Positions 1 to 58,029 of a stretch of DNA of 58,029 bases are shown here, one piece after another. Location: assembly GCA_047621685.1 (NCBI GenBank), contig JBLHNG010000003.1, positions 1-58,029 on the forward strand, given 5' to 3'. Every line of letters begins with the position of its first letter. Position 1 is the first letter of the stretch. The translations under genes were made by a program, and so were the position numbers. The notes beneath the pieces are model-generated. The model saw nothing but the letters and a program-made list of their open reading frames with translations. It searched no databases and had not been told where the DNA came from. Origin of the DNA: Myxococcota bacterium (GTDB lineage Bacteria > Myxococcota_A > UBA796).

Positions 1-405
1 TCTCAGCCCGCACCTCAGCCCGCACCTCAGCCGACGCCCCAGCCCTTCGCCCAGCAAGACACCCCCGGCATGCCCGCTGCGTCCGCCACTGGCCTCGTGC
101 CGGATCCGATGAAGAGTGCGGCCGGGGCGATCTCTCCCAGTGGTCTCAGCCAGCTCCTCACCGCCATCAGCGCCGCCGGATTCTCCGACGACAAGCTCGC
201 CCTGATCCGAACTTCTGCCGCGAGCAACCACTTCACCGTCAGCCAGACCGTCTCGATCCTGGAGCAGCTGAGCTTCTCGTCGGACCAGCTTGAGGCCCTC
301 GCGCTCCTCCGTCCCCGGATCATCGACCCCGTCAATGCCGTCCAGCTCGGTGCAGTATTCAGCTTCTCATCGGACCGCGACGAGGCCCTGCGCCTGTTCC
401 AGTAG
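1..405 (+). CDS. DUF4476-like protein, 5' end cut by the window edge
   Basis: Frame 1 is open from nt 1 (SQPAPQPAPQPTPQP, a Pro/Gln linker) into listed ORF 70..405. Three FS(D/S)D..(L)..AL units (FSDDKLALI, FSSDQLEAL, FSSDRDEAL) resemble the DUF4476 repeat. Stop at 403-405. Confidence 0.6.
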   Translation, partial: SQPAPQPAPQPTPQPFAQQDTPGMPAASATGLVPDPMKSAAGAISPSGLSQLLTAISAAGFSDDKLALIRTSAASNHFTVSQTVSILEQLSFSSDQLEALALLRPRIIDPVNAVQLGAVFSFSSDRDEALRLFQ

Positions 406-411
406 GGTCGC

Positions 412-771
412 TCAGAGGGTGTGGGCAGTGCCATGGATCCGCGCCCCGAACAGGTCCGCGCCAGAGCGGATTGCATCGCACAGGATCGACCGTCGAAGGG
501 ACACCCTGGCCATGTCCGCGCCATGGCGTGCCTCCAGGGTCGTCAGGTGGATGCCCTCGATCGCCACCACTCGCAGCCGCTCCATGGCCTGCTCGAAGTC
601 CCCAGCAGAGATGAGCTGCTGGAGTTGGATGCTGGTGAGTTCGATGCTGATCAGCCTGTCAGGATGACGTGGTTTATACGACCTGAGCACCGCAGGGCGT
701 ATGATGGGGCCAATCGCCCACTCACAGACTCGGATAATGACGCTCCTTCGCGGCACAAAACCGATCACCAT
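412..771 (-). CDS. hypothetical protein, possibly pentapeptide-repeat-like C-terminus
   Basis: Listed ORF 412..939 trimmed to the internal ATG at 771 (MVIGFV) so that it does not run through the divergent gene starting at 801. The tail reads as five-residue units (GADMA RVSLR RSILC DAIRS GADLF GARIH). The 5' part has lower GC3, so the start is uncertain. Confidence 0.4.
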   Translation of the reverse strand: MVIGFVPRRSVIIRVCEWAIGPIIRPAVLRSYKPRHPDRLISIELTSIQLQQLISAGDFEQAMERLRVVAIEGIHLTTLEARHGADMARVSLRRSILCDAIRSGADLFGARIHGTAHTL

Positions 772-800
772 CCAGACGCGCCCCTCGCGAACAGGTCGGC

Positions 801-3800
801 ATGTTTCCTGAGACGGAGCGATTTGCCGAGCAGGCCCTCCTCGGCAGCGGAGCTCTGGGGCGGGTCTACCGGGCGGAGGACAGCACCAACGGCTTCGTGA
901 TCGCCATTCGCGTCCTCCCGCCGGCCCCGCCATGGGCAATGTACCGCCTCCAGAGTGACTTCTCTAAGCTCCAGTCCATCGAGCACGACAACCTCGTTCG
1001 CCCGATTGAGCTGGTCGACAGCGGCGATCCATGGTTCATCACGATGGCGTATATCGACGGGCCGACGCTGCCGGATTGGCTGGCGCGGTTTCCCGGCCCG
1101 GGTGCGATCCAGGAGGTCTTCGGACAGCTCACCCGGGGGCTGATGGCGCTGCACGACAGCGGGCTGCTCCACCGCAACCTCAAGCCCGACAATGTGCGCA
1201 TCACTTCGAGCGGAGTCGTCAAGGTGCTCGACGGCGGACTGGCCGGGCTGCTGTTCGATCCCCACGTCATCCCCGACGCACCGCAGACCCGCTACGAGGC
1301 CCCGGAGCTTCGCGCGGATCCGGAGCGGGTCACTGCGGCGGTGGACTGGTACAGCCTCGGCATGCTGCTGGCTGAGCAGCTCCCCACCTCCGACGGCCCC
1401 CTCGGCCTGCTGTGCGCCGCGCTCACCCACGCCGATCCAACCCTGCGTCCCGACGGGCCTGCTGTCCTCGCCGCACTCGTCGCGGCCCCGACCTGGCCAC
1501 CGCATCGCCCAGAGGGGCACCCCTTCGTCGGGCGACAGGCCCCCCTCGAGGCCCTGGAGGCCTGCTGGGAGCAGTGCCAGGACGGGCCGGTGATCGCCCT
1601 GCTGAGCGGCCGCAGCGGAGACGGGATGAGCACCCTCGCCGACCGCTTCCTCGCACAGCGCCCCGAGGGCACCACAACGCTCACAGTCCGCTGCCACACC
1701 CCGTCTCGGGTCCCCCTCGGCCTCCTCCGCCGCCTCGTTGCCGCGCTCCCGGTGACCTCCGTCGATGGCCTCAGCCCGGCGCTCGCGCAGGTGTTCCCAG
1801 TGCTGCGGGGCCGAACCGGTGACGTCACCGAGGTCGCGCTGCCACCGGATCCCCGGGCGGTGCGCTTCCAGGCTCTCGACGACCTGCGCACCTTGCTGGC
1901 CGCTGTGACGGCAGCAGCGCCGCTGGTGGTCCTCCTCGAAGACCTCCACCGCGCCGACGCAGCCTCTGCCCGGGTGCTCGCCGACCTCCTCACAGCTCCG
2001 TCGCCGCCCCGGCTGCTGCTGCTGGGAACCTGTCCGACGGAGGCGCTCTCCAGTGCGGTGTTCATCCGGGGCTGGACCGAGCTGGAGGAGCAGGCATCGG
2101 GCTGGATGCATCGGATCCCGGTCCCACCGCTGCCCCCGGAGGCGCTCCATGACAGCCTCACCCAGCAGGGCCTCACCGACCCCGAGCAGCGCCTCCGGAT
2201 CATCGCCAGCGCCGCCGGCAGCCCGCTGTTCGCCCAGCGGCTCCTCCGGATGGGCCTCGCCGACGTCAGCCGGGTGCCGCCGCTCACCCACCGCCAGGCG
2301 CTGACCCGCCACATCGCCACCCTCCCCATCCGCCAGCAGCGCATCCTGGAGGTCCTCACCGCCGCACAGCAGCCGCTGTCGGACACGATGCTGACCGGGA
2401 TCATCGGCGAGGCGATCGGTGACGCCATCGCTGCGCTGGTCGACGACGCGCTGATCACACCGCCCCCAAGCATCGCCCTGGCCCATGAGCGCATCCTCAC
2501 AGCCGTGCAGGCCCGGGCCGCGCCGACGCTCTACCACCGCAGCCTTGCTGAGGCCCTCATGGAGGAAGATCCGATCGATCGGATCCGGATCTGCTGGCAC
2601 CTGCTGGCCTCTGGCGATCCCGCCAGTGCCGTCCCCTACGCCATCGCCGCCGCCGATCAGGCCGCCGCCACGCTCCAGCTGGAGGCCGCCGGTACGCACT
2701 ACCACCTCGCCCTCACCCACCTCTCCGCCTCCGACAGCCGACGAAAGCGCGTGGTCGCTGCCGCCGCCGCAGTGATGGTCCGGCTGGGTCAGGCCCGGGA
2801 GGCCGCGCCGCTGCTGGAGGAGATCGCCGCGCTGCGCGGAGACGACGCCGACTGGCAGCGACGGGCCGCCGAGCAGTGGATCACCGCCGGAGAGCACACC
2901 CGCGGCCTCGAGATGCTCCAGTCCCTCCTGGAGCGTGCCGGAGTCCGCTGGCCGAGCGGGCGCACGGAGCAGTCTGTCCTGCTGCGCTTCGGCATGACCC
3001 GGCTCCGCCTCCAGACACTGCCCGAGGGCTGGGACACCGGCAGCCCCGAGCCCGCCGCGCTGCACCGGATGGCGCTGTGCTGGACCGCCGCCCAGGCCCT
3101 GTGGTGGGTCGCTCCCCTGCGCTCACAGTACCTCCTGATGATCGGCCTCGGACACGCGCTGAAGGCCCGAGCATCCCGCCAGACCGCCCGCTTCGGCCTG
3201 CTGCTCTACACCAACCGACGGGGTGCCTCCGAGCGCCTCGCGGCCTGTGAGGCGCTCGCCCGACGCATTGGACAGCCGGAGCTGAGCGCGATGGCGGACT
3301 GGATGGCCGCCGCCGCGCTCCACGCCGGCACCCCGCTGGAGAGCATCCCCGGCTACCAGTCCGCCATCGCGCAGTTTGAGCGAGAGTGCCCCGAGGCGGT
3401 CTGGGAGAGCCTCATGGCACGGACCGGGCTGCTCGACGCCCTGTGGTGGTCCGGTCAGCTCGACCAGCTCCGCCCCCTGTGGCAGGACAACCTCAAGCGC
3501 GCCCGCAGCCTCAAGGACCAGTCGCTGTGGTGCTCGGCGGCGCTGTGCGGTGGACGGCTGGCGCTGCTGGAAGGTCGAGTGGGTCGCGCCCGGGAGCGCG
3601 TCGCCCAGATCCTCGCCCGCACCCGCCCCCCCGTCGAGCACCTCCACGCCCGCCTCCTCGGTGTTCGCTGTGCACTCTACGCCGACGACCTCAGCACCGT
3701 CGGGGCCGAGATCGAGGCGATCTGGCACATCCTGGAGGACGACAGCCTCCTCAGCCTCCCCGCGCTGCACCTCCATGCCCTCGACCTCCGCGCCGCCACA

Positions 3801-4178
3801 CTGGCCGCCCTCCTGCGCGCCCACACCGCCGGCACCCCCGCACCCAACAGCCCCACCCCCCGCACCCTGAGTCGTGCAGAGGCCCGGATCCGCAAGATGC
3901 TGGAGCGCAGCGGGCGACCCGACATGCTCGCCCTCGCCCGCCTCCATCGGGGCAGCGTCCTGGCCGCTCAGGGCAACCGGACCGGGGCACAGACCGCGCT
4001 GAGTGAGGCGCAGCCGCTGCTGGAGTCCGCTGGCCTGCTCCTGCACGCTGCGATGTGCGCCGTTGCTGTTGGGCGGCTGTCGGATGACCCCGACGACACC
4101 CCGCTGCTCGACCTCGGTGCCCTCAACCCCGACGCCCTGCTCCGGGCGTTCGTTCCGGGTGTGGTGAGCGAGCCCTGA
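801..4178 (+). CDS. Ser/Thr-kinase-like domain fused to a STAND/AAA-type NTPase-like domain and a long helical-repeat region (predicted pseudokinase)
   Basis: Kinase subdomains at the N-terminus: GSGALGRV, HRNLKPDN, RYEAPE, DWYSLG. A P-loop-like GRSGDGMST follows, then more than 700 aa of Leu/Ala-rich helical repeats. 1125-aa ORF with strong GC3. Confidence 0.9.
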   Translation: MFPETERFAEQALLGSGALGRVYRAEDSTNGFVIAIRVLPPAPPWAMYRLQSDFSKLQSIEHDNLVRPIELVDSGDPWFITMAYIDGPTLPDWLARFPGPGAIQEVFGQLTRGLMALHDSGLLHRNLKPDNVRITSSGVVKVLDGGLAGLLFDPHVIPDAPQTRYEAPELRADPERVTAAVDWYSLGMLLAEQLPTSDGPLGLLCAALTHADPTLRPDGPAVLAALVAAPTWPPHRPEGHPFVGRQAPLEALEACWEQCQDGPVIALLSGRSGDGMSTLADRFLAQRPEGTTTLTVRCHTPSRVPLGLLRRLVAALPVTSVDGLSPALAQVFPVLRGRTGDVTEVALPPDPRAVRFQALDDLRTLLAAVTAAAPLVVLLEDLHRADAASARVLADLLTAPSPPRLLLLGTCPTEALSSAVFIRGWTELEEQASGWMHRIPVPPLPPEALHDSLTQQGLTDPEQRLRIIASAAGSPLFAQRLLRMGLADVSRVPPLTHRQALTRHIATLPIRQQRILEVLTAAQQPLSDTMLTGIIGEAIGDAIAALVDDALITPPPSIALAHERILTAVQARAAPTLYHRSLAEALMEEDPIDRIRICWHLLASGDPASAVPYAIAAADQAAATLQLEAAGTHYHLALTHLSASDSRRKRVVAAAAAVMVRLGQAREAAPLLEEIAALRGDDADWQRRAAEQWITAGEHTRGLEMLQSLLERAGVRWPSGRTEQSVLLRFGMTRLRLQTLPEGWDTGSPEPAALHRMALCWTAAQALWWVAPLRSQYLLMIGLGHALKARASRQTARFGLLLYTNRRGASERLAACEALARRIGQPELSAMADWMAAAALHAGTPLESIPGYQSAIAQFERECPEAVWESLMARTGLLDALWWSGQLDQLRPLWQDNLKRARSLKDQSLWCSAALCGGRLALLEGRVGRARERVAQILARTRPPVEHLHARLLGVRCALYADDLSTVGAEIEAIWHILEDDSLLSLPALHLHALDLRAATLAALLRAHTAGTPAPNSPTPRTLSRAEARIRKMLERSGRPDMLALARLHRGSVLAAQGNRTGAQTALSEAQPLLESAGLLLHAAMCAVAVGRLSDDPDDTPLLDLGALNPDALLRAFVPGVVSEP

Positions 4179-4181
4179 GCC

Positions 4182-4826
4182 CTACCGACGCACGGTCGCC
4201 CGGGCAGCCTCCGCCCCACACAGCATCCCGACCAGCACGTCGCCGTCAGACAGCGGACCGACCCCGGCGGGGGTCCCGGTGAGCACAAGGTCACCGGGGA
4301 CCAGGGGGATGCGGTGGCTGAGGAAGGACAGCAGGGTGCCGATCGAGAACAGCATCTGGCGGCAGTGCCCGGTCTGACGGACCACCCCGTTGATGGTCAG
4401 CGTCAGGTGGAGGTCGGCGAGGTCAAAGCCGGCCGCTGGTTGCAGTTCGGAGAGCGGACAGGCCCCGGCGAAGCTCTTGGCGAGGTCCCAGGGGTGGCCC
4501 CTGGCCTTGAGGGCATCCTGGGCGGCGCGGAGGGTGAGGTCGAGGGCGAGACCGACGTGGCTGACCGCGGCGAGGCAGGCATCGGGGGTCGCCTCCGACA
4601 GTGATGCGCCAACACGCACTGCGATCTCCAGCTCATGGTCGCACCGGCCCAGCGACGTCGGCAGGGACAGGTCGTCGGCAAACGGCACGATGCAGGTTCG
4701 CGACTTGGTGAAGATCAGCGGGGCCTTCGGCACGGCGTTGCCCAGCTCGACGGCATGGGCGGCGTAGTTCCGGCCAACGCAGTAGATCGCGTTGACTTTG
4801 GCGGGGGTGAGGGTGAGGTGTGTCAT
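4182..4826 (-). CDS. fumarylacetoacetate hydrolase (FAH) family protein
   Basis: Trimmed to ATG 4826 (MTHLTLTPAKV). Motifs GRNYAAH, PLIFTK, ELEIAV and GDLVLTGTPAGVG are typical of the FAH fold. The upstream 79 aa of the listed ORF are Pro/Arg-rich shadow sequence. Confidence 0.85.
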   Translation of the reverse strand: MTHLTLTPAKVNAIYCVGRNYAAHAVELGNAVPKAPLIFTKSRTCIVPFADDLSLPTSLGRCDHELEIAVRVGASLSEATPDACLAAVSHVGLALDLTLRAAQDALKARGHPWDLAKSFAGACPLSELQPAAGFDLADLHLTLTINGVVRQTGHCRQMLFSIGTLLSFLSHRIPLVPGDLVLTGTPAGVGPLSDGDVLVGMLCGAEAARATVRR

Positions 4827-4830
4827 TCCC

Positions 4831-5694
4831 TCACAGTACCGCCAGCAGCGCGTCGAGCGCCTCCGCCCAGTCTGCCGGGTGGCTGATCGCGATCGAAGCA
4901 TGCCCAGCACCCTCGACGATGCGCAGCGTCGCGTCGGGAATGGCCTCGGCGATGGCGGCGGCATCAGCGGGTGGGGCGCGGGTGTCGAGAGACCCGCCGA
5001 GGACGAGGGTGGGACAGCGGACGGCGGCGGCGTCCTTTGTCGGTCGCCAGGAGAAGCCATCAAACCCGCTCATCACGCTGCCCCAGCCCACCAGGAGCGC
5101 GGCGCCGGGCTGACGGGGCAGGCCCATGAGCGCGAACCGGTTGCCGACGGTGGTCATCAGGTCGGCGTAGGTGCCCTCGACGACGACGGCATCGGGGGTC
5201 GCACCGTGGGCGGCGACGGCCCTCAGGATGCTCGCACCGCCCATCGAGAAGCCGATCAGGACTGCGGGCTGGCCCGGGAACTGTGCACGGGCGAAGTCGA
5301 GCCCTGCGGCGACATCGGCCCCCTCGAAGTAGCCCAGCGAGGTCCGCCGCCCGTCGGCATTCCCGCTGCCCCGCTGGTCGATGAGCACCGCAGCGTAGCC
5401 CCGGTCGTGGAGGCGAGGCACGAGGTCGAGCAGCTGATCAGCGCTGGCGGCGTAGCCATGCACCAGCACCGCCACACCCCGACAGTCCGGACACGGCACC
5501 AACCACGCGGAGAGTCCGGAGCCGTCGGAAGCGGTCAGGGGGTGGGTCGTGTACGCCAGACCGAGGTCGTCGGGGGTGCGGCTGTGGGCCGGACGGGGAA
5601 TGCGAACCCCGGTAAACAGGACCGTGAGCTTCTCGGTGGTGGAGAGGTTCTCTGGGTCCGGGGTGCGCACTCCGGCGTCGACAAACACCAGCAT
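4831..5694 (-). CDS. alpha/beta-fold hydrolase
   Basis: Nucleophile elbow GFSMGG, HGYAAS and a C-terminal GAGH. An in-frame upstream extension to 5772 encodes a TM anchor with no canonical start codon (see finding). Confidence 0.85.
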   Translation of the reverse strand: MLVFVDAGVRTPDPENLSTTEKLTVLFTGVRIPRPAHSRTPDDLGLAYTTHPLTASDGSGLSAWLVPCPDCRGVAVLVHGYAASADQLLDLVPRLHDRGYAAVLIDQRGSGNADGRRTSLGYFEGADVAAGLDFARAQFPGQPAVLIGFSMGGASILRAVAAHGATPDAVVVEGTYADLMTTVGNRFALMGLPRQPGAALLVGWGSVMSGFDGFSWRPTKDAAAVRCPTLVLGGSLDTRAPPADAAAIAEAIPDATLRIVEGAGHASIAISHPADWAEALDALLAVL

Positions 5695-5768
5695 CGCCCG
5701 GGCATGCAGCGCCCCGATGAGCCCGACCCCCGCCAGCAGCGCGAACCCCGTCAGTAGGATTCGTTTCT

Positions 5769-7226
5769 TCAGCGCGCCACCTCAAATTCCCCGAGGATCG
5801 CCTGCTGTGGGGTGATCCACTGCACCGGAAGGCCCAGGCTGTCTACCTGCTCCTCGATCAGCGACCGGTCCCCGACGATCACCCACAGCCGGGGACGGTC
5901 GGTCATCCAGCTCTCTGCACAGACCACCGAGTCAGCCGGAGTGAGCCCCTTTGAGGTCGACAGCCGCTCACCGAGGGTCTCCAGGGTCTGATCCTGGAGG
6001 ATGAGCTGCTGGTAGAAGCTCGCGGCAGTGCCGGCAGTCTCCAGCCGACGGTTCCACCAGGTCACCTGATCGAGCCACGCCGCCTCGACCTCGTCCTCCG
6101 TCACCCCGCTGGCGACCATCGTGTCCAGCTCGCCGCGGATCTCGGTGACGGCTCCAGCGACGTTCTCGGCCTCGACATCCACCGAGGCGGCCCAGAAGCC
6201 ATGGGTCTTGCCCGCGCTGTGGTAGCTGCCAGCACCATAGGTCCAGCCCTTCTCCTCGCGGAGGTTGCCGTTGAGCCGGCTGACGAAGCTGCCGCCGAGG
6301 GCGAAGTCGATGACCGACAGCGGCACCCGATCCACATCATCCCGACCCGGGGCCTCGGTGATGAGTCGCACCGCAGCCTGGGGGCCGGGCATGTCGACAG
6401 CGACGATGCCCGAGGCTCCCATCGGGGCGACTTCTGGCAGGCTCGTGCGCTCTGCGGGCACCCCGAGGTCGCCGATCAGCGCCACGATGTCGTCCTGGAT
6501 CTCCGCCACGGTGACATCCCCGACCACCAGCACATGCACCGGAGCCTCCGCCAGCAGCTCGGCGTGCAGGCTGCGGAGGTGGCGGCGGCGGACGCCCTGG
6601 ATCCCGTCGAGATCCGCGCGCTGTCCGTAGACGCTCTCGGCGGGGTAGAAGCCATACTTCCGGGCGGTGGAGGCCACATCAGACATGTCTGCCGGGCCGG
6701 TGTTTTCGTACCAGTCCAGCACGTTCTCCCGCGACAGCCGCAGCTCGCTCCGAGGCAGCCCCGGGGTGTGCAGGACCGCGTCGAGCAAGGCGAGGCCGTC
6801 GTCGAGCGCGGTGCGGGGGATGGTCAGCTCCAGGCCGCCCACAGTCCGCCCCATCCACGACAGCAGGCTGGCGTCGAGGCTGTCGAGCAGCGCCTCGGTC
6901 TCCTCCGCGTCGGCTTCCTTCGAGGCGAGGTCCCAGATGTTGGTGAGCATCCGGCAGTCCACGGAGTCTGGGCACAGGTCCATGGTGCCACGCTCAAACA
7001 TCACCATGATCTCGACCTTGCGAACCCCGTCCACCTGCAGGTGGCTGAGGGTGAGGCCGGGGCGGAGGATCGTGGTGGTCATGCCAGGCAGCGCCAGCAC
7101 GTCGGGGGGCTCGACTTCCGGAGGCGCGGAGCGGTCGGGGGTCTCGGGGATGGGAATCACCCCGGTCGGGACCTCGTTGGGGTCCTCCTGGGCAAACAGC
7201 AGGGCACTCAGCAGCAGCGGGGTCAT
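5769..7226 (-). CDS. M16 (pitrilysin/insulinase) family peptidase, non-catalytic-type subunit
   Basis: Signal-like MTPLLLSALLFAQ. M16 domain organisation without an HxxEH motif. Its ATG overlaps the upstream stop (ATGA at 7223-7226). Confidence 0.8.
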   Translation of the reverse strand: MTPLLLSALLFAQEDPNEVPTGVIPIPETPDRSAPPEVEPPDVLALPGMTTTILRPGLTLSHLQVDGVRKVEIMVMFERGTMDLCPDSVDCRMLTNIWDLASKEADAEETEALLDSLDASLLSWMGRTVGGLELTIPRTALDDGLALLDAVLHTPGLPRSELRLSRENVLDWYENTGPADMSDVASTARKYGFYPAESVYGQRADLDGIQGVRRRHLRSLHAELLAEAPVHVLVVGDVTVAEIQDDIVALIGDLGVPAERTSLPEVAPMGASGIVAVDMPGPQAAVRLITEAPGRDDVDRVPLSVIDFALGGSFVSRLNGNLREEKGWTYGAGSYHSAGKTHGFWAASVDVEAENVAGAVTEIRGELDTMVASGVTEDEVEAAWLDQVTWWNRRLETAGTAASFYQQLILQDQTLETLGERLSTSKGLTPADSVVCAESWMTDRPRLWVIVGDRSLIEEQVDSLGLPVQWITPQQAILGEFEVAR

Positions 7227-8572
7227 GGCAGCTCCACGGACACAGCACCCGGCAGGGCACCGCCGGCACCCTCCGGGATCACCGACAGGGTGGTTCGACG
7301 CTCTGGAGACAGCCAGGTCTGTGTGACCCGGACGACATCCTCAGCGGTCACATCAGCATACCGCTGCCACTCCTCGGCAAAGCAGTCCGGACGCCCATAG
7401 TGGACCATGCAGTCCGTCAGGTGCTCGGCGCGGTCTTCGGGAAGCTCCAGGGCGTCGAGGGTCGAGGCGAGCATGACGGCCTTTGTCCTGGCCATCTCTG
7501 CCTCGGTGGGCGGGTGGTCGATGACGTCTTGGAGGACCGCCTCGATCATGCGCTCCATCTTCGGGATCCGCGACTTCATCGAGGCGGTGTAGATGATGAA
7601 CTGGCTCGCCACCTCACCAGTGCTCAGCCACGCCCAGGTCTCGCTGGCGATCCGACGCTTGTAGTACATCGCGTCATCCAGCCGGGTGCCCCGACCATAC
7701 GAGAGGATGTAGCTCAGGGTCTCCAGGGCGGCGGCGTCGGGGTGCGCCTGGTTGGGGGCCGACCAGCCCATCCACAGCCCCCAGTCCTCGATGGCGTCCT
7801 CCAGCATCCCGTTGCTGCCACTCTCGGGCAGCGCGACCTCGGTGAGCCGTGGAGCCTCAGGGGCGGGCTTCTCGGGCACATCGGAGAACCACCACTCCAC
7901 CCGCGCGAGCATCTCCTGAGCGTCGAAGTTGCCGACCAGGGCGAGCACCGTGTTGTCCGGACGGTAGTGACGCTGCCAGAAGTCCTGGGTGCTCTCGACG
8001 GTGAAGCCCTCGACATCGGCGATCGTGCCGATGACCGGTACATGGTAGGGGTGCCCGACCGGCCACATCAGCCGGGAGAAGGCGTCCCAGTCCCGGCCAT
8101 GGGGATCGGCGTAGCCCTCGGCACGCTCCTGGAGCACCACATCGCGCTGGTTGGCGACGTTCTCCTCGGTGACCCCGGCGGACAGGAAGCCGAGCCGGTC
8201 ACTCTCCAGGAACAGGGCCAGCTCTGCCGCACCGGAGGGGAAGGTCATGTGGTAGGCAGTGGTGTCCTCAGAGGTCCAGGCGTTGTTGCTGCCGCCAGCC
8301 TGGGTGAGCCACTCGTCGAAGCTGGCGCCGGGCACGTTGGTGGAGCCCTCGAACATCAGGTGCTCGAACAGGTGCGCGCAGCCCCGCTCTCCGTCCAGCT
8401 CGTCCCGGGAGCCCACCCCGAACCGCAAATGCAGGGCGACGGTGTCGGTGCGACGAGACTCTTCGAGGATGACGGTGAGGCCATTGTCGAGGACGACGGT
8501 GATGGCGTCGGTGTCCAGCAGGGGCTGATCCGGCGGTGGGCCGGCGAGCGCGGTGGGGATGAGCAGCAGCAA
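7223..8572 (-). CDS. M16 family zinc metallopeptidase (HxxEH)
   Basis: HLFEHLMFEG zinc-binding inverted motif. Start placed at TTG 8572 because AGGAGG lies 7 nt upstream. The maximal ORF reaches ATG 8650 but would overlap the divergent kinase gene. Confidence 0.85.
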   Translation of the reverse strand: MLLLIPTALAGPPPDQPLLDTDAITVVLDNGLTVILEESRRTDTVALHLRFGVGSRDELDGERGCAHLFEHLMFEGSTNVPGASFDEWLTQAGGSNNAWTSEDTTAYHMTFPSGAAELALFLESDRLGFLSAGVTEENVANQRDVVLQERAEGYADPHGRDWDAFSRLMWPVGHPYHVPVIGTIADVEGFTVESTQDFWQRHYRPDNTVLALVGNFDAQEMLARVEWWFSDVPEKPAPEAPRLTEVALPESGSNGMLEDAIEDWGLWMGWSAPNQAHPDAAALETLSYILSYGRGTRLDDAMYYKRRIASETWAWLSTGEVASQFIIYTASMKSRIPKMERMIEAVLQDVIDHPPTEAEMARTKAVMLASTLDALELPEDRAEHLTDCMVHYGRPDCFAEEWQRYADVTAEDVVRVTQTWLSPERRTTLSVIPEGAGGALPGAVSVELP

Positions 8573-10109
8573 GGGGGAACCTCCTGACCGGGAGACTACA
8601 CCGGGGTCGGTATACTCGGGGCTCGTGCTGCTGAAACCCGGAACCACCATCGGCGACTACACCGTCCAGGCGTTCCTGGGCGCTGGCGGCATGGCGAGCG
8701 TCTACCGGGTGGTCCACACCTCTGGCTCGGTGCATGCCCTCAAGGTCCTCCGACAGACCGGTGATGCCGCCGTCCGTGCCGAGAAGATGGGGCGGTTCAT
8801 CGCTGAGGGAGAGATCCAGGCCCGACTGCGCCACCCCCACCTGCTGCCGGTGCTCGCGCTGATCAAGGATCCAGTGGGGCTGGTGATGGAGCTGCTGAGG
8901 GGCGAAGACCTCGGCGCACGGCTGATCCGGGAGGGCGCCCAGCCGCCGCTGCTGGCGGTTGGGTGGATCCAGCAGATCCTCTCCGCGCTTGCCCTCGTCC
9001 ACAGCCACGACATCGTCCACCGGGACCTCAAGCCGGGCAACATCTTCCTGGAGCGCCTCGCTGATGGCACCGATCAGGTCCGGGTGATGGACTTCGGTCT
9101 GGCGCGGGTGCTGGGGCTGTCGCAGACCCGCACCGGGGCGATCATCGGCTCGCTCTGCTACCTGTCCCCCGAGCAGATCACCGACAACCTCACCGTCGAT
9201 CACCGGGCGGACCTGTTCACCATCGGCGCGCTGCTGTTCGAGCTGCTCACCGGCACCCAGGCCTTCGTCGCGGAGAGCGAGTTCTCGGTCATGGAGCGCA
9301 TCCGCTCTGGCAGCCAGACCCCGGTAGCCGCGATCAACCCCGACATCCCCGACTCGCTCTGCGAGGTGGTCCGGCGCGCGCTGCGTCCCGACCCCGACGA
9401 TCGCTACCCCGATGCCGCCGCCTTCTCTGCGGCCCTCCAGACCACCATCGATGCCGGGGACGTGCCGCAGCAGGTCTCTCATCGCATCCACAACGCCCAG
9501 GAGGCCCTGCTGCGCAAGACGGTGCGGGCCCGGCTGGAGAAGTCGCTGTCAAAGCTGAGCCGCCGACGGGGTGGGATCGCGGGTCTCCCAGAGCTGCCCC
9601 CGCTCCTCCGGGTCTTCACCCTCGCGGGTCGCCTGGAGGCGATGTCCCTGCCCGCGCTCCAGGACGCCGCACAGAGCCTGCCTGACCTCATCGGCGCAGC
9701 CCGGCAGGCGATCCAGGACTGGGAGATCGAGACGGGGCTGCGAATTGATGCCTTCCAGGCGGCCCGGTATGCCCTCCGAGACGCCCAGGTCGCCAACCAG
9801 CCCGACGCCATCGCGGCTGAGGTCGGCGGCGGTCTGGGCGCGCGGTGGCGGTGGCGTCGGGTCGCTCAGGTTCGCTGGGAGGCCGAGGGGGCCGCCGCAC
9901 AGGCTCTCTCCAGGGTCCTCACCACCCTGCCCGAGCTCCCCGAGACTCACCCCCTCACTGCTCCCACACTCCGCCGCCGACAGCGCGCCGAGGATGCCCT
10001 TGTCCGCGCGCGGCATTGCTATCCCCCGCCGCCCCTGTCGATGTGGATGGCGGTGGTGCTTGGGGTGCTGCTTGGGCTGCTGGGGACGGTTGTTTGGGTG
10101 GTTTTGTGA
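8553..10109 (+). CDS. Ser/Thr protein kinase, C-terminally membrane-anchored
   Basis: Intact GAGGMASV, ALKVL, HRDLKPGN, DFGLAR and SPE motifs. Terminal TM segment MWMAVVLGVLLGLLGTVVWVVL. The start is ambiguous among GTG 8553, ATG 8559 and GTG 8625. Confidence 0.9.
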   Translation: MGMSSSKGEPPDRETTPGSVYSGLVLLKPGTTIGDYTVQAFLGAGGMASVYRVVHTSGSVHALKVLRQTGDAAVRAEKMGRFIAEGEIQARLRHPHLLPVLALIKDPVGLVMELLRGEDLGARLIREGAQPPLLAVGWIQQILSALALVHSHDIVHRDLKPGNIFLERLADGTDQVRVMDFGLARVLGLSQTRTGAIIGSLCYLSPEQITDNLTVDHRADLFTIGALLFELLTGTQAFVAESEFSVMERIRSGSQTPVAAINPDIPDSLCEVVRRALRPDPDDRYPDAAAFSAALQTTIDAGDVPQQVSHRIHNAQEALLRKTVRARLEKSLSKLSRRRGGIAGLPELPPLLRVFTLAGRLEAMSLPALQDAAQSLPDLIGAARQAIQDWEIETGLRIDAFQAARYALRDAQVANQPDAIAAEVGGGLGARWRWRRVAQVRWEAEGAAAQALSRVLTTLPELPETHPLTAPTLRRRQRAEDALVRARHCYPPPPLSMWMAVVLGVLLGLLGTVVWVVL

Positions 10110-10125
10110 CGGGAGCGCGGAGAGA

Positions 10126-10588
10126 GTGCAGCCCCCCTTGAGCGCAGCGCCACAAGCAGGTCTGAGCGAAGCGAGTGGCTGCGGTGGTGCGGAGTGGCCA
10201 GGAAAAGCATGGCGCCAACGTTGAGTGACCTCAGCTCTCCGGTGAGAGAGCACCCTTCGGGGTCGAACGCCACGACGCTGCGCAGCCAGGGGCAAGCAGT
10301 GCAGGTAGGCAACATCTAGACCTGCGACGGGAGAATCGTCAGAGTGTGGCGGTGCTCTCGATGCGGGCTCTCCCATGCTCCAGCGATGCGAGAATCGTGG
10401 GTATTGATGTTGCCTACCTGCACTGCTCGCCTCTGGCTGCGCAGCGTCGGGGCGATGGGATGACGGCGGGTGCTCGTCTCAGGTTTTAGTTGAGGCTATT
10501 CGTCGTCTCACCGGCGCTTTTTCTGGCCACTTCGCACCAACGCAGGCCATTCGCTTCGCTCAGACCGGCTCATGGCGCTGCGCTCAAG
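10126..10588. repeat. about 190-bp imperfect inverted repeat pair (arms 10126-10316 and 10406-10588) around a roughly 90-bp spacer
   Basis: By-eye alignment of the left arm (gtgcagccccccttgagcgcagcgcc...gcagtgcaggtaggcaacatc) with the reverse complement of the right arm. The outer roughly 85 nt and inner roughly 45 nt match with few mismatches. Confidence 0.8.
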
Positions 10589-10700
10589 GGGGCTGCACTC
10601 CTTGCGTTTCGCTGCGCTCACCTCCAGTCCCCGCCCCCTGTGACCCCCACCCAGACACCCGCTCACTCACCACCATCCGCAGGCTCAACGGACCGTCCTG
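10575..10700 (+). repeat. dispersed intergenic repeat, family B copy 1
   Basis: Shares tccccgccccctgt...cacccgctcac...ccgcaggctcaacggaccgtcctg with 25418-25557 (reverse) and 53855-53970. Confidence 0.6.
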
Positions 10701-10769
10701 AACCGCAACGAGCGCCGCATCCGCCCCAGCCCTGAGCACAGGGTCATCAACGCGATATCTTCCCAGACC

Positions 10770-11702
10770 ATGCTCTCCGCCCTCTTGATCGTCCTCGGCA
10801 TCGCTGGCGTGCTGCTCGGCAGCGACGTCGCCATCTCCGCTGCCATCCGACTCGCTCGACGCATCGGGGTCCCGCCGCTGCTCGTCGGCCTGACCCTCAC
10901 CTCCATCGGCACCTCCCTCCCTGAGATCGCCACCAACGTCGCCGCCGGGATGTCCTCCCGGGCCGGCATCGACGCCAGCGGACTCCTGGTGGGCAACATC
11001 ATCGGAAGCTGCCTGTCGCAGATCACCCTGCTGCTCGGCATCGTTGGTCTGGCCGCCTCAATGCGCCGGCCAGACCACTTCCGCCGCGATGGCGCGATGA
11101 TGCTCGTCGCCGCCGCTGCAATGTTCGCGGTGTGTGCGGACGGGGTGGCAAAGCCCATTGAGGCCGTGGTGCTGCTCTCGCTGTACGCCGGCTACCTGTT
11201 TGTCCTGGTTCGTGGCACCCCGATGGAGAGTCCCGAGGAGAACCCTGAGGGCAGCCTCTTCAAGGAGCTGGCGCTGGCGATGGGCGGGCTGATGGTGGTG
11301 GTGCTCTGTGCAAACCTCGTCGTCGAGCAGGCCATCGATCTCGCCAGACTTCTGGAGCTTCCCGAGGTCGTCATCGGGCTGATCCTTGGTCTCGGAACAG
11401 GCATCCCGGAGCTGACCGTCGCCCTACAGGCAGCGCGCAAGGGCTCGACCGACCTGGGGCTGGGCAACCTCATCGGCAGCAACATCACCGACCCGCTGCT
11501 CAGCTTCTCTGCCGGGGTCATGCTCCACGAGGTCACCGTGCCCGCCGCAGTGCTGTGGTTCGACTTTCCGGTGTGGCTCGGCGCCTCTGGCCTCGCGCTG
11601 TGGTTCATCCACTCCCGCAGCAAGCTCTCCCGGCTCGAATCCGGGCTGCTGATCGCGGTGTTCCTCAGCTACGTCACCGTGCGGACAGTGCTGATCGGCT
11701 GA
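10770..11702 (+). CDS. Na+/Ca2+ exchanger family (CaCA, YrbG-like) membrane protein
   Basis: Two alpha-repeat signatures, GTSLPEIATNV and GTGIPELTVAL. About 10 hydrophobic segments. Confidence 0.85.
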   Translation: MLSALLIVLGIAGVLLGSDVAISAAIRLARRIGVPPLLVGLTLTSIGTSLPEIATNVAAGMSSRAGIDASGLLVGNIIGSCLSQITLLLGIVGLAASMRRPDHFRRDGAMMLVAAAAMFAVCADGVAKPIEAVVLLSLYAGYLFVLVRGTPMESPEENPEGSLFKELALAMGGLMVVVLCANLVVEQAIDLARLLELPEVVIGLILGLGTGIPELTVALQAARKGSTDLGLGNLIGSNITDPLLSFSAGVMLHEVTVPAAVLWFDFPVWLGASGLALWFIHSRSKLSRLESGLLIAVFLSYVTVRTVLIG

Positions 11703-11792
11703 GGAGATCCCACACCTCACCGTGTGAGATCCCCCGATCCTGGCCGCTCATTCGCCGACAATCCAGGCGCGGTTCTTGCACTTTTCCCCGAC

Positions 11793-12263
11793 ATGCTTCT
11801 GCTGATGCTGGCCTGCACCTCACCGACCCCCGACACCGGCACCCCACCCACAATCGACACTCCAGAGCACAGCGAGTGCCTGCCGGAAGGCGAGTCCTTC
11901 AGCGATGCGGTCTGTCAGGCGGTCGTGGACGACGCTGGACGGCAGCCGACGGTCAGCGAGAACAAGTCTGGCATGGAAGCGGACTGGAGCGACCCTCGAC
12001 TCAACGACCCGGAGTACCGCTGGCTGGAGAGCGAGATCAACCGGTGCGCCTGCCGCTGCTGCCACACCACGACGTTTGGTGGGGCGGGGGTCTACTTCTG
12101 GGACATGGAGCACCAGCCAGTCTGGATCGACAGCGCCAGCGGCTGGTCCCTCTCCGTCTTCAGCGGCCGGACCGAGGAGGAGGCCCAGACGCTTCCCACC
12201 GACGACATCGAGCGGCTCCGGGCGCTGATCGAGTTCGAGATGGACCGCAGACAGGAGGAGTGA
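11793..12263 (+). CDS. lipoprotein, unknown function, with CxCxCCH cluster
   Basis: Trimmed to ATG 11793. Lipobox MLLLMLAC. Cys cluster NRCACRCCH. Confidence 0.65.
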   Translation: MLLLMLACTSPTPDTGTPPTIDTPEHSECLPEGESFSDAVCQAVVDDAGRQPTVSENKSGMEADWSDPRLNDPEYRWLESEINRCACRCCHTTTFGGAGVYFWDMEHQPVWIDSASGWSLSVFSGRTEEEAQTLPTDDIERLRALIEFEMDRRQEE

Positions 12264-12264
12264 G

Positions 12265-13098
12265 CTACCACTCCACCGGGTTGGTGGTCGCGCCGTACCA
12301 GGACATCTCATCGTCCTTCGTCAGCACGGAGGCTTCGGCGGTGGTCGGAGAGATTGTGATCGTCTCGCCCCAGGAGTTGAAGCCGAGCAGCTCGCCCTCG
12401 TTGTAGCCCAGGCCGAAGATCTTCGAGTAGCCGGTGTCGCCGATCCAGGTGGTCTGACCAGTCAGCGGATCGACCTTGACGAGGCCGTCGAGGTCACCAG
12501 AATCAACAGTCCAGTACAGGTAGCCATCGGGGAGGCCGACGAGGTCGCCGGAGGTCTCGTAGTTGCCCTCGGTGACCAGCTCGGTGACCCGGCAGTTGGT
12601 GATGTTGATGATGTTCACCCCATCATCCCCGCCCGCGATCAGCTCATTGTCGGAGGTGAAGGTCAGGGCGACCATGCCGGCGTCTGGGGAGCAGATCGCG
12701 GTGACTGCGGCGGTGGAGGGATCGATGCGGTACAGCGCGTCGAACGTGCCGCCGTACATCTTGCCCTCCAGGTCGATGGCGATGTCCACAAACGAGGACA
12801 GCTCTGCGCCATCCTTGCTGCTGAAGACGCCGATCAGGGTGCGCTCCCCGGTGGCTGGCTCGACCTCGAAGAGCTGGGTGCCGGTGTGGGCGTAGACCGG
12901 GGCCGCTGCGGGGGGCGGCTCCTCGTCGTTGGCCGGCTCGGCGGTGTCCTCAGGCTCCCCGAAGTTCTCAGGCCCTTCGAGAACCGGGATGGTATCTGGA
13001 GCGGCGGTGTCGGGCTCAGCACCCTGGTTGTCAGGCTGTTCGGCCTGAATCCCGTACTCCGAGCAGCCGACGACGGCGAGCAGCAGCAGCATCCGCAT
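12265..13098 (-). CDS. lipoprotein, beta-propeller-like, unknown function
   Basis: Trimmed to ATG 13098. Lipobox MRMLLLLAVVGC. An acidic/Pro linker is followed by a Gly/Asp/Thr-rich beta-type sequence. Confidence 0.7.
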   Translation of the reverse strand: MRMLLLLAVVGCSEYGIQAEQPDNQGAEPDTAAPDTIPVLEGPENFGEPEDTAEPANDEEPPPAAAPVYAHTGTQLFEVEPATGERTLIGVFSSKDGAELSSFVDIAIDLEGKMYGGTFDALYRIDPSTAAVTAICSPDAGMVALTFTSDNELIAGGDDGVNIINITNCRVTELVTEGNYETSGDLVGLPDGYLYWTVDSGDLDGLVKVDPLTGQTTWIGDTGYSKIFGLGYNEGELLGFNSWGETITISPTTAEASVLTKDDEMSWYGATTNPVEW

Positions 13099-13234
13099 CG
13101 CATCCTCCTGACGCTTCCCGGTGACGGTGGCGAAGGCACAGCCGAGGGAAGGATCCGGAGATAACGGACTGAGCAGTCTGTCGCATACTCTGGGCACCAC
13201 CGGGCTGAGATGTCACAGACGAGCCGGTGACTCG

Positions 13235-13465
13235 CTACGCCGTCCGACGTCGGCGGAACAGCCCGGCGAGCCCGAGAAGTCCGAGGGACCATGTCGTCCC
13301 GGATCCACGACAGCCGGAGCCGTCCTTGCCCTCGCCGGTGTCCGAAGGCTCGTCGGAATCGAGCACCCCGGAGTCAACCTCGCCAGAGTCCGTCACCCCG
13401 GTGTCATCACAGCCCTCGTCGGTCTCACCGTCGCCGTCGTTGTCGATGCCGTCACAGTCCTCCAC
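13235..13465 (-). CDS. fragmentary MopE-motif protein with MYXO-CTERM-like sorting tail (possibly a gene remnant)
   Basis: CDGIDNDGDGETDEGC followed by GSGC, then the hydrophobic stretch LGLLGLAGLF, then RRRR at the C-terminus. No signal peptide or convincing start (GTG 13465). Confidence 0.35.
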   Translation of the reverse strand: MEDCDGIDNDGDGETDEGCDDTGVTDSGEVDSGVLDSDEPSDTGEGKDGSGCRGSGTTWSLGLLGLAGLFRRRRTA

Positions 13466-13713
13466 CTCCAGGTCTTCATCCCAGCCACCGCCGCCGCCAT
13501 CACCCCGCTGACCACTCCCACCGAGGCCGGCTGGCTGGTGGGCATGACCGGTCCGGAGGTCGGCGCGGGGGTGGTGCTGAGCGAGGTGTGGAGCGTGATG
13601 GCCGGGGTGTCCGCGCAGGGCAGCTGGCTGGACCTCTCCGGCGATGGTGCCGCTGCGGTGGTGCCGTGGTGGACGGGCAGCGTCGGGGTCGAGCTGTCGT
13701 TCTGAGGATCGGG

Positions 13714-13750
13714 CTCAGCGGGGCTGCCCTCAGCGGGGCTGCCCTCAGCG
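13714..13750. repeat. 15-nt tandem repeat (2.5 copies) carrying three in-frame stop codons
   Basis: ctcagcggggctgcc x2 plus ctcagcg. On the minus strand this reads CGC TGA GGG CAG CCC repeated, in frame with the 13745..16132 gene. Confidence 0.8.
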
Positions 13751-16132
13751 CATCTGCTCGTCGCTGCGCTGCTTCCGACGGTCGGCGATGGTCTCCAGTG
13801 ACTCCGACGGGATCCCGGTGAGCAGGTCGATGGGATCGTGCTCGATGGTGGCGAGGCTGGCGTTGATCTCCCGATCCCAGGTCCGCGAGCCGGTCTGGTA
13901 GGGCGTGGTGGTGAGGAAGTCGGAGCCGGTGTCGATGAGGGTGAGGGTGTCGATGAGGCGCGGGGGGAGGTCGTCGACGAGGGGGGCAGCATCGGCGGAC
14001 CAGTCGCGCAGGGCCTCAGAGCCAGCCATGAACATCCCGGCGACGTCCTCGGGGGTGCCCTGGTTCTGTGCCTCGACCCGTGCCGCGAATTCCCCCCAGT
14101 CCTGGGTCATCGTGTCCTTCCAGCCGATGAGCAGCAGCACGCTGGAGACCCGGGAGCGCCACAGGGTCGCGGTGGGGAAGACCTCAGCGAAGGTGGCGAC
14201 CACCCGACGGAAGCCCTCCGGGGTCATCATGTGGGGGTGGATCTTGTGCAGATACAGGCCATCTTCATCCAGCCGGTCCCGGCACAGCTCGAAGAATTCG
14301 ACCGTTGATAGCTCCAGATACGCCGAGTAGGCCGCCACGCCGTTGAAGATGATGTCGTACTGCTTGCGGCGGGTCAGCAGGTGGTTGCGGCCATCGTTGG
14401 GCACCATGTTGAACCGGGGATGCCGCATGACCCCACGGTTCTCGGTCTCGAAGTAGCGGGCGATGATCGGCTGGACGTCGGAGATGTCGGCGGCTTCCAC
14501 CGCCTTGACTGCCGGGTGCTCGACCACCTGCCCTGAGGTCGCTCCGGTGTCGAAGGCGAGGATGAGCACCTCGGCGGGCTCGGGGTGGAGGAGGGTCGCC
14601 AGCCAGGTGCCGATGGGGCCCGACGAGACGAACTCACCGTTGGCGAACAGCATGCGCTCCCACTGCCCACGCTGATCCACCCAGATCACCGCATCCGACG
14701 TGCTGCGGCCATCCTTGTAGAACTCGACCCGGTGCTCAACGGGGATGTTGAGGAACACCCACGGGGTCAGCCGAGAGGCAATGAACGCCATCGCAGCGAC
14801 CCCCGCGAGGCTGAGCGCGATGCCTGGAACCCGCCGCCGTCCGGGCACACACAGCAGGACAATTCCGAGGACGAGGTTGGTCGCCGCGATTGCATACAGG
14901 GCGTTCTTCGCACCCAGCGCAGGCATCAGGAAGAACCCGGCGACGAAGGATCCCGCGATCCCGCCGACAGTCGAGACGAAGTACACCGCCCCGACCCCGG
15001 CCCCGAGCACCGACAGCCGTCGCACATACAGTCGGTTCCCAAGCGGGAATGTCATGCCGAACAGCAGCCCCGCCGCCCCCAGCGCCACCCCGATCACCAC
15101 GATCTCCCCCCGGGTGATGTAGAGGTCGAGGCTGTTGCGGGCGAAGCCCCAGGCGGTCGTCCAGGTCTCGGTCTGCGAGGAGCGCAGCCAGATGAGCAGC
15201 AGCGGACTGCCAGCGGTGATGCCGCCGAGGGCAACCTGGAGCGCGCCGTACAGCCGCAGCGGGGCAAGTCGGGCCAGCGGACCGGCGTACAGGGCACTGC
15301 CGAGGCCGGTCCCGAGCAGGAACATGGTCAGGACGAGGGAGAAGACGAGGGTGTGGGCGTTTGGATGGAGCAGCGCGATGATGCGGGTCCAGAGGATCTC
15401 GCCAGCGGTCGCAGTGAAGCCCGAGAGGAAGAACGCCGCCAGCAGCCACCGGCTCGCCCCGCCCGTCACCGGCTCTGAGGTGGACTCTGAGAGGTTGCCG
15501 CTCCGACCGATCGGCAGCAGCCACAGCGCCCCCGCCACCGCCGCCGCCGCGAGGTTCATGCTCACCGCGACATGCGCGCTCGCGGTCAGCCCCAGGCGGG
15601 TCATCAGCACGAACCCGGTCAGCGCACAACCTGCCGCCGCGCCGAGGGTGTTGAGTCCATACAGCCGGCCCACGTCGCTGCCGATGCGGTCCTGGCGGCG
15701 CACGAAGAACCGGGAGAGGGTCGGCAGGGTGGCGCCCATGGCGATGGTGGGCGGCAGCAGCAGCAGGCAGCCGAGCGCGAAGCGGACGAGGGTGTGGGCG
15801 AAGAAGCCGACATCCGCGACATCGTGGACCTGGTGGTACAGCGCGGTCACCCCCGACAGCGCTGCGGGAAACGCCAGCCCGTAGCCGGCGATGAACAGCT
15901 CCAGCACCGCATAGACCAGCAGCGGCGACTTCACCGAATCAATGCGCTTCCCGGCCAGCACCGCGCCAATGGCCAGCCCGGCCATGAACACCGTCACCAC
16001 CGTGGTGATCGCGTGGTAGGTCACCCCGAACAAGTACACGAGGTGCTTGATCCAGAGGATCTCGTAGACCAGGGTGGAGGCCCCGGAGAGCAGGAACGCC
16101 GCCAGGAGCAGGAGCCGGGCCAGGGTGGTCAC
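13745..16132 (-). CDS. fused polytopic membrane domain / spermidine-synthase-like aminopropyltransferase family protein
   Basis: The N-terminal roughly 450 aa hold many TM segments (MTTLARLLLLAAFLLSGASTLVYEILW). The C-terminal half has a spermidine-synthase-like Rossmann region (VLILAFDTGATSG, DIIFNG). Confidence 0.85.
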   Translation of the reverse strand: MTTLARLLLLAAFLLSGASTLVYEILWIKHLVYLFGVTYHAITTVVTVFMAGLAIGAVLAGKRIDSVKSPLLVYAVLELFIAGYGLAFPAALSGVTALYHQVHDVADVGFFAHTLVRFALGCLLLLPPTIAMGATLPTLSRFFVRRQDRIGSDVGRLYGLNTLGAAAGCALTGFVLMTRLGLTASAHVAVSMNLAAAAVAGALWLLPIGRSGNLSESTSEPVTGGASRWLLAAFFLSGFTATAGEILWTRIIALLHPNAHTLVFSLVLTMFLLGTGLGSALYAGPLARLAPLRLYGALQVALGGITAGSPLLLIWLRSSQTETWTTAWGFARNSLDLYITRGEIVVIGVALGAAGLLFGMTFPLGNRLYVRRLSVLGAGVGAVYFVSTVGGIAGSFVAGFFLMPALGAKNALYAIAATNLVLGIVLLCVPGRRRVPGIALSLAGVAAMAFIASRLTPWVFLNIPVEHRVEFYKDGRSTSDAVIWVDQRGQWERMLFANGEFVSSGPIGTWLATLLHPEPAEVLILAFDTGATSGQVVEHPAVKAVEAADISDVQPIIARYFETENRGVMRHPRFNMVPNDGRNHLLTRRKQYDIIFNGVAAYSAYLELSTVEFFELCRDRLDEDGLYLHKIHPHMMTPEGFRRVVATFAEVFPTATLWRSRVSSVLLLIGWKDTMTQDWGEFAARVEAQNQGTPEDVAGMFMAGSEALRDWSADAAPLVDDLPPRLIDTLTLIDTGSDFLTTTPYQTGSRTWDREINASLATIEHDPIDLLTGIPSESLETIADRRKQRSDEQMR

Positions 16133-16168
16133 ACTTGATGGTTACCACATCCGCCGCTGTCGATGGGC

Positions 16169-16378
16169 CTACATGTCTCCGTCGTTCATGCAGTGGTCGG
16201 TGCCATCGCCCATCTCATGGCAGATCATCTCTGCCTCTGCGCAGTCCTCGGACTCCACCAGCTCGCCGTCGACGCACTCCATCAGGACTTCGCCGTCGCA
16301 GGTGAACTCGGACTCGGTGCACTCACCACCACAGCCGATCAGCGTAAACAGGGCCATCGCGATCATCGAACCGATCAT
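16169..16378 (-). CDS. small acidic Cys-rich lipoprotein (69 aa)
   Basis: Trimmed to ATG 16378, preceded by GAGGAG 5 nt upstream. Lipobox ALFTLIGC. The mature part has 7 Cys plus HEMGDGTDHCM. Confidence 0.65.
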   Translation of the reverse strand: MIGSMIAMALFTLIGCGGECTESEFTCDGEVLMECVDGELVESEDCAEAEMICHEMGDGTDHCMNDGDM

Positions 16379-16451
16379 GTCATCTCCTCTAAAGATGACA
16401 TCACTGTATCCAGAGATCCCGTCTGGCACCTCCCCTCGCCCATGAGGCACT

Positions 16452-16925
16452 ATGTTGCTCACCATGTACGCCTTCTTCCTCACCGCCGTCGCCCTCGCCC
16501 ATGGCCCCCACGAGGCCCAGACCCACGCCGCCGCCCTCGACGAGCACGCCCGCTACACCCTCCCCGATCCGCTGCCCGAGGACCTCAAAGCGATCCTCAC
16601 CGTCGGACCGGCAGAGCTGATGGGCAGCTACAACCGCCAGACCATTGCATCAGCACTCGAAGCCCTCACCCCGGCTGCCCAGACCTGCTACCAGCTCGGA
16701 CTCGACGACGCAGAGCACCCGGCAGGCACTGGCCGCATCGTCTTCCAGACCACCATGTACGCCAACGGTCTGAAGTCCTCCTTCACCCTCGGCACCAACA
16801 CGCTCCTCCACCCCGAGGTCGAGGACTGTGTGGCCCGGGTGCTCAAGACCGTCGACCTTCCCAAGCCGCTGCGCGGGATCATCACCCTGAGCATCCCGGT
16901 GGAATTCAGCGGGCAGGCAGAGTAG
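16452..16925 (+). CDS. secreted protein with AgmX/PglI-type (TonB_C-like) C-terminal domain
   Basis: Signal peptide MLLTMYAFFLTAVALAHG. C-terminal pattern TCYQLGL...GRIVFQT...VEDCVARVLKTVDLPKP...ITLSIPVEF. Confidence 0.65.
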   Translation: MLLTMYAFFLTAVALAHGPHEAQTHAAALDEHARYTLPDPLPEDLKAILTVGPAELMGSYNRQTIASALEALTPAAQTCYQLGLDDAEHPAGTGRIVFQTTMYANGLKSSFTLGTNTLLHPEVEDCVARVLKTVDLPKPLRGIITLSIPVEFSGQAE

Positions 16926-16959
16926 CACTCCACCGGCTGTGGAAGGACGCCCGGCTGAA

Positions 16960-18027
16960 TCAGTCGTAGATGCTGATCATGTAGAGGCTCCAGGACTCCA
17001 GCGTCCCAGACTGGCCGCTCGCTTCGTCCACCACCGTGATGCTCCAGTCGCCGTTTGCGACCTCGTCGGATGGAATCGCCCGGACGATGTGCTCGCCGTT
17101 GACCGCATCCTCGCCCGAGACCACGGTGCCGTTGGTGCCGTAGGGGTTGTAGAGCGTCACGGTGAGATCTGCGGGGCGGGGGTGGTCGATGTCGAGGGTG
17201 ACGACCAGATCGACAGAGACGGTCGCCATGCCGGTCACGGTGACGGTGTCGGTCAGGCCGGTGGAGTCGTTGTCGGGGATCGCAGTGGAGATCGCTCCGG
17301 ATTCAAACGTGCCGGCGAGGTCCTCGGAGACACAGAACCAGCCATCGGAGAGGTGCTCACCCAGGCAGACCAGCCCCGCAGCACAGTCGGCGGTGGTGTC
17401 GCAGTCCTCCCACTCCCCGGCGCCCTCGTCGACCTCCTCCTCTGGCAGCGGGTTGTTGTCGGCGTAGTCCCGCAGCTTCGTCAGCGCGCTCTTTCCGACG
17501 TAGGAGACTCCCGCGAGGGCATCGATGTCCGCGAGGGGGCGGTCGGCGACGATGTTGCCCGCGGCCCGGCTGTCCAGGGCGACCTCGACATCGAGCAGGG
17601 TCTGGGAGGCGATGTTGGCGAGGGCGAGGGTGGCCTCGGCCTGCTCCGCGGTGAACTCCACACCCTCAACCAGCACCGGCTGATCGTCGCTGACCCAGCC
17701 GGTGGCGATGGCGTAGTCGAACAGGAGGCCCAGCGCGGAGGGACCGACGTAGTAGATGTCGTCGATCTCCTGGACCGTCTCGTAGAGATCGTCGTCGCCG
17801 GTACCGAAGGTGGCATCCGAGCCGTCGCGGTGGGCAATGAGGTTGCCAGCGGCGATGGCGTTGAGGCCGACGGTGTCATCGAGCAGCGGCAGCGTGGTTC
17901 CGGCGTCGTTGAGGAAGGCCTGGAGGCCGAGGGCTTCAGGGGAGCCTTCGTCGTAGCGGAGGTCGGAGGAGCCGTCTTGCAGGCTGTTGGTAGGCTCAGG
18001 AGCGCAGGCGATGAGGAGGAGGAGCAT
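16960..18027 (-). CDS. lipoprotein with helix-hairpin-helix (ComEA-like) repeats and a proprotein-convertase P-domain
   Basis: Trimmed to ATG 18027. Lipobox MLLLLIAC. HhH-like units (VGLNAIAAGNLIAHR, LDSRAAGNIVADRP, YVGKSALTKL). C-terminal DHPRPADLTVTLYNPYGT...GDWSITVVDEASGQSGTLESWSL matches the P-domain pattern. Confidence 0.75.
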   Translation of the reverse strand: MLLLLIACAPEPTNSLQDGSSDLRYDEGSPEALGLQAFLNDAGTTLPLLDDTVGLNAIAAGNLIAHRDGSDATFGTGDDDLYETVQEIDDIYYVGPSALGLLFDYAIATGWVSDDQPVLVEGVEFTAEQAEATLALANIASQTLLDVEVALDSRAAGNIVADRPLADIDALAGVSYVGKSALTKLRDYADNNPLPEEEVDEGAGEWEDCDTTADCAAGLVCLGEHLSDGWFCVSEDLAGTFESGAISTAIPDNDSTGLTDTVTVTGMATVSVDLVVTLDIDHPRPADLTVTLYNPYGTNGTVVSGEDAVNGEHIVRAIPSDEVANGDWSITVVDEASGQSGTLESWSLYMISIYD

Positions 18028-18121
18028 GGTTTGGCCTGGAGACGGTGGAGGTAGTGGGTATAATCGGTGTCGGTGGTTGGCTGATGGTGAATGGTGAATG
18101 GAAGGGTAGCGCCAGCCCCCC

Positions 18122-18814
18122 TCAGAGCCGTCGGGCACACCAGGCGTGGATGAGCAGCGTCTGACAGAACAGCACCGGCGCGGAGAAGCCGCTGTCTGCG
18201 ATGAGATCCGACAGCACCCCCAACGGCAGCACCGCGACATCCCGGCCCATCGCCGCCGCCATCCCTGTGATGCGTTCGTCGGGAAGGCCCGCATACCGCA
18301 GCGTCTTCAGCCACAGCGGAAGCAGCGCCTCGAATCCCACTTCGTCCGAGGCAATGGCGGCGTTGATGAACAGCCCGTCGGAGCGAATCCGGGCGGCGAT
18401 TCCAGCGAAGAACGCCTCCTGGTCAGCCCGTGCGGTGAGGAAGTGGGAGACGAGGATCGCGGTCGCGGCATCGAAGGGTGCAGACGGCGGCAGGGTGTCG
18501 ATGGTGCCGCAGTGGAAGGTGATGCGGGCGGTGATGCCAGCCTGCTCGGCGCGCTGTCGGCAGATGGTGAGCATCGCCTCGGCAGGCTCGACGACGGTGA
18601 ACCGCCACCCCGGGAACGCCTCCGCCAGCGCCAGCAGCTCCGCCCCGGTCCCCGCGCCAACACAGAGAACACAGGCATCCTCGGCAAGCTCGGAGAGCAC
18701 CATGCGCATCAGCAGGTGCAGCACCTGCTTCATCGGGGCCAGCTTCTCGAAGGTTCGGTCATAGGCGGCAGCCTTCTGCTCACCAAACGCGGTCGGGGAT
18801 TCGTCGTTTTTCAT
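18122..18814 (-). CDS. class I SAM-dependent methyltransferase
   Basis: Trimmed to ATG 18814. SAM-binding motif I VLCVGAGTGAELL. Confidence 0.8.
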   Translation of the reverse strand: MKNDESPTAFGEQKAAAYDRTFEKLAPMKQVLHLLMRMVLSELAEDACVLCVGAGTGAELLALAEAFPGWRFTVVEPAEAMLTICRQRAEQAGITARITFHCGTIDTLPPSAPFDAATAILVSHFLTARADQEAFFAGIAARIRSDGLFINAAIASDEVGFEALLPLWLKTLRYAGLPDERITGMAAAMGRDVAVLPLGVLSDLIADSGFSAPVLFCQTLLIHAWCARRL

Positions 18815-18847
18815 GCGCCGACGGTAACCGATCGCTGATGCCACGAG

Positions 18848-19174
18848 ATGATCCTCAATGGTCAGTCGATGGAGGCCTTCGAGAAGCTCTACGCCGAGGA
18901 TGTGGTCATGCAAGAGCCGACCGGCATCCCCCGCGAGGGCAAGGACGCCAACCGCACATTCCAGCAGGCATTCTTCAGCAATGTTGAGCAGCTCCACGGC
19001 ATGGGCTGTGTCGCCAGCGCCTACAACACCGCCGACAACGTCGGCCTGTCGCAGTGGTGGATCGACATCACCTTCAAGGACGGCACCCGCAACCGCTCTG
19101 AGCAGGCCAGCGTGCGCACCTTCAGAGACGACCTGCTGGTCCGCGAGCAGTTCTTCTACAACAGCAACGAGTAG
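18848..19174 (+). CDS. SnoaL/NTF2-like fold protein
   Basis: 108 aa with the pattern FEKLYAEDVVMQEP...W..DITFKDG typical of SnoaL-like domains. An in-frame stop lies immediately upstream of the ATG. Confidence 0.6.
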   Translation: MILNGQSMEAFEKLYAEDVVMQEPTGIPREGKDANRTFQQAFFSNVEQLHGMGCVASAYNTADNVGLSQWWIDITFKDGTRNRSEQASVRTFRDDLLVREQFFYNSNE

Positions 19175-19177
19175 CCC

Positions 19178-20176
19178 CTACAGCCCCCACACCGCGATCC
19201 CGGGGCCGATGTTGGCAGCCAGCCAGGCGCCGTCTGGAGAGATCGCGACCGCCCCGGACTGCTTCCTGGTGCTGCCAAAGCTCGCGAGCCACTCCCCGGA
19301 GGTCGGATCGAGCTGGCGGACGGTGATGTGGGCAGTGGCCTTGTCGCCGCTGTTGTCGCCGAGGCTGGCGAACAGGTGGCCGGTGGTCGGGTGGATGGCT
19401 GCGCCCTTGCAGTGGCCAAACTTCCACGGCGGGGCGGTGAACCAGTCGTGGAGCACCGTGCCGGTTGTGGGGTCGAGCACCTGAAAGCCCGCGCTGCCGG
19501 TGTCGCGGATCTGGTCAAAGAAAGCGTAGAGGCGGCTGCGGTCCAGCGACAGCACCATGGGTCCGATCTTGCGATGCTTCCCAGGGGGCGTCACCGCCCA
19601 GACCTCGGTCTCATCGGAGAGTCGAATGAGGCTGAGGCGAGGCGACGTGGTGCGAACGAAGACGCGATCATCGTCCAGAAAGATCGCCTGCTGCCCGTAG
19701 CCTTCCAGTTTCATGCGGACGACCTCCAGGCCATCGGCGGCCCAGATCCGGAGGGTGTTGTCTGGGGGGATGACGTGCTGACCGCTGACCGAGGCGGACC
19801 AGGCCGAGTCTGAGGAGAACGCCACGTCGTTGATGCCCCGACGGTGCCCCTTGAGCGAGGGTGCGCGGGTCAGCCGAGGCAGGGTGTAGCCCGAAGCGGT
19901 CTTCTCGCCGGTGTACAGCCGGGAGCCGTCCGGGGCGATCGACAGGAAGTTCGCCAGCGTTCGGCGCTTCTTCTCCAGCACGATCCTGCCGGAAGCCACA
20001 TCGAAGATCGTCAGCCGACCCGGCCAGCCGCCGCAGACCACCAGCAGACCGGCGGGGTCAAACGCGAGGTGGCGACCGGGGTGGGGCAGGACACGATCAG
20101 GGGGTCGAACGGAAGGCGGCATGCCCCCAACGTAGCGGGTCGATTCGCCGGGGTGTCGGGCAGGCGATATCGACAC
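19178..20176 (-). CDS. WD40-like beta-propeller repeat protein
   Basis: Repeats such as GHRRGINDVAFSSDSAWSASVSG...TLRIWAADG. A later start at MPPSV is possible. Confidence 0.7.
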   Translation of the reverse strand: MSISPARHPGESTRYVGGMPPSVRPPDRVLPHPGRHLAFDPAGLLVVCGGWPGRLTIFDVASGRIVLEKKRRTLANFLSIAPDGSRLYTGEKTASGYTLPRLTRAPSLKGHRRGINDVAFSSDSAWSASVSGQHVIPPDNTLRIWAADGLEVVRMKLEGYGQQAIFLDDDRVFVRTTSPRLSLIRLSDETEVWAVTPPGKHRKIGPMVLSLDRSRLYAFFDQIRDTGSAGFQVLDPTTGTVLHDWFTAPPWKFGHCKGAAIHPTTGHLFASLGDNSGDKATAHITVRQLDPTSGEWLASFGSTRKQSGAVAISPDGAWLAANIGPGIAVWGL

Positions 20177-20198
20177 CTGGACAACGCACAGGACTCAG

Positions 20199-22862
20199 AT
20201 GGATCGGATCCCACAGCGAGCGCAGCGCTGGTGGCAGCGACTGGATGACCCGGGGCGACGCCACGCATCCTGGATCGCGCTGTGTGGGGTGGTCTACATC
20301 GCGCACTACCTCGTGTACTGCCTGCCGCAGCCGTTCTTCATCGAAGACGCCGCGATCACATTCTCGTATTCCGAGCACCTGATCCAGGGCGAGGGTCTGG
20401 TGGCGTACCCGGGCGGGGAGCGGGTGGAGGGGTACAGCAATGCGCTGTGGATGTTCATCCTGGCAGGACTGTATGGCCTCGGCATCCCCACCTGGACGTC
20501 CGCGAAGGTCCTCGGTGCGATCCTCGGAGTCGCCACCCTGCCCTTCGTCTTCGGAATCACCCGACGCATGAAGCCCGAGGGCAGCGCTGACGCCGCGTGG
20601 CTCGCCCCCCTCTGCCTCGCGCTGACTCCGCCCTTCGTCATCTGGAACGCATCGGGCCTGGAGAACGCGCTCTTCTGCTTCCTCCTCGCTGCCGGGACCT
20701 GGAGGCTGCTGAGAGAGAGCGAAGACACCACGCTCAGGCCGCTGTCCGCCATCCTGTTCTTCCTGCTCACCATGACCCGCCCCGAAGGCATGATGTACGC
20801 AGCCATCGCGCTGCTGGCCCGGGTCATGTTTGCCGTCGCCGACCGTCGCCTCGTCTCCGTTCTTACCTGGCTCGCGGCCTTCTTCGTGCCCTGGCTTGCC
20901 TACAATGGCTGGCGATACTGGTACTTTGCCTGGGAGTTTCCCAACACCTACTACGCAAAGCTCGGTGCAGGGAAGACCTTTCGGCCCTTCGGCTGGACCA
21001 TCAAGGGCTGGAAGTACATCAAGGGCTACCTGCTGACCCACGGCGTCGTGTTTGCCCTGCCCGTGCTCTTCTTCGCCCTCGGCGGGCTGAAGGGGCGGAT
21101 CCGTAAGGGATTGTGGGCGGTCGCCATTGTCGGGCTGACGTTCCTGATGTTCTACCCCGGCGGTGGAAAGGCCGAGCCAGAGGTCTGGGTGCAAGCCCGG
21201 GTGTGGTCGATCCTCGGCTTTGCGGCACTGATGGGACTGATCACCCTGGGCCGGTCCGGCTGGCGGGCGCGGGGCACGATGTGGGCATACTGTGCCTCCG
21301 GGGTGTTCTTCGCGCTGTATGCCGGTGGGGACTGGATGGTCGAGTGGCGGTGGTTCAACATCGTCTCCATCAGCCTGTTCCCCCTGCTTGTGGTCGGCAT
21401 CGGCGAGCTTCTCGACGCCATCCCCAGCTCCAGCCGCATGGTCGCCCTGCCCGCCCGGCTGTCCCGGTGGGGTGCGACCGCATCGCTCCGGACGCTGCTT
21501 CTGGTCGCCGTGATGGTCCCGTTCGCGATCAACGAGGTCGTGCGCATCGTCAACTTCGCCCTCTACCCCGAGACCTCCACCCGAGACGTCCACCGGCGGG
21601 TCCGGTACATGGCCGGAGTGCAGCAGCGCCTGGACCTCGATGAGGTGGTCTTGCTCGACGTCGACATGGGCGCCCACATGTACCACTCGGACTGGGACAT
21701 CGTCGACATCGCCGGCCTCGTCGACGTGCCGATGGCCCGGCACTCCGACTTCAGGAAGAACTTCATCGCCGAGTACCTCTTCAAAGAGCGCCTGCCCCAC
21801 TTCGCCCATGTCCACGACTACTGGGCACGCACCAGCAAGATCCCGAGCCAGTCCGGCTGGAAGAAGGGGTACATCGAGATCGCCCCGTACCCCTACATGG
21901 GCGGCGGACTGCACCCAGGCAACTTCATCCGCAAGGACATCTTCATCAGCCAGTACAGCGGTGGCCAGCCCGTCCAGCGGTTTGACGGCGGCATCTCACT
22001 GATGGAGACCGACCTGCCCGCCCCAGAGGTCGCACCAGGCGGATCGCTGTTCTTTGCCTCGTCCTGGCGGGCGGTGTCTCGAAGTGCAGGCTTCACCGTG
22101 CTGGTGTGGCTCGACGACAGCGCCGGACACCGCACCGTGACCGCCATTGAGCCGGGGTATGGCTGGTACGACCCGGCGGACTGGCACGGTCGTGAGGTGG
22201 TCGAGGGGCGGTTCTGGATCACGGTTCCTCCCGAGCTTCCGACCGGCACCTACCGACTCGGGCTCGTCGTCCTCGACACTGCCACCGGCACCGTCCTGCC
22301 CGCCATCGGCTCTGAGTCCGCGGTCTACCTGCCCGGGGAGGTCACGCTGGAGCAGACCGTGGAGATCGTGTCACCAGAGGCTGCCCAACAGCACGCCGAG
22401 GCCGATCGCGAAGCCGCCGTCTCGCTGGCCGTCGCCGGGGACTGCGAGGCGGTCTGGCCACAGTGGAAAGACGCCACGTACCACCTCGATCGAGACTGGC
22501 GCACCATCCATGAGCCCGACATCGAGACCACCCTGGCCCGCTGCTGGGTGCTGCGTGCGGAGGCCGCTACGGAGCGCCAGGATCGCATCGACAGCCTCAT
22601 CGCCGCCCGGAAGCGAGACCACCGACTCGACGGCCTCACCCGCCTCACCCGCCCCCTCGCCGCCGAGCTGGATGTAGCAGGCGATGTGCTGTTCGCTTCA
22701 GAGGACTGGGAGGGCGCCTATGCAGTGTGGACCGATGCCCTCGCGCTCGATCCCCGGCTGTCCTGGACCCGTCGGAAGGCCGAGGAGGCCCGGGATCGTC
22801 GGCTGAAGATCACCCGCCCCGGTGCTGAGCCCCTGCCGCCCACCGAGTCCATTCGCCGGTAG
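20199..22862 (+). CDS. large polytopic membrane protein, GT-C-type glycosyltransferase-like, with soluble C-terminal half and TPR-like tail
   Basis: N-terminal FIEDAAITFSYSEHL...GGERVEGYSNALW followed by about 12 TM segments, then about 450 aa soluble sequence ending in a TPR-like WEGAYAVWTDALALDP. Confidence 0.75.
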   Translation: MDRIPQRAQRWWQRLDDPGRRHASWIALCGVVYIAHYLVYCLPQPFFIEDAAITFSYSEHLIQGEGLVAYPGGERVEGYSNALWMFILAGLYGLGIPTWTSAKVLGAILGVATLPFVFGITRRMKPEGSADAAWLAPLCLALTPPFVIWNASGLENALFCFLLAAGTWRLLRESEDTTLRPLSAILFFLLTMTRPEGMMYAAIALLARVMFAVADRRLVSVLTWLAAFFVPWLAYNGWRYWYFAWEFPNTYYAKLGAGKTFRPFGWTIKGWKYIKGYLLTHGVVFALPVLFFALGGLKGRIRKGLWAVAIVGLTFLMFYPGGGKAEPEVWVQARVWSILGFAALMGLITLGRSGWRARGTMWAYCASGVFFALYAGGDWMVEWRWFNIVSISLFPLLVVGIGELLDAIPSSSRMVALPARLSRWGATASLRTLLLVAVMVPFAINEVVRIVNFALYPETSTRDVHRRVRYMAGVQQRLDLDEVVLLDVDMGAHMYHSDWDIVDIAGLVDVPMARHSDFRKNFIAEYLFKERLPHFAHVHDYWARTSKIPSQSGWKKGYIEIAPYPYMGGGLHPGNFIRKDIFISQYSGGQPVQRFDGGISLMETDLPAPEVAPGGSLFFASSWRAVSRSAGFTVLVWLDDSAGHRTVTAIEPGYGWYDPADWHGREVVEGRFWITVPPELPTGTYRLGLVVLDTATGTVLPAIGSESAVYLPGEVTLEQTVEIVSPEAAQQHAEADREAAVSLAVAGDCEAVWPQWKDATYHLDRDWRTIHEPDIETTLARCWVLRAEAATERQDRIDSLIAARKRDHRLDGLTRLTRPLAAELDVAGDVLFASEDWEGAYAVWTDALALDPRLSWTRRKAEEARDRRLKITRPGAEPLPPTESIRR

Positions 22863-22904
22863 CGGCTTTCGACGCCAGCACACCGGATCAGGGTAGCCTC
22901 ACCC

Positions 22905-23699
22905 ATGGCCTCTCCCCTGTCCCTCCTCGGCTTCCTCATGACCCACGCGGTGATCCTCTGGTACTTCCAGGTGATCAACAGGGAGAAGGTCCCGGTCAGC
23001 ATCGGGCCGTTCTCTGGTGCGATCCTCACCGGGATGGTGCTCTCTGCCGTCGGCTTCGCTCTGGATCCCGGCGGCTTGACCGGCGGCCTGATGGCGGTCA
23101 CCCTGTTCATGGGTGGCTTCATCCTCTGGCTGCTCACCCAGCGCAAGGTGCCCGACGGCAACCTGATCGTCTCCACCGGCCAGCCCATGCCGCTCCTCGC
23201 CGCCACCACCGACACCGGGGCAGCCTTCGACCTCGCGAGCCTCAAGGGTCGGCGTGTGATGGTCAAGTTCTTCCGCGGCAGCTGGTGACCGTACTGCTCC
23301 GCCGAGTTGCGGCGGTTTCAGGACATGGCTCCCCTGCTCGATGAGTACGGGGTCTCAGTAGTCGCCATCAGCCGGGATACCCAAGAGGACGCCGCTGCTC
23401 ACCGCGCCCGGGACGGCCTCACCTTCCCCCTGCTCTCTGACCCGGACCTGTCGGTGATTAAGCGGTTCGGGCTGCTGCACGAGGGCGTCATCCGGTTCCG
23501 GACCTTCCTCATCGGCGGGGCGCGGTTCCCGCTGGGCTGGCCGGTGGGCTTCGACCAGATGGCGATTCCCACCACCCTGCTGCTCGACGCGGACCACGTG
23601 GTGCGGTGGATCGATCAGGCGGACGACTACCGGATCCGGGGAGATGTGGAGCGGACGCGGGGGGCGCTGGTGGAGACGTTTGGGGAGCAGGCAGTTTGA
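22905..23699 (+). CDS. membrane-anchored AhpC/TSA-type redoxin, candidate selenoprotein (UGA 23286-23288 read as Sec)
   Basis: Listed ORFs 22905..23288 and 23307..23699 are in the same frame. Joined they read KFFRGSW-U-PYCSAELRRF...VVAISRD...FPLLSDPD. Three N-terminal TM segments. Confidence 0.7.
23294..23321 (+). promoter_or_regulatory. candidate bacterial SECIS hairpin
   Basis: ctg-ct-CCGCC-gaguugc-GGCGG-ttt-cag. The upper stem starts 10 nt after the UGA and the loop contains GU. Confidence 0.45.
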
Positions 23700-23735
23700 T
23701 CATGGCATCCCAATCCGCCCGGATATGCTCTATCC

Positions 23736-24857
23736 ATGAAGCACCTCCCCCTCCTCCTTCTCTTCGTCGGCTGCGGCGATAAAGACACCGGCTCCTCCAC
23801 CGAAGAAGCCGACGCGGACACCGACGCAGACACCGATGCAGACACGGATGCCGATACCGACGCAGACACCGATGCAGACACCGACGCAGACACCGATGCA
23901 GACACCGACGCAGACACCGACGCCGATCCAATGTGCGACGCCGCCCAGGCCATCGTCGATGCCGCCAACACCCTGACGGCATCGCTCGACGCCAAGCAGC
24001 TCGACACCATCTCCTTCGCCATGGACGACGAGGAGCGGTTCACCTGGTCCAACCTCCCGCCGATCACCACCCCCCGGGAGGGGCTGCCCTACGCCGACAT
24101 GACCGCCGATCAGCGCACGCTCGCCGAGGCCCTGCTCGCCGCCTCCATCAGCGCGGGCGGGCTGGAGGAGGTCGAGGGCATCATCCAGATCGAGGCAGAG
24201 CTGCAAGCGGGCGGCGACATGTCGGCCGATGGTGACCTCTACTACTTCGACATCTTCGACACCCCCTCCATGAAGGAGCCCTGGGGCTGGCAGCTCGACG
24301 GCCACCACCTCGCGATGAGCTTCACCGCCGTCGGCTGCATCTACACCATGACCCCCACCCTCTACGGGGTCTCCCCCAAGGCCACCTCCGACGGCTACGA
24401 GCCCCTGGGTGACGAGGTCATGCTGGCCGAGGCGCTCGCCAGCGCGATGACCGAGGCGCAGCTCAAGGGTGCCGCCCTCACCACCCCACCACAGCTCATC
24501 GCTGGCCCGAACTACCAGGGCGACCTGGAGCCCGAGGGCCTGCCCCTCTCCGAGCTGACCAGCGATCAGCTCTCCCTGCTCGACTCACTGATCGAGGCCT
24601 ACATAACCGACCAGGAGGGCGTGTTCGCCGACTGGAAGATGGAGGAGGTCCGGGCAGAGTACGATGAGACCGTCCTGGGCTGGACCGGACCGTTCGACGG
24701 CACCGGCGCCATCTACTACCGCATCCACGGTCCCGGAATCCTCATCGAGTTCGACCACGTGGACCAGACCCGCGAGCACATCCACGCCGTCTATCGGGAT
24801 CCCCGCAACGACTACGGCGAGGACCTGCTGGCCAGGCACTACCAGGAGTTCCATTGA
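23736..24857 (+). CDS. DUF3500 family lipoprotein
   Basis: Lipobox LLLFVGC, a (DADT)n linker, and DGHHL...YYRIHGPGILIEFDH...HIHAVYRDPRNDYGEDLL as in DUF3500. Confidence 0.85.
   Translation: MKHLPLLLLFVGCGDKDTGSSTEEADADTDADTDADTDADTDADTDADTDADTDADTDADTDADPMCDAAQAIVDAANTLTASLDAKQLDTISFAMDDEERFTWSNLPPITTPREGLPYADMTADQRTLAEALLAASISAGGLEEVEGIIQIEAELQAGGDMSADGDLYYFDIFDTPSMKEPWGWQLDGHHLAMSFTAVGCIYTMTPTLYGVSPKATSDGYEPLGDEVMLAEALASAMTEAQLKGAALTTPPQLIAGPNYQGDLEPEGLPLSELTSDQLSLLDSLIEAYITDQEGVFADWKMEEVRAEYDETVLGWTGPFDGTGAIYYRIHGPGILIEFDHVDQTREHIHAVYRDPRNDYGEDLLARHYQEFH
23808..23927 (+). repeat. 12-nt tandem repeat encoding (D-A-D-T)n
   Basis: gacgc(a/g)gacacc-type units repeated about 10 times inside the DUF3500 gene. 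Confidence 0.9.
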
Positions 24858-25387
24858 GCCCCCTCGCGCTCATCCTGCTGATCGGCTGCACCCGGCCCGG
24901 CTCCACCGGCACCGACCCGATCACCGAGGGCTTCGAGATCGGCGAGGAGCCGCCAGACTTCACCCTCACCAACGCCGAGGGCGACCTCGTCTCGCTGTCG
25001 GACTACCCCGACCAGCGAGTCATCGTGGTCGGCACCGCCTCCTGGTGAAGCACCTGTGTGTCCCTGGTTCAGGGACTGAATGACGAGTGGTACACCGTGG
25101 ATGCACCGGAGGATGTCGAGGTCATCGCGGTGCTCATCGAGGACAGCCAGGGCAACCCGGCAGACGCAGCAGACGTGGCGGACTTCGTGAGCTTCACCGA
25201 CGTGACCTTTCCAGTGCTCGGCGACGAAGAGGCCACCTGGATCGAGGTCTGGGGCTCCGGCGACAGCGGCAGCGGTCGGCACACGTACACGATTATTGGC
25301 ACTGATGGGACGATCGGCTGGCGCAAGGATGATGGCAGCAGTGGCTCGGTGGAGGAGATCACCGCCGGGCTGGCGATTGTGGAGTAG
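24854..25387 (+). CDS. TlpA/ResA-like thiol:disulfide oxidoreductase lipoprotein, candidate selenoprotein (UGA 25046-25048 read as Sec)
   Basis: Listed ORFs 24854..25048 and 25058..25387 are in the same frame. Joined they read PDFTLTNAEGDLVSLSDYPDQRVIVVGTASW-U-STC...VEVIAVLIED...FPVLGD. Lipobox LLIGC. The TTG start overlaps the DUF3500 stop (TTGA). Confidence 0.7.
25060..25076 (+). promoter_or_regulatory. candidate bacterial SECIS hairpin
   Basis: GTCCCTG-gtt-CAGGGAC is a perfect 7-bp stem starting 11 nt after the UGA. The apical region reads GGUUC. Confidence 0.5.
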
Positions 25388-25417
25388 GTCGGCGTTCCTG
25401 GGGGACTCATTGATGCA

Positions 25418-25557
25418 CAGGACGGTCCTTTGAGCCTGCGGACGGTGGCCGCAGGGCGGGGATTCACAGCGGGTGTCATGCTGGGGCCGCTGGGCGGGTA
25501 GTACAGGGGGCGGGGAACGCAGTCGCTGAGCGAGTATTCGTGCAGCCCCCTTGAGCG
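25418..25557 (-). repeat. dispersed intergenic repeat, family B copy 2
   Basis: The reverse complement aligns with 10575-10700 and 53855-53970 (ccccgccccctgtactacccgcc...cacccgct...ccgcaggctcaaaggaccgtcctg). It ends in gtgcagcccccttgagcg, which is shared with the 10126 repeat. Confidence 0.6.
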
Positions 25558-25690
25558 CCCAGCGGACCCCAACCGGATCCGACAGCACTCAGAGCGCCCA
25601 GTCGCTCACAATGTCCGAATCCCTGACTGGTGCCGGAAAACGAGCCAGGGAACACGCTCCCCCAGCTCCAGCTCTCAACCGTCCAGCAGC

Positions 25691-26113
25691 TCAGGCCGAA
25701 GGCCGCAGCCGTGTGAGCCCAACCAGCACCCCAATCCCCACAACCCCGCCAATGTGCGGGGCGGCGGCGCTCACCGGATGGCCGGCGAGCAAGACGAGCA
25801 CCAGATCCGCCAGGGGCAGCAGCAGAATCAGCGGCAGCAGCCGACGCTGGGCGACGGGATGGGGGCGCAGCGCGAGCAGGGCGAGGCCGAGGATGAGGTC
25901 ACGGGTGCCGGTGGCCCGCACCCAGGTCGGTGCTTCAGAAGGCACCCCGTAAGTCTGAGAGGACCACTCCGGCGCAACCAGCGCCCCCGCCCCCAGACCG
26001 AGCAGGCCGATGGCCAGGGCGAGGGTGCCGAAGGAGATGAGCGTGTTGGTGGTGGAAGAGGTCACCAGAGGATCATATCGGCATTGTCGACGCAGTCGAG
26101 GATCAGGCAACAC
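25691..26113 (-). CDS. small hydrophobic membrane protein (DUF4267-like)
   Basis: Four hydrophobic segments. A shorter start at GTG 26065 is equally possible. Confidence 0.55.
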   Translation of the reverse strand: MLPDPRLRRQCRYDPLVTSSTTNTLISFGTLALAIGLLGLGAGALVAPEWSSQTYGVPSEAPTWVRATGTRDLILGLALLALRPHPVAQRRLLPLILLLPLADLVLVLLAGHPVSAAAPHIGGVVGIGVLVGLTRLRPSA

Positions 26114-26221
26114 CGCACCTGGGCGAGACCTTCCGATCAGGCCGAAAAATCAGCGACTCAATCGAGCGCTGTGTACACTGAATTCAAGTCAACATCCGGT
26201 AATTTCAATCAGGAACAGTCC

Positions 26222-28715
<2,494 letters not shown>

Positions 28716-28738
<23 letters not shown>

Positions 28739-29516
28739 CGGGGATCGCCAGCAGATCCCGGTGACCGACCCTCAGGTGCAGGCCACTGCGGGCGATCGCC
28801 GCCAGCCGATCCGCCCGCCACCGGGCCACCATCTCTGGGCGTGGGCTGACCTCCGCGCTCGCCGCAGCGATGCCTCGGATCATCTCAGCGAGCATCTCGG
28901 GGTGTCTGGGACCGATGTCCCAGTCCGCAGCGTCGGTGTAGACCGTCATCCCGCCCGCCTCCAGCAATCCGGCGATCACATCCGTCGCGGTGACGCCCGG
29001 TGAGGGGCCGAAGCCGCGGTCGGTGCGCTGGTGGGCGCGGAACCAGCGCATCACGTCGCTGTCCCCGGGGTCGGACGGGGTGGCGGTGATGCGACCGTCC
29101 ACCGACAGGGCGGCGAGCAGCGGCAGGCGCTGTGTGATGCAGCGATCCGCCAATTGCTCCAGCCAGGGGCGCGACACCAGATCGAGCAGCGCGCTGGTCA
29201 CGATGAGGTCGGCATCGAGTGGAACCGTGGCGATGTCAGCCTGGAGGTCGCACTGCTGTGTGGTGACCGTAACGCCACTTGTTACGGTTCGTTCCAGTGC
29301 TCGGGCCAGCAGGATCGGGTCGTGGTCGATGAGGGTCCAGTGCTGGGGCTTCGGCAGCCGGGGGGCGAGATAGCGGAGGCTGGAGCCCTGCCCACAGGCC
29401 AGGTCCACCACCCGGACGGGTGCCGTCAGGTGCAGGTGGTCGAGGAGCGCGAGGCTCCGGGCGGCGTGGTCGAACGGCTCTCGCAGTGACAGCCAGTCGG
29501 GGCTGAACTCACCCAT
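28716..29516 (-). CDS. SAM-dependent methyltransferase
   Basis: Trimmed to ATG 29516 (MGEFSPDW), which overlaps the upstream stop by 8 nt. Motif I VVDLACGQGSS. Confidence 0.75.
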
Positions 29517-30543
29517 GGGAAGCTCCATCGAGGATGGCGGCGAAGTCTGCAGCACAGTCCGCCCAGGATCGAATCGGCCAGGCAGACGCTGCTGCTGCGA
29601 AGGCATCTCGTTGGCTGCGATCGGTGAGCACACCGCGAATCGCCTCCGCCAGCGCGATGCTGTCACCCGGCGTTACAAGTATCCCAACACCGGATGGGAC
29701 CGTCTGTGGAACCGCGCCTGCGGTGGTGCTGATGATCGGCAAGCCCGCGCTCATGGCCTCGGTGAAGACCATCCCGTAGGTCTCATGCCAGGTCGGCAGC
29801 ACGAAGATGTCTGCGGCGGCATACTCCGCAGTGAGCAGGGCGCCATCCCGCTCACCGACCAGCGCAATGCGCTCGGTGAGCCCCGCCGCTGCGATGGCTT
29901 CGCGAGCCTGTGCGACATGGGCGGGTGCCCGGGTGAGGCTGCCGACACACCGGAGGGTCCAGGGCAGCTCCGGGATCCGGGCGAGGGCGGCGATCAGGGT
30001 GAGCAGTCCCTTTCGGGGAGTCACGGTTGCGACGCTCAGCAGCCGCCCGGTGCCTGCCCCCTGGGTTTTTGGCATGATGTCGCAGCCAGGAGTCACCTGG
30101 GAGACCTCTGGTACGCCGAACAGCGTCACGATCTCAGCCGCCGCAGTGGGGCTGGTCGCGATCACCCGGTGGACCAGGAGAAGCGCCTGTTCGGTGATCG
30201 CATAGAGCCGGGCGGCGTCTTGAGGAGCGGTCCCGCGCTCCAGGTGCGGTGGGCTGTGAAGCAGGAGACTCACGGAGCAGCGCGCACACAGCGTCAGCAG
30301 CGCATCGCTCACACCAGCCAATGCGAGGCCATCTATGATTACGTCTGTCCCAGGTTCAATATCATCCACAATTCTGCCACACCGTACAATGTCCAGGCGG
30401 CTCGGAAGCGGCCAGTCACCCGGCAGACTTACAACTCGCACTTCGCGGCCATGATCCTGAAAAGAATCAAACAACCTTGAATTGTATCGGTATCCGCCGG
30501 TGAGTTGTCCCGGATCGCCGGGGGAGAGCAGGATGGTGGTCAT
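29509..30543 (-). CDS. GT4/GT-B family glycosyltransferase
   Basis: Trimmed to ATG 30543 (ATGA overlap with the upstream stop). C-terminal E..G....EAMS.G.P pattern (HETYGMVFTEAMSAGLPIIST). Confidence 0.85.
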   Translation of the reverse strand: MTTILLSPGDPGQLTGGYRYNSRLFDSFQDHGREVRVVSLPGDWPLPSRLDIVRCGRIVDDIEPGTDVIIDGLALAGVSDALLTLCARCSVSLLLHSPPHLERGTAPQDAARLYAITEQALLLVHRVIATSPTAAAEIVTLFGVPEVSQVTPGCDIMPKTQGAGTGRLLSVATVTPRKGLLTLIAALARIPELPWTLRCVGSLTRAPAHVAQAREAIAAAGLTERIALVGERDGALLTAEYAAADIFVLPTWHETYGMVFTEAMSAGLPIISTTAGAVPQTVPSGVGILVTPGDSIALAEAIRGVLTDRSQRDAFAAAASAWPIRSWADCAADFAAILDGASHG

Positions 30544-32198
30544 GGGTGAGGCCTCACGCCCTGTGCGGTGTAGGTTGGAAGCGGCTCGCTCTCCCCACAG
30601 CACGCCGCCAGGGTGCGCACCAGCAACGAGAAGATGCCCGCATGTCTCAGGGTCGTCTTGCCAATCTCATTTGGGGTCAGGCCAGGTGAGAAGCCATGAT
30701 TACTCAGTTCCTTGAGCAGCTCCGGGTCTCGGGAGAGGATGTGAACCGGCACGTCCCGGCTGCGGGTCTCTCCCCGGGTGACCAGGGGCGGCTGGTGATC
30801 GCCCATCAGGATGATCAAGGAATCACGCTGGTCGCCCTTGAGGTGCTGACGAAGAATCTCCAGGTCATACGCCACCGCATCAAAGTACGCGCTCATTGTC
30901 AGGGCGTCTGAACCAGAGCGAACGATGTATCTCTGGTTACGGCGGTATCGCTTGAGCTGTCGGAGGGTCTCGGCGGTCAGGTCGGTGCGGTCTTCTGGCA
31001 GGGTGCCCTCCAGCATCGACAGGGCGCGCCAGTCTGTGAGAATCGGCGGCGGGGTCTCCCAGGGGATGTGGGCGCTGACCATGTGGAAGAACAGGAACAG
31101 CGGCCCGCCCTCCAGCAGTCGCTCCTCGACCACGCCGAGGCTGTGCTGGTCTGGGATCCACCCCCAGCCCAGGGCCGGACCGGTGTAGTCCAGGTCGATG
31201 AACGACAGGGGCTGCTGGAAGTGGAAGTCGTTGGTCAGCTCGATGCCGGGTCGGGCGCGGTCCTTGGGGGCCAGCCGCACGGTGCGGTAGCCCTGGGTGT
31301 CGAAGAAGTCGACCATGTCTGGTTGCTCTTCCACCCTCAGCAGCAGGTGGCGGTAGAGCGACTCATAGGCGATCGGCATGCCCATCAGCACGCTGCCGTC
31401 TGCCAGCCAGGAGCGCCCGCCGCTGACCGGGGCCTGGCTGTAGGCGCTCACGCTGTGCCAGCCATCAGCACTCAGGTCTGCCTCAATCTCCGCCAATAAC
31501 GCCTTCCATCTCGGGGCCGTCTGCTCATCGGAGGCGAGAATGCGCCCGTAGCTCTCGATGATGTAGAAGCGAACGTCCGGCCTGCGCTCCAGGGTGACGG
31601 CAGAGAATGCCTGGTAGGGGGAGTCCTCGGGGGCTGCGCGCACTCCCCGCCAGATCCGCACCGACTTCTCCAGGTTGGCCGCGATCTCCACGCTGATCCA
31701 GCGCACCGGCCCGGTCCGCTTCGGCAGCACCGTGCTCAGCATCGTGCCGACAACCAGCACCGCGAGGCCGACCGGCAGCACTCGGGGTGGGAGACTCGGG
31801 AGTCCGTCTGCCAGCGCCTTGACCGCCCGCCGAAGCATCACCGCCAGCAGGCTCCCCGCAGCCACCAGCGCGACCGCTGCGGCCGTCCACCACACCGTCC
31901 AGAGGTCGGAGAGCAGGACGAGGAAGTGCCGCATCAGGAAGACCTGATCGTAGAACAGCGGATCGTGGGACATCAGGTAGACCCCGACCAGTCGGTCGAT
32001 CTCCACCAGCATCAGCCCGGCGAGGCCGAACAGCAATGCCCGCCCTCCCCACTTCGGCCAGCACATGCACAGCCCGGCGAGCACCGCCAGCTCTCCGACG
32101 ATGACCAGGGTGAGGTACGGCTCCATGCCGCGGTGCAGCGACCAGGGAATCTGGAGCACGATGTTGAGGACAACCAGCAGCAGAATGGTGCGTTTCAT
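30540..32198 (-). CDS. membrane-anchored sulfatase/LtaS-like (alkaline-phosphatase superfamily) protein
   Basis: Trimmed to ATG 32198 (ATGA overlap). Five N-terminal TM segments, then FYIIESYG...FFHMVSAHIPW...LIILMGDHQP. Confidence 0.75.
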   Translation of the reverse strand: MKRTILLLVVLNIVLQIPWSLHRGMEPYLTLVIVGELAVLAGLCMCWPKWGGRALLFGLAGLMLVEIDRLVGVYLMSHDPLFYDQVFLMRHFLVLLSDLWTVWWTAAAVALVAAGSLLAVMLRRAVKALADGLPSLPPRVLPVGLAVLVVGTMLSTVLPKRTGPVRWISVEIAANLEKSVRIWRGVRAAPEDSPYQAFSAVTLERRPDVRFYIIESYGRILASDEQTAPRWKALLAEIEADLSADGWHSVSAYSQAPVSGGRSWLADGSVLMGMPIAYESLYRHLLLRVEEQPDMVDFFDTQGYRTVRLAPKDRARPGIELTNDFHFQQPLSFIDLDYTGPALGWGWIPDQHSLGVVEERLLEGGPLFLFFHMVSAHIPWETPPPILTDWRALSMLEGTLPEDRTDLTAETLRQLKRYRRNQRYIVRSGSDALTMSAYFDAVAYDLEILRQHLKGDQRDSLIILMGDHQPPLVTRGETRSRDVPVHILSRDPELLKELSNHGFSPGLTPNEIGKTTLRHAGIFSLLVRTLAACCGESEPLPTYTAQGVRPHP

Positions 32199-33109
32199 GT
32201 CGAGCGCTCCCAGGCCGCCACCGGGCGCAGCAGCACGACCGCCCCGGGCAGCGCGCCGATGAGTGTGGACAGTCCATAGAGCCCGGCCACCGCCAGCGCC
32301 CCCTCGCCCGACCACCCCAGCATCGGCAGCAGGGCCACCGCGGCGGTCTCTCGAAGCCCCCAGCCGCCCACCGAGATCGGCAGCGACATCGCGAGCAGGA
32401 TGAGCGGAAACACCGTGAACACCACAGCGCCGACCGGTGCCGACAAGGCCACCGCGCACAGGGCGAGCCCGGCGATGTAGCTGCCGACGATGGCCGATGA
32501 CAGCAGGAAGTGCGGCAGCACCATCCCTCGCAGCGCCCGGCGGATCTGAGCACTCAGCGGAGTCGGCGCGGCGACAATCCCCGCCAGCACGACCGCCAGC
32601 ACCGCGACGACCGGCAGCACCCCACCCGGTCGCGCCAGCCCCGGGAGCAGCACCGGCCAGGCGACAAGCCCGCCCAGCGTGATGGCGATGAGGATGGATT
32701 GACCGATCCCCCGCTCGATGAGGGTCGCCTGGATCGCGATCTTCCCGGGAACCTCCAGCTTGCGGTGGGTCCGCCAGGTCCGCAGGACATCGCCGCCCAC
32801 CCCGCCGGGCAGGACGAGGTTGAGCAGGGTGGACAGGGCGTACTCCGCCACCGCTGTCCGACCGGGGAGGGGCGCGTCCAGCTTCTCCGACACCATGCGC
32901 CACCGGACCGCAGACAGCGTGACCTGCACCGGCCCCAGCGCGACCGCCAGGAGGAACGGCCCCGGGCGGACCTCACGGATGCGTGCAGCCGCTCCGGCGA
33001 GGTCCACCTGACTGGCAACCCCTGCCAGCAGCCCGACGCTGACCAGCGCCGTCAGCAGCCCGCGAACCTCATGCCGCAATCGGTCCGCCGAACGAGGCCC
33101 AGGCCACAT
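32195..33109 (-). CDS. UPF0104 / lysyl-PG-synthase-TM-like (flippase-like) membrane protein
   Basis: Pattern LLAVALGPVQVTLSAVRW...LSTLLNLVLPGGVGGDVLR plus about 8 TM segments. The start may be the TTG at 33079. Confidence 0.75.
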   Translation of the reverse strand: MWPGPRSADRLRHEVRGLLTALVSVGLLAGVASQVDLAGAAARIREVRPGPFLLAVALGPVQVTLSAVRWRMVSEKLDAPLPGRTAVAEYALSTLLNLVLPGGVGGDVLRTWRTHRKLEVPGKIAIQATLIERGIGQSILIAITLGGLVAWPVLLPGLARPGGVLPVVAVLAVVLAGIVAAPTPLSAQIRRALRGMVLPHFLLSSAIVGSYIAGLALCAVALSAPVGAVVFTVFPLILLAMSLPISVGGWGLRETAAVALLPMLGWSGEGALAVAGLYGLSTLIGALPGAVVLLRPVAAWERST

Positions 33110-33473
33110 GCGACTCGTGCAGGGTGACCTTCAGCTCATCGAGGGTCCGCCCGCTCTCTCCGAGTGCTCCTGCCAGGATGCGCTCCTTGAGGACGGTGTA
33201 GAGGTGGTGGGCGAGGAACTCGGTGGTGGTGTTCTTGCCGGTGAACTGCGGCAGCTCGTCGAGGTTCTGGAACGACATCGGCGCGAGGATTTCCTTCGCC
33301 AGCTCTCCGGCGATGCCGATGTCCACGACCAGTCCGTCTGAGTCGAGGACCTTCCGGGCGAACTCCACATCGACGATGTAGGTCGCGCCATGGAGGCGCT
33401 GTGCGGGGCCGAAGATGGCTCCATGGAAGCTGTGGGCAATCATCACGTGCTCGCGAACGCCAAGTCGGTACAT
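33069..33473 (-). CDS. 6-pyruvoyl-tetrahydropterin synthase-like (PTPS/QueD family) protein
   Basis: Trimmed to ATG 33473. VREHVMIAHSFHGAIFGPAQRLHGATYIVDVEF matches the PTPS-related pattern. Confidence 0.75.
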   Translation of the reverse strand: MYRLGVREHVMIAHSFHGAIFGPAQRLHGATYIVDVEFARKVLDSDGLVVDIGIAGELAKEILAPMSFQNLDELPQFTGKNTTTEFLAHHLYTVLKERILAGALGESGRTLDELKVTLHESHVAWASFGGPIAA

Positions 33474-33534
33474 CTGTAGGCTCCTTTGTGGGTGGCCTGG
33501 GTATTCTGGTGAGTGGGTAAGCGGGAGTGTCTGC

Positions 33535-34494
33535 TCACGGTCGTGGGTAGACCACCCGATGACACAGCGCACCGCCGAGGTCAGACATCGTCTGAGGCAG
33601 TGCCTCGAATGCCCCCTCCGCGTTGATCAGCACATCGAGCACCGGGGCCGTAAGCAGGCGCATCACCACCCCCATGCGCCTCTGAAAGTCCCACCGGGGC
33701 GCACGACCCGGTGGAATGCGACCGACCTGACTGCCGCGAATCTGGAGCCTTCGGGGATGGAACGCGCCGCCCAGCGGCAGGCTCACCTCACGGTCGCCGT
33801 ACCAGCTCAGCTCGATGATCGTGGCCTCGACCCCGGCAAGACCCAGCGCGGTACGCAGCCCGGCAGGAGCGCCGCTCGCGTGGAGGATGAGGTCCTGCTC
33901 GCCGCGCGCCTCGTCGGGCAGAGAGAACGCCATGCCCAGCGCGGCGGCGATCTCTGCGCGTTTTGGGTCGATGTCGACGAGCTGCACCCGACAGCCGGGG
34001 ATGCCCGCCGCGAGCCAGCCCGACAGGCAGCCGACCACCCCGCCGCCGATCACCGTGATGTCATCGCCGGGGCCAGGGGCGGCGTCCCAGATGCCGTTGA
34101 GCGCGGTCTCCAGGTTGGCGGCCAGCACTGCGCGGCCCGGGGGGACGCCGTCGGGGATCGGGGTGGTCATGGCGGAGGGCACCACGTAGCGATCCTGGTG
34201 GGGGTGCAGGCAGAACACCGCCTGACCGATCGGGCCGTCTCCAGCCACGATCCGGCCGACGCTCATGTAGCCGTACTTCACCGGCCCGGGGAGGTCGCCG
34301 ACCTGGAACGGACAGCGCATCGTCTCGGCCAGCTCCAACGGCACCCCGCCTCGGAAGACCAGCGACTCGGTTCCCCGGCTGATGCCGCTGTAGTCGGCCT
34401 CGATGAGGACCTCGCCGGGGCCAGGCGGGGGCAGGTCGTGGCTGCGAATCGCGCCCAGCCCGGGGGACTCCACCCAGAACGATCGCGCCCTCAC
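33535..34494 (-). CDS. zinc-type / medium-chain dehydrogenase-reductase (MDR) family
   Basis: GEVLIEADYSGISRGTE and the Rossmann motif VIGGGVVG. The GTG start overlaps the upstream stop (GTGA). Confidence 0.8.
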   Translation of the reverse strand: MRARSFWVESPGLGAIRSHDLPPPGPGEVLIEADYSGISRGTESLVFRGGVPLELAETMRCPFQVGDLPGPVKYGYMSVGRIVAGDGPIGQAVFCLHPHQDRYVVPSAMTTPIPDGVPPGRAVLAANLETALNGIWDAAPGPGDDITVIGGGVVGCLSGWLAAGIPGCRVQLVDIDPKRAEIAAALGMAFSLPDEARGEQDLILHASGAPAGLRTALGLAGVEATIIELSWYGDREVSLPLGGAFHPRRLQIRGSQVGRIPPGRAPRWDFQRRMGVVMRLLTAPVLDVLINAEGAFEALPQTMSDLGGALCHRVVYPRP

Positions 34495-35333
34495 TGAGCA
34501 GCCTCATCGAACGAGAGGTCCTCTTCGGAGAAGTCACAGTCAAACAGGGTGTCCACTCCCAGCCGCTCCACTCGAACCGCCGGACGCCGCGCGCCGCTCA
34601 GCGAGGTGATCGCCGACAGCCGGATCCCCGGACGGCCCGAGCCCAGCAGGAGCGGGGCGGTGACGAGGTGGAGCCGGTCGAGGAGGTTGGCCTGGAGGAA
34701 GTGCGAGACTGTGACCCCGCCACCCTCGATCAGCAGCCGACGGACCCCGCGCGCGTGCAGCTCCGCCAGGATGGTCTCTGGTGCGATCCAGCCATTGGTT
34801 GTGGGCAGCCCGACCACCTCTGCGCAACCAACGGGCGCCCCGGCCAGCTCCTCCGTGCAGAGCAGGAGTGTGGGGGCAACATCCTCGCGGAGGATCTGGC
34901 TCTGTGTGGTGAGGCGGCGGCGGGGATCGAGCACCACCCGGAGGGGATGGGGGCCAGGCACCCGCCGAACGGTCAGCCGGGGGTCATCCACCGACGCCGT
35001 GCTGGCCCCGACGAGCACGGCGTCGGCCATGGCCCGAAGCCGGTGGGTGTGGTCGAGGTCCTCGGGGCCGGTCAGCCACTGGGAGCAGCCGCAGTCCAGG
35101 GCAATGCGGCCATCGAGGCTCTGGGCGAGGTGGGCAAAGACGAGGGGGCGCCCCGTGGGGAGGGGCAGCAGCGGGGCGAAGCGAGCATGGAGTGCGACAG
35201 CCTCGGGATCGTCGGTGGGGGGCTCGACCACGGTCTGCGCACCGGCAGCAGCGGCGAGGAGTGCCTGCCAGATGGTCTGGACGGGCTGGGTGGCAGTGGC
35301 GAGCGGAGCCTTCACGACGGTAGAGTGGCGCAT
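34491..35333 (-). CDS. RibD C-terminal domain (DHFR-like reductase) protein
   Basis: SLDGRIA...LRAMADAVLVGASTASVDDPRLTVR...LLIEGGGVTVSHFL...LHLVTAPLLLGSG. Start taken at ATG 35333. Confidence 0.8.
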   Translation of the reverse strand: MRHSTVVKAPLATATQPVQTIWQALLAAAAGAQTVVEPPTDDPEAVALHARFAPLLPLPTGRPLVFAHLAQSLDGRIALDCGCSQWLTGPEDLDHTHRLRAMADAVLVGASTASVDDPRLTVRRVPGPHPLRVVLDPRRRLTTQSQILREDVAPTLLLCTEELAGAPVGCAEVVGLPTTNGWIAPETILAELHARGVRRLLIEGGGVTVSHFLQANLLDRLHLVTAPLLLGSGRPGIRLSAITSLSGARRPAVRVERLGVDTLFDCDFSEEDLSFDEAAQ

Positions 35334-35373
35334 AAACCAGACCTCCCGCAACCCCCGCCTCATCTACCGCGCT

Positions 35374-36048
35374 GTGGCCGCCCTCATCCTGGCGGCGCTG
35401 GCAGCCGGGGCGCTGTCGTGGGGACTGGCCGGAGTCCTGTCGCTGTCTGGCAGCGCGCCCCTCAAGGCCGTCGGTCTCCTACTTGCCCTCGCCATTCTCG
35501 CTGGCCCGGCACTCTCAAGTCATCACCGGGATCGGCTGGGACCGGCCAACGCCGTCACCCTCGTGAGGGGAGTGCTCGTGGGGCTGATCGCCATGTTCAT
35601 CGGTGAGAATGCGGCCCCCTGGCTCATCCTCATCGCTCCCCTCGCCGCGCTGGCCCTGGCGATGGACGGACTCGATGGCTTCGTCGCCCGACGCACCGGC
35701 TGGGCCAGCGACTTCGGCGCACGGCTCGACATGGAGCTGGATGCGCTGCTGACGATGGTGCTGTGTGTGCTGGTCTGGCAGACCGGTCGGGCTGGGGTGT
35801 GGGTGCTGGCCAGCGGCCTGATGCGCTACGCCTTCGTCGCCGTTGCGGTCTTCGCCCCCTGGCTCTCCGCCCCTCTGCCGCCGAGATACCGGCGCAAGGT
35901 GGTCTGCGTGATCCAGATCGGATCCCTGGTGCTCTGCCTGCTGCCTGGGCTCTCCCCGGCCCTCACCGCTCCACTCGCCGCCGCCGGGCTCATCGCGCTG
36001 ACCGGCTCGTTTGCAGTGGACATCGCCCTGCTCTGGCGGCAACGATGA
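35374..36048 (+). CDS. CDP-alcohol phosphatidyltransferase family protein
   Basis: Signature DGLDGFVARRTGWASDFGARLDMELD (D..DG..AR...G...D...D). Start set at GTG 35374. The listed 499-aa ORF is mostly antisense shadow of the RibD_C gene. Confidence 0.8.
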   Translation: MAALILAALAAGALSWGLAGVLSLSGSAPLKAVGLLLALAILAGPALSSHHRDRLGPANAVTLVRGVLVGLIAMFIGENAAPWLILIAPLAALALAMDGLDGFVARRTGWASDFGARLDMELDALLTMVLCVLVWQTGRAGVWVLASGLMRYAFVAVAVFAPWLSAPLPPRYRRKVVCVIQIGSLVLCLLPGLSPALTAPLAAAGLIALTGSFAVDIALLWRQR

Positions 36049-37517
36049 TTCTCCTGGTCCTGGCCTGCAACCACCAGCCTCCGCTGTCTCGCACCGATGC
36101 ACCAGACGTGGTGATCCTCACCGTGGACACCCTCCGTCACGACCGCCTCGGGGCCACCGGCCACCCCACCGCGCACACGCCCAACATCGACGCCCTCGCC
36201 GCCCGGGGGGTCACCTTCACCCAGGCCACCACCCCGTTCCCCCGGACCACCCCGGCACTGGCCAGCATGCTCACCGGGCTGCTGCCCCACCGCCATGGCT
36301 CCCGGGAGGTCGGCCAGCCGATGACCGCCGACCGCTCCATCGCCGCGCTGCTCACGGAGCGGGGCTACACCGCACTGGGCCTGTCTGCCACTCGGGTCGC
36401 CGGACCAGAGCAGGGGTTAGACGTTGGCTTCAAGAGACTTGAGGTCCACCATGATGCCCGGGGGAGTGACCTGTCCGCCGCTGCGCTGAGCCTCATCGAC
36501 GCGCAGGCCGACCCGGATCGCCCGCTGCTGCTGTGGGTCCACTATGCCGATCCGCACTTCCCCTACCTGCCCCCCGATGCCGTGGAATCCCCCTGCCAGA
36601 AGCTCGGGGAGAAGGCCGCATCCGGGAAGCTGAAGCGGGTCGACCTGTTTACGGACCACGACGGCATCGCATCAGCCGCCCTGCCCTCCTGCTCGATGCT
36701 GTACGACGGTGAGATCACCGCTACGGACGCCGGGATCGGGGCGCTGCTTTCGGGGCTCACTGAGCGGGGACGGGATGGTGGGCTGGTCATCCTCTCTTCA
36801 GACCACGGGGAGCACTTCGGCGAGGACGGCATCTTCTACGAGCACGGTCCCAGCCTCCACGATGCCGCGCTGCGCATCCCGCTGATCGTCGCTGGTCCCG
36901 GGGTTATCGCCCACACCGACGATGGGGTCGCTCGGCTGGAGGATGTCGCCCCGACGGTGCTCGCAGCGGGCGGAGTGGCAGAGTCGCTGTGGCCGACAAT
37001 GGACGGTGCTGCCCTCACTGACCGACTCGCAGGCGCACTGCCAGACCCAGACGCCGTCGCTGTGTCCGAGAGCGGCAGCGCGCTGCATGTGCGCTTCTTC
37101 AGCCAGCTTCGCTCCGGGCAGGCCGATCGTCGAAGCTGCCTCAACGACCCGCCCTACTCCCTCTGCGCCCGCCCCGATGAGGCTCCCGCCCTCTACAACC
37201 ACATCGACGATCGACTCCTCAAGTCCCCGCTGACCGACCCCGCCACCCACGCCCGGCTCACTCAAGCCGCCGCCCACTGGCCCCCCGAGCAGGCCCGCCA
37301 CCGCGCCGCCCGAACCGCCACCCACAAGCGCACCGAGTCCCCTCGCCTTGTTGGTGGTTACAGCGCGATCCTCACGACGCATGATGGGGTGGCTGTGGTG
37401 GATCCGACGATCAGCAGCCGGCTCGCTTCGGCGCTGAGTCCGCTGCCGGCAGTGGAGTCGGGGGAGCGAACGATGGAGGATGAGGAAGCACTGCGGGCGC
37501 TGGGGTACATCGAATAG
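36045..37517 (+). CDS. sulfatase-family (alkaline-phosphatase superfamily) lipoprotein
   Basis: ATG 36045 overlaps the upstream stop (ATGA). Lipobox MILLVLAC. VVILTVDTLRHD...TTPALASMLTG...SDHGEHFGE. The usual C/S of the CxPxR motif is Thr here. Confidence 0.85.
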   Translation: MILLVLACNHQPPLSRTDAPDVVILTVDTLRHDRLGATGHPTAHTPNIDALAARGVTFTQATTPFPRTTPALASMLTGLLPHRHGSREVGQPMTADRSIAALLTERGYTALGLSATRVAGPEQGLDVGFKRLEVHHDARGSDLSAAALSLIDAQADPDRPLLLWVHYADPHFPYLPPDAVESPCQKLGEKAASGKLKRVDLFTDHDGIASAALPSCSMLYDGEITATDAGIGALLSGLTERGRDGGLVILSSDHGEHFGEDGIFYEHGPSLHDAALRIPLIVAGPGVIAHTDDGVARLEDVAPTVLAAGGVAESLWPTMDGAALTDRLAGALPDPDAVAVSESGSALHVRFFSQLRSGQADRRSCLNDPPYSLCARPDEAPALYNHIDDRLLKSPLTDPATHARLTQAAAHWPPEQARHRAARTATHKRTESPRLVGGYSAILTTHDGVAVVDPTISSRLASALSPLPAVESGERTMEDEEALRALGYIE

Positions 37518-37673
37518 GCGGGTGGGTTGGATTAAGGCTTAAAGTTGTGTTGAAAGCATGACTTTTCCCGACGCCTTGAGAGTGGCCTTAATTCTGTCGC
37601 GATCGGCTCGAAAAGTCCGTCAGGAGCAGTGCCCCCGCTCCCTCCGATGGAGCACTCATGCTGTCTATGGAGG

Positions 37674-37720
37674 CACCAGTCACCGGGCCGGACAGTATCC
37701 GGCCCGACTGGTGCGTTTTT
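37674..37720 (+). terminator. intrinsic-terminator-like hairpin plus T5
   Basis: CACCAGTC-acc-GGGCCGG acagtat CCGGCCC-GACTGGTG followed by cgTTTTT. It lies 157 nt downstream of the 37517 stop. Confidence 0.5.
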
Positions 37721-37800
37721 GTCTGAGACGGGGTTTTCACCCCCAAGCCCCCCGCTACGCGCTGACATCCTCTCACACAGACTGTCCGTCAGAAGGGGGC
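37690..37800 (+). repeat. family C repeat, left copy
   Basis: ggacagtatcc...gtctgagacggggttttcaccccc...ccgctacgcgctgacatcctctcacacagactgtccgtcagaagggggc. The reverse complement of 38461-38570 matches with few mismatches. Confidence 0.85.
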
Positions 37801-38007
37801 CCTGCTCGTCTGGTCCCTCCCCCACGCCGTCTGGCAGCCCGTGCTGAAGCCCACCCAGCCCGACGAGATGAACACTGGCCGAGAGGCCCTCCAGCTGATC
37901 GCCCTGCTCAACGTAGAGACTGGCGTAAAAGTCCGGGCCGGAGGGCTGATGCACATCGCTTACGGAGAGTAGGATTCAAGGCACACCCGTTGGGCTAAAC
38001 AACAACC

Positions 38008-38445
38008 ATGTCCAGTACCGCATGGCGCTACTTCGTCCCCTACCAGCCCGACTATCAGGCCGCTCTCGACGCCCTGCGCGCAAAGACCTTCACGCAGGGG
38101 GCCTACCTCCAGCCCTGGACCGAGCGCGGGCTCCCGCCAGTGCCGCCTCCCCAGACCATCGACGAGGCCCTCCAGCGCTGCGGTCCGGAGGGCAGCCACT
38201 CCATCCTCGACATCGTGGCGTTCTCGCTCATCCCGGGGCCTGGGCTGGCCTGCCTCGTGCCACCGGGGGAGCAGATGCGCATCTACGGCACGACGACCCC
38301 CACTCACGAGGACATCTCCGATCACCGCTTCGCCCTGGTCCACACCCTCGACTTCGGACATGCGCGTATTCTCACGGTTTACGACGAGGAGCAGCAGCCT
38401 GTTCGGCTCTACCTGGAGGGACTCACTGGAGCGGAGGAGCTGTGA
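38008..38445 (+). CDS. hypothetical protein (145 aa)
   Basis: High GC3 and no recognisable motifs (MSSTAWRYFVPYQPDYQAALDALRAK...). Bracketed by the family C inverted repeats. Confidence 0.6.
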   Translation: MSSTAWRYFVPYQPDYQAALDALRAKTFTQGAYLQPWTERGLPPVPPPQTIDEALQRCGPEGSHSILDIVAFSLIPGPGLACLVPPGEQMRIYGTTTPTHEDISDHRFALVHTLDFGHARILTVYDEEQQPVRLYLEGLTGAEEL

Positions 38446-38460
38446 GGCTGCGTCCTGCCG

Positions 38461-38570
38461 CCCCCTTCTGACGGACAGTCTGTGTGAGAGGATGTCAGCG
38501 CGTAGCGGGGGGGTTGGGGGTGAAGCCCCCGTCTCAGACAAAGAGCACCAGTCAAGCGGGATAACTGTCC
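38461..38570 (-). repeat. family C repeat, right copy (inverted)
   Basis: See 37690-37800. It begins 27 nt after the stop of the converging CHAT gene and is in the sense orientation relative to that gene. Confidence 0.85.
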
Positions 38571-38596
38571 ACCGCGATGACGGGTGCCCGCATTCC

Positions 38597-40888
38597 TCAA
38601 GGCACCATCAGCCGAAACATCCCCATGTCCTCCGCCAGCACCGCCGCCCGCCAGGAACCAACCGGGTCCGCAGGGTCCGCATACAGACGCTCCATCAGCG
38701 CACGGCTGTCAGCATCATCGACCGGAATCGTCGCGGCAATGACCGCCTCCCCGCCAGCCAGCAGAAACGCCTGAGCCAGCCCGAGACTCTCCACCGCAAC
38801 CGGGGGAGAGGCTGCACCATCGCAGGTCGAGAGGACAACGGTCTGCGGTGCGCGAGACAGGGTCAGCAAATCACCGACGGTCAGCCGACCGCCGCCGTTG
38901 ACCAGGAACGCGCTGTCGGTCACGATGTTCTCGCGCTCACCATGCCCGGCATAGTGCAGCATCGCGGTGTCTTCCAGCAGCAACAGCAGCGACCTGCGGG
39001 TGACATCGCTGCCCGAGAGCGGGCGCACGACCCTGCCCGCCCGGGTCAGCGCGCCAGTAACCAACGCGGCCTCCGCCCGTGCCCCGGGCAGGTTGAGCCG
39101 GGGATCACTGACGACTGCCGCAGTGTTCTCGATCGGGCGCGGGGGTCGTGGCGGCAGATCGAGGCTATAGCGGACAAGATGATGGGCCAGCAGCGGGCGC
39201 CCCTGGAGCGGGAGCATGTGCAGGTCGATGCGCCTCAGCGTGCCATGTGGCAGCAGCGTGATCACCTCGGCGGATGCGATCTGCTCGGCAAACGGCACCA
39301 GCAGCGCCTCGGCGAGGATCTCTGGAGGAGCGTTGAGGTCGACGGAGGGAATCCGGGCAGTGGTCAGTCCCTCCGAGCTGGCCGCGATCCCCACCCAGTC
39401 CGACCCCAGTGAGAACCACGTCAGCAGCAGCTCGCCGGGATCCGGAGAACGAAGCGAGGCCTCGGGGAGGATGTGCGGGGTGCCAGCATCGAGGGCCTGG
39501 CGGGCAAGCTCCTCCTGCCGACGACGCAGGATCGTCAGGACACGGTTCTGCTCACTGGTGGCCGACCAGTCTCCGGGGGTCACCGCCTCCCGGGCGACGC
39601 GGTAGTCGCGTGCCGCCGACAGCCACCGCTCCCGATCTTCCACGGAGAACCGCTCGGTGAGCAGCCCCTGGAGGAGGAGGAGCCGAGCGGTCCGGATCAC
39701 CACGAGAGCGTCTTCAGGCCGATCGTCCGCCAGCAGCAGGGTCACCAGCAGCCGGTCGGCGGGCAGTCCCCGACTCAAGAAACGATCCCGGCCGTTGTGG
39801 AGTGGGACCAGGAGGCTGTGCTCCAGCAGGACCGCGCGGGCCTCCTTGAGCACCGCGATGGCCTCCGCATGCTGCCCCAGCGACGCCAGGATCTCTCCCT
39901 GGGCCACCAGCGCCTGCCAGCGATGACGCGGAGAGGCCGCACCCGTCGATGCGATCACCCCTTCCATCGCCGAGAGCGCCTCGCCGAGCTGGCCGCGGTG
40001 CTGGTGAAGGCGCCCACGCAGATACGCCGCCCACAGCGTCTCGTCGTGGCGTTCTGGTGCGGCGCTGTTGAGGGCCGACTCCAGGGCATCCAGGTCGCCG
40101 AACTCAAGCGCATCGCGGGCTTGAGTGAGGTGTGTGCGAGAGATCGAGGGACAGTCGATCACTCCCGACAGCTCGATCTCCACCCCGCTCAGCTCAGCGG
40201 CCTCCACCAGCACCCAGCCCCGAGACTCCTCTGCCGCACAGCCATCCTCCGACCGGAGGATCCGGCGCGCCTCCCGGTGGCGGCCCACCGCCGCGAGCTG
40301 CTCCGCCAGCCGAAGCGACACCGGAGTGTTTACGCTGTAAATCATCCGGCCTGAAAGCTGGTTCGCATGACGATAGTGCCTCATCGCGGCCCGATGGTCC
40401 CCCCGGTAGCCCGCCAGATCCCCACGACGGAGCTGGAGCTGCCAGGCAGAGGTCAGATCGCCCGGGAGCCGATCGGTGATGCGCTGGAGGTGTGCTTCCG
40501 CAGTCCCCACATCCCCGTCCGCGATCGCGGCATCGACCTCGGAGAGCCCGGCGAGCACCTGCTGCCGTGTGTCGGTCGTCCCGGTCGTCTTCCCCAGCAG
40601 AAGCCGGCCGATCCGACCGTTGTTGTCCTCGATGACCAGTGTCTCTGCGCCAGACGGCACCGCGACATCCAGCAGCACCCCGCCCCCCTCGATCTGCGAC
40701 ATCGCGCCGACCGGCTGGCCGTCCACCATCACCGACAGCGGCGGCAGGGCCTCGACCCACAGGCGCACCGGCGTGCTCCCCGGCAGACACCGCGGCCCGG
40801 TCGTCACCGCCACACAGCCGTCGAACATCAACGGCAGCGTCGGTGGGTCGGGGGTCTGCATGCAGCTGAGCAGGACGAAGAAGATCAT
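38597..40888 (-). CDS. TPR-like repeat + CHAT (caspase-like) protease domain lipoprotein
   Basis: ATG 40888 overlaps the upstream stop (ATGA). Lipobox MIFFVLLSC. The C-terminal dyad context is LHYAGHGE and VVLSTCDGA. Confidence 0.85.
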   Translation of the reverse strand: MIFFVLLSCMQTPDPPTLPLMFDGCVAVTTGPRCLPGSTPVRLWVEALPPLSVMVDGQPVGAMSQIEGGGVLLDVAVPSGAETLVIEDNNGRIGRLLLGKTTGTTDTRQQVLAGLSEVDAAIADGDVGTAEAHLQRITDRLPGDLTSAWQLQLRRGDLAGYRGDHRAAMRHYRHANQLSGRMIYSVNTPVSLRLAEQLAAVGRHREARRILRSEDGCAAEESRGWVLVEAAELSGVEIELSGVIDCPSISRTHLTQARDALEFGDLDALESALNSAAPERHDETLWAAYLRGRLHQHRGQLGEALSAMEGVIASTGAASPRHRWQALVAQGEILASLGQHAEAIAVLKEARAVLLEHSLLVPLHNGRDRFLSRGLPADRLLVTLLLADDRPEDALVVIRTARLLLLQGLLTERFSVEDRERWLSAARDYRVAREAVTPGDWSATSEQNRVLTILRRRQEELARQALDAGTPHILPEASLRSPDPGELLLTWFSLGSDWVGIAASSEGLTTARIPSVDLNAPPEILAEALLVPFAEQIASAEVITLLPHGTLRRIDLHMLPLQGRPLLAHHLVRYSLDLPPRPPRPIENTAAVVSDPRLNLPGARAEAALVTGALTRAGRVVRPLSGSDVTRRSLLLLLEDTAMLHYAGHGERENIVTDSAFLVNGGGRLTVGDLLTLSRAPQTVVLSTCDGAASPPVAVESLGLAQAFLLAGGEAVIAATIPVDDADSRALMERLYADPADPVGSWRAAVLAEDMGMFRLMVP

Positions 40889-41646
40889 CGCTCGGAGATG
40901 ATGACCTCGCGCTTCCAGAAGGTCCACTGCGGCGGGGGCTCCTCTGCTGCTGCGTCCAGGGTGTCTTCGGAGAAGGTCGCGTGCCACCCCCGGATCGGGA
41001 TCGCGCGCTCCAGGGTGCTGACGGGCCCCGCCGGTCCGACTCCGATCAGCAGGGTGTGGGGCCCAGAGGCCAACGCCAGGTCCTCACCGACGATGCCCCC
41101 CAGTCGGTGTGCGCCGTTGCTGGAGGAAACGTCCAGGTCCATCGGCGCCCACCCATCCGGGCCACGGGTGAACACCACGACCTGTGTGGAGCTGTCGGGC
41201 TGGGTGCGGGGTCGGAGGATGAGGCGCATCCGGGAGCCGATCGAGTAGGCCATGACCTCGTCTGGATCGGAGTCGCTCAGGGAGCGCTCGGGCAGATCAC
41301 CGGGGCGGGCGATCAGCCGATAGACCGGCGGCTCTGCGGACGGCGTGCTGGCGACATACCCGAGCCGCACCACCATCACTGCCGCCATCACTGCCACCAG
41401 ACGCGGCAGCCAGGGCCACCACCGACGGCGCGGTTTCTGCGGCACCCGAGGGGGTGGAATCACGGCCAGCTCTGCACGAATCCGACGTGCAAAGCCAGAT
41501 CCGAGGGGAGCCAGGGCGATCGCAGCAGCCGGGTCCGACTCCGCGAGCGCCGCTGCCTCCTCCGCGCTCAGCTCCCCGGCAGCCAGCTGATCCCAGCGGG
41601 CGTCGAGGTGCTCCATGTCGATCTCATCATCCAGGTCTCGTTTCAT
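40885..41646 (-). CDS. single-pass membrane anti-sigma-factor-like protein
   Basis: Lies 3 nt downstream of the sigma gene. It has a short acidic cytoplasmic N-terminus, the TM segment WWPWLPRLVAVMAAVMVV, and a roughly 150-aa extracytoplasmic domain. Confidence 0.6.
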   Translation of the reverse strand: MKRDLDDEIDMEHLDARWDQLAAGELSAEEAAALAESDPAAAIALAPLGSGFARRIRAELAVIPPPRVPQKPRRRWWPWLPRLVAVMAAVMVVRLGYVASTPSAEPPVYRLIARPGDLPERSLSDSDPDEVMAYSIGSRMRLILRPRTQPDSSTQVVVFTRGPDGWAPMDLDVSSSNGAHRLGGIVGEDLALASGPHTLLIGVGPAGPVSTLERAIPIRGWHATFSEDTLDAAAEEPPPQWTFWKREVIISER

Positions 41647-41649
41647 GCC

Positions 41650-42327
41650 TCACCCTGCCTCGGCCCGAAGCCGCATCAGTTCCTGCCTCAATGCCTCGAC
41701 CAGTCGGCGACGCCACTGGTAGATCGCCGCCGCGCTGCGACCGGTCTGCTCCTCGATGGCCGACACCGGGAGCCCCTCCAGAAACAGCAGCCGCATCATC
41801 TCTGTGCCCAGCGGATTCTGGACCGACCCCACTGCCGCAAAGCACCGCATCAGCAGGTCTCGGCGGATCAGGGCGTCCTCCAGTCCCATCTCACTCGCCG
41901 TCTGGGCCAGGATCTCCCCGGACAGCAGCGTCTCGGTCTTCCAGCGCTGCCGCAGCAGGGAGATCGTGCGCCGCCGGGCCACCACGCCGATGAAGCCGAC
42001 CAGCGGAACCCCGTGGCGGCTCGACCAGGTCCGGAGGATCCGGCAGTCGTCCTCGAACAGCGACAGGCTGATCTCCTGCACCAGGTCCTCGACCTCCATC
42101 CGGAGGTTGTGTCGGACCGACGCTGGGCCATGGCGAAGCACCGCTCGGGCGACCCGGGCGTGGATCACCGGCAGCAGGCAGATCACCAGACGCTCCCTTG
42201 CGATGGTGTCGCCGCGAAGCGTCTCGACCAGGAGCTGCTCAGGGGTGTTGGACATCACCGCCTTCGTTGTAGGGGAGGCCTCAGCCGTCGGCCCGGCCCA
42301 GGCAAACAGCGCCCGGAGCGTGCTCAT
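41650..42327 (-). CDS. ECF-type RNA polymerase sigma factor
   Basis: ATG 42327 overlaps the upstream stop (ATGA). Region 2 DLVQEISLSLFED and region 4 LLFLEGLPVSAIEEQTGRSAAAIYQWRRR. Confidence 0.8.
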   Translation of the reverse strand: MSTLRALFAWAGPTAEASPTTKAVMSNTPEQLLVETLRGDTIARERLVICLLPVIHARVARAVLRHGPASVRHNLRMEVEDLVQEISLSLFEDDCRILRTWSSRHGVPLVGFIGVVARRRTISLLRQRWKTETLLSGEILAQTASEMGLEDALIRRDLLMRCFAAVGSVQNPLGTEMMRLLFLEGLPVSAIEEQTGRSAAAIYQWRRRLVEALRQELMRLRAEAG

Positions 42328-42626
42328 GGCTCGAACCGATAGCCCACACCATAGACGGTCTGGAGGTGATGGGGGTGGCGAGGATCCGTCTCCAGCTTGC
42401 GCCGAAGTCGCTGAATGGTGGCGTATACCGTTCGTGATTGCGTCCCCGGCAGGTAGCCCCACACCTCCTCAAGCAGCTCAGCCTGGCTGAACAGCTCCCC
42501 GGGATGCCGCGCAAACCACTGCATCAGCCGGTGCTCGGTCCGGGTCAGCCGGAGGATCTGATCCGCGCGGCGGATCTCACGCCGCCTCAAGTCGATCTCC
42601 GCATCATCCAGGGCAATCACATCCAC
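42324..42626 (-). CDS. stand-alone OmpR/PhoB-type winged-helix DNA-binding domain protein
   Basis: LTRTEHRLMQWFARHPGELFSQAELLEEVWG...TVYATIQRLRRKL...LQTVYGVGYRF. No receiver domain. GTG start with AGGAGG 6 nt upstream. Confidence 0.8.
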   Translation of the reverse strand: MDVIALDDAEIDLRRREIRRADQILRLTRTEHRLMQWFARHPGELFSQAELLEEVWGYLPGTQSRTVYATIQRLRRKLETDPRHPHHLQTVYGVGYRFEP

Positions 42627-42698
42627 ACCTGACCTCCTGGCAACCCCTTCGCCAGCAGGACCGGTTTTCTGACAATCGTCTCTGAGAAAGTTGAGCGA

Positions 42699-44159
42699 CT
42701 ACAGATCACACCCGGTGAGAAGCGCGGGATCACGGGTCACCACGATCGGGGTGGCTTTCACCTCCAGGTGCTCAGCATCCTGGGTGGTGACCTCACCAGA
42801 GGCGCCGTCCATGACCCACAGCGTGCCGGAGAGCTGAGGGGAGAAGTCGATGGTGGCTGTGTGGACCCGATCCGACCACAGCAGGTAGACCGGTCCGAGC
42901 GCCTCTCCGACCGCCATCTCACCGGGGAAGCCCAGCTCATCGAGCGGCTCGCGGGTGATCGCCCGACCGCTCAGCGCCACGCCATTCACCCCGTCAGCCG
43001 GCGCGATGGTTCGGCGATACTCAGTGTCCTTCAGCCCGCAGATGACCCCCTCAAGGGCATAGGGCAGGTCCACATCGTCGCCCGCCAGCCAGCCGTCCCA
43101 GTCAAACGAGAACGCGACCTCTCCGGGGTGAGCCGCCTCCCATGTCTCAAAGCGCTCCAGCACCAGGGAGTCGGTGGCCGGCTCAGCGAGACCATCGAGG
43201 CGGGTCAAGGCGCCCAGCTCCCGGATCAGGCTCTCCACCGGGAGGCGGTTGGCTGCGTTGAGGTCGAGGTGGGTCATGACGCCGAACTGCCAGACGATCT
43301 CGTCGGACCCACTGAGCGCCTGCTGCCGACGCTCGGCCTCCAGCACCAGCAGGTGGCGGCGGATCTGATCCGGGGCGGAGTAGATCGCGTGGTGTCCCTG
43401 CGGGGGTTCCTGGGAGATCTGCCCCAGCGCGCTGGTGGTGATCGACTGCCCCTCGGGATCCGAGCCGGTGTAGGTCCCGGCCGCGCGGCGATAGGGGGTG
43501 AGCGGCTTGATGTTCCAGGGGGTGTACGACAGGCGCTCCCCGAGGTTGTGGCTGACCTCGATGCCGTACTCCACCTCCAGCGCATCCAGGAGGGCAAGCT
43601 GCGCGGGGGTGTCGATCCCGGTCGCGGCGTCCACTCGGAGCGGTGCCTGCCCGACAGCGGCCTCGAACGCGGCGACATGATCTGCCCAGGTCTGCCGCAC
43701 CCAGGACTCGCTCGCCTCATTCGCTTCGTACTCCAGCCAGCCGCTCCCACCCGGCTCCAGCAGGAAGCGGTGAAAATGAACCGACAGCTCGTGGCCGGTG
43801 TCGAGCAGGTCGTGGAGGTGGGCGGTGTCGTCGTATCGAATGGCGTCGAGGGCATACTCGCCGTTGATCTGCACGCTGAGGAGCATGCCCTCGGACTCCG
43901 CCAGCTCGGCCAACCAGAGCAGCTCGGTCTGGTGAGCGTCGTAGCGTTCTTCCCTCCGCGCCTCGACCTCGTCACCGGTCGTGTCGAGGCCGTAGTTGTG
44001 ACCATGCACACTGATCGTCAGCAGGATGGGCTCCGCAGACCACTCCTGCTCCTCAACCTCCAGCTCCGAGCAACCAGAGACAAACATCAAGCCAGGGACG
44101 AGCATTTTGATCACCAACCACCTCCTGAGTTGAAGGTTAGTCGGGGTTGTCCGCGTCAT
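42699..44159 (-). CDS. lipoprotein, unknown function (possibly a deacetylase/GH57-like metal-dependent fold)
   Basis: Lipobox GLMFVSGC. His-rich motifs ISVHGHNYG and SVHFH. The functional guess is weak. Confidence 0.65.
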   Translation of the reverse strand: MTRTTPTNLQLRRWLVIKMLVPGLMFVSGCSELEVEEQEWSAEPILLTISVHGHNYGLDTTGDEVEARREERYDAHQTELLWLAELAESEGMLLSVQINGEYALDAIRYDDTAHLHDLLDTGHELSVHFHRFLLEPGGSGWLEYEANEASESWVRQTWADHVAAFEAAVGQAPLRVDAATGIDTPAQLALLDALEVEYGIEVSHNLGERLSYTPWNIKPLTPYRRAAGTYTGSDPEGQSITTSALGQISQEPPQGHHAIYSAPDQIRRHLLVLEAERRQQALSGSDEIVWQFGVMTHLDLNAANRLPVESLIRELGALTRLDGLAEPATDSLVLERFETWEAAHPGEVAFSFDWDGWLAGDDVDLPYALEGVICGLKDTEYRRTIAPADGVNGVALSGRAITREPLDELGFPGEMAVGEALGPVYLLWSDRVHTATIDFSPQLSGTLWVMDGASGEVTTQDAEHLEVKATPIVVTRDPALLTGCDL

Positions 44160-44378
44160 TTTCGAAAGGAATCACACAAGAATTCGACAGAATGTTCTCT
44201 GAAACGATGCCGCTTCGCCGAAGGCGTTGCAAGCCGTTTCAGGGATCGCCAATCCAAAGAATCATTGTATAATCACAACTTGTGGGCTGCTGCTGCCCTG
44301 ATTCTTGCTCTTTTTGAGCCTTGCCAGACGGGCTTCTGGCACCTCTAAAGTAGACCGCTCCCAACCCCGGGCCTCCCC

Positions 44379-44771
44379 ATGCTCCTCCTCCTCGCCTGCT
44401 TCACCAGGACCGACCCACCGACCGAGCATGCCTCCACCCATCCCGATGCCAACAGCCGCCCCCAGCTCTCCAAGATGATGATGCTCACCGGCGACCTCAA
44501 GGCGCAGCTCTGCGACCTGCCATGCAGCGGTCCCTTCACCGACCTCCAGATCTGGCGCGACGGAGACGCCGGTCCGCTCGCCCTCATCACCCACACCGGC
44601 GACCTGGAGGCCTGCTCCCATCCACCGACAACCTGGCTGGACACCCGGGGCGAGGTCCGGCTCGTCCAGGAGTCGCGCCCAGTGGGTCCGGCAGAAGCGG
44701 AGGCGCTGGCGGAGGAACGCAGCGCCCTGACGACAGGGCTCATCAAGGCGGAGCGCCTGTCCTGTGATTAG
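44379..44771 (+). CDS. small lipoprotein, unknown function
   Basis: Lipobox MLLLLAC. 130 aa with good GC3. Confidence 0.6.
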   Translation: MLLLLACFTRTDPPTEHASTHPDANSRPQLSKMMMLTGDLKAQLCDLPCSGPFTDLQIWRDGDAGPLALITHTGDLEACSHPPTTWLDTRGEVRLVQESRPVGPAEAEALAEERSALTTGLIKAERLSCD

Positions 44772-44780
44772 GCTCACCGG

Positions 44781-45500
44781 GTGCCGTTCACCCTCGCCCA
44801 TCCCGCTGCGATCCTGCCGCTGCGCTGGCTGCTTCCCGGGCTGCCTCTGGTCGGCCTGATCATCGGCGCGATGGTGCCGGACGTGCTGTACTTCATCGCC
44901 CTTCGCCCCACCGGCACCCTCGGACACACCCTGCCCGGAGTGCTGCTCCAGGGCGTGCCCGCCGGGCTGATCCTCGCTGGGCTGTGGTGCAACCTCATGC
45001 ACGCCCCGATGGTTCGCCTCCTGCCGGCCCCGCTCGCTACCCGCGTCCCGCCGCCGACTCCGCTCCGACTCCCGGGGGTGCCGAAGATGGCGGTCGCGAT
45101 CGCGCTGGGGGCCTGCACGCACCTGCTGTGGGACGGCTTCACCCACCGCACCGGCTTCGCGGTGGCTCGATGGCCGGTGCTCACAGAGACGGTGGGGCCG
45201 CTGCCGCTCTACAGCCTGCTCCAGCACGGCTGCGGGGTGCTCGGGCTGCTGGTCCTCGCCGGGGTGGCCGGACTCGGCCTGTCTCGCCAGCCGGTCCGCT
45301 CCGTGAGCCCACATCCCCGTCGAGGCATGCTCGGGGTCGGGCTCATCCTCGGCAGCCTCGGCATGACGGTCTGGGCGGCGGCTGGTGTTGATGGGGTGAA
45401 TGCGATCATCGTGCGCGGGGTCATCGGGGCAGTCAGCGGACTCTACCTCGCCGCCCTCCTGACTTCGGTGTGGATCAGGCTCACCACACCGAAGGGGTGA
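44781..45500 (+). CDS. DUF4184 family membrane protein
   Basis: N-terminal PFTLAHPAAILPL, and HLLWDGFTH later. GTG start. Confidence 0.75.
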   Translation: MPFTLAHPAAILPLRWLLPGLPLVGLIIGAMVPDVLYFIALRPTGTLGHTLPGVLLQGVPAGLILAGLWCNLMHAPMVRLLPAPLATRVPPPTPLRLPGVPKMAVAIALGACTHLLWDGFTHRTGFAVARWPVLTETVGPLPLYSLLQHGCGVLGLLVLAGVAGLGLSRQPVRSVSPHPRRGMLGVGLILGSLGMTVWAAAGVDGVNAIIVRGVIGAVSGLYLAALLTSVWIRLTTPKG

Positions 45501-45502
45501 AG

Positions 45503-45613
45503 CTCAGCAGCAGCCGCAGAACGAACACAGCCCGGTCGCTTCTGCAGCCAGGGCCAGCCCGGGAACCACAAGCATTCCGCCGATTGCAACACGTCGAATC
45601 CAGTTCTTAATCA
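45503..45613 (-). CDS. 36-aa secreted Cys-rich peptide (not in the ORF track)
   Basis: My own translation gives MIKNWIRRVAIGGMLVVPGLALAAEATGLCSFCGCC. The ATG is preceded by AAGGAGA with 6-nt spacing. Signal-peptide-like N-terminus with ALA-AE. Confidence 0.5.
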
Positions 45614-45707
45614 TCACGCTCTCCTTCGAGCCGGTTTGTGGGTGGCTCGGAGGGGATAGGCGCGTCGACCATAAAGCGTGACAGCGAGTCTGCGAATCAG
45701 ACCAGCA

Positions 45708-46583
45708 CTACTTCGGCGGCACGCTGTTCGCTTCCATCCACTCCAGCAGCGCCTCGGAGAGCCCTTCAGACCAACCGTGCCCCTGGAGGTCCATGACCCA
45801 GTCCGTGAACGTGACGGTGTGACCTTCCTCTTCGAGGATCTCAGCCGTCTCGACAGACAGGCTGTAGTCGACGACCTGATCGTCTGGATCGTGGGCGAGG
45901 TAGATGGGCAGCTTCCGGACGGGTGCCGGATCGGGGTAGTCGAAGCGACTGCCCAGTCCGCCGCTGGAGACGATGCCCATGGCGGTAAACCGGTCCGGTG
46001 CGGTGACCCCCAGCCACATCCCGACGAAGCCCCCTGCGGAGTTGCCCACCCACCAGGTCCGCCCCTCGTCGAGGTCCAGGCTCTCCCACAGGGTGTCGAT
46101 GAGCGGCTCGATCCAGTCGGCGTCGTCGTAGGACCAGCTGTGAAGCTCCTGGCCGCCCTCGATCACCCCGGGTGCCACGAAGACGTAGCCCTCAGCGATG
46201 GCGAGGTGGTGGAGGCTGGTGCCGGTCGGGTCGGACCAGTCCTCAAAGAAGTTACCGGGACTCTGCCCGCCATGCCCCCACAGCAGCAGCGGTGCACAGG
46301 CAGGCAGCCCCTCCGGCACCCGAACCCAGACCGGCACGCCGTCCTGCTCAATGAAGTGGTCGCCCGCAGCCAGCCCGCTCCCGCCGGTGCAGGAAGAGGC
46401 GGTGTCGGTGGTGTCGGTGGTGTCGGTGGTGTCGGTGGTGTCAGTATCAGCGGTGTCTGTGTCGGCGGTGTCGGCGATGTCAGTATCCGCAGTGTCCGTA
46501 GCGGTGTCGTTGTCGACCTCGCCGGTGCCAGTGCAGCCGAGGATGAGTGCGGTCAGGGTGAGCATTGGGCCTCCTGACCGCAC
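45708..46583 (-). CDS. esterase lipoprotein (alpha/beta hydrolase, PHB-depolymerase/feruloyl-esterase-like)
   Basis: Lipobox LTALILGC, a (T/A-D)n linker, and nucleophile elbow GNSAGG. The start may be the ATG at 46565. Confidence 0.8.
   Translation of the reverse strand: MRSGGPMLTLTALILGCTGTGEVDNDTATDTADTDIADTADTDTADTDTTDTTDTTDTTDTASSCTGGSGLAAGDHFIEQDGVPVWVRVPEGLPACAPLLLWGHGGQSPGNFFEDWSDPTGTSLHHLAIAEGYVFVAPGVIEGGQELHSWSYDDADWIEPLIDTLWESLDLDEGRTWWVGNSAGGFVGMWLGVTAPDRFTAMGIVSSGGLGSRFDYPDPAPVRKLPIYLAHDPDDQVVDYSLSVETAEILEEEGHTVTFTDWVMDLQGHGWSEGLSEALLEWMEANSVPPK
46401..46515. repeat. 6/12-nt tandem repeat encoding (D-T/A)n
   Basis: (ggtgtc)n on the plus strand, inside the esterase gene. Confidence 0.85.
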
Positions 46584-46591
46584 GATAACCG

Positions 46592-47380
46592 CTACCAGGG
46601 CTGGGCCAGTCGCTGACCGCCCTGGACCTTGGTGGACTCCAGCAGCGTGTCACCTGGGAAAGTGCCAGCGTATGTGGGCACGTCGTCCTTGTCGTTGAAG
46701 GTCATCACGACCTTGTCCTGCATGTAGGTCGTCCCCGAGTCGGACTTCAGGAGCATCTCCAGCTCGAACTTACCAGCACCGACATCGCTCTTGGTGAACG
46801 CTGCGCTGTGGCCCTGGGCGGTGGTGATGTCGAGGTCGATGGTGGCAGAGGACACGTCTTGAGTGGGGCTGATCCGCCGGGTGGTGACCGTCATGTCCTG
46901 GCTGGCGCCGTCGTCGCTGCTGGCCTTGTAGCTCGCCTTGAAGGTGTCGCTGTTGGAGGCATCCCAGCCAAAGGTGAGCAGCCAGTCGGGCACCGGCATG
47001 GGATGGGTGATGCGATCGAAGATGAAGGTGGAGTCTGCGGCTGGGACATCGAAAAACGCCGAGCGCCGCATCCGGACCACGCTGTCCCATGGGGCCACGT
47101 TGGTGCCGCCGGTCATCTGCCACCGGACCTCGACGGTGTCGCCAGTCGTGACAGTGACGGCGCTGGAGGCGGTCATCGCGCGGGTGGCGTTGCTGAAGGA
47201 GAGAGTCGCCTGCTGGCTGCCGTTGACCAGGATCTTACCGACCAGTCCGCTGGGATTCCAGCCAGCAAGACCAGGGTTTATCAGCGCAGACGGGCTGACC
47301 AGGGTCAGGGTTCCAGCTTTGATATCAACCTTGACGCGCATAATAATCGACCCGAGGGGCCACTCATTCTCACTAGACAT
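46592..47380 (-). CDS. hypothetical cytoplasmic beta-rich protein (262 aa, no Cys)
   Basis: Starts 19 nt downstream of the CHAT gene on the same strand. Ser/Thr/Val/Asp-rich with no signal peptide and no recognisable motif. Confidence 0.65.
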   Translation of the reverse strand: MSSENEWPLGSIIMRVKVDIKAGTLTLVSPSALINPGLAGWNPSGLVGKILVNGSQQATLSFSNATRAMTASSAVTVTTGDTVEVRWQMTGGTNVAPWDSVVRMRRSAFFDVPAADSTFIFDRITHPMPVPDWLLTFGWDASNSDTFKASYKASSDDGASQDMTVTTRRISPTQDVSSATIDLDITTAQGHSAAFTKSDVGAGKFELEMLLKSDSGTTYMQDKVVMTFNDKDDVPTYAGTFPGDTLLESTKVQGGQRLAQPW

Positions 47381-47399
47381 TCTGTGCCTCGATTACAGT

Positions 47400-49823
47400 T
47401 CAGTAGACGATTGGAGCAGCCCAGATCCGGGCTGGCAGCCCCTCACGGCGGAGCTGTTGGCAGACCAGAGCGGTGACCCGGGCTGGATCGTTAAACGGCC
47501 AGTGAGTCATCATGCACTGCACAAAGCGCCCCATCTCGCGGTCCTGGACCGGCCATCGGGTGGCGATCACTGCGGATGCACCCGCGCTGAGGAAAGCGCC
47601 GGCCATCGACCGCTCGACACCTCGGTGCAGCGCTGAGGCACCGGTCGCGCAGCCCGACAGCAGCACGATGGGGTTGCCGGAGAGCGGAAGGTTAGAGATC
47701 TCAGGTGGCCCGATGAGGCCGTCGGCCATCACCAGCAAGGGCATGCCACGCTCTCGGCGGGAGTGAACGCCGATGTGCAGCAGGCCGACCGGGGGAAGCT
47801 CCAGGAGCGCCCGGTGGGTCACCTCGCTTCGGCGGAGGAACACATCTGCCGAGGCAACCTCCGCATCTGCCATCGGGAGGTCTCCGTGGGCGTCCGCCAG
47901 ACTGGCGACCGCAGCCGGCAGCACCATGGGCTGTGCGCCTCGGCGACGACGGGGACCCGCGAGATCAATGAACTGCGGGGGACGGGCATCGCCGACCTGT
48001 GCAGCGATGTACGGCATCGGAGCGTTTGCCAGCAGGCTATTGCTGCCCAACAGGATCTGTCCTGTCGGGATCCCATCGGGGAACAGGATCTCAGCCAGCC
48101 GGATGGCAACCCTGGGGGTTCCGCCTGTGAGGGCTTCCTGCTGGCTGGTGTGGACCAGGCGCAGGAACTCATCCCGACTCATGCGGATGTTTCGGACCGA
48201 TGCTCCGGGCTGACCGCTGAGCACCAGCAGTCCCTGGGGCACCGCGAGGATCCCCATCAGCGAGATCCGATCGTCTGCGGCATCTGCGGTGTGCAGGAAG
48301 TACAGGCGCATCAGGTGACGGGCAGCAGCAGCATGAGCCTCGATGGCCAGATTCAGCAGCGCAATCAGGGTGTGCAGCGTGCTGGCATGGACCCGACCGT
48401 CATCGTGTTGGTGCAGCTCGTCCTCAACGGCGGTGATGACCTGCGCCCAGTCGGTCACGCGACCAGAGCGCTGCGTGACCAGGATCCGGAGCAGGATCCA
48501 GCTCAGCCCTCGACTGCTGAGGGTCTTCAGCTGCTCGACCTCTTCGTTGAGCGCCTGCAGCCGGACCTGAGCCTCAGAGAGCTGTCCGCTGCCGACAAAG
48601 GCCTCGATGAGGTAGCCGCGGGCCTCCATCGCGCTGTACGGAGACAGCTTGTCGATCCAGGGAGCATTCAGGGACCGGAGGGCGACATCGTAGAGACCGA
48701 GCGCGACGTTGAGGCGCAGGCCGATCTGTCCCAGGCGCGCGACCTCTTCAGGGGCGGCAATCTGTGCCATCGCCAGCCACCGGGCCGCGGCCTCCAGCTC
48801 CCAATTGTTCAGTGCTGCCTGGGCCTGCTCCCGGCAGACCCAGGCGGCGTTTCGGTTGTCCAGGGCCACCCGACGGACGAGCGCCTGAAGCACCGACTCC
48901 GCAGCGGGCTGAAACTGGAGACAGTTCAAGGCAATCGCCAAACCCAGCGCCGCCTGAATCTCACCGGCAGTGTCCTTGACTTCTATCCCCCGCTCCAGCG
49001 CCTCCCGATAGAGACGAGACGCTTCAAAAAAGCTGCCCCGCTGGCCCAATTTTCCCGCTCTATAGATCAGCGCGATGGTCTCTTCATCCGCCGGCTTGAG
49101 CCGCTCCGCCGTATACAACACCCGGACATCGGAGGGCTCAAAGCCGGTGTCGAGGTTTAGCTCTGCGGCGTGCAGGCAGTGCTCGGCGCCCTGGAGGAGG
49201 TCTGTGAGGCTCGTGGAGTCGTGGGAGCGGTAGACGTCAGAGAGCCACAACCCCCAGAGGATGGGATCGACGGCCTGGGAGGAGGACAGCGCGACGATGC
49301 GGCGCGTGCCCTCAGGCAGGTGGGCCAGCTCCAGAGACACACCAGGGCGCTCCCGGCTGAGCTGGTGGACCAGGATCGGCGGCCCACCCTGCATCACCGC
49401 GTAGAGCAGCAGATGACAGGCCAGGGGATCGTGAGCCAGGGCCCCGCGCTCGGTCCGGTGAAGCTCCAGCGCGCCCTGAGAGCGATAGTTTCGGTAGAGG
49501 CTCTGAGAGGTCATCTCCGGAAACGGTGCCAACCCCTGGGTCTGTGCCAGCAGGAGGGCGGGAGCCGGAGGAGCGGTGCGAGCTGCCGTCCGGGCCTGGA
49601 GCGCCTTGAGGGAAGGCGGCTTCGGCATGGAAGCAACCACGGTCGACTCGCGGACCATCGCACCGAGCTGCCCAAGCTGCTTCTCTAGTTGGAGCTGGCC
49701 CTGACACTCACTGCAGCCCTGAGCGTGCTGACGTGCCGGTGCGGGCCAGACTCGGAATCCGGTCCACTCCAGGGTTCCCTGGAGAATTTGCTCTTCAATC
49801 AACTTGTGGGTCAACTCAGTCAT
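47400..49823 (-). CDS. zinc anti-sigma (ZAS, HxxxCxxC) N-terminal domain fused to TPR-like repeats and a CHAT protease domain
   Basis: ATG 49823 overlaps the sigma stop (ATGA). H33-AQG-C37-SE-C40. C-terminal LHIGVHS and IVLLSGCATG dyad context. No signal peptide or TM segment. Confidence 0.85.
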   Translation of the reverse strand: MTELTHKLIEEQILQGTLEWTGFRVWPAPARQHAQGCSECQGQLQLEKQLGQLGAMVRESTVVASMPKPPSLKALQARTAARTAPPAPALLLAQTQGLAPFPEMTSQSLYRNYRSQGALELHRTERGALAHDPLACHLLLYAVMQGGPPILVHQLSRERPGVSLELAHLPEGTRRIVALSSSQAVDPILWGLWLSDVYRSHDSTSLTDLLQGAEHCLHAAELNLDTGFEPSDVRVLYTAERLKPADEETIALIYRAGKLGQRGSFFEASRLYREALERGIEVKDTAGEIQAALGLAIALNCLQFQPAAESVLQALVRRVALDNRNAAWVCREQAQAALNNWELEAAARWLAMAQIAAPEEVARLGQIGLRLNVALGLYDVALRSLNAPWIDKLSPYSAMEARGYLIEAFVGSGQLSEAQVRLQALNEEVEQLKTLSSRGLSWILLRILVTQRSGRVTDWAQVITAVEDELHQHDDGRVHASTLHTLIALLNLAIEAHAAAARHLMRLYFLHTADAADDRISLMGILAVPQGLLVLSGQPGASVRNIRMSRDEFLRLVHTSQQEALTGGTPRVAIRLAEILFPDGIPTGQILLGSNSLLANAPMPYIAAQVGDARPPQFIDLAGPRRRRGAQPMVLPAAVASLADAHGDLPMADAEVASADVFLRRSEVTHRALLELPPVGLLHIGVHSRRERGMPLLVMADGLIGPPEISNLPLSGNPIVLLSGCATGASALHRGVERSMAGAFLSAGASAVIATRWPVQDREMGRFVQCMMTHWPFNDPARVTALVCQQLRREGLPARIWAAPIVY

Positions 49824-50398
49824 GGCTGTTGTTCCTCAAGCGCAGCTCGGAGCAGCACTCGGATTCGATGAAGTCGGCTTCGCACAGCCAATGGACTCAG
49901 CGGGGGCTCCAGCTGGGCTGCAATCTCCGCAGGCTTCAGCTGCTGCTCGACACTCATCCAAAAAATCATGGGATCAGGCGGCTCCAGGAAGCGAACCACG
50001 TCGAGGATGCTGCGAGCGGTCTCGTCGCGCTGGACGGGGTCGGGCATCTCATAGGAGGTGGTAAACCGGGCGAGATAGCGCGCCTGACGTTCCGCATGGC
50101 GCTGTGTGTTCCGACGGACCCGCATCGCCTCGTAGCGGGCGAAGGTCGCAAGCCAGCCGCCCAGACTGCGCCCATCAAACCGCTGCCAGTTCTCCAGCAT
50201 CAGGGCGAAGACATTCTGGAGCTGCTCCTCGGATTCCTCCTGAGAGAACCCCTTTCGCAGAAAGATCGCCATCAGCTCTGGCCCATGAACCTCCCAGGCA
50301 AGCGGAACCACCGGCCCCACATCTCCGCTCGCAACAGCTTCATCGAGCAGACGTCTCAGCTCATCCGGTGACCGATACATGGGAGAACTCTGACTCAT
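49820..50398 (-). CDS. ECF-type RNA polymerase sigma factor (divergent)
   Basis: ATG 50398 overlaps the receiver-gene stop (ATGA). Region-2-like LQNVFALMLENWQRFDGRSLGGWLATFARY and region-4-like KPAEIAAQLEPPLSPLAVRSRLHRIRVLL. Confidence 0.7.
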   Translation of the reverse strand: MSQSSPMYRSPDELRRLLDEAVASGDVGPVVPLAWEVHGPELMAIFLRKGFSQEESEEQLQNVFALMLENWQRFDGRSLGGWLATFARYEAMRVRRNTQRHAERQARYLARFTTSYEMPDPVQRDETARSILDVVRFLEPPDPMIFWMSVEQQLKPAEIAAQLEPPLSPLAVRSRLHRIRVLLRAALEEQQP

Positions 50399-50826
50399 TC
50401 GGAGTGTGCAGACTCCGCGCTGATCAGATTTCGCAGGTGGGAGAACGAGAATGGCTTGCACAGGATCGGTCGGCCGAGGGTCTTGAGGTGTGCCTCGGTG
50501 TCCCAGGAGCATCCGCCGGTCATGAACACCGTCCGAGACTGCTGCTCTGGGGACAGGCGGGCGTAGAACGTCGGGCCATCCATCACCGGCATGACGACAT
50601 CAGAGACGATCATGTGTGGAGTGCCATGCACTGCGATGTCGGCGAGGGCATCGACAGCGGATGCGAACAGGCTGACAGAGTAGTCCTCAAGCAGCTCCCC
50701 GAGCAGCATCCGAATCACCGGGTCATCATCGACAACCAGGACTCGAAGGGACGCCTGGGGCATCTGACAGTGATGACTTGATGATGGCTGTGGAGACACC
50801 TGCTCCCTCCGGTTTAAGGCGTTCAT
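50395..50826 (-). CDS. stand-alone response-regulator receiver domain protein
   Basis: RVLVVDDDPVIRMLL...MIVSDVVMPVMDG...VFMTGG...CKPF. ATG 50826 overlaps the upstream stop (ATGA). The ATG at 50763 is an alternative start. Confidence 0.8.
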   Translation of the reverse strand: MNALNRREQVSPQPSSSHHCQMPQASLRVLVVDDDPVIRMLLGELLEDYSVSLFASAVDALADIAVHGTPHMIVSDVVMPVMDGPTFYARLSPEQQSRTVFMTGGCSWDTEAHLKTLGRPILCKPFSFSHLRNLISAESAHSE

Positions 50827-51536
50827 AGTAAGCCCAGGGCGCTGTTGATTTGGTTCTCGAGGCCATCGAAGGCCTGACGAATCTGGCGGAGCTTGTCAGA
50901 CAGGGTCTGAAGCTGGGCCGCTGACAGGAAGCTGAGTCGATCCAGATCACCAAACAGCAGCCCCTCTCTGGTCACTGCCTGCTCCAGCCGATTGATCTCG
51001 GTGACGAAGGCCGGTGGCTGTGGAGGAGACGGGCGAAGGGCACGCACCTCAGCCTCCAGCTGCCGAACGGTCCAGCATCCATTCTCTGCGCGCTTCAGCA
51101 ACCTCAGCTGGTCGTCATCTGAGATCGAGAGCACTGCGCGAAAGTGCGACACCCCGAGGTTGGACCAGTCTTCCCCGATGCGCTGGAGCAGGGCGTAGAT
51201 CTGCATCGAGCGGTGGAGGACCGAGCGGCTGATGGCCACCCCATTGATCCGGGTCAGCTTCGCCAGCTTTCGGATCGAGGCCTCCTTGGCTCCCCGAGCA
51301 CGCCAGGCCTCAAGATCACCGTCGTAGAGATCCTCGATGAGGATCCGGCCGACGTTGAGATGGAGCTGAAGCCCGGAGAACCGGACCATTCGGCCAAGTC
51401 GCATCGCGGTGCGCTTGCACTCGACATCGGAGAAATCAGAGGAGAGCCCGGGGGCGGCTTCCTGAACAGGTTCTATGTTTGGTGGACTCACATATAGACA
51501 GAGCCAAAGTCGCCCTATCGTTGCACGCCTTGACAC
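50823..51536 (-). CDS. putative DNA-binding protein (ParB-HTH-like)
   Basis: GVSHFRAVLSISDDDQLRLLKRAENGCWTVRQLEAEVRAL resembles the ParB/KorB HTH region. The first 44 codons have low GC3, so the true start is probably ATG 51404. Confidence 0.55.
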   Translation of the reverse strand: MSRRATIGRLWLCLYVSPPNIEPVQEAAPGLSSDFSDVECKRTAMRLGRMVRFSGLQLHLNVGRILIEDLYDGDLEAWRARGAKEASIRKLAKLTRINGVAISRSVLHRSMQIYALLQRIGEDWSNLGVSHFRAVLSISDDDQLRLLKRAENGCWTVRQLEAEVRALRPSPPQPPAFVTEINRLEQAVTREGLLFGDLDRLSFLSAAQLQTLSDKLRQIRQAFDGLENQINSALGLL

Positions 51537-51575
51537 TCTCCTGACATTCTAATCCCAAGCCTGAGGGAAACGCCG

Positions 51576-53129
51576 CTATTGATCGATGCTGGCATTCAGC
51601 TCAAAGCCGGTGATGGTCTGAAGCTCAGCGGTCTGTGCGTCGTAGAAGCTCAGCCGCCCCAGCTCGTGCGCCTGGCTGGCGTAGGCGGTGTGAGAGCCTG
51701 GGAAGACCCCGATGTGCGCCGGGTTGCTGAGCAGGTTGATCTCATCGAGCAGCATCGCGTCGAGGTCCACCGACTCCAGGTAGGGCAGGTCTTCGAGGTA
51801 GAAGAAGGCGTACTGCCCATCTTCTGAGAAGGTGATCCCGGCGGGAACGGCGGACAGCCGGAGGGCGTTGGTGAAGTAGTCGTCGAGGTCGACGATGGTG
51901 ATCGCTGGCGCACCCTGAAACGGGGAGTCCTCGTCGATGTCCTTGTGGTCTTCCTTTGGATGGACGATCAGCGCTGAGCGCACCCCGGGGGCCATGTGAA
52001 CGCTCTCGATGGACTTGACGGTGCCGTGGGTGGTGAACGCATCGGTCTGGTCGGGGGCCAGGAGATCCCAGCTGACAAACCGCGGCTCCCCGGCGGCGGT
52101 GCTGTAGAGGATGGCGGTGTCTCCGGTGTCGGAGATGCTGATGCTGCCGAGCACGGTGTCGACGGGCAGGGGCATGACCTCCGGCAGCGCCTCCGGCACG
52201 GCGAGGTCGTAGATCCACACCTCTGAGGATCCCCGGGCCACTGCCATCGCCCGGGTGCCATCGGGGGTGACATCGAGGTCGGTGGGGTTGTCTCCGGCGG
52301 CCAGGACATCGGTCTCTCCGCTGACGAGATCGACGAGGATGAGGTCGGAGACTCCGTACTGCCGCACGATGGCGTACTGCCCGTCGGGGGTGACCAGGAC
52401 CTCCTCGGCCTCCGGTGGCTCCACGGTGTCCTCGATCTGGATGCGGGTCAGCACCGGCTCGTCTCCGCGCAGGTCGAGGTGGACCAGCCAGGAGTCGGAG
52501 ACCAGCACGGCGTCCCCGGTCTGCGAGAACTGGATCTGTGCCGGCTCGAAGCCCACCGACTGCGGCCAGTCCACCCCGCTGGTGATGTCCACCACGCTGA
52601 CCTCGCTGTAGGACCATGCACCGCTGGTGTCGTGGTCGGCGGGGGCCTCGGCCTGGTAGTAGCACAGCGCCCAGCGGCCATCGGGGGAGAGCTGGAGCTG
52701 GTTGAGGTGGGGGCGAATGGGCACCGCCTGGAGCTCCAGGCTGGTGGCGTCGACGATGTGGACCTCATCGAGTCCGGTGTCGAGGATGACCACCGCACCA
52801 TACGGATCCGAGGCGACCATGACCGAGGGGTTGGGGCCGATCTCGGCGGTCAGGGCGGAGAGGTCGGCGATGGAGACCCGGGTCAGCGAGTTGCGGTCGG
52901 GGTTGGCGATGTAGATGTTGTCGTCTACTGCGACCGGCTCCAGGGCGATGTAGGGGGACTCCTCCTCAGGATCGTAGCCGTCGTCGTAGGTGTCGGTGTC
53001 GGTGTCGGCGTCGGTGTCGGCGTCGGTGTCCGCATCGGTGTCGCTGTCGCTGTCGGCCTCATCGCTGGACACGGAGGCGGCGTCCTTGCCTTTACACGAC
53101 AGGAGCATCAAGAGGGTGATTGCACGCAT
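51576..53129 (-). CDS. beta-propeller lipoprotein (YncE/lactonase-like repeats)
   Basis: Lipobox LLMLLSC, a (D-S/T/A)n linker, and repeated ...SPDG..A.V... blades. Confidence 0.75.
   Translation of the reverse strand: MRAITLLMLLSCKGKDAASVSSDEADSDSDTDADTDADTDADTDTDTYDDGYDPEEESPYIALEPVAVDDNIYIANPDRNSLTRVSIADLSALTAEIGPNPSVMVASDPYGAVVILDTGLDEVHIVDATSLELQAVPIRPHLNQLQLSPDGRWALCYYQAEAPADHDTSGAWSYSEVSVVDITSGVDWPQSVGFEPAQIQFSQTGDAVLVSDSWLVHLDLRGDEPVLTRIQIEDTVEPPEAEEVLVTPDGQYAIVRQYGVSDLILVDLVSGETDVLAAGDNPTDLDVTPDGTRAMAVARGSSEVWIYDLAVPEALPEVMPLPVDTVLGSISISDTGDTAILYSTAAGEPRFVSWDLLAPDQTDAFTTHGTVKSIESVHMAPGVRSALIVHPKEDHKDIDEDSPFQGAPAITIVDLDDYFTNALRLSAVPAGITFSEDGQYAFFYLEDLPYLESVDLDAMLLDEINLLSNPAHIGVFPGSHTAYASQAHELGRLSFYDAQTAELQTITGFELNASIDQ
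52989..53058. repeat. 6/12-nt tandem repeat encoding (D-T/A/S)n
   Basis: (ggtgtc/ggcgtc)n on the plus strand, inside the propeller lipoprotein gene. Confidence 0.85.
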
Positions 53130-53165
53130 ATCAGTGGCTCCTCAGTGCTCAGGGTAGCACCGGAC

Positions 53166-53777
53166 TCAGTAGATGTCGTGGAGGGTCGAGAAGTCCGCAC
53201 ACTCAGTGAGTTCCTGCTCCCCGCTGACTGTGCCGGTGCCGGTGTAGGTCTCGAAGCCCTCGTAGATCAGGGTGCCGGAGAAGCCGGTCATCTCCATCGC
53301 CATGGCGTAGCTGCCCTCGGAGGGCGTGATGGTGAGGTCGTAGAGATCGGGGTGGCCCTGCCAATGCTGCCCCGACCAGTAGTAGTCCTCGTCCCCGGAG
53401 TCTCGCTCCTCGTAGACGAACGCACCGTCGCCGAGGGTGCAGGTGATCGAGAAGCCAGCCAGGGCGACCGGATCATCGGTCGCGGAGAAGCCGTCGCTCC
53501 AGTCGGGCAGCGACATGAAGAGGTTGCAGTGGTCACCGCTGAAGATCCCAGAGGGGTCGTCGGTGTTGCTGCCCGGGGTGAGGTAAGTCACCATCTCCTC
53601 GCAGCCGACGTCGGGGACGCTGGAGAGGTAGGCGATGAACTGGCCGTCCTGAGCGAGACCGTAGGCGCTCTGGATCGCCACGGTCCCCTCCCCGTCGATG
53701 TCTGGAAGGCTGATGGTGCCAGCCAGACCGGCGGCGTCTTCTTCTGCAGAGCTGCAGGCGAGCAGGAGGATGAGCAT
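53166..53777 (-). CDS. lipoprotein, unknown function
   Basis: Lipobox MLILLLAC. 203 aa with good GC3. Confidence 0.7.
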   Translation of the reverse strand: MLILLLACSSAEEDAAGLAGTISLPDIDGEGTVAIQSAYGLAQDGQFIAYLSSVPDVGCEEMVTYLTPGSNTDDPSGIFSGDHCNLFMSLPDWSDGFSATDDPVALAGFSITCTLGDGAFVYEERDSGDEDYYWSGQHWQGHPDLYDLTITPSEGSYAMAMEMTGFSGTLIYEGFETYTGTGTVSGEQELTECADFSTLHDIY

Positions 53778-53824
53778 GGGAGGACTCCGCGTGAGTGACT
53801 ACGGACATTGTGAACCACTGGGTC

Positions 53825-53970
53825 CTCTGTGGTGTACAGGAAGGTCCTGTGAGAGAGTGCAGCCCCCCTCGCCTGCAATCGCCGCTCCCCTGTACTACCC
53901 GCCTTGCGGCCCCACCCGGACACCCGCTCACCACCCGCAGTCTCACAGGACCTTCCTGCACACCACAGAG
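53825..53970 (+). repeat. 146-bp MITE-like element with 29-bp terminal inverted repeats (family B copy 3)
   Basis: ctctgtggtgtacaggaaggtcctgtgag (53825-53853) pairs with ctcacaggaccttcctgcacaccacagag (53942-53970) with one mismatch. The interior matches family B. Confidence 0.7.
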
Positions 53971-53998
53971 CGCCGGATAGTTCCCACAGGTCAGCCCC

Positions 53999-55450
53999 TC
54001 AGGGGGTGATGCGAAAGTCGAAGGCGCCTTCGGCATCGGTGAGGGTGGAGCCGTAGAATACCCCGTCCTCATCATAGACCTCCACGATAGAGATCCCACC
54101 CCCAGCATCCGGTCGTCGGACGCTTCCCCTGAGGCGAACCCCGTCACTGAGAGCCCAGTCGCCGCTGCTCGGGGCACTGGGATTGAGCAGCTCCCGGCGG
54201 GTCACCGCAGCCTCCCCCCGGGTGGGGGTGAGCCAGACATTGAGGGGCACGTCGGGCACTGAGAGGCTGAACCCCCCGGTCTCGTCGGTGTAGGCGGTGT
54301 AGGTGGCGTGGTTGAAGCCCTGCTCGACGAAGGTGACCAGGACATTGGCCGCAGGCTGCGCGCTGGAGTCGACCACCCTCCGCTCCAGCACGACCTGCTC
54401 GGTGAGCTTGAGGTTGCCGAGGTTGACCTCGCTGCCCTCGACGGTGAGAGCCTGCTCGAGGGGGGCGGTGAGGTCGGTGTCGTCAGGGGGCGGGATGATC
54501 TCGATGCTCCACTCGCCGGGCAGGGCGTAGACCAGGAAGCCCCCGCTCTGGTCGGTCTCGGTCTCGACGACCATGGTGCCCCGGGTGTCGACGAGGGAGT
54601 CGGCGGTGAGCCGGACGATGGCGTTGCTCATGGTCTGTCCGTCCGCAGTGCGGGGCACCCCCCGGACCAGCACCGGCTCGATGATGCCGACGTCGATGTC
54701 CACCCGCACACCGATGTCCTCTTTGAGGGTGATCGGCTCCTGGATGGTCGGCATGGTGGTGCCGGTCACCGGCTCGATCTGCACGAGGTAGTCGCCAGGA
54801 GCGGCCCGGAGCGTGTAGAAGCCTGCGGCATCGGTCTGGGTGGCAAAGCCCACCACGCCAGTCGCGGCGTCGATGAGCCGAACCGTGACGCTGAGCGTCT
54901 CGTCGTCGCTGGTGGTGACCGTGCCGTAGATCGGATCGCCGTAGCCCAGGTCAATCTCGCCGATGTCGGCTTCTCCGCTGACCTGGAGCCCCTCCTCCAC
55001 CACCATCGGCAGCCCCAGCTCCTCGGGCAGCACCGAGAGCTGGTAGCCATCCCCTGCAGGAAGGCTGAGGGTGAAGGAACCGTCTTCCCCGGTCTGCACA
55101 CTGGAGGAAGCGATGGTGCCGGGCTGCCCCAGGGTGACGGTGCTGAGGATGGGCACATCTCCCGCACCTGGCACGGTGATGCTGTAGGGGTTGGCAGCGA
55201 AGCCGGTGACCGTGCCGGTGATCGTGACCGTGGGGCGCAGCGACAGGGTGAGGTCCTGCCAGCCGGACTGCTCATCGAGCCACAGCGACTGAGCGAGCAG
55301 GTCGTCGCCAACCTCCACCGTGGGCAGCACATCGATGCGGAGCCGGGCGGTGTCGAAGTCATCGGGGGACAGCACCTGATCCCCCCCGGTGTCTGCGGTA
55401 AACGCCAGCTCGTTGGCCCCTGGCGCACAGCCACCCACCATCAGCCCCAC
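53999..55450 (-). CDS. lipoprotein with tandem carboxypeptidase-regulatory-like (Ig-like beta-sandwich) domains
   Basis: Repeated G.V.D..G.P......V...... units (e.g. GTVTTSDDETLSVTVRLID, GSVRRPDAGGGISIVEVYDEDG). Lipobox MVGGC. The N-terminus is probably longer than the listed GTG start (see finding). Confidence 0.7.
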   Translation of the reverse strand: MGLMVGGCAPGANELAFTADTGGDQVLSPDDFDTARLRIDVLPTVEVGDDLLAQSLWLDEQSGWQDLTLSLRPTVTITGTVTGFAANPYSITVPGAGDVPILSTVTLGQPGTIASSSVQTGEDGSFTLSLPAGDGYQLSVLPEELGLPMVVEEGLQVSGEADIGEIDLGYGDPIYGTVTTSDDETLSVTVRLIDAATGVVGFATQTDAAGFYTLRAAPGDYLVQIEPVTGTTMPTIQEPITLKEDIGVRVDIDVGIIEPVLVRGVPRTADGQTMSNAIVRLTADSLVDTRGTMVVETETDQSGGFLVYALPGEWSIEIIPPPDDTDLTAPLEQALTVEGSEVNLGNLKLTEQVVLERRVVDSSAQPAANVLVTFVEQGFNHATYTAYTDETGGFSLSVPDVPLNVWLTPTRGEAAVTRRELLNPSAPSSGDWALSDGVRLRGSVRRPDAGGGISIVEVYDEDGVFYGSTLTDAEGAFDFRITP

Positions 55451-55763
55451 CGCAAGAACGCAGCGAGCGGCACTCTGGAGGGTTGTGGTGGGTGAGAGGG
55501 ACAGGACGAATTCTCGGGTGGTGCAGTGGATCGATGACGCCTGCTCATAGGATAAGCAAGAAATGTGCCTCTCGTTTGAAGCTTGACAACCCCAGACATC
55601 GTTGCTGGGAAGGTAGTTTACTACTTAAGAATCTGGACAACGGCTTCGCTGTAACCCTATGTAACCGCACCGCCGTTCTGGACTCCATAGACTATCAGGG
55701 TCCGATCCGATCCCTGCTCATCCTCGACCAAGGGGCTGGGAAAACCTCTGTCTGGAGTCCCAG

Positions 55764-58029
55764 ATGTTTCTGCTGTCTGCCCTCGCGACCTTATCTACTG
55801 CCTCCGCAGCTGGTGACGGCGTCCTGTACTACACCGGCCACAGCGGCTTCTCTGTGTCTTCGTACTTCCCGCCGTCGGACTTCGAGGATGTGATCGTCAA
55901 TGAGGAGTGCGGCACGTTCACGGAGACGGGCAGCTGGCCCGCAGACCTGAGCGTGTACCGGATGGTGGTGCTGATGATCCCGTCGAGCAGCTGGTCGACG
56001 GCTGAGACGCAGCAGATCCAGGACTTCATCGACGACGACGGTGTGCTGGTCGCTGTGGGTGACTCAAGTGGGTATGACTCCGCCCATGTCAGCCCGATGA
56101 ACACGCTGCTTGGCAACCTCGGGGTCACCTCCACCCTGCAGAACACGAGAATTGATAGCGGCTGCTCTGGCAACACGGCTGCTGCTGCAACCACCCATGC
56201 GCTGACCGAGGGCATCTCCAGCACCGGCATTCAGTACGGCTGGTCCAGCGACATCACCATCGGCAGCGGTGGCACCGAGCTGTTCACGGGCAACTCGGGT
56301 CAGGCGCTCGGGGCGGTCGAGGGGCAGGTGGTCCTGATCTCGGACATCAACGTGTTCATCGACGACTGCAACCTCAACAGCGACAGCCGCCAGTTCTTCG
56401 CCAACCTCTACCACTACGGCACAAGCGCCAACAGCTGCGACATGGACGTAGATGGCTACGACGCGGAGCACTGCGGTGGAGCCGACTGCAACGACTGCGA
56501 CAGCGGTACCGACGTCGGCGATGACTGGTACGCAGACGACGACGGCGACAGCTACGGAGACGCATCCTCCACCACGGCGGCCTGCAGCCTGCCCTCCGGC
56601 TACGTCGCCGATGCGACAGACTGCGACGACACCGACTCGGCCATCAACCCGGCCGCCACTGAGACCTGCGACGGCGAAGACAACGACTGCGACGGCGACA
56701 TCGACGAGTCCGGCAGCACCTACACCTACTACGCCGACGACGACGGCGACGGCTACGGCGACCCCGGGGTCGCCGTCTCTGGCTGCAGCGAGCCCTCCGG
56801 CTACGTCTCCAACAACGCCGACTGCGATGACACCGACGGCAGCGTCTACCCCAATGCCCTGGAGCTCTGCAACGGGCTCGACAATGACTGCGACGGCACG
56901 GCCGACAATGACTACGCTGCAGATGCGCTGACCTGGTACGCAGACAGCGACGGCGACTCCTATGGAGACGTGTCCTCAACCACCGACGCCTGCGACGAGC
57001 CCTCTGGCTACGTCGCTGACGATGACGACTGCGACGACACGGACGCCGCCATCCACCCGTCCGCCACCGAGGTCTGCGACGGTGATGACAATGACTGCGA
57101 TGGCCTCACCGATGAGGGCGACGCCGCAGACACTGCCACCTGGTACGCCGACGACGACGGCGACAACTACGGAGACGCCAGCTCAACCTTCTACGCCTGC
57201 GACGAGCCGAGCGGCTACGTCGCTGACGACACCGACTGCGACGACACCGACTCCGCCATCAACCCGGCCGCCACCGAGGTCTGCGACGGAGACGACAACG
57301 ACTGCGACGGAACTGCCGACAACGACGATGCTGCGGACTCGCTGACCTGGTTCGCCGACGACGATGGCGACACCTACGGAGACGCCAGCTCAACCACCGA
57401 CGCCTGCGACGAGCCGAGCGGCTTCGTCTCCGACGACACGGACTGCGACGACACCGACTCCGCCATCCACCCGGCCGCCACCGAGGTCTGCGATGGTGAC
57501 GACAACGACTGCGATGGCACCATCGACAACGACGACGCCGTGGATGCCCTGACCTGGTACGAAGACAACGACGGCGACGTCTACGGAAACCTCAGCTCGA
57601 CCACTGACGCCTGCGACCAGCCCACAGGGTACGTCTCCGATGACAACGACTGCGATGACACCGACGCTGCAGTCAACCCGGCCGCCACCGAGGTCTGCGA
57701 CGGAGACGACAACGACTGCGACGGAACCATCGACAACGACGACGCTGCGGACTCCCTGACCTGGTTCGCAGACACCGACGGCGACACCTACGGGGACTCA
57801 TCCTCGACCACTGAGGCCTGTGCAGAGCCGACTGGCTACGTCTCCGACGACACCGACTGCGACGACACCGACAGCGCGATCAACCCGGCAGCCACCGAGG
57901 TCTGCGACGGTGATGACAACGACTGCGATGGCACCACCGACAACGACGACGCTGCGGACTCCCTGACCTGGTTCGCAGACACCGACGGCGACATCTACGG
58001 GGATGCGACCTCAACCACCGACGCCTGCG
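55764..58029 (+). CDS. secreted protein: roughly 230-aa N-terminal domain plus at least seven MopE-type putative metal-binding repeats, 3' end beyond the window
   Basis: Not in the ORF track because there is no stop in the window. My translation from ATG 55764 gives MFLLSALATLSTASAAGDGVLYYTGHSG...CDDTDSAINPAATEVCDGDDNDCDGT... It is open to nt 58029. Confidence 0.85.
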   Translation, partial: MFLLSALATLSTASAAGDGVLYYTGHSGFSVSSYFPPSDFEDVIVNEECGTFTETGSWPADLSVYRMVVLMIPSSSWSTAETQQIQDFIDDDGVLVAVGDSSGYDSAHVSPMNTLLGNLGVTSTLQNTRIDSGCSGNTAAAATTHALTEGISSTGIQYGWSSDITIGSGGTELFTGNSGQALGAVEGQVVLISDINVFIDDCNLNSDSRQFFANLYHYGTSANSCDMDVDGYDAEHCGGADCNDCDSGTDVGDDWYADDDGDSYGDASSTTAACSLPSGYVADATDCDDTDSAINPAATETCDGEDNDCDGDIDESGSTYTYYADDDGDGYGDPGVAVSGCSEPSGYVSNNADCDDTDGSVYPNALELCNGLDNDCDGTADNDYAADALTWYADSDGDSYGDVSSTTDACDEPSGYVADDDDCDDTDAAIHPSATEVCDGDDNDCDGLTDEGDAADTATWYADDDGDNYGDASSTFYACDEPSGYVADDTDCDDTDSAINPAATEVCDGDDNDCDGTADNDDAADSLTWFADDDGDTYGDASSTTDACDEPSGFVSDDTDCDDTDSAIHPAATEVCDGDDNDCDGTIDNDDAVDALTWYEDNDGDVYGNLSSTTDACDQPTGYVSDDNDCDDTDAAVNPAATEVCDGDDNDCDGTIDNDDAADSLTWFADTDGDTYGDSSSTTEACAEPTGYVSDDTDCDDTDSAINPAATEVCDGDDNDCDGTTDNDDAADSLTWFADTDGDIYGDATSTTDAC
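56520..58029 (+). repeat. tandem array with a period of about 207 bp (69 aa), continuing past the window edge
   Basis: The acctgg(t/a)(a/t)c landmark recurs at 56931, 57138, 57345, 57552, 57759 and 57966, each exactly 207 nt apart. The later units are near-identical. Confidence 0.9.

Follow-up and report, generated by a model that had tools for sequence, protein, structure and literature searches.

The window analysed here is a 58,029-nt stretch of a Myxococcota genome (GenBank assembly GCA_047621685.1, contig JBLHNG010000003.1), and on its reverse strand it holds a very small open reading frame whose product would end in the Cys-dense tail CSFCGCC. The first-pass annotation, made from the letters alone, had read this frame as an unannotated secreted peptide, had placed it at the end of the sigma/CHAT gene block that lies upstream, and had likened its leader-plus-Cys-rich-core layout to RiPP or chalkophore precursors such as methanobactin MbnA. 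The locus raises the question of whether so short a frame is a gene at all and, if it is, what controls it and what its product may do outside the cytoplasm.

A 36-codon gene with a predicted signal peptide

Read directly, the minus strand at the locus runs gaAGGAGagcgtgATG, then MIKNWIRRVAIGGMLVVPGLALAAEATGLCSFCGCC, then a TGA stop. The 36-residue sequence given in the first pass is therefore correct, and only its coordinates, 45503–45613, need to be moved by one base. The elements of the gene and its immediate surroundings are the following:

45504–45614, minus strand: coding sequence of the 36-aa precursor, translated from the sequence (ATG at 45612–45614, TGA at 45504–45506).
45621–45626, minus strand: Shine-Dalgarno-like AAGGAG, 6 nt 5′ of the ATG, read directly from the sequence.
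45546–45614, minus strand: predicted Sec signal peptide, residues 1–23, with the cut after A21-L22-A23, assigned by eye.
45507–45545, minus strand: predicted mature peptide AEATGLCSFCGCC, 13 aa with 4 Cys, from the translation.
45463–45494, minus strand: hairpin of 11 bp with a 10-nt loop, found by folding, starting 9 nt 3′ of the stop.
45486–45640, no strand assigned: stretch matched by a 175-nt metatranscriptome contig (run X5) aligned to the window.

An in-frame GTG lies one codon 5′ of the ATG (45615–45617), and the listing of open reading frames gives 45504–45617; we prefer the ATG because both its 6-nt spacing from AAGGAG and the starts of the homologues fit it. This AAGGAG is the ribosome-binding site that had been noted before the frame, and GGAG at a comparable distance also precedes the paralogue described below and the orthologues of that paralogue. 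The signal features were read by eye from the sequence and the family alignments, not by a signal-peptide predictor, and comprise the basic residues K3, R7 and R8, a hydrophobic run of 12 residues (V9–L20), P18-G19, and A21-L22-A23 directly before A24, where Ala-Leu-Ala forms a predicted signal peptidase I site. Comparison across the family strengthens two further points of the first-pass annotation: its Sec-type N-terminus (KNWIRR, a hydrophobic core, ALA) carries an A-x-A site that is invariant in both family alignments (A4 and A7), and the 4 Cys that it had counted within the last 7 residues of the predicted 13-aa mature part belong to a Cys-rich tail that is itself a conserved feature.

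The 36-codon frame is a real gene. Pfam and NCBIfam scans of the peptide gave zero matches (NCBIfam at E ≤ 0.1), and an orthologue, P0008, likewise had 0 in NCBIfam; the ESM Atlas gave no usable match, the exact sequence was absent from the large protein collection searched, and degenerate DNA patterns for the C-terminal motif had 0 matches in genome contigs and 0 in metagenome contigs. A profile search of 1.84 billion representative proteins returned three proteins at E ≤ 0.001. P0008 is also 36 aa long, is 72% identical to the window peptide (26/36 residues), keeps all four Cys and ends in GLCSLCGCC; its cluster mate P0009 differs from it by two residues, and the tail TGLCS[FL]CGCC is common to the window peptide and both of these proteins, whose source contigs, from NCBI and Logan, are 3103 and 1705 nt long. 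The genome that holds the window also encodes a 53-aa paralogue on contig C45, with orthologues in a sister genome (G001) and in another genus (G005), and the neighbours of the paralogue are kept in G001 and not in G005. Over 24 aligned codons the window gene and the paralogue have 7 identical codons, 9 synonymous changes and 8 non-synonymous ones (mostly V/L/I/M swaps), which, as far as the aligned codons tell, is the pattern expected of a conserved protein. The 72% identical orthologue, this codon pattern and an upstream motif common to homologous loci, described below, all bear out the first-pass reading of the frame as a true gene, and the conservation check in related genomes that had been suggested with it was positive as well, family small ORFs having been read in 15 genomes.

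An RNA library provides a further indication. In X5, a metatranscriptome run of another study in which a near-identical copy of the gene is present, the contig (depth 7.9) follows the window over 155 nt with 1 differing letter and then continues for 20 nt that are unlike the window beyond 45486; elsewhere in 44800–46700 (1.9 kb) the run gave nothing besides a low-complexity repeat at 46400–46499. The evidence is a single contig from a single run, in which strand, ends and level are unreadable and the library may hold DNA, so that it hints at a short transcript without proving one. The DNA runs X2–X4 cover parts of the stretch, not the peptide gene.

On its 3′ side the gene meets a convergent DUF4184 gene (44781–45500; Pfam E = 2.5e-52, whole model covered), the stop codons of the two genes lying 3 nt apart, and the hairpin sits within the last codons of that neighbour. 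In an 81-nt context the minimum free energy is -36.2 kcal/mol, with z = -2.36 and equal folding in 3 of 200 shuffles. There is no T-tract at the hairpin, a scan of 45300–46700 for consensus terminators found none, Rfam gave no match, and the hairpin may act as a terminator or as a stabiliser.

Two other readings of the frame were rejected. Selenocysteine read-through of the TGA would leave the frame open for 168 further codons, antisense to the Pfam-supported DUF4184 gene and running into the frame of an ORF at 44262–45314; the hairpin after the TGA is also longer than, and unlike, those after the two candidate selenocysteine UGA sites of the window. The second was that of a lipoprotein processed by signal peptidase II. 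The lipobox consensus at the end of such a signal is L-[AS]-[GA]-C; the residues before the first Cys are here T-G-L, and the reading was rejected because this is no lipobox.

The peptide family and its three-gene unit

Of the genomes searched with profiles, 11 of 154 in the order, 20 of 182 in the class and 7 of 401 sampled evenly over the phylum gave matches, and small ORFs were counted as family members only after they had been read, in 15 genomes. Weak matches that turned out to lie in the signal peptide of a large protein were dropped, among them G070, G087, G128, G031, G047 and G042 in the class and G491 in the phylum sample, and so were G016, G006, G011 and others from another search; G088 was assigned to neither group. 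Also dropped were three loci in genome contigs from unrelated phyla, in which only the signal-peptide part matches, and one metagenome locus, where the match covers the signal peptide of a larger protein (582 aa, by eye a PQQ-type dehydrogenase). Keyword searches of the open-access literature found no published description of the family.

In all members the signal ends in P-x-x-A-x-A-A, and a short linker rich in Gly leads to a tail that is hydrophobic and contains Cys, with P18, A21, A23 and A24 invariant in 13/13 members of alignment A4 and 11/11 of alignment A7. Long forms (...LCSM...GGCP...) stand alone, with two conserved Cys and no regulator genes beside them. Short forms, to which the window peptide belongs with a gene about 30 nt shorter than those of the long forms, carry dense Cys tails (...CGCC, ...CGGGCCG, ...FGCGC, ...CGLCPF, ...SSCPF).

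When the downstream genes of one relative (G094) were used as tblastn queries, 9 of 17 family loci proved to have an orthologous ECF sigma gene immediately 3′ of the peptide gene, and in 8 of those 9 the sigma gene is followed by a gene for a membrane protein of ~170 aa. G248, from another class, adds a tenth sigma-linked case, and the overall gene order is thus seen in 8–10 relatives. The peptide gene is the first in this unit, and the module sigma factors, also ~170 aa long, are 42–64% identical among loci. The tails of the sigma-linked peptides vary in sequence and are always Cys-rich; that of G248 ends in SCGCDVCACGSNCNCGK, with 7 Cys among the last 17 residues.

Pfam gave no match for the 8 module membrane proteins even at E ≤ 10. 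Their N-terminus has an invariant A-Y-E followed by a conserved Arg in 8/8 aligned copies, and Lys/Arg clusters lie at about residues 60–68, at about 115–127 and at the C-terminus. Hydropathy together with these clusters indicates that the protein probably has six spans with its N-terminus inside, a model which suggests that the second and third helical hairpins carry its Cys clusters at their outward-facing turns. NrsF, the anti-sigma factor of SigF, is described in the accessible part of PMC3511200 as spanning the membrane six times, with an N-terminus of 25 residues and with two cysteines on the periplasmic side that are needed to hold the sigma factor. Both NrsF (PF06532) and the module membrane protein would have a short cytoplasmic N-terminus, six spans (probable for the module protein) and Cys at outer turns (predicted for the module protein); the module gene directly follows an ECF sigma gene, and by analogy an anti-sigma role may be proposed for its product. 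However, hhalign against five true NrsF proteins from relatives gave a probability of 0.24%, that is, no sequence relation, and the membrane protein is therefore NrsF-like in architecture and not a member of the NrsF family.

A Pfam scan of 48 ORFs that flank the 10 sigma-linked loci revealed no recurrent neighbour and no maturase-type domain. The flanks vary, with MopE-motif proteins, an FMN reductase, an NDH-2-type oxidoreductase, a glyoxalase, CobW and others, and in one genome (G069) a gene of the HMA metal-chaperone type lies directly 5′ of the peptide gene. A metal-related neighbour is thus present in only 1 of the 10 sigma-linked loci, which counts against reading the peptide as a metal sink.

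In the assembly that holds the window (89.8% complete), no orthologue of the module sigma factor was found with an HMM of eight module sigma factors: the best frame scored 69.7 bits, against 221–267 for members, and it is followed by a ChrR-like anti-sigma gene. An HMM search of 47,022 open frames at E ≤ 1 likewise found no homologue of the membrane protein. As the cognate pair was not found, the window gene would be either an orphaned effector controlled in trans, read by another sigma factor, or one whose partners lie in the unassembled tenth of the genome.

The promoter-like motif and the neighbouring sigma/CHAT block

Upstream of the peptide gene the minus strand carries the following features:

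49820–50512, minus strand: ECF sigma factor gene.
47400–49823, minus strand: gene for an 807-aa protein with an N-terminal H-x3-C-x2-C motif (ZAS) and a C-terminal CHAT domain.
46592–47380, minus strand: gene for a 262-aa protein with no family match.
45708–46583, minus strand: lipoprotein esterase gene, separated from the peptide gene by a 93-nt gap.
45656–45682, minus strand: promoter-like motif GTCACG-N15-GCCTAT (-35-like block at 45677–45682, -10-like block at 45656–45661).

The motif lies inside the 93-nt gap after the esterase gene and ends 41 nt before the ATG. Its two blocks give it the form of an ECF promoter, and the first of them is similar to that of the SigF site GTAACC-N16-CGAA, as given in the accessible part of PMC3511200; a scan of 45300–46700 for consensus sigma-70 promoters found none. 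The exact motif occurs once in the 8.4-Mb assembly, at the peptide gene, the reversed-pattern control also giving 1. When one mismatch is allowed there are 28 sites, and a ribosome-binding site and the expected kind of ORF follow the window site only; the three closest variants, which we read, lie inside coding frames.

The same arrangement recurs in the relatives. Of the 10 sigma-linked loci, all except G248 have the pattern GTCAC[G/A]-N14/15-G[C/T]C[C/T/A]A[T/C] 5′ of the peptide gene, a count of 9 made on the very loci from which the motif was derived, only the window occurrence being an independent test of it. The distance to the ATG is 27–42 nt in the sigma-linked loci and the window. The relaxed motif, expected 1.5e-4 times per 100 nt, is present in 0 of 7 stand-alone long-form loci. 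Across five module genomes the exact motif has 1, 1, 2, 2 and 0 sites, with reversed-pattern controls of 0; the zero stands for G053, which has a GTCTAT variant instead, and both surplus sites fall inside long open frames. Conserved -35-like and -10-like blocks, as looked for in an ECF promoter, hence precede both the sigma operons and the target gene in the window. Since the motif lies 41 nt 5′ of the ATG, is common to homologous loci and is unique in the assembly, we take it to be the gene's own promoter. Judged by this motif, the peptide operon would be the only visible target of the sigma factor, and the module sigma factor would be the protein that reads it.

These results also bear on the placement of the peptide gene at the end of the sigma/CHAT block. 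The sigma/ZAS-CHAT pair resembles DdvS/DdvA of Myxococcus xanthus, as far as these are described in the accessible part of PMC11506125. Homologues of the 262-aa protein occur in 13 further genomes of the order, and in 6/6 loci fetched the ZAS-CHAT gene lies directly before the homologue. In a scan that recovered the window peptide as positive control, none of these six syntenic sigma/ZAS-CHAT/262-aa loci carried a family peptide (HMM, E ≤ 10), the motif, or a small ORF with a signal and a Cys tail; no further copies of the motif were found near the sigma/CHAT block. With a promoter-like motif of its own, and with the peptide in 0/6 syntenic loci of other genomes, the gene is therefore a separate unit that stands beside the block, and we no longer count it as the last member. 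A search of the four nearest relatives did not show the esterase and DUF4184 genes in conserved synteny, and matches to the esterase there cover only its low-complexity N-terminus.

Possible roles of a peptide predicted to be exported

In related bacteria the peptide gene is grouped with genes for a stress-type sigma factor and a membrane protein that contains cysteines, and the peptide would therefore most likely trap metals or oxidants outside the cytoplasm. We would give roughly an even chance to this reading, that of a sigma-controlled periplasmic thiol peptide acting as a metal or oxidant sink, which draws on analogy with known systems. Export and cleavage, anti-sigma function, the match between sigma factor and motif, and the metal or oxidant chemistry are the steps that we infer, and they would proceed as follows. 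The 36-residue precursor would use the Sec pathway, and signal peptidase I would cleave it after Ala23, leaving the 13-residue AEATGLCSFCGCC in the periplasm. The window gene would be transcribed as its own short unit from the ECF-type promoter, and in related Myxococcota the same promoter would drive an operon of peptide, ECF sigma factor and membrane protein. The membrane protein, by analogy with SigF/NrsF, would be a thiol-based anti-sigma sensor whose Cys clusters are disturbed by a thiol-reactive envelope signal, either a thiophilic metal or an oxidant; the sigma factor would then be released, would read GTCACG-N15-GCCTAT and would have the precursor made, and the Cys-rich tail of the product would bind a thiophilic metal such as Cu(I) or be oxidised in place of more valuable targets. 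Against the sink speaks the consideration that free thiols in an oxidising periplasm may form mere disulfides.

A more specific version has, in our judgement, only a slender chance of being right. In it the 13-mer with its four Cys would be an unmodified periplasmic metal or thiol buffer, a minimal chalkophore or mini-metallothionein, and the only visible output of an undescribed switch made of an ECF sigma factor and a six-span anti-sigma factor with Cys clusters; by competing with the Cys of the sensor for the inducing metal or oxidant it would close a negative feedback, and in the window genome it would have become separated from its regulators and be controlled in trans.

The known kind of system to which the locus belongs is the ECF-controlled small periplasmic sink peptide. 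According to the accessible part of PMC11626156, SigF/NrsF control bufferins, which carry Sec signals, bind copper and accumulate in the periplasm. The bufferins of Caulobacter vibrioides (BufA1/DUF2282 and BufA2, gig operons) are likewise ribosomal, with a Sec signal and conserved Cys, and their genes are likewise associated with an ECF sigma factor and a polytopic anti-sigma factor, their stated function in the accessible text being copper buffering. A Sec signal followed by a Cys-bearing core is also predicted for the window peptide, from its sequence and from alignments A4 and A7. In contrast, bufferin cores are described there as 60–70 residues long and folding as small proteins, whereas the mature part in the window has about 13; Pfam found no DUF2282 or Buf2-type match in the peptide, and bufferins need an MNIO (BufB) and a DUF2063 partner (BufC) alongside, none of which was found at any family locus.

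In Azospira suillum (SigF/NrsF, YedY1), MrpX is a Met-rich sacrificial periplasmic sink in the account accessible in PMC4436054. It is likewise a small periplasmic peptide that relies on one oxidisable sulfur amino acid and is under the control of an ECF sigma factor and a polytopic anti-sigma factor, and in that account it is unmodified and strongly induced by the sigma/anti-sigma pair. MrpX is, however, recycled by a co-regulated methionine sulfoxide reductase, whereas the window family uses Cys in place of Met and no reductase recurs beside the module.

The comparison with methanobactin made in the first pass was not borne out. MbnA is a short precursor with several Cys in its C-terminal core that binds copper once modified, and its N-terminus is a cleaved leader for a dedicated exporter. 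The window peptide is likewise a short precursor with several C-terminal Cys, but it matches no NCBIfam or Pfam model, has a Sec-type signal and not an MbnA-type leader, and has no MbnB/MbnC beside its gene; no maturase lies beside any family locus, and the MNIO genes are elsewhere. The search of the genome for DUF692 (PF05114), which the first-pass annotation had proposed as a check, found two MNIO genes, on contigs C394 and C324, and tblastn with both proteins found no MNIO in 20 family loci. The C394 MNIO is ChrH-like at 267 bits, below the cut-off of 600, and is preceded by a signal-bearing, precursor-like ORF that ends in DDCPGCGLG and has a weak match to a chryseobasin-related precursor model (24.5 bits, cut-off 40). 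Behind the C324 MNIO gene, where a partner gene would stand, is a 249-aa ORF with no NCBIfam match; the MNIO gene itself lies at a contig end, and the remaining 164 nt upstream show no precursor gene. MNIOs are present somewhere in 5/5 module genomes tested, with 1–5 in each, and in one of them (G095) the nearest MNIO is >170 kb from the peptide gene.

A sizeable share of bufferin precursors is genetically unlinked to MNIO genes, some precursors being encoded apart from their enzymes (PMC12452194, in its accessible part), and because this is so often the case and all five module genomes hold MNIOs, modification in trans may be considered. The peptide would then be a RiPP precursor whose Cys are converted in the cytoplasm by an enzyme encoded elsewhere, for example an MNIO/DUF692 protein, before Sec export, and its product would carry thiooxazole- or oxazolone/thioamide-type metal ligands and be exported as bufferins are. 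We regard this as improbable. A Sec signal with a Cys-rich core is indeed the layout of bufferin-type precursors (PMC11626156, accessible part), the genome itself has two MNIO genes, and contig C324 breaks off close to its MNIO gene before any precursor is seen, but the missing Pfam and NCBIfam matches, the 20 family loci without an MNIO, the 48 flanking ORFs without a maturase and the distance in G095 all argue the other way. The C394 MNIO has, moreover, a ChrA-related precursor candidate of its own (below cut-off), and the wide variation of the tails among relatives fits recognition by a specific enzyme poorly.

It is also unlikely, in our view, that the peptide is a regulatory ligand, the exported tail or the uncleaved precursor contacting the Cys clusters of the membrane protein and tuning sigma release in a feedback loop that involves no bulk chemistry. 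The peptide gene comes first in an autoregulated-looking operon in 10 genomes, both partners carry Cys on the predicted outer side, and the NrsF paper raises, in its accessible part, a possible third, unknown sensory component (PMC3511200). However, the window genome keeps the peptide gene, its promoter and a matching RNA-library contig, whereas the membrane partner was not found there, and the length and Cys pattern of the tail vary far beyond what a specific ligand would lead one to expect.

A further possibility is that the peptide is secreted, forms disulfides and targets other cells as an antimicrobial or a signal, in the manner of a Sec-dependent bacteriocin or pheromone; Myxococcota are known producers of antagonistic compounds. 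The peptide is small, predicted to be exported, and combines hydrophobic residues with Cys, and the long-form paralogues stand alone with the same neighbours in two genomes. Yet no immunity, transporter or receptor gene recurs beside family loci, what accompanies the short forms is a stress-type sigma module and not export or immunity genes, and we judge 13 residues with four Cys in seven to be atypical for such peptides, all of which makes this role distinctly unlikely.

That the gene is a decaying remnant, a truncated and functionless relic of the longer paralogue left behind after loss of the sigma module, is very improbable, since its lower length (~30 nt less than the long forms), its third-position GC of 0.64 and the cognate sigma and membrane genes not found in the assembly stand against the same length and tail in P0008/P0009 from other sources, an intact ribosome-binding site, start, frame, promoter motif and hairpin, and a near-identical copy in the RNA library of another study.

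The peptide family, the sigma group as a unit and the membrane protein that resembles NrsF and is unrelated to it are all absent from the libraries queried. If the reading of the peptide as a sigma-controlled periplasmic sink is true, a family of very small and probably unmodified Cys peptides would join the few sigma-controlled sinks, bufferins and MrpX, and with it would come a compact three-gene unit that senses and responds through a sensor that is not recognisably related to NrsF in sequence. So short a peptide can be synthesised, which makes its metal and oxidant chemistry directly testable, and the unique promoter motif offers a ready reporter for the inducing signal. The locus would also mean that a regulatory module can have as its main product an open reading frame too short for the usual annotation threshold.

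Sequence around the peptide gene

Base composition falls locally at the gene of the 36-aa Cys-rich precursor, with a GC fraction of 0.62 at 45500-45999 and of 0.68-0.72 in the flanking intervals; third-position GC of the peptide CDS is just 0.64, and several of its codons end in A or T. A contig from X5, a metatranscriptome run of another study, matched the window with 99% identity across the peptide gene and was wholly unlike it past 45486 (45466-45485), the break falling inside the hairpin (45463-45494, minus strand). A close relative in the X5 sample therefore has another 3' flank.

In the lipoprotein esterase gene, we located a low-complexity repeat:

46400-46499, Asp-Thr-rich stretch with DTADTD-type repeats

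This repeat draws contigs from many organisms, giving a summed depth of 130-384 in three DNA runs, and a similar one follows the signal in other lipoproteins of the window (e.g. 51576-53129).

Sigma/CHAT sets of the window

Upstream of the peptide gene lies a trio, and the window carries another set of the same kind (38597-42462, minus strand):

46592-50512, minus strand, trio of ECF sigma factor, 807-aa anti-sigma-like protein and 262-aa protein
41650-42462, minus strand, sigma-like gene of the second set
40885-41646, minus strand, 253-aa protein of the second set
38597-40987, minus strand, 796-aa TPR-CHAT protein of the second set

The 807-aa protein combines an N-terminal HxxxCxxC with a C-terminal CHAT domain, and the sigma/ZAS-CHAT pair of the trio resembles DdvS/DdvA of Myxococcus xanthus as presented in the consulted passages of PMC11506125, where no mention of the conserved 262-aa third gene was found. 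The 262-aa protein matched no family; its homologue was immediately preceded by a ZAS-CHAT gene in all six loci fetched from other genomes.

Relatives of the peptide gene and their neighbours

Two features were mapped beside or among relatives of the peptide gene:

L002 (C45, same genome as the window) 1501-1662, plus strand, 53-aa long-form paralogue with two Cys (LCSM...GGCP)
L070 (contig C47 of the related genome G069) 8749-8964, minus strand, 71-aa HMA-domain (CopZ-like) gene

The paralogue, which adjoins neither a sigma gene nor the GTCACG-N14/15-GCCTAT motif, is flanked by a convergent gene and by a putative monomeric isocitrate dehydrogenase gene, so read by eye; the sister genome keeps the same neighbours. 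The HMA-domain gene sits immediately upstream of the peptide-sigma-membrane unit; of the ten sigma-linked loci, only this one has a neighbour related to metals. Additionally, in L052 (contig C24 of related genome G171) the peptide frame lacks a stop and continues into the sigma-encoding region, giving a 192-aa open frame at about 1483-2061, and tblastn splits the sigma factor into two pieces; this may reflect a fusion or overlap, or else a frameshift introduced by the assembly.

MNIO genes elsewhere in the genome

Two MNIO (DUF692) genes lie on other contigs of the window's genome, one of them mapped as follows:

L004 (C394) 1213-2682, minus strand, ChrH-like MNIO gene and the ORF before it

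That preceding ORF bears a signal, ends in DDCPGCGLG and matches a chryseobasin-related precursor model weakly (24.5 bits, below cut-off). The second MNIO gene stands at the end of C324 (L005), is followed by a 249-aa ORF, without family match, that is possibly its partner gene, and shows no precursor upstream, where 164 nt of the contig remain.

Follow-up and report, generated by a model that had tools for sequence, protein, structure and literature searches.

Genes of the locus

The window, that is the whole stretch of 58,029 nucleotides of a Myxococcota bacterium that was analysed, carries on the minus strand a run of coupled genes in which an ECF sigma factor is encoded directly before a large protein that joins a zinc anti-sigma-like (ZAS-like) domain to a CHAT domain. 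The genes and the central overlap are given below in the order of transcription.

50823..51536, minus strand: ParB-like HTH protein, 237 aa, at the head of the coupled genes (Pfam HTH_ParB E 4.9e-4, under the cut-off; PADLOC PDC-S02 E 2.4e-5)
50395..50826, minus strand: stand-alone response-regulator receiver, 143 aa (Pfam Response_reg 55.7 bits)
49820..50398, minus strand: divergent ECF sigma factor, 192 aa from the ATG at 50398 (Sigma70_r2 and r4_2)
49820..49823, minus strand: ATGA stop/start overlap between the sigma gene and the ZAS-TPR-CHAT gene (junction sequence)
47400..49823, minus strand: ZAS / beta-domain / TPR / CHAT protein, 807 aa (P0001; open reading frame, Pfam, alignment, AF2 model and Foldseek), here called the fusion protein
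46592..47380, minus strand: conserved third gene, encoding the 262-aa all-beta protein p262 (P0152), 19 nt 3' of the CHAT gene

A preliminary description of this DNA reported an 807-aa reading frame whose ATG overlaps the stop codon of the ECF sigma gene (ATGA at 49820-49823), and this is borne out by the junction sequence, GAGGAACAACAGCCATGACTG, where the TGA of the sigma gene overlaps the ATG of the fusion gene. A Shine-Dalgarno-like box, GAGGAA, ends 8 nt 5' of this ATG. The receiver gene stop overlaps the sigma ATG in the same way (ATGA, junction GAATGAGT), as does the stop of the ParB-like gene with the receiver ATG (ATGA, junction sequence). A scan of positions 45500-51800 for sigma-70 promoters and terminators gave nothing over shuffled expectation.

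The triad of sigma factor, ZAS-TPR-CHAT protein and p262 is kept in this order across relatives, in variable chromosomal neighbourhoods. An overlap of 4 or 8 nt between the sigma and fusion genes was found in all 14 related loci with both gene ends readable (L001-L003, L005-L011, L013, L040, L042 and L044). This agrees with the sigma/anti-sigma arrangement proposed earlier, and the two genes are supported as a sigma/anti-sigma-type pair. A ParB-like HTH homologue is found near the triad in 7 of 13 related loci, usually divergent, and other receiver genes lie 5' of the sigma gene in L001 and L040/L041 and 3' of the triad in L008.

The sigma factor has regions 2 and 4 only and falls within the ECF size of about 170-200 aa. 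Pfam Sigma70_r2 gives 24.5 bits (cut-off 24), r4_2 remains under its cut-off of 25.7 with 18.9 bits, and the NCBIfam sigma70-ECF model is also under cut-off with E 2.3e-8. The single sequence has no match in PDB with phmmer and a family profile is required; the sigma family profile (A7) finds the ECF sigma factors CnrH (8.4e-11, positions 9-183) and SigE (3e-8). The reading frame is open back to 50512, upstream of the ATG at 50398. Precomputed Pfam annotation misses this highly divergent sigma factor in several relatives, and pairs of this kind therefore probably escape standard ECF surveys.

The fusion protein and its family

A k-mer-seeded homologue search found one relative only, with 74% identity, and the family was revealed by a full HMMER scan of representatives. 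The N-terminal zinc motif is borne by 31 representative clusters (50% identity), and 26 homologues with 27-37% identity to the window protein were aligned. Eleven residues are invariant in the 26 homologues (H6, W26, P27, H33, C37, C40, H683, H687, D701, C725 and D761), and at this level of identity the motif and the catalytic dyad are thus beyond chance. In the AlphaFold2 model of the fusion protein (pLDDT 83.8) the linker spans aa 60-118 and is followed by a beta-rich domain (aa 120-225) and, from aa 247 to 515, by TPR-like helices. Along the protein, the features are the following.

49644..49823, minus strand: ZAS-like domain, aa 1-60 (motif, family conservation and weak RsrA matches)
49806-49808, 49725-49727, 49713-49715 and 49704-49706, minus strand: putative zinc ligands H6, H33, C37 and C40, respectively
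49470..49643, minus strand: conserved linker, aa 61-118 (column counts in 26 homologues)
49149..49466, minus strand: beta-rich domain, about aa 120-225 (DSSP of the AF2 model)
48279..49085, minus strand: TPR-like helical repeats, about aa 247-515, some 270 aa (AF2 helices)
47403..48266, minus strand: CHAT caspase-like domain, aa 520-807 (PF12770, 44.7 bits)
47763-47765 and 47649-47651, minus strand: putative catalytic dyad H687 and C725, invariant and aligned to canonical CHAT

The N-terminal segment HAQGCSEC corresponds to H33-x3-C37-x2-C40, the ZAS motif, and lies near the N-terminus as in ZAS domains. Such domains have a fourth ligand, His or Cys, in helix 1 some 25 residues before the motif; the putative one is H6, which is invariant, lies within the modelled helix 3-10 and is aligned with a His of RslA in the profile alignment against PDB. 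The modelled helices are 3-10, 20-25, 28-36 and 38-58, so that H33 closes one helix and C37/C40 open the next, and the putative zinc motif is found at a helix-helix junction like that of ZAS domains.

The ZAS/zf-HC2 signature noted in the preliminary description stands as a motif, invariant in the 26 homologues, but the Pfam zf-HC2 model fails on the window sequence, with no match even at E<=10 for N-terminal fragments of 100 and 60 aa. A phmmer search of the N-terminus against PDB gave chance matches to snaclec only. With the RsrA model TIGR03988 the aa 1-60 fragment scores E 0.0083 and the whole protein 0.15, far under the cut-off. Among the 26 homologues the same RsrA model is matched by 14 N-termini (best 9e-5) and Pfam zf-HC2 by nine (best 0.0085); all the ZAS profile matches are under trusted cut-offs. 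In the scan of N-termini these anti-sigma ZAS models, RsrA and zf-HC2, were the only recurring protein families, and the best PDB matches of the N-terminal family profile were DdvA-Nt (0.19), RsiW (0.59) and RslA (1.2). Failure in zf-HC2 profile searches had been named in advance as speaking against an anti-sigma domain, and with Pfam this particular sequence does fail, but the family-level evidence outweighs it. The motif, the family and the weak RsrA matches support a ZAS-like domain at the N-terminus, a putative zinc binder. A subset of the relatives (P0042/L042) has no zinc ligands while the arrangement of sigma, CHAT and p262 is unchanged, and zinc is therefore not essential to the function of the family.

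The middle of the protein differs from the 500 aa or so of TPR repeats expected earlier, which are replaced in the AF2 model by the linker, the beta-rich domain and a helical TPR-like region of about 270 aa. The linker has conserved positions at P67-P68, R78 (22/26), F101 (21/26) and R111 (25/26). Model confidence is lowest at linker aa 106-115 (pLDDT <50), and this stretch, which holds R111, is probably flexible. The linker, aa 61-118, is a candidate (auto)cleavage site. DSSP divides the beta-rich domain into strands at 120-181, helices at 187-209 and a strand at 217-223, with block pLDDT 67-93. Pfam TPR is not significant on the fusion sequence alone (E 0.81). The fusion family profile matches the TPR of LGN/GPSM2 with E 6e-6, and hhalign against a TPR-CHAT paralogue within the window gives a probability of 96.9%.

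The CHAT domain with a His/Cys dyad, as described earlier, was confirmed. PF12770 matches aa 656-777 with E 1.5e-11 and its 44.7 bits exceed the cut-off of 24; the segment LHIGVHS gives H683 and H687 and VLLSGCATG gives C725. In the canonical CHAT paralogue within the window, the H of 'HYAGH' and the C of 'LSTC' are the counterparts of H687 and C725 (hhalign), and C725 aligns with the catalytic-Cys motif G-C-S of separase. Foldseek recognises a caspase-like fold after helical repeats, matching DdvA, Csx29 and separase with probability 1.00. The TPR-CHAT module is apparently catalytically competent, to judge from these alignments.

Neither a signal peptide nor a transmembrane segment had been seen in the protein, and this was supported: the Kyte-Doolittle mean over 19 residues peaks at 1.51 (aa 520, within the CHAT sheet), and aa 60-130 hold no hydrophobic stretch by the same scale. 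Between aa 40 and 200, none of the 31 motif-bearing family members has a TM-like segment (maximum KD <=1.62). Since the whole motif-bearing family is without a TM helix, the protease is cytoplasmic.

The conserved p262 partner and gene neighbourhoods

Of 16 related loci, 14 have a p262 homologue directly 3' of the CHAT gene. The p262 family comprises 33 clusters, all unnamed or 'hypothetical', and Pfam, NCBIfam and PADLOC give no match for p262. The AF2 model, predicted from database homologues, is a compact, two-lobed, all-beta structure (pLDDT 90.4, pTM 0.88) with dips in confidence at aa 31-50 and 91-100. A Foldseek comparison with PDB and BFVD gave nothing significant, the best matches being generic Ig/FnIII tandems (E 5.6e-3). 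A role for p262 as a bacterial gasdermin or some other effector of known type is rejected on the null results of PADLOC, Pfam, NCBIfam and Foldseek. p262 is also an obvious alternative substrate of the CHAT protease, and as such it counts against self-cleavage in the linker.

The neighbours in the window encode lipoproteins, an esterase, a DUF4184 protein, Ser/Thr kinases and M16 peptidases. PADLOC finds nothing in the window beyond weak BovA and PDC-S02 matches, cas and CBASS domains were not found among the neighbours, and the window has no CRISPR array. A defence-island context like that of DdvA is thus unsupported. In the relatives the neighbourhoods are variable and housekeeping-like, with peptide ABC transporters, PKS genes and similar.

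Proposed mechanism and alternatives

The architecture had been taken as uncharacterised, which is wrong: DdvA of Myxococcus xanthus is a known ZAS-TM-TPR-CHAT anti-sigma factor (PMC6061681, PMC11506125). The design of a ZAS domain with TPR-CHAT is therefore already known, and what is new is a soluble, wholly cytoplasmic version and a conserved 262-aa partner, both previously undescribed. From the evidence above we infer zinc binding, sigma binding and protease activity of the fusion protein, as well as the identity of its substrate and the nature of its signal. It is most likely an intracellular sensor and anti-sigma factor whose sigma would be freed through CHAT-dependent proteolysis.

We hold with moderate confidence that the fusion protein is an anti-sigma factor built on the DdvA plan, but soluble, cytoplasmic and without the membrane anchor, and that its sigma factor is freed by CHAT cleavage, likely of the protein's own linker. 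The N-terminal HHCC zinc helical domain would bind and hold the ECF sigma factor made from the overlapping upstream gene, while sensing and switching would fall to the C-terminal body of beta-domain, TPR and CHAT. On a cytoplasmic cue, which may arrive via the TPR groove, p262 or the coupled receiver, H687 and C725 would come into register. Proteolysis would follow, in cis or in trans, most probably in the protein's own conserved linker at aa 61-118, where R78 and R111 are near-invariant; the small zinc domain would be detached and turned over, and the released sigma factor would transcribe its regulon. The conservation of the linker and the position of R111 in its least confident stretch were counted in favour of a cut within the linker. 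Precedent comes from DdvA, for which autoproteolysis followed by sigma release is a published and still unproven model, and whose isolated zinc domain is unstable in vivo (PMC11506125).

A wider proposal is that the triad of sigma factor, soluble ZAS-TPR-CHAT protein and p262 might be a self-contained intracellular surveillance module, possibly directed against phages like DdvA-DdvS and craspase, with a self-cut after R111 or R78 of the linker once the TPR/p262 sensor is engaged; this is a tentative idea that we think somewhat doubtful. If true, this would make the protein the first anti-sigma factor that is both soluble and self-cleaving, and would allow the autoproteolysis postulated for DdvA to be proved in a membrane-free system.

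The conserved position of p262, which comes next after the fusion gene in 14 of the 16 loci and is the sole other invariant member of the module, suggests a different outcome of the same protease activity. The CHAT domain could cut p262 (or the sigma factor) and not itself, as in craspase, with the product acting as effector or signal; the binding of sigma by the zinc domain would then regulate or localise the protease, or would be relieved secondarily. In known CHAT/ECF systems the substrate is indeed a separate protein: Csx30, which controls RpoE, is cleaved by Csx29 (PMC10028731), and the type III CRISPR SAVED-Lon protease CalpL likewise cleaves the anti-sigma factor CalpT. We regard this as unlikely in the present case, for the p262 model is compact (pLDDT 90) with no obvious disordered cleavage loop save the dips at 31-50 and 91-100, p262 has no similarity to Csx30/Csx31, gasdermins or PADLOC effectors, and the conserved linker of the fusion protein would be left unexplained. 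Cleavage within the linker is the reading that we prefer.

Proteolysis might also be unneeded for the release of the sigma factor. A thiol/zinc switch as in RsrA or ChrR, where an oxidant or electrophile at C37/C40 frees the zinc and the sigma factor, would leave TPR-CHAT as a scaffold or a second output. The best N-terminal family model is that of the redox-sensing RsrA (14/26 members), and the H6...H33-x3-C37-x2-C40 spacing is one that we take to resemble the ligand spacing of ChrR. Most ZAS domains are not redox sensors, and the invariance of H687, C725, D701 and D761 argues for selected catalysis. With zinc-free relatives that keep the arrangement of sigma, CHAT and p262 as a further point against it, such a switch is distinctly improbable, even though attack by ROS on the zinc domain is weighed by the DdvA authors as a second route (PMC11506125). 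Least probable of all, and by a very low estimate, is that the N-terminal motif is a small zinc-binding or structural element of another kind and not an anti-sigma domain, that the adjacency to the sigma gene reflects co-regulation only, and that the sigma factor is controlled by, for example, the receiver or degradation as proposed for ECF54. The window sequence has no significant Pfam profile match and ECF54 is a precedent for an ECF group with nearby CHAT proteins and no recognised anti-sigma factor (PMC8999054), but the motif is conserved at the extreme N-terminus of a protein whose gene overlaps the sigma gene, and only anti-sigma models were matched repeatedly, with DdvA-Nt, RsiW and RslA at the top in PDB.

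Comparison with known systems

DdvA, for which cryo-EM and NMR structures exist (NAR 2018 PMC6061681; Sci Adv 2024 PMC11506125; PDB 8ROT, 8RW5 and 8RLZ), is the system most similar to the fusion protein. In both, a zinc anti-sigma or anti-sigma-like domain of about 60-70 aa with H-x3-C-x2-C is followed by a linker, TPR helices and, at the C-terminus, CHAT with its His/Cys dyad; both genes adjoin that of their own ECF sigma factor, and the same mechanism, protease-triggered release of sigma, is proposed for both. In the Foldseek comparison of the fusion model DdvA comes first (8rw5 8.7e-12, 8rot 2.7e-11; TM about 0.4 over 604-622 columns), followed by craspase Csx29 and separase. The structural alignment with DdvA has about 15% identity. 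The HMMER profiles A1 and A2 did not retrieve the DdvA chains from PDB (E<=1-10), and only the N-terminal profile did so, with E 0.19; since HMMER is blind to the TPR-CHAT similarity, the shared design could be convergent.

There are also clear differences. DdvA has a TM helix, W71-L92, and a periplasmic TPR-CHAT part, whereas the fusion family has no TM helix, which confines the protease to the cytoplasm and makes the RseP step unnecessary. The 991-aa DdvA has an alpha-helical scaffold at 93-367, whereas the fusion protein has its beta-rich domain (aa 120-225), a part that is absent as such from the description of DdvA. As first zinc ligand DdvA has Cys (CHCC) and the fusion protein has His (HHCC). 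DdvS controls a CBASS/CRISPR island, whereas no such genes were seen around the fusion gene in the window; defence neighbours, CBASS/CRISPR or other, accompany only a subset of DdvA-like pairs. The conserved 262-aa partner also sets this locus apart from DdvA/DdvS. The key claim for DdvA, that CHAT autoproteolysis is the first release step, remains hypothetical, with the membrane and RseP as complicating factors. In the fusion family the zinc domain, TPR-CHAT and the invariant dyad are combined in a soluble chain of about 800 aa, which should co-express easily with its sigma factor and so makes the hypothesis directly testable in vitro.

Type III-E craspase (Cas7-11, Csx29, Csx30/Csx31 and RpoE) resembles the fusion protein in having an allosterically activated cytoplasmic TPR-CHAT protease tied to an ECF-type sigma factor, and the fold of Csx29 is close (Foldseek E about 1e-9). 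Csx29 differs in that it has no anti-sigma domain, owes its activation to RNA-bound Cas7-11 and has another protein, Csx30, as its substrate. In CalpL-CalpT-CalpS a signal-activated cytoplasmic protease also removes an anti-sigma factor and frees an ECF-like sigma factor, but CalpL is a Lon and not a CHAT protease, protease and anti-sigma factor are separate proteins, and the trigger is cyclic oligoadenylate via SAVED. RsrA, ChrR and RshA share with the fusion protein the cytoplasmic location, the N-terminal H/C...H-x3-C-x2-C site and co-transcription with an ECF sigma factor; unlike it, they are about 100-200 aa long, their output is a thiol switch or cupin sensor, and they have no protease. 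Separase (Peptidase C50, clan CD) has the same combination of helical repeats and a caspase-like domain, with an aligned catalytic-Cys motif and a matching fold, but is eukaryotic, much larger, controlled by securin and phosphorylation and without a link to sigma factors. To the theme of protease, anti-sigma factor and ECF sigma factor represented by DdvA, craspase and CalpLTS, the fusion family brings a conserved 262-aa partner without recognisable fold relatives and adds a third architecture, which is fused and cytoplasmic.

Domain organisation of the fusion protein

The fusion gene forms, with a very divergent ECF sigma gene upstream and the gene of a 262-aa product (p262) downstream, a triad in the order sigma, fusion and p262.

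50823..51536, minus strand: ParB-like HTH gene
50395..50826, minus strand: receiver gene
49820..50398, minus strand: ECF sigma gene
47400..49823, minus strand: fusion gene, 807 open codons
46592..47380, minus strand: p262, third gene of the triad

The ATG of the fusion gene and the stop codon of the sigma gene overlap as ATGA, with a GAGGAA box ending 8 nt 5' of the ATG. The preliminary description of the fusion protein is confirmed with two corrections, which concern the middle region and the zf-HC2 profile. The residues that it named are located at H33, C37 and C40 (HAQGCSEC), H683 and H687 (LHIGVHS) and C725 (VLLSGCATG), and the CHAT domain is matched by Pfam PF12770 at aa 656-777 (44.7 bits, cut-off 24). 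The protein also lacks a transmembrane segment, as proposed: the maximum Kyte-Doolittle mean over 19-residue windows of the 807 aa is 1.51, the top window falls within the CHAT beta-sheet, and the stretch that follows the zinc motif is hydrophilic. The protein was modelled with AlphaFold2 from 26 full-length homologues, whose identity to it is 27-37% (mean pLDDT of the model 83.8, pTM 0.75), and the model splits into five parts.

Parts of the fusion protein in the AlphaFold2 model
aa 1-60: N-terminal part with short helices 3-10, 20-25 and 28-36 and long helix 38-58; moderate confidence (pLDDT 56-78)
aa 61-118: linker with two short helices; aa 106-115 below pLDDT 50
aa 120-225: beta-rich domain
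aa 247-515: TPR-type paired helices
aa 520-807: alpha/beta caspase-like domain

The middle region had been described as about 500 aa of helical TPR-like repeats, but the model shows the linker, the beta domain and approximately 270 aa of TPR instead. Pfam TPR is not significant on the fusion sequence alone (E 0.81). The family profile matches the TPR structures of LGN/GPSM2 in PDB (E 6e-6) and aligns over 496 columns with the canonical TPR-CHAT paralogue of the window (hhalign, probability 96.9%).

H683, H687, D701, C725 and D761 are invariant in the 26 homologues. In the profile-profile alignment LLHIGVH687 pairs with MLHYAGH and VLLSGC725 with VVLSTC of the canonical paralogue, and in HMMER the C725 motif pairs with the G-C-S motif of Chaetomium separase. 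Because the residues are both invariant and paired with canonical CHAT and separase, the proposed H687/C725 dyad is correctly aligned. The loop at aa 727-735, after C725, has pLDDT below 50, as would be expected of a mobile active-site loop.

The canonical paralogue belongs to a second, unfused sigma/CHAT module 5 kb away (38597..42462, minus strand).

41650..42462, minus strand: sigma-like gene, weak Sigma70_r2
40885..41646, minus strand: 253-aa protein with one TM helix, no Pfam match
within 38597..42462, minus strand: TPR-CHAT protein ending the module (CHAT E 2e-23, and TPR_12)

The likely start of this TPR-CHAT protein is M34 at 40888, in an ATGA overlap with the previous stop, and it begins with the lipoprotein-like MIFFVLLSC. 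The module looks like a 'split' version of DdvA, the transmembrane ZAS-TPR-CHAT anti-sigma factor of Myxococcus xanthus, with a TM anti-sigma-like protein and an exported TPR-CHAT protein.

The N-terminal domain and the sigma factor

The sole invariant N-terminal residues among the homologues are H6, W26, P27, H33, C37 and C40. In the model H6 lies in the first helix, H33 ends the third helix and C37 and C40 begin the long helix, and this predicted arrangement matches the layout of zinc anti-sigma (ZAS) domains. The proposed ZAS/zf-HC2 signature holds as a motif and in family-level matches but not as a Pfam zf-HC2 match for the window protein, whose sequence alone fails the profile search that had been named beforehand as one that could refute the assignment. 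When the 26 N-termini were scanned one by one the only recurrent families were anti-sigma ZAS models: RsrA TIGR03988 was matched by 14 (best E 9e-5; 0.0083 for the window fragment) and Pfam zf-HC2 by nine (best 0.0085). Against 177,635 PDB sequences, the N-terminal profile has DdvA-Nt as its best match (E 0.19), with RsiW in third place (0.59) and RslA in fourth (1.2); a His of RslA pairs with H6. Although no significant profile score establishes it, the N-terminus is probably a ZAS domain because of the invariant ligands, the recurrent anti-sigma models, the PDB ranking and the overlap with an ECF sigma gene.

The upstream protein gives Sigma70_r2 at 24.5 bits and r4_2 at 18.9 bits, the latter under cut-off, in Pfam, and ECF-type matches in NCBIfam that are all sub-threshold. 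The profile of the sigma family matches ECF sigma structures (CnrH, 8.4e-11), and the precomputed annotation of sigma in several relatives carries no Pfam domain.

Family and gene neighbourhood

A word-seeded search gave a single relative, in a Logan assembly, with 74% identity and seven genes shared in unchanged order. When 1.84 billion cluster representatives were scanned exhaustively with HMMER, 47 clusters passed E<=1e-30, and the majority were 760-800 aa long and aligned over their full length. H-x3-C-x2-C occurs within the first 41 residues in 31 clusters, none of which has a TM-like segment at aa 40-200. The next tier (E about 1e-10 and weaker) matches the CHAT domain only; several of its larger members have hydrophobic N-termini resembling signal peptides, and none has the zinc motif. 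The full-length family is found in GTDB MAGs labelled Myxococcota, Pseudomonadota, "proteobacterium" and "Enterobacterales", with three copies in one MAG. Loci L002, L004, L009 and L011 come from MAGs titled 'uncultured Enterobacterales bacterium', but with 67-72% G+C and gene content like that of myxobacteria these labels look wrong.

The proposed sigma/anti-sigma coupling recurs in the family, as a divergent sigma gene overlaps the fusion start by 4 or 8 nt in the 14 loci with both ends readable. A p262 homologue directly follows the fusion gene in 14 of 16 related loci, a receiver gene lies upstream in four loci, and a ParB-like HTH gene is nearby, mostly divergent, in 7 of 13 loci scanned. 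In the window the HTH, receiver, sigma and fusion genes are linked by three successive ATGA overlaps, and p262 follows 19 nt further on. The other neighbours vary by locus (ABC transporters, PKS genes and MopE-like proteins; in the window lipoproteins, esterase, kinases and peptidases).

The p262 family consists of 33 clusters, unnamed or "hypothetical protein". Its model is all-beta and confident (pLDDT 90.4, pTM 0.88), with no significant fold neighbours (best in PDB E 0.014, to cytokine-receptor FnIII tandems; best in BFVD 5.6e-3). It may serve as a substrate, a sensor or an output. A gasdermin or any PADLOC effector was ruled out for p262 by PADLOC, which on the window gave weak matches only, to BovA (CHAT motif) and PDC-S02 (HTH protein). 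The latter, the ParB-like HTH protein, weakly matches four PDC-S02 candidate defence models (E 2.4e-5 to 1.2e-4), and about half of the loci have a homologue of it near the triad. No CRISPR array was found in the window.

Third-position G+C is 0.68-0.73 in the HTH, receiver and sigma genes (49820..51536), 0.77 in the CHAT gene and 0.83-0.89 in flanking genes. This dip, absent from the 74%-identical locus L001 (0.79-0.90), could be due to recent acquisition or to relaxed codon adaptation.

P0042 (741 aa, loci L042/L043) and P0045 lack a Cys/His zinc motif at the N-terminus, yet the overlap with sigma and the p262 gene are kept. They represent the module in a zinc-free form and show that the anti-sigma-like N-terminus can exist without zinc, as in other class I anti-sigma domains. 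In P0027, P0035 and P0040 (843-880 aa) the place of the zinc domain is taken by a segment that matches sigma region 4 / Sigma70_ECF weakly and below threshold (E 0.0016-0.03); these proteins may result from sigma4-TPR-CHAT fusion or from run-through in gene calling. One MAG (L009:3228-8154) has a sigma gene followed by two tandem members, with the zinc motif in the first and absent from the second (862-aa ORF), and no p262 homologue thereafter.

Elsewhere in the window, short in-frame tandem repeats lie at 46400..46496, 52980..53057 and 23809..23923; such repeats encode Asp/Thr-rich (DTAD...) linkers that directly follow the lipoprotein signal peptides in the esterase (45708..46583) and in a 517-aa protein (51576..53129). 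A 207-nt repeat in 7.3 copies runs from 56525 to the window end (58029). A 994-aa protein (25754..28738) has six MopE-type metal-binding motifs and FG-GAP repeats, and MopE-motif proteins also flank the triad in L044. Two Ser/Thr protein kinases on the plus strand (801..4178 and 8553..10109), one fused to an AAA_16 ATPase domain, adjoin an M16 peptidase pair (5769..8650), a gene content typical of Myxococcota.

Possible mechanism

On the best-supported reading, the zinc domain would sequester the co-translated sigma factor, and the cytoplasmic beta/TPR/CHAT body would turn an intracellular signal into proteolysis freeing it. Self-cleavage within the linker (aa 61-118) is favoured because the linker is conserved and not a spacer, because R111 falls in the least ordered stretch of the model and because the zinc domain of DdvA is unstable alone. 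The conserved columns are P67-P68, R78 (22/26), F101 (21/26) and R111 (25/26). Separase and several other clan CD enzymes cleave after Arg. On its own, the zinc domain of DdvA is unstable in vivo (PMC11506125), so severing the tether would suffice for sigma release.

The main rival to linker self-cleavage is that the protease would act on p262, or on sigma. A separate substrate has a precedent in craspase, where Csx30 is cut by Csx29, controlling RpoE (PMC10028731). A second alternative is an RsrA-like thiol switch in which the protease would be dispensable, but the zinc-ligand-free relatives (P0042/L042) with the same gene triad count against a purely redox mechanism.

Comparison with known systems

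The architecture had been regarded as uncharacterised, but DdvA already combines ZAS with TPR-CHAT. In DdvA, an anti-sigma factor, a TM helix (W71-L92) joins a cytoplasmic CHCC zinc domain of ~70 residues to ~900 periplasmic residues, at the end of which lie TPR (368-701) and CHAT (702-991), with the dyad H862/C907 (PMC6061681, PMC11506125). In the model proposed by the authors of that work, a signal induces CHAT autoproteolysis in trans, after which RseP cleaves and the sigma factor DdvS is released (PMC11506125). Foldseek on the fusion model retrieves DdvA (8rw5, 8rot) first, ahead of craspase Csx29 and separase, whereas it is not recovered from PDB sequences by the family's HMMER profiles; the likeness is in design and fold only. 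Unlike DdvA, the fusion has no TM helix, its first zinc ligand is His and not Cys, and there is a beta domain, as a replacement for or an addition to the helical scaffold of DdvA. CalpL/CalpT/CalpS is another related theme. CHAT proteins have been noted in the neighbourhood of ECF54, without an anti-sigma factor (PMC8999054), and CHAT is not mentioned in the main text of the 2021 ECF reclassification.

Fusion of a zinc anti-sigma domain to a TPR-CHAT protease is thus of a known, structurally solved kind. No description of a soluble ZAS-TPR-CHAT protein was found in the literature searched, an absence that applies to that literature only, and the soluble cytoplasmic form appears to be undescribed as a coherent family that has a conserved partner of its own and a very divergent sigma factor. 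With this family, the hypothesis of autoproteolysis in DdvA-type anti-sigma factors could be settled in a system free of membranes.
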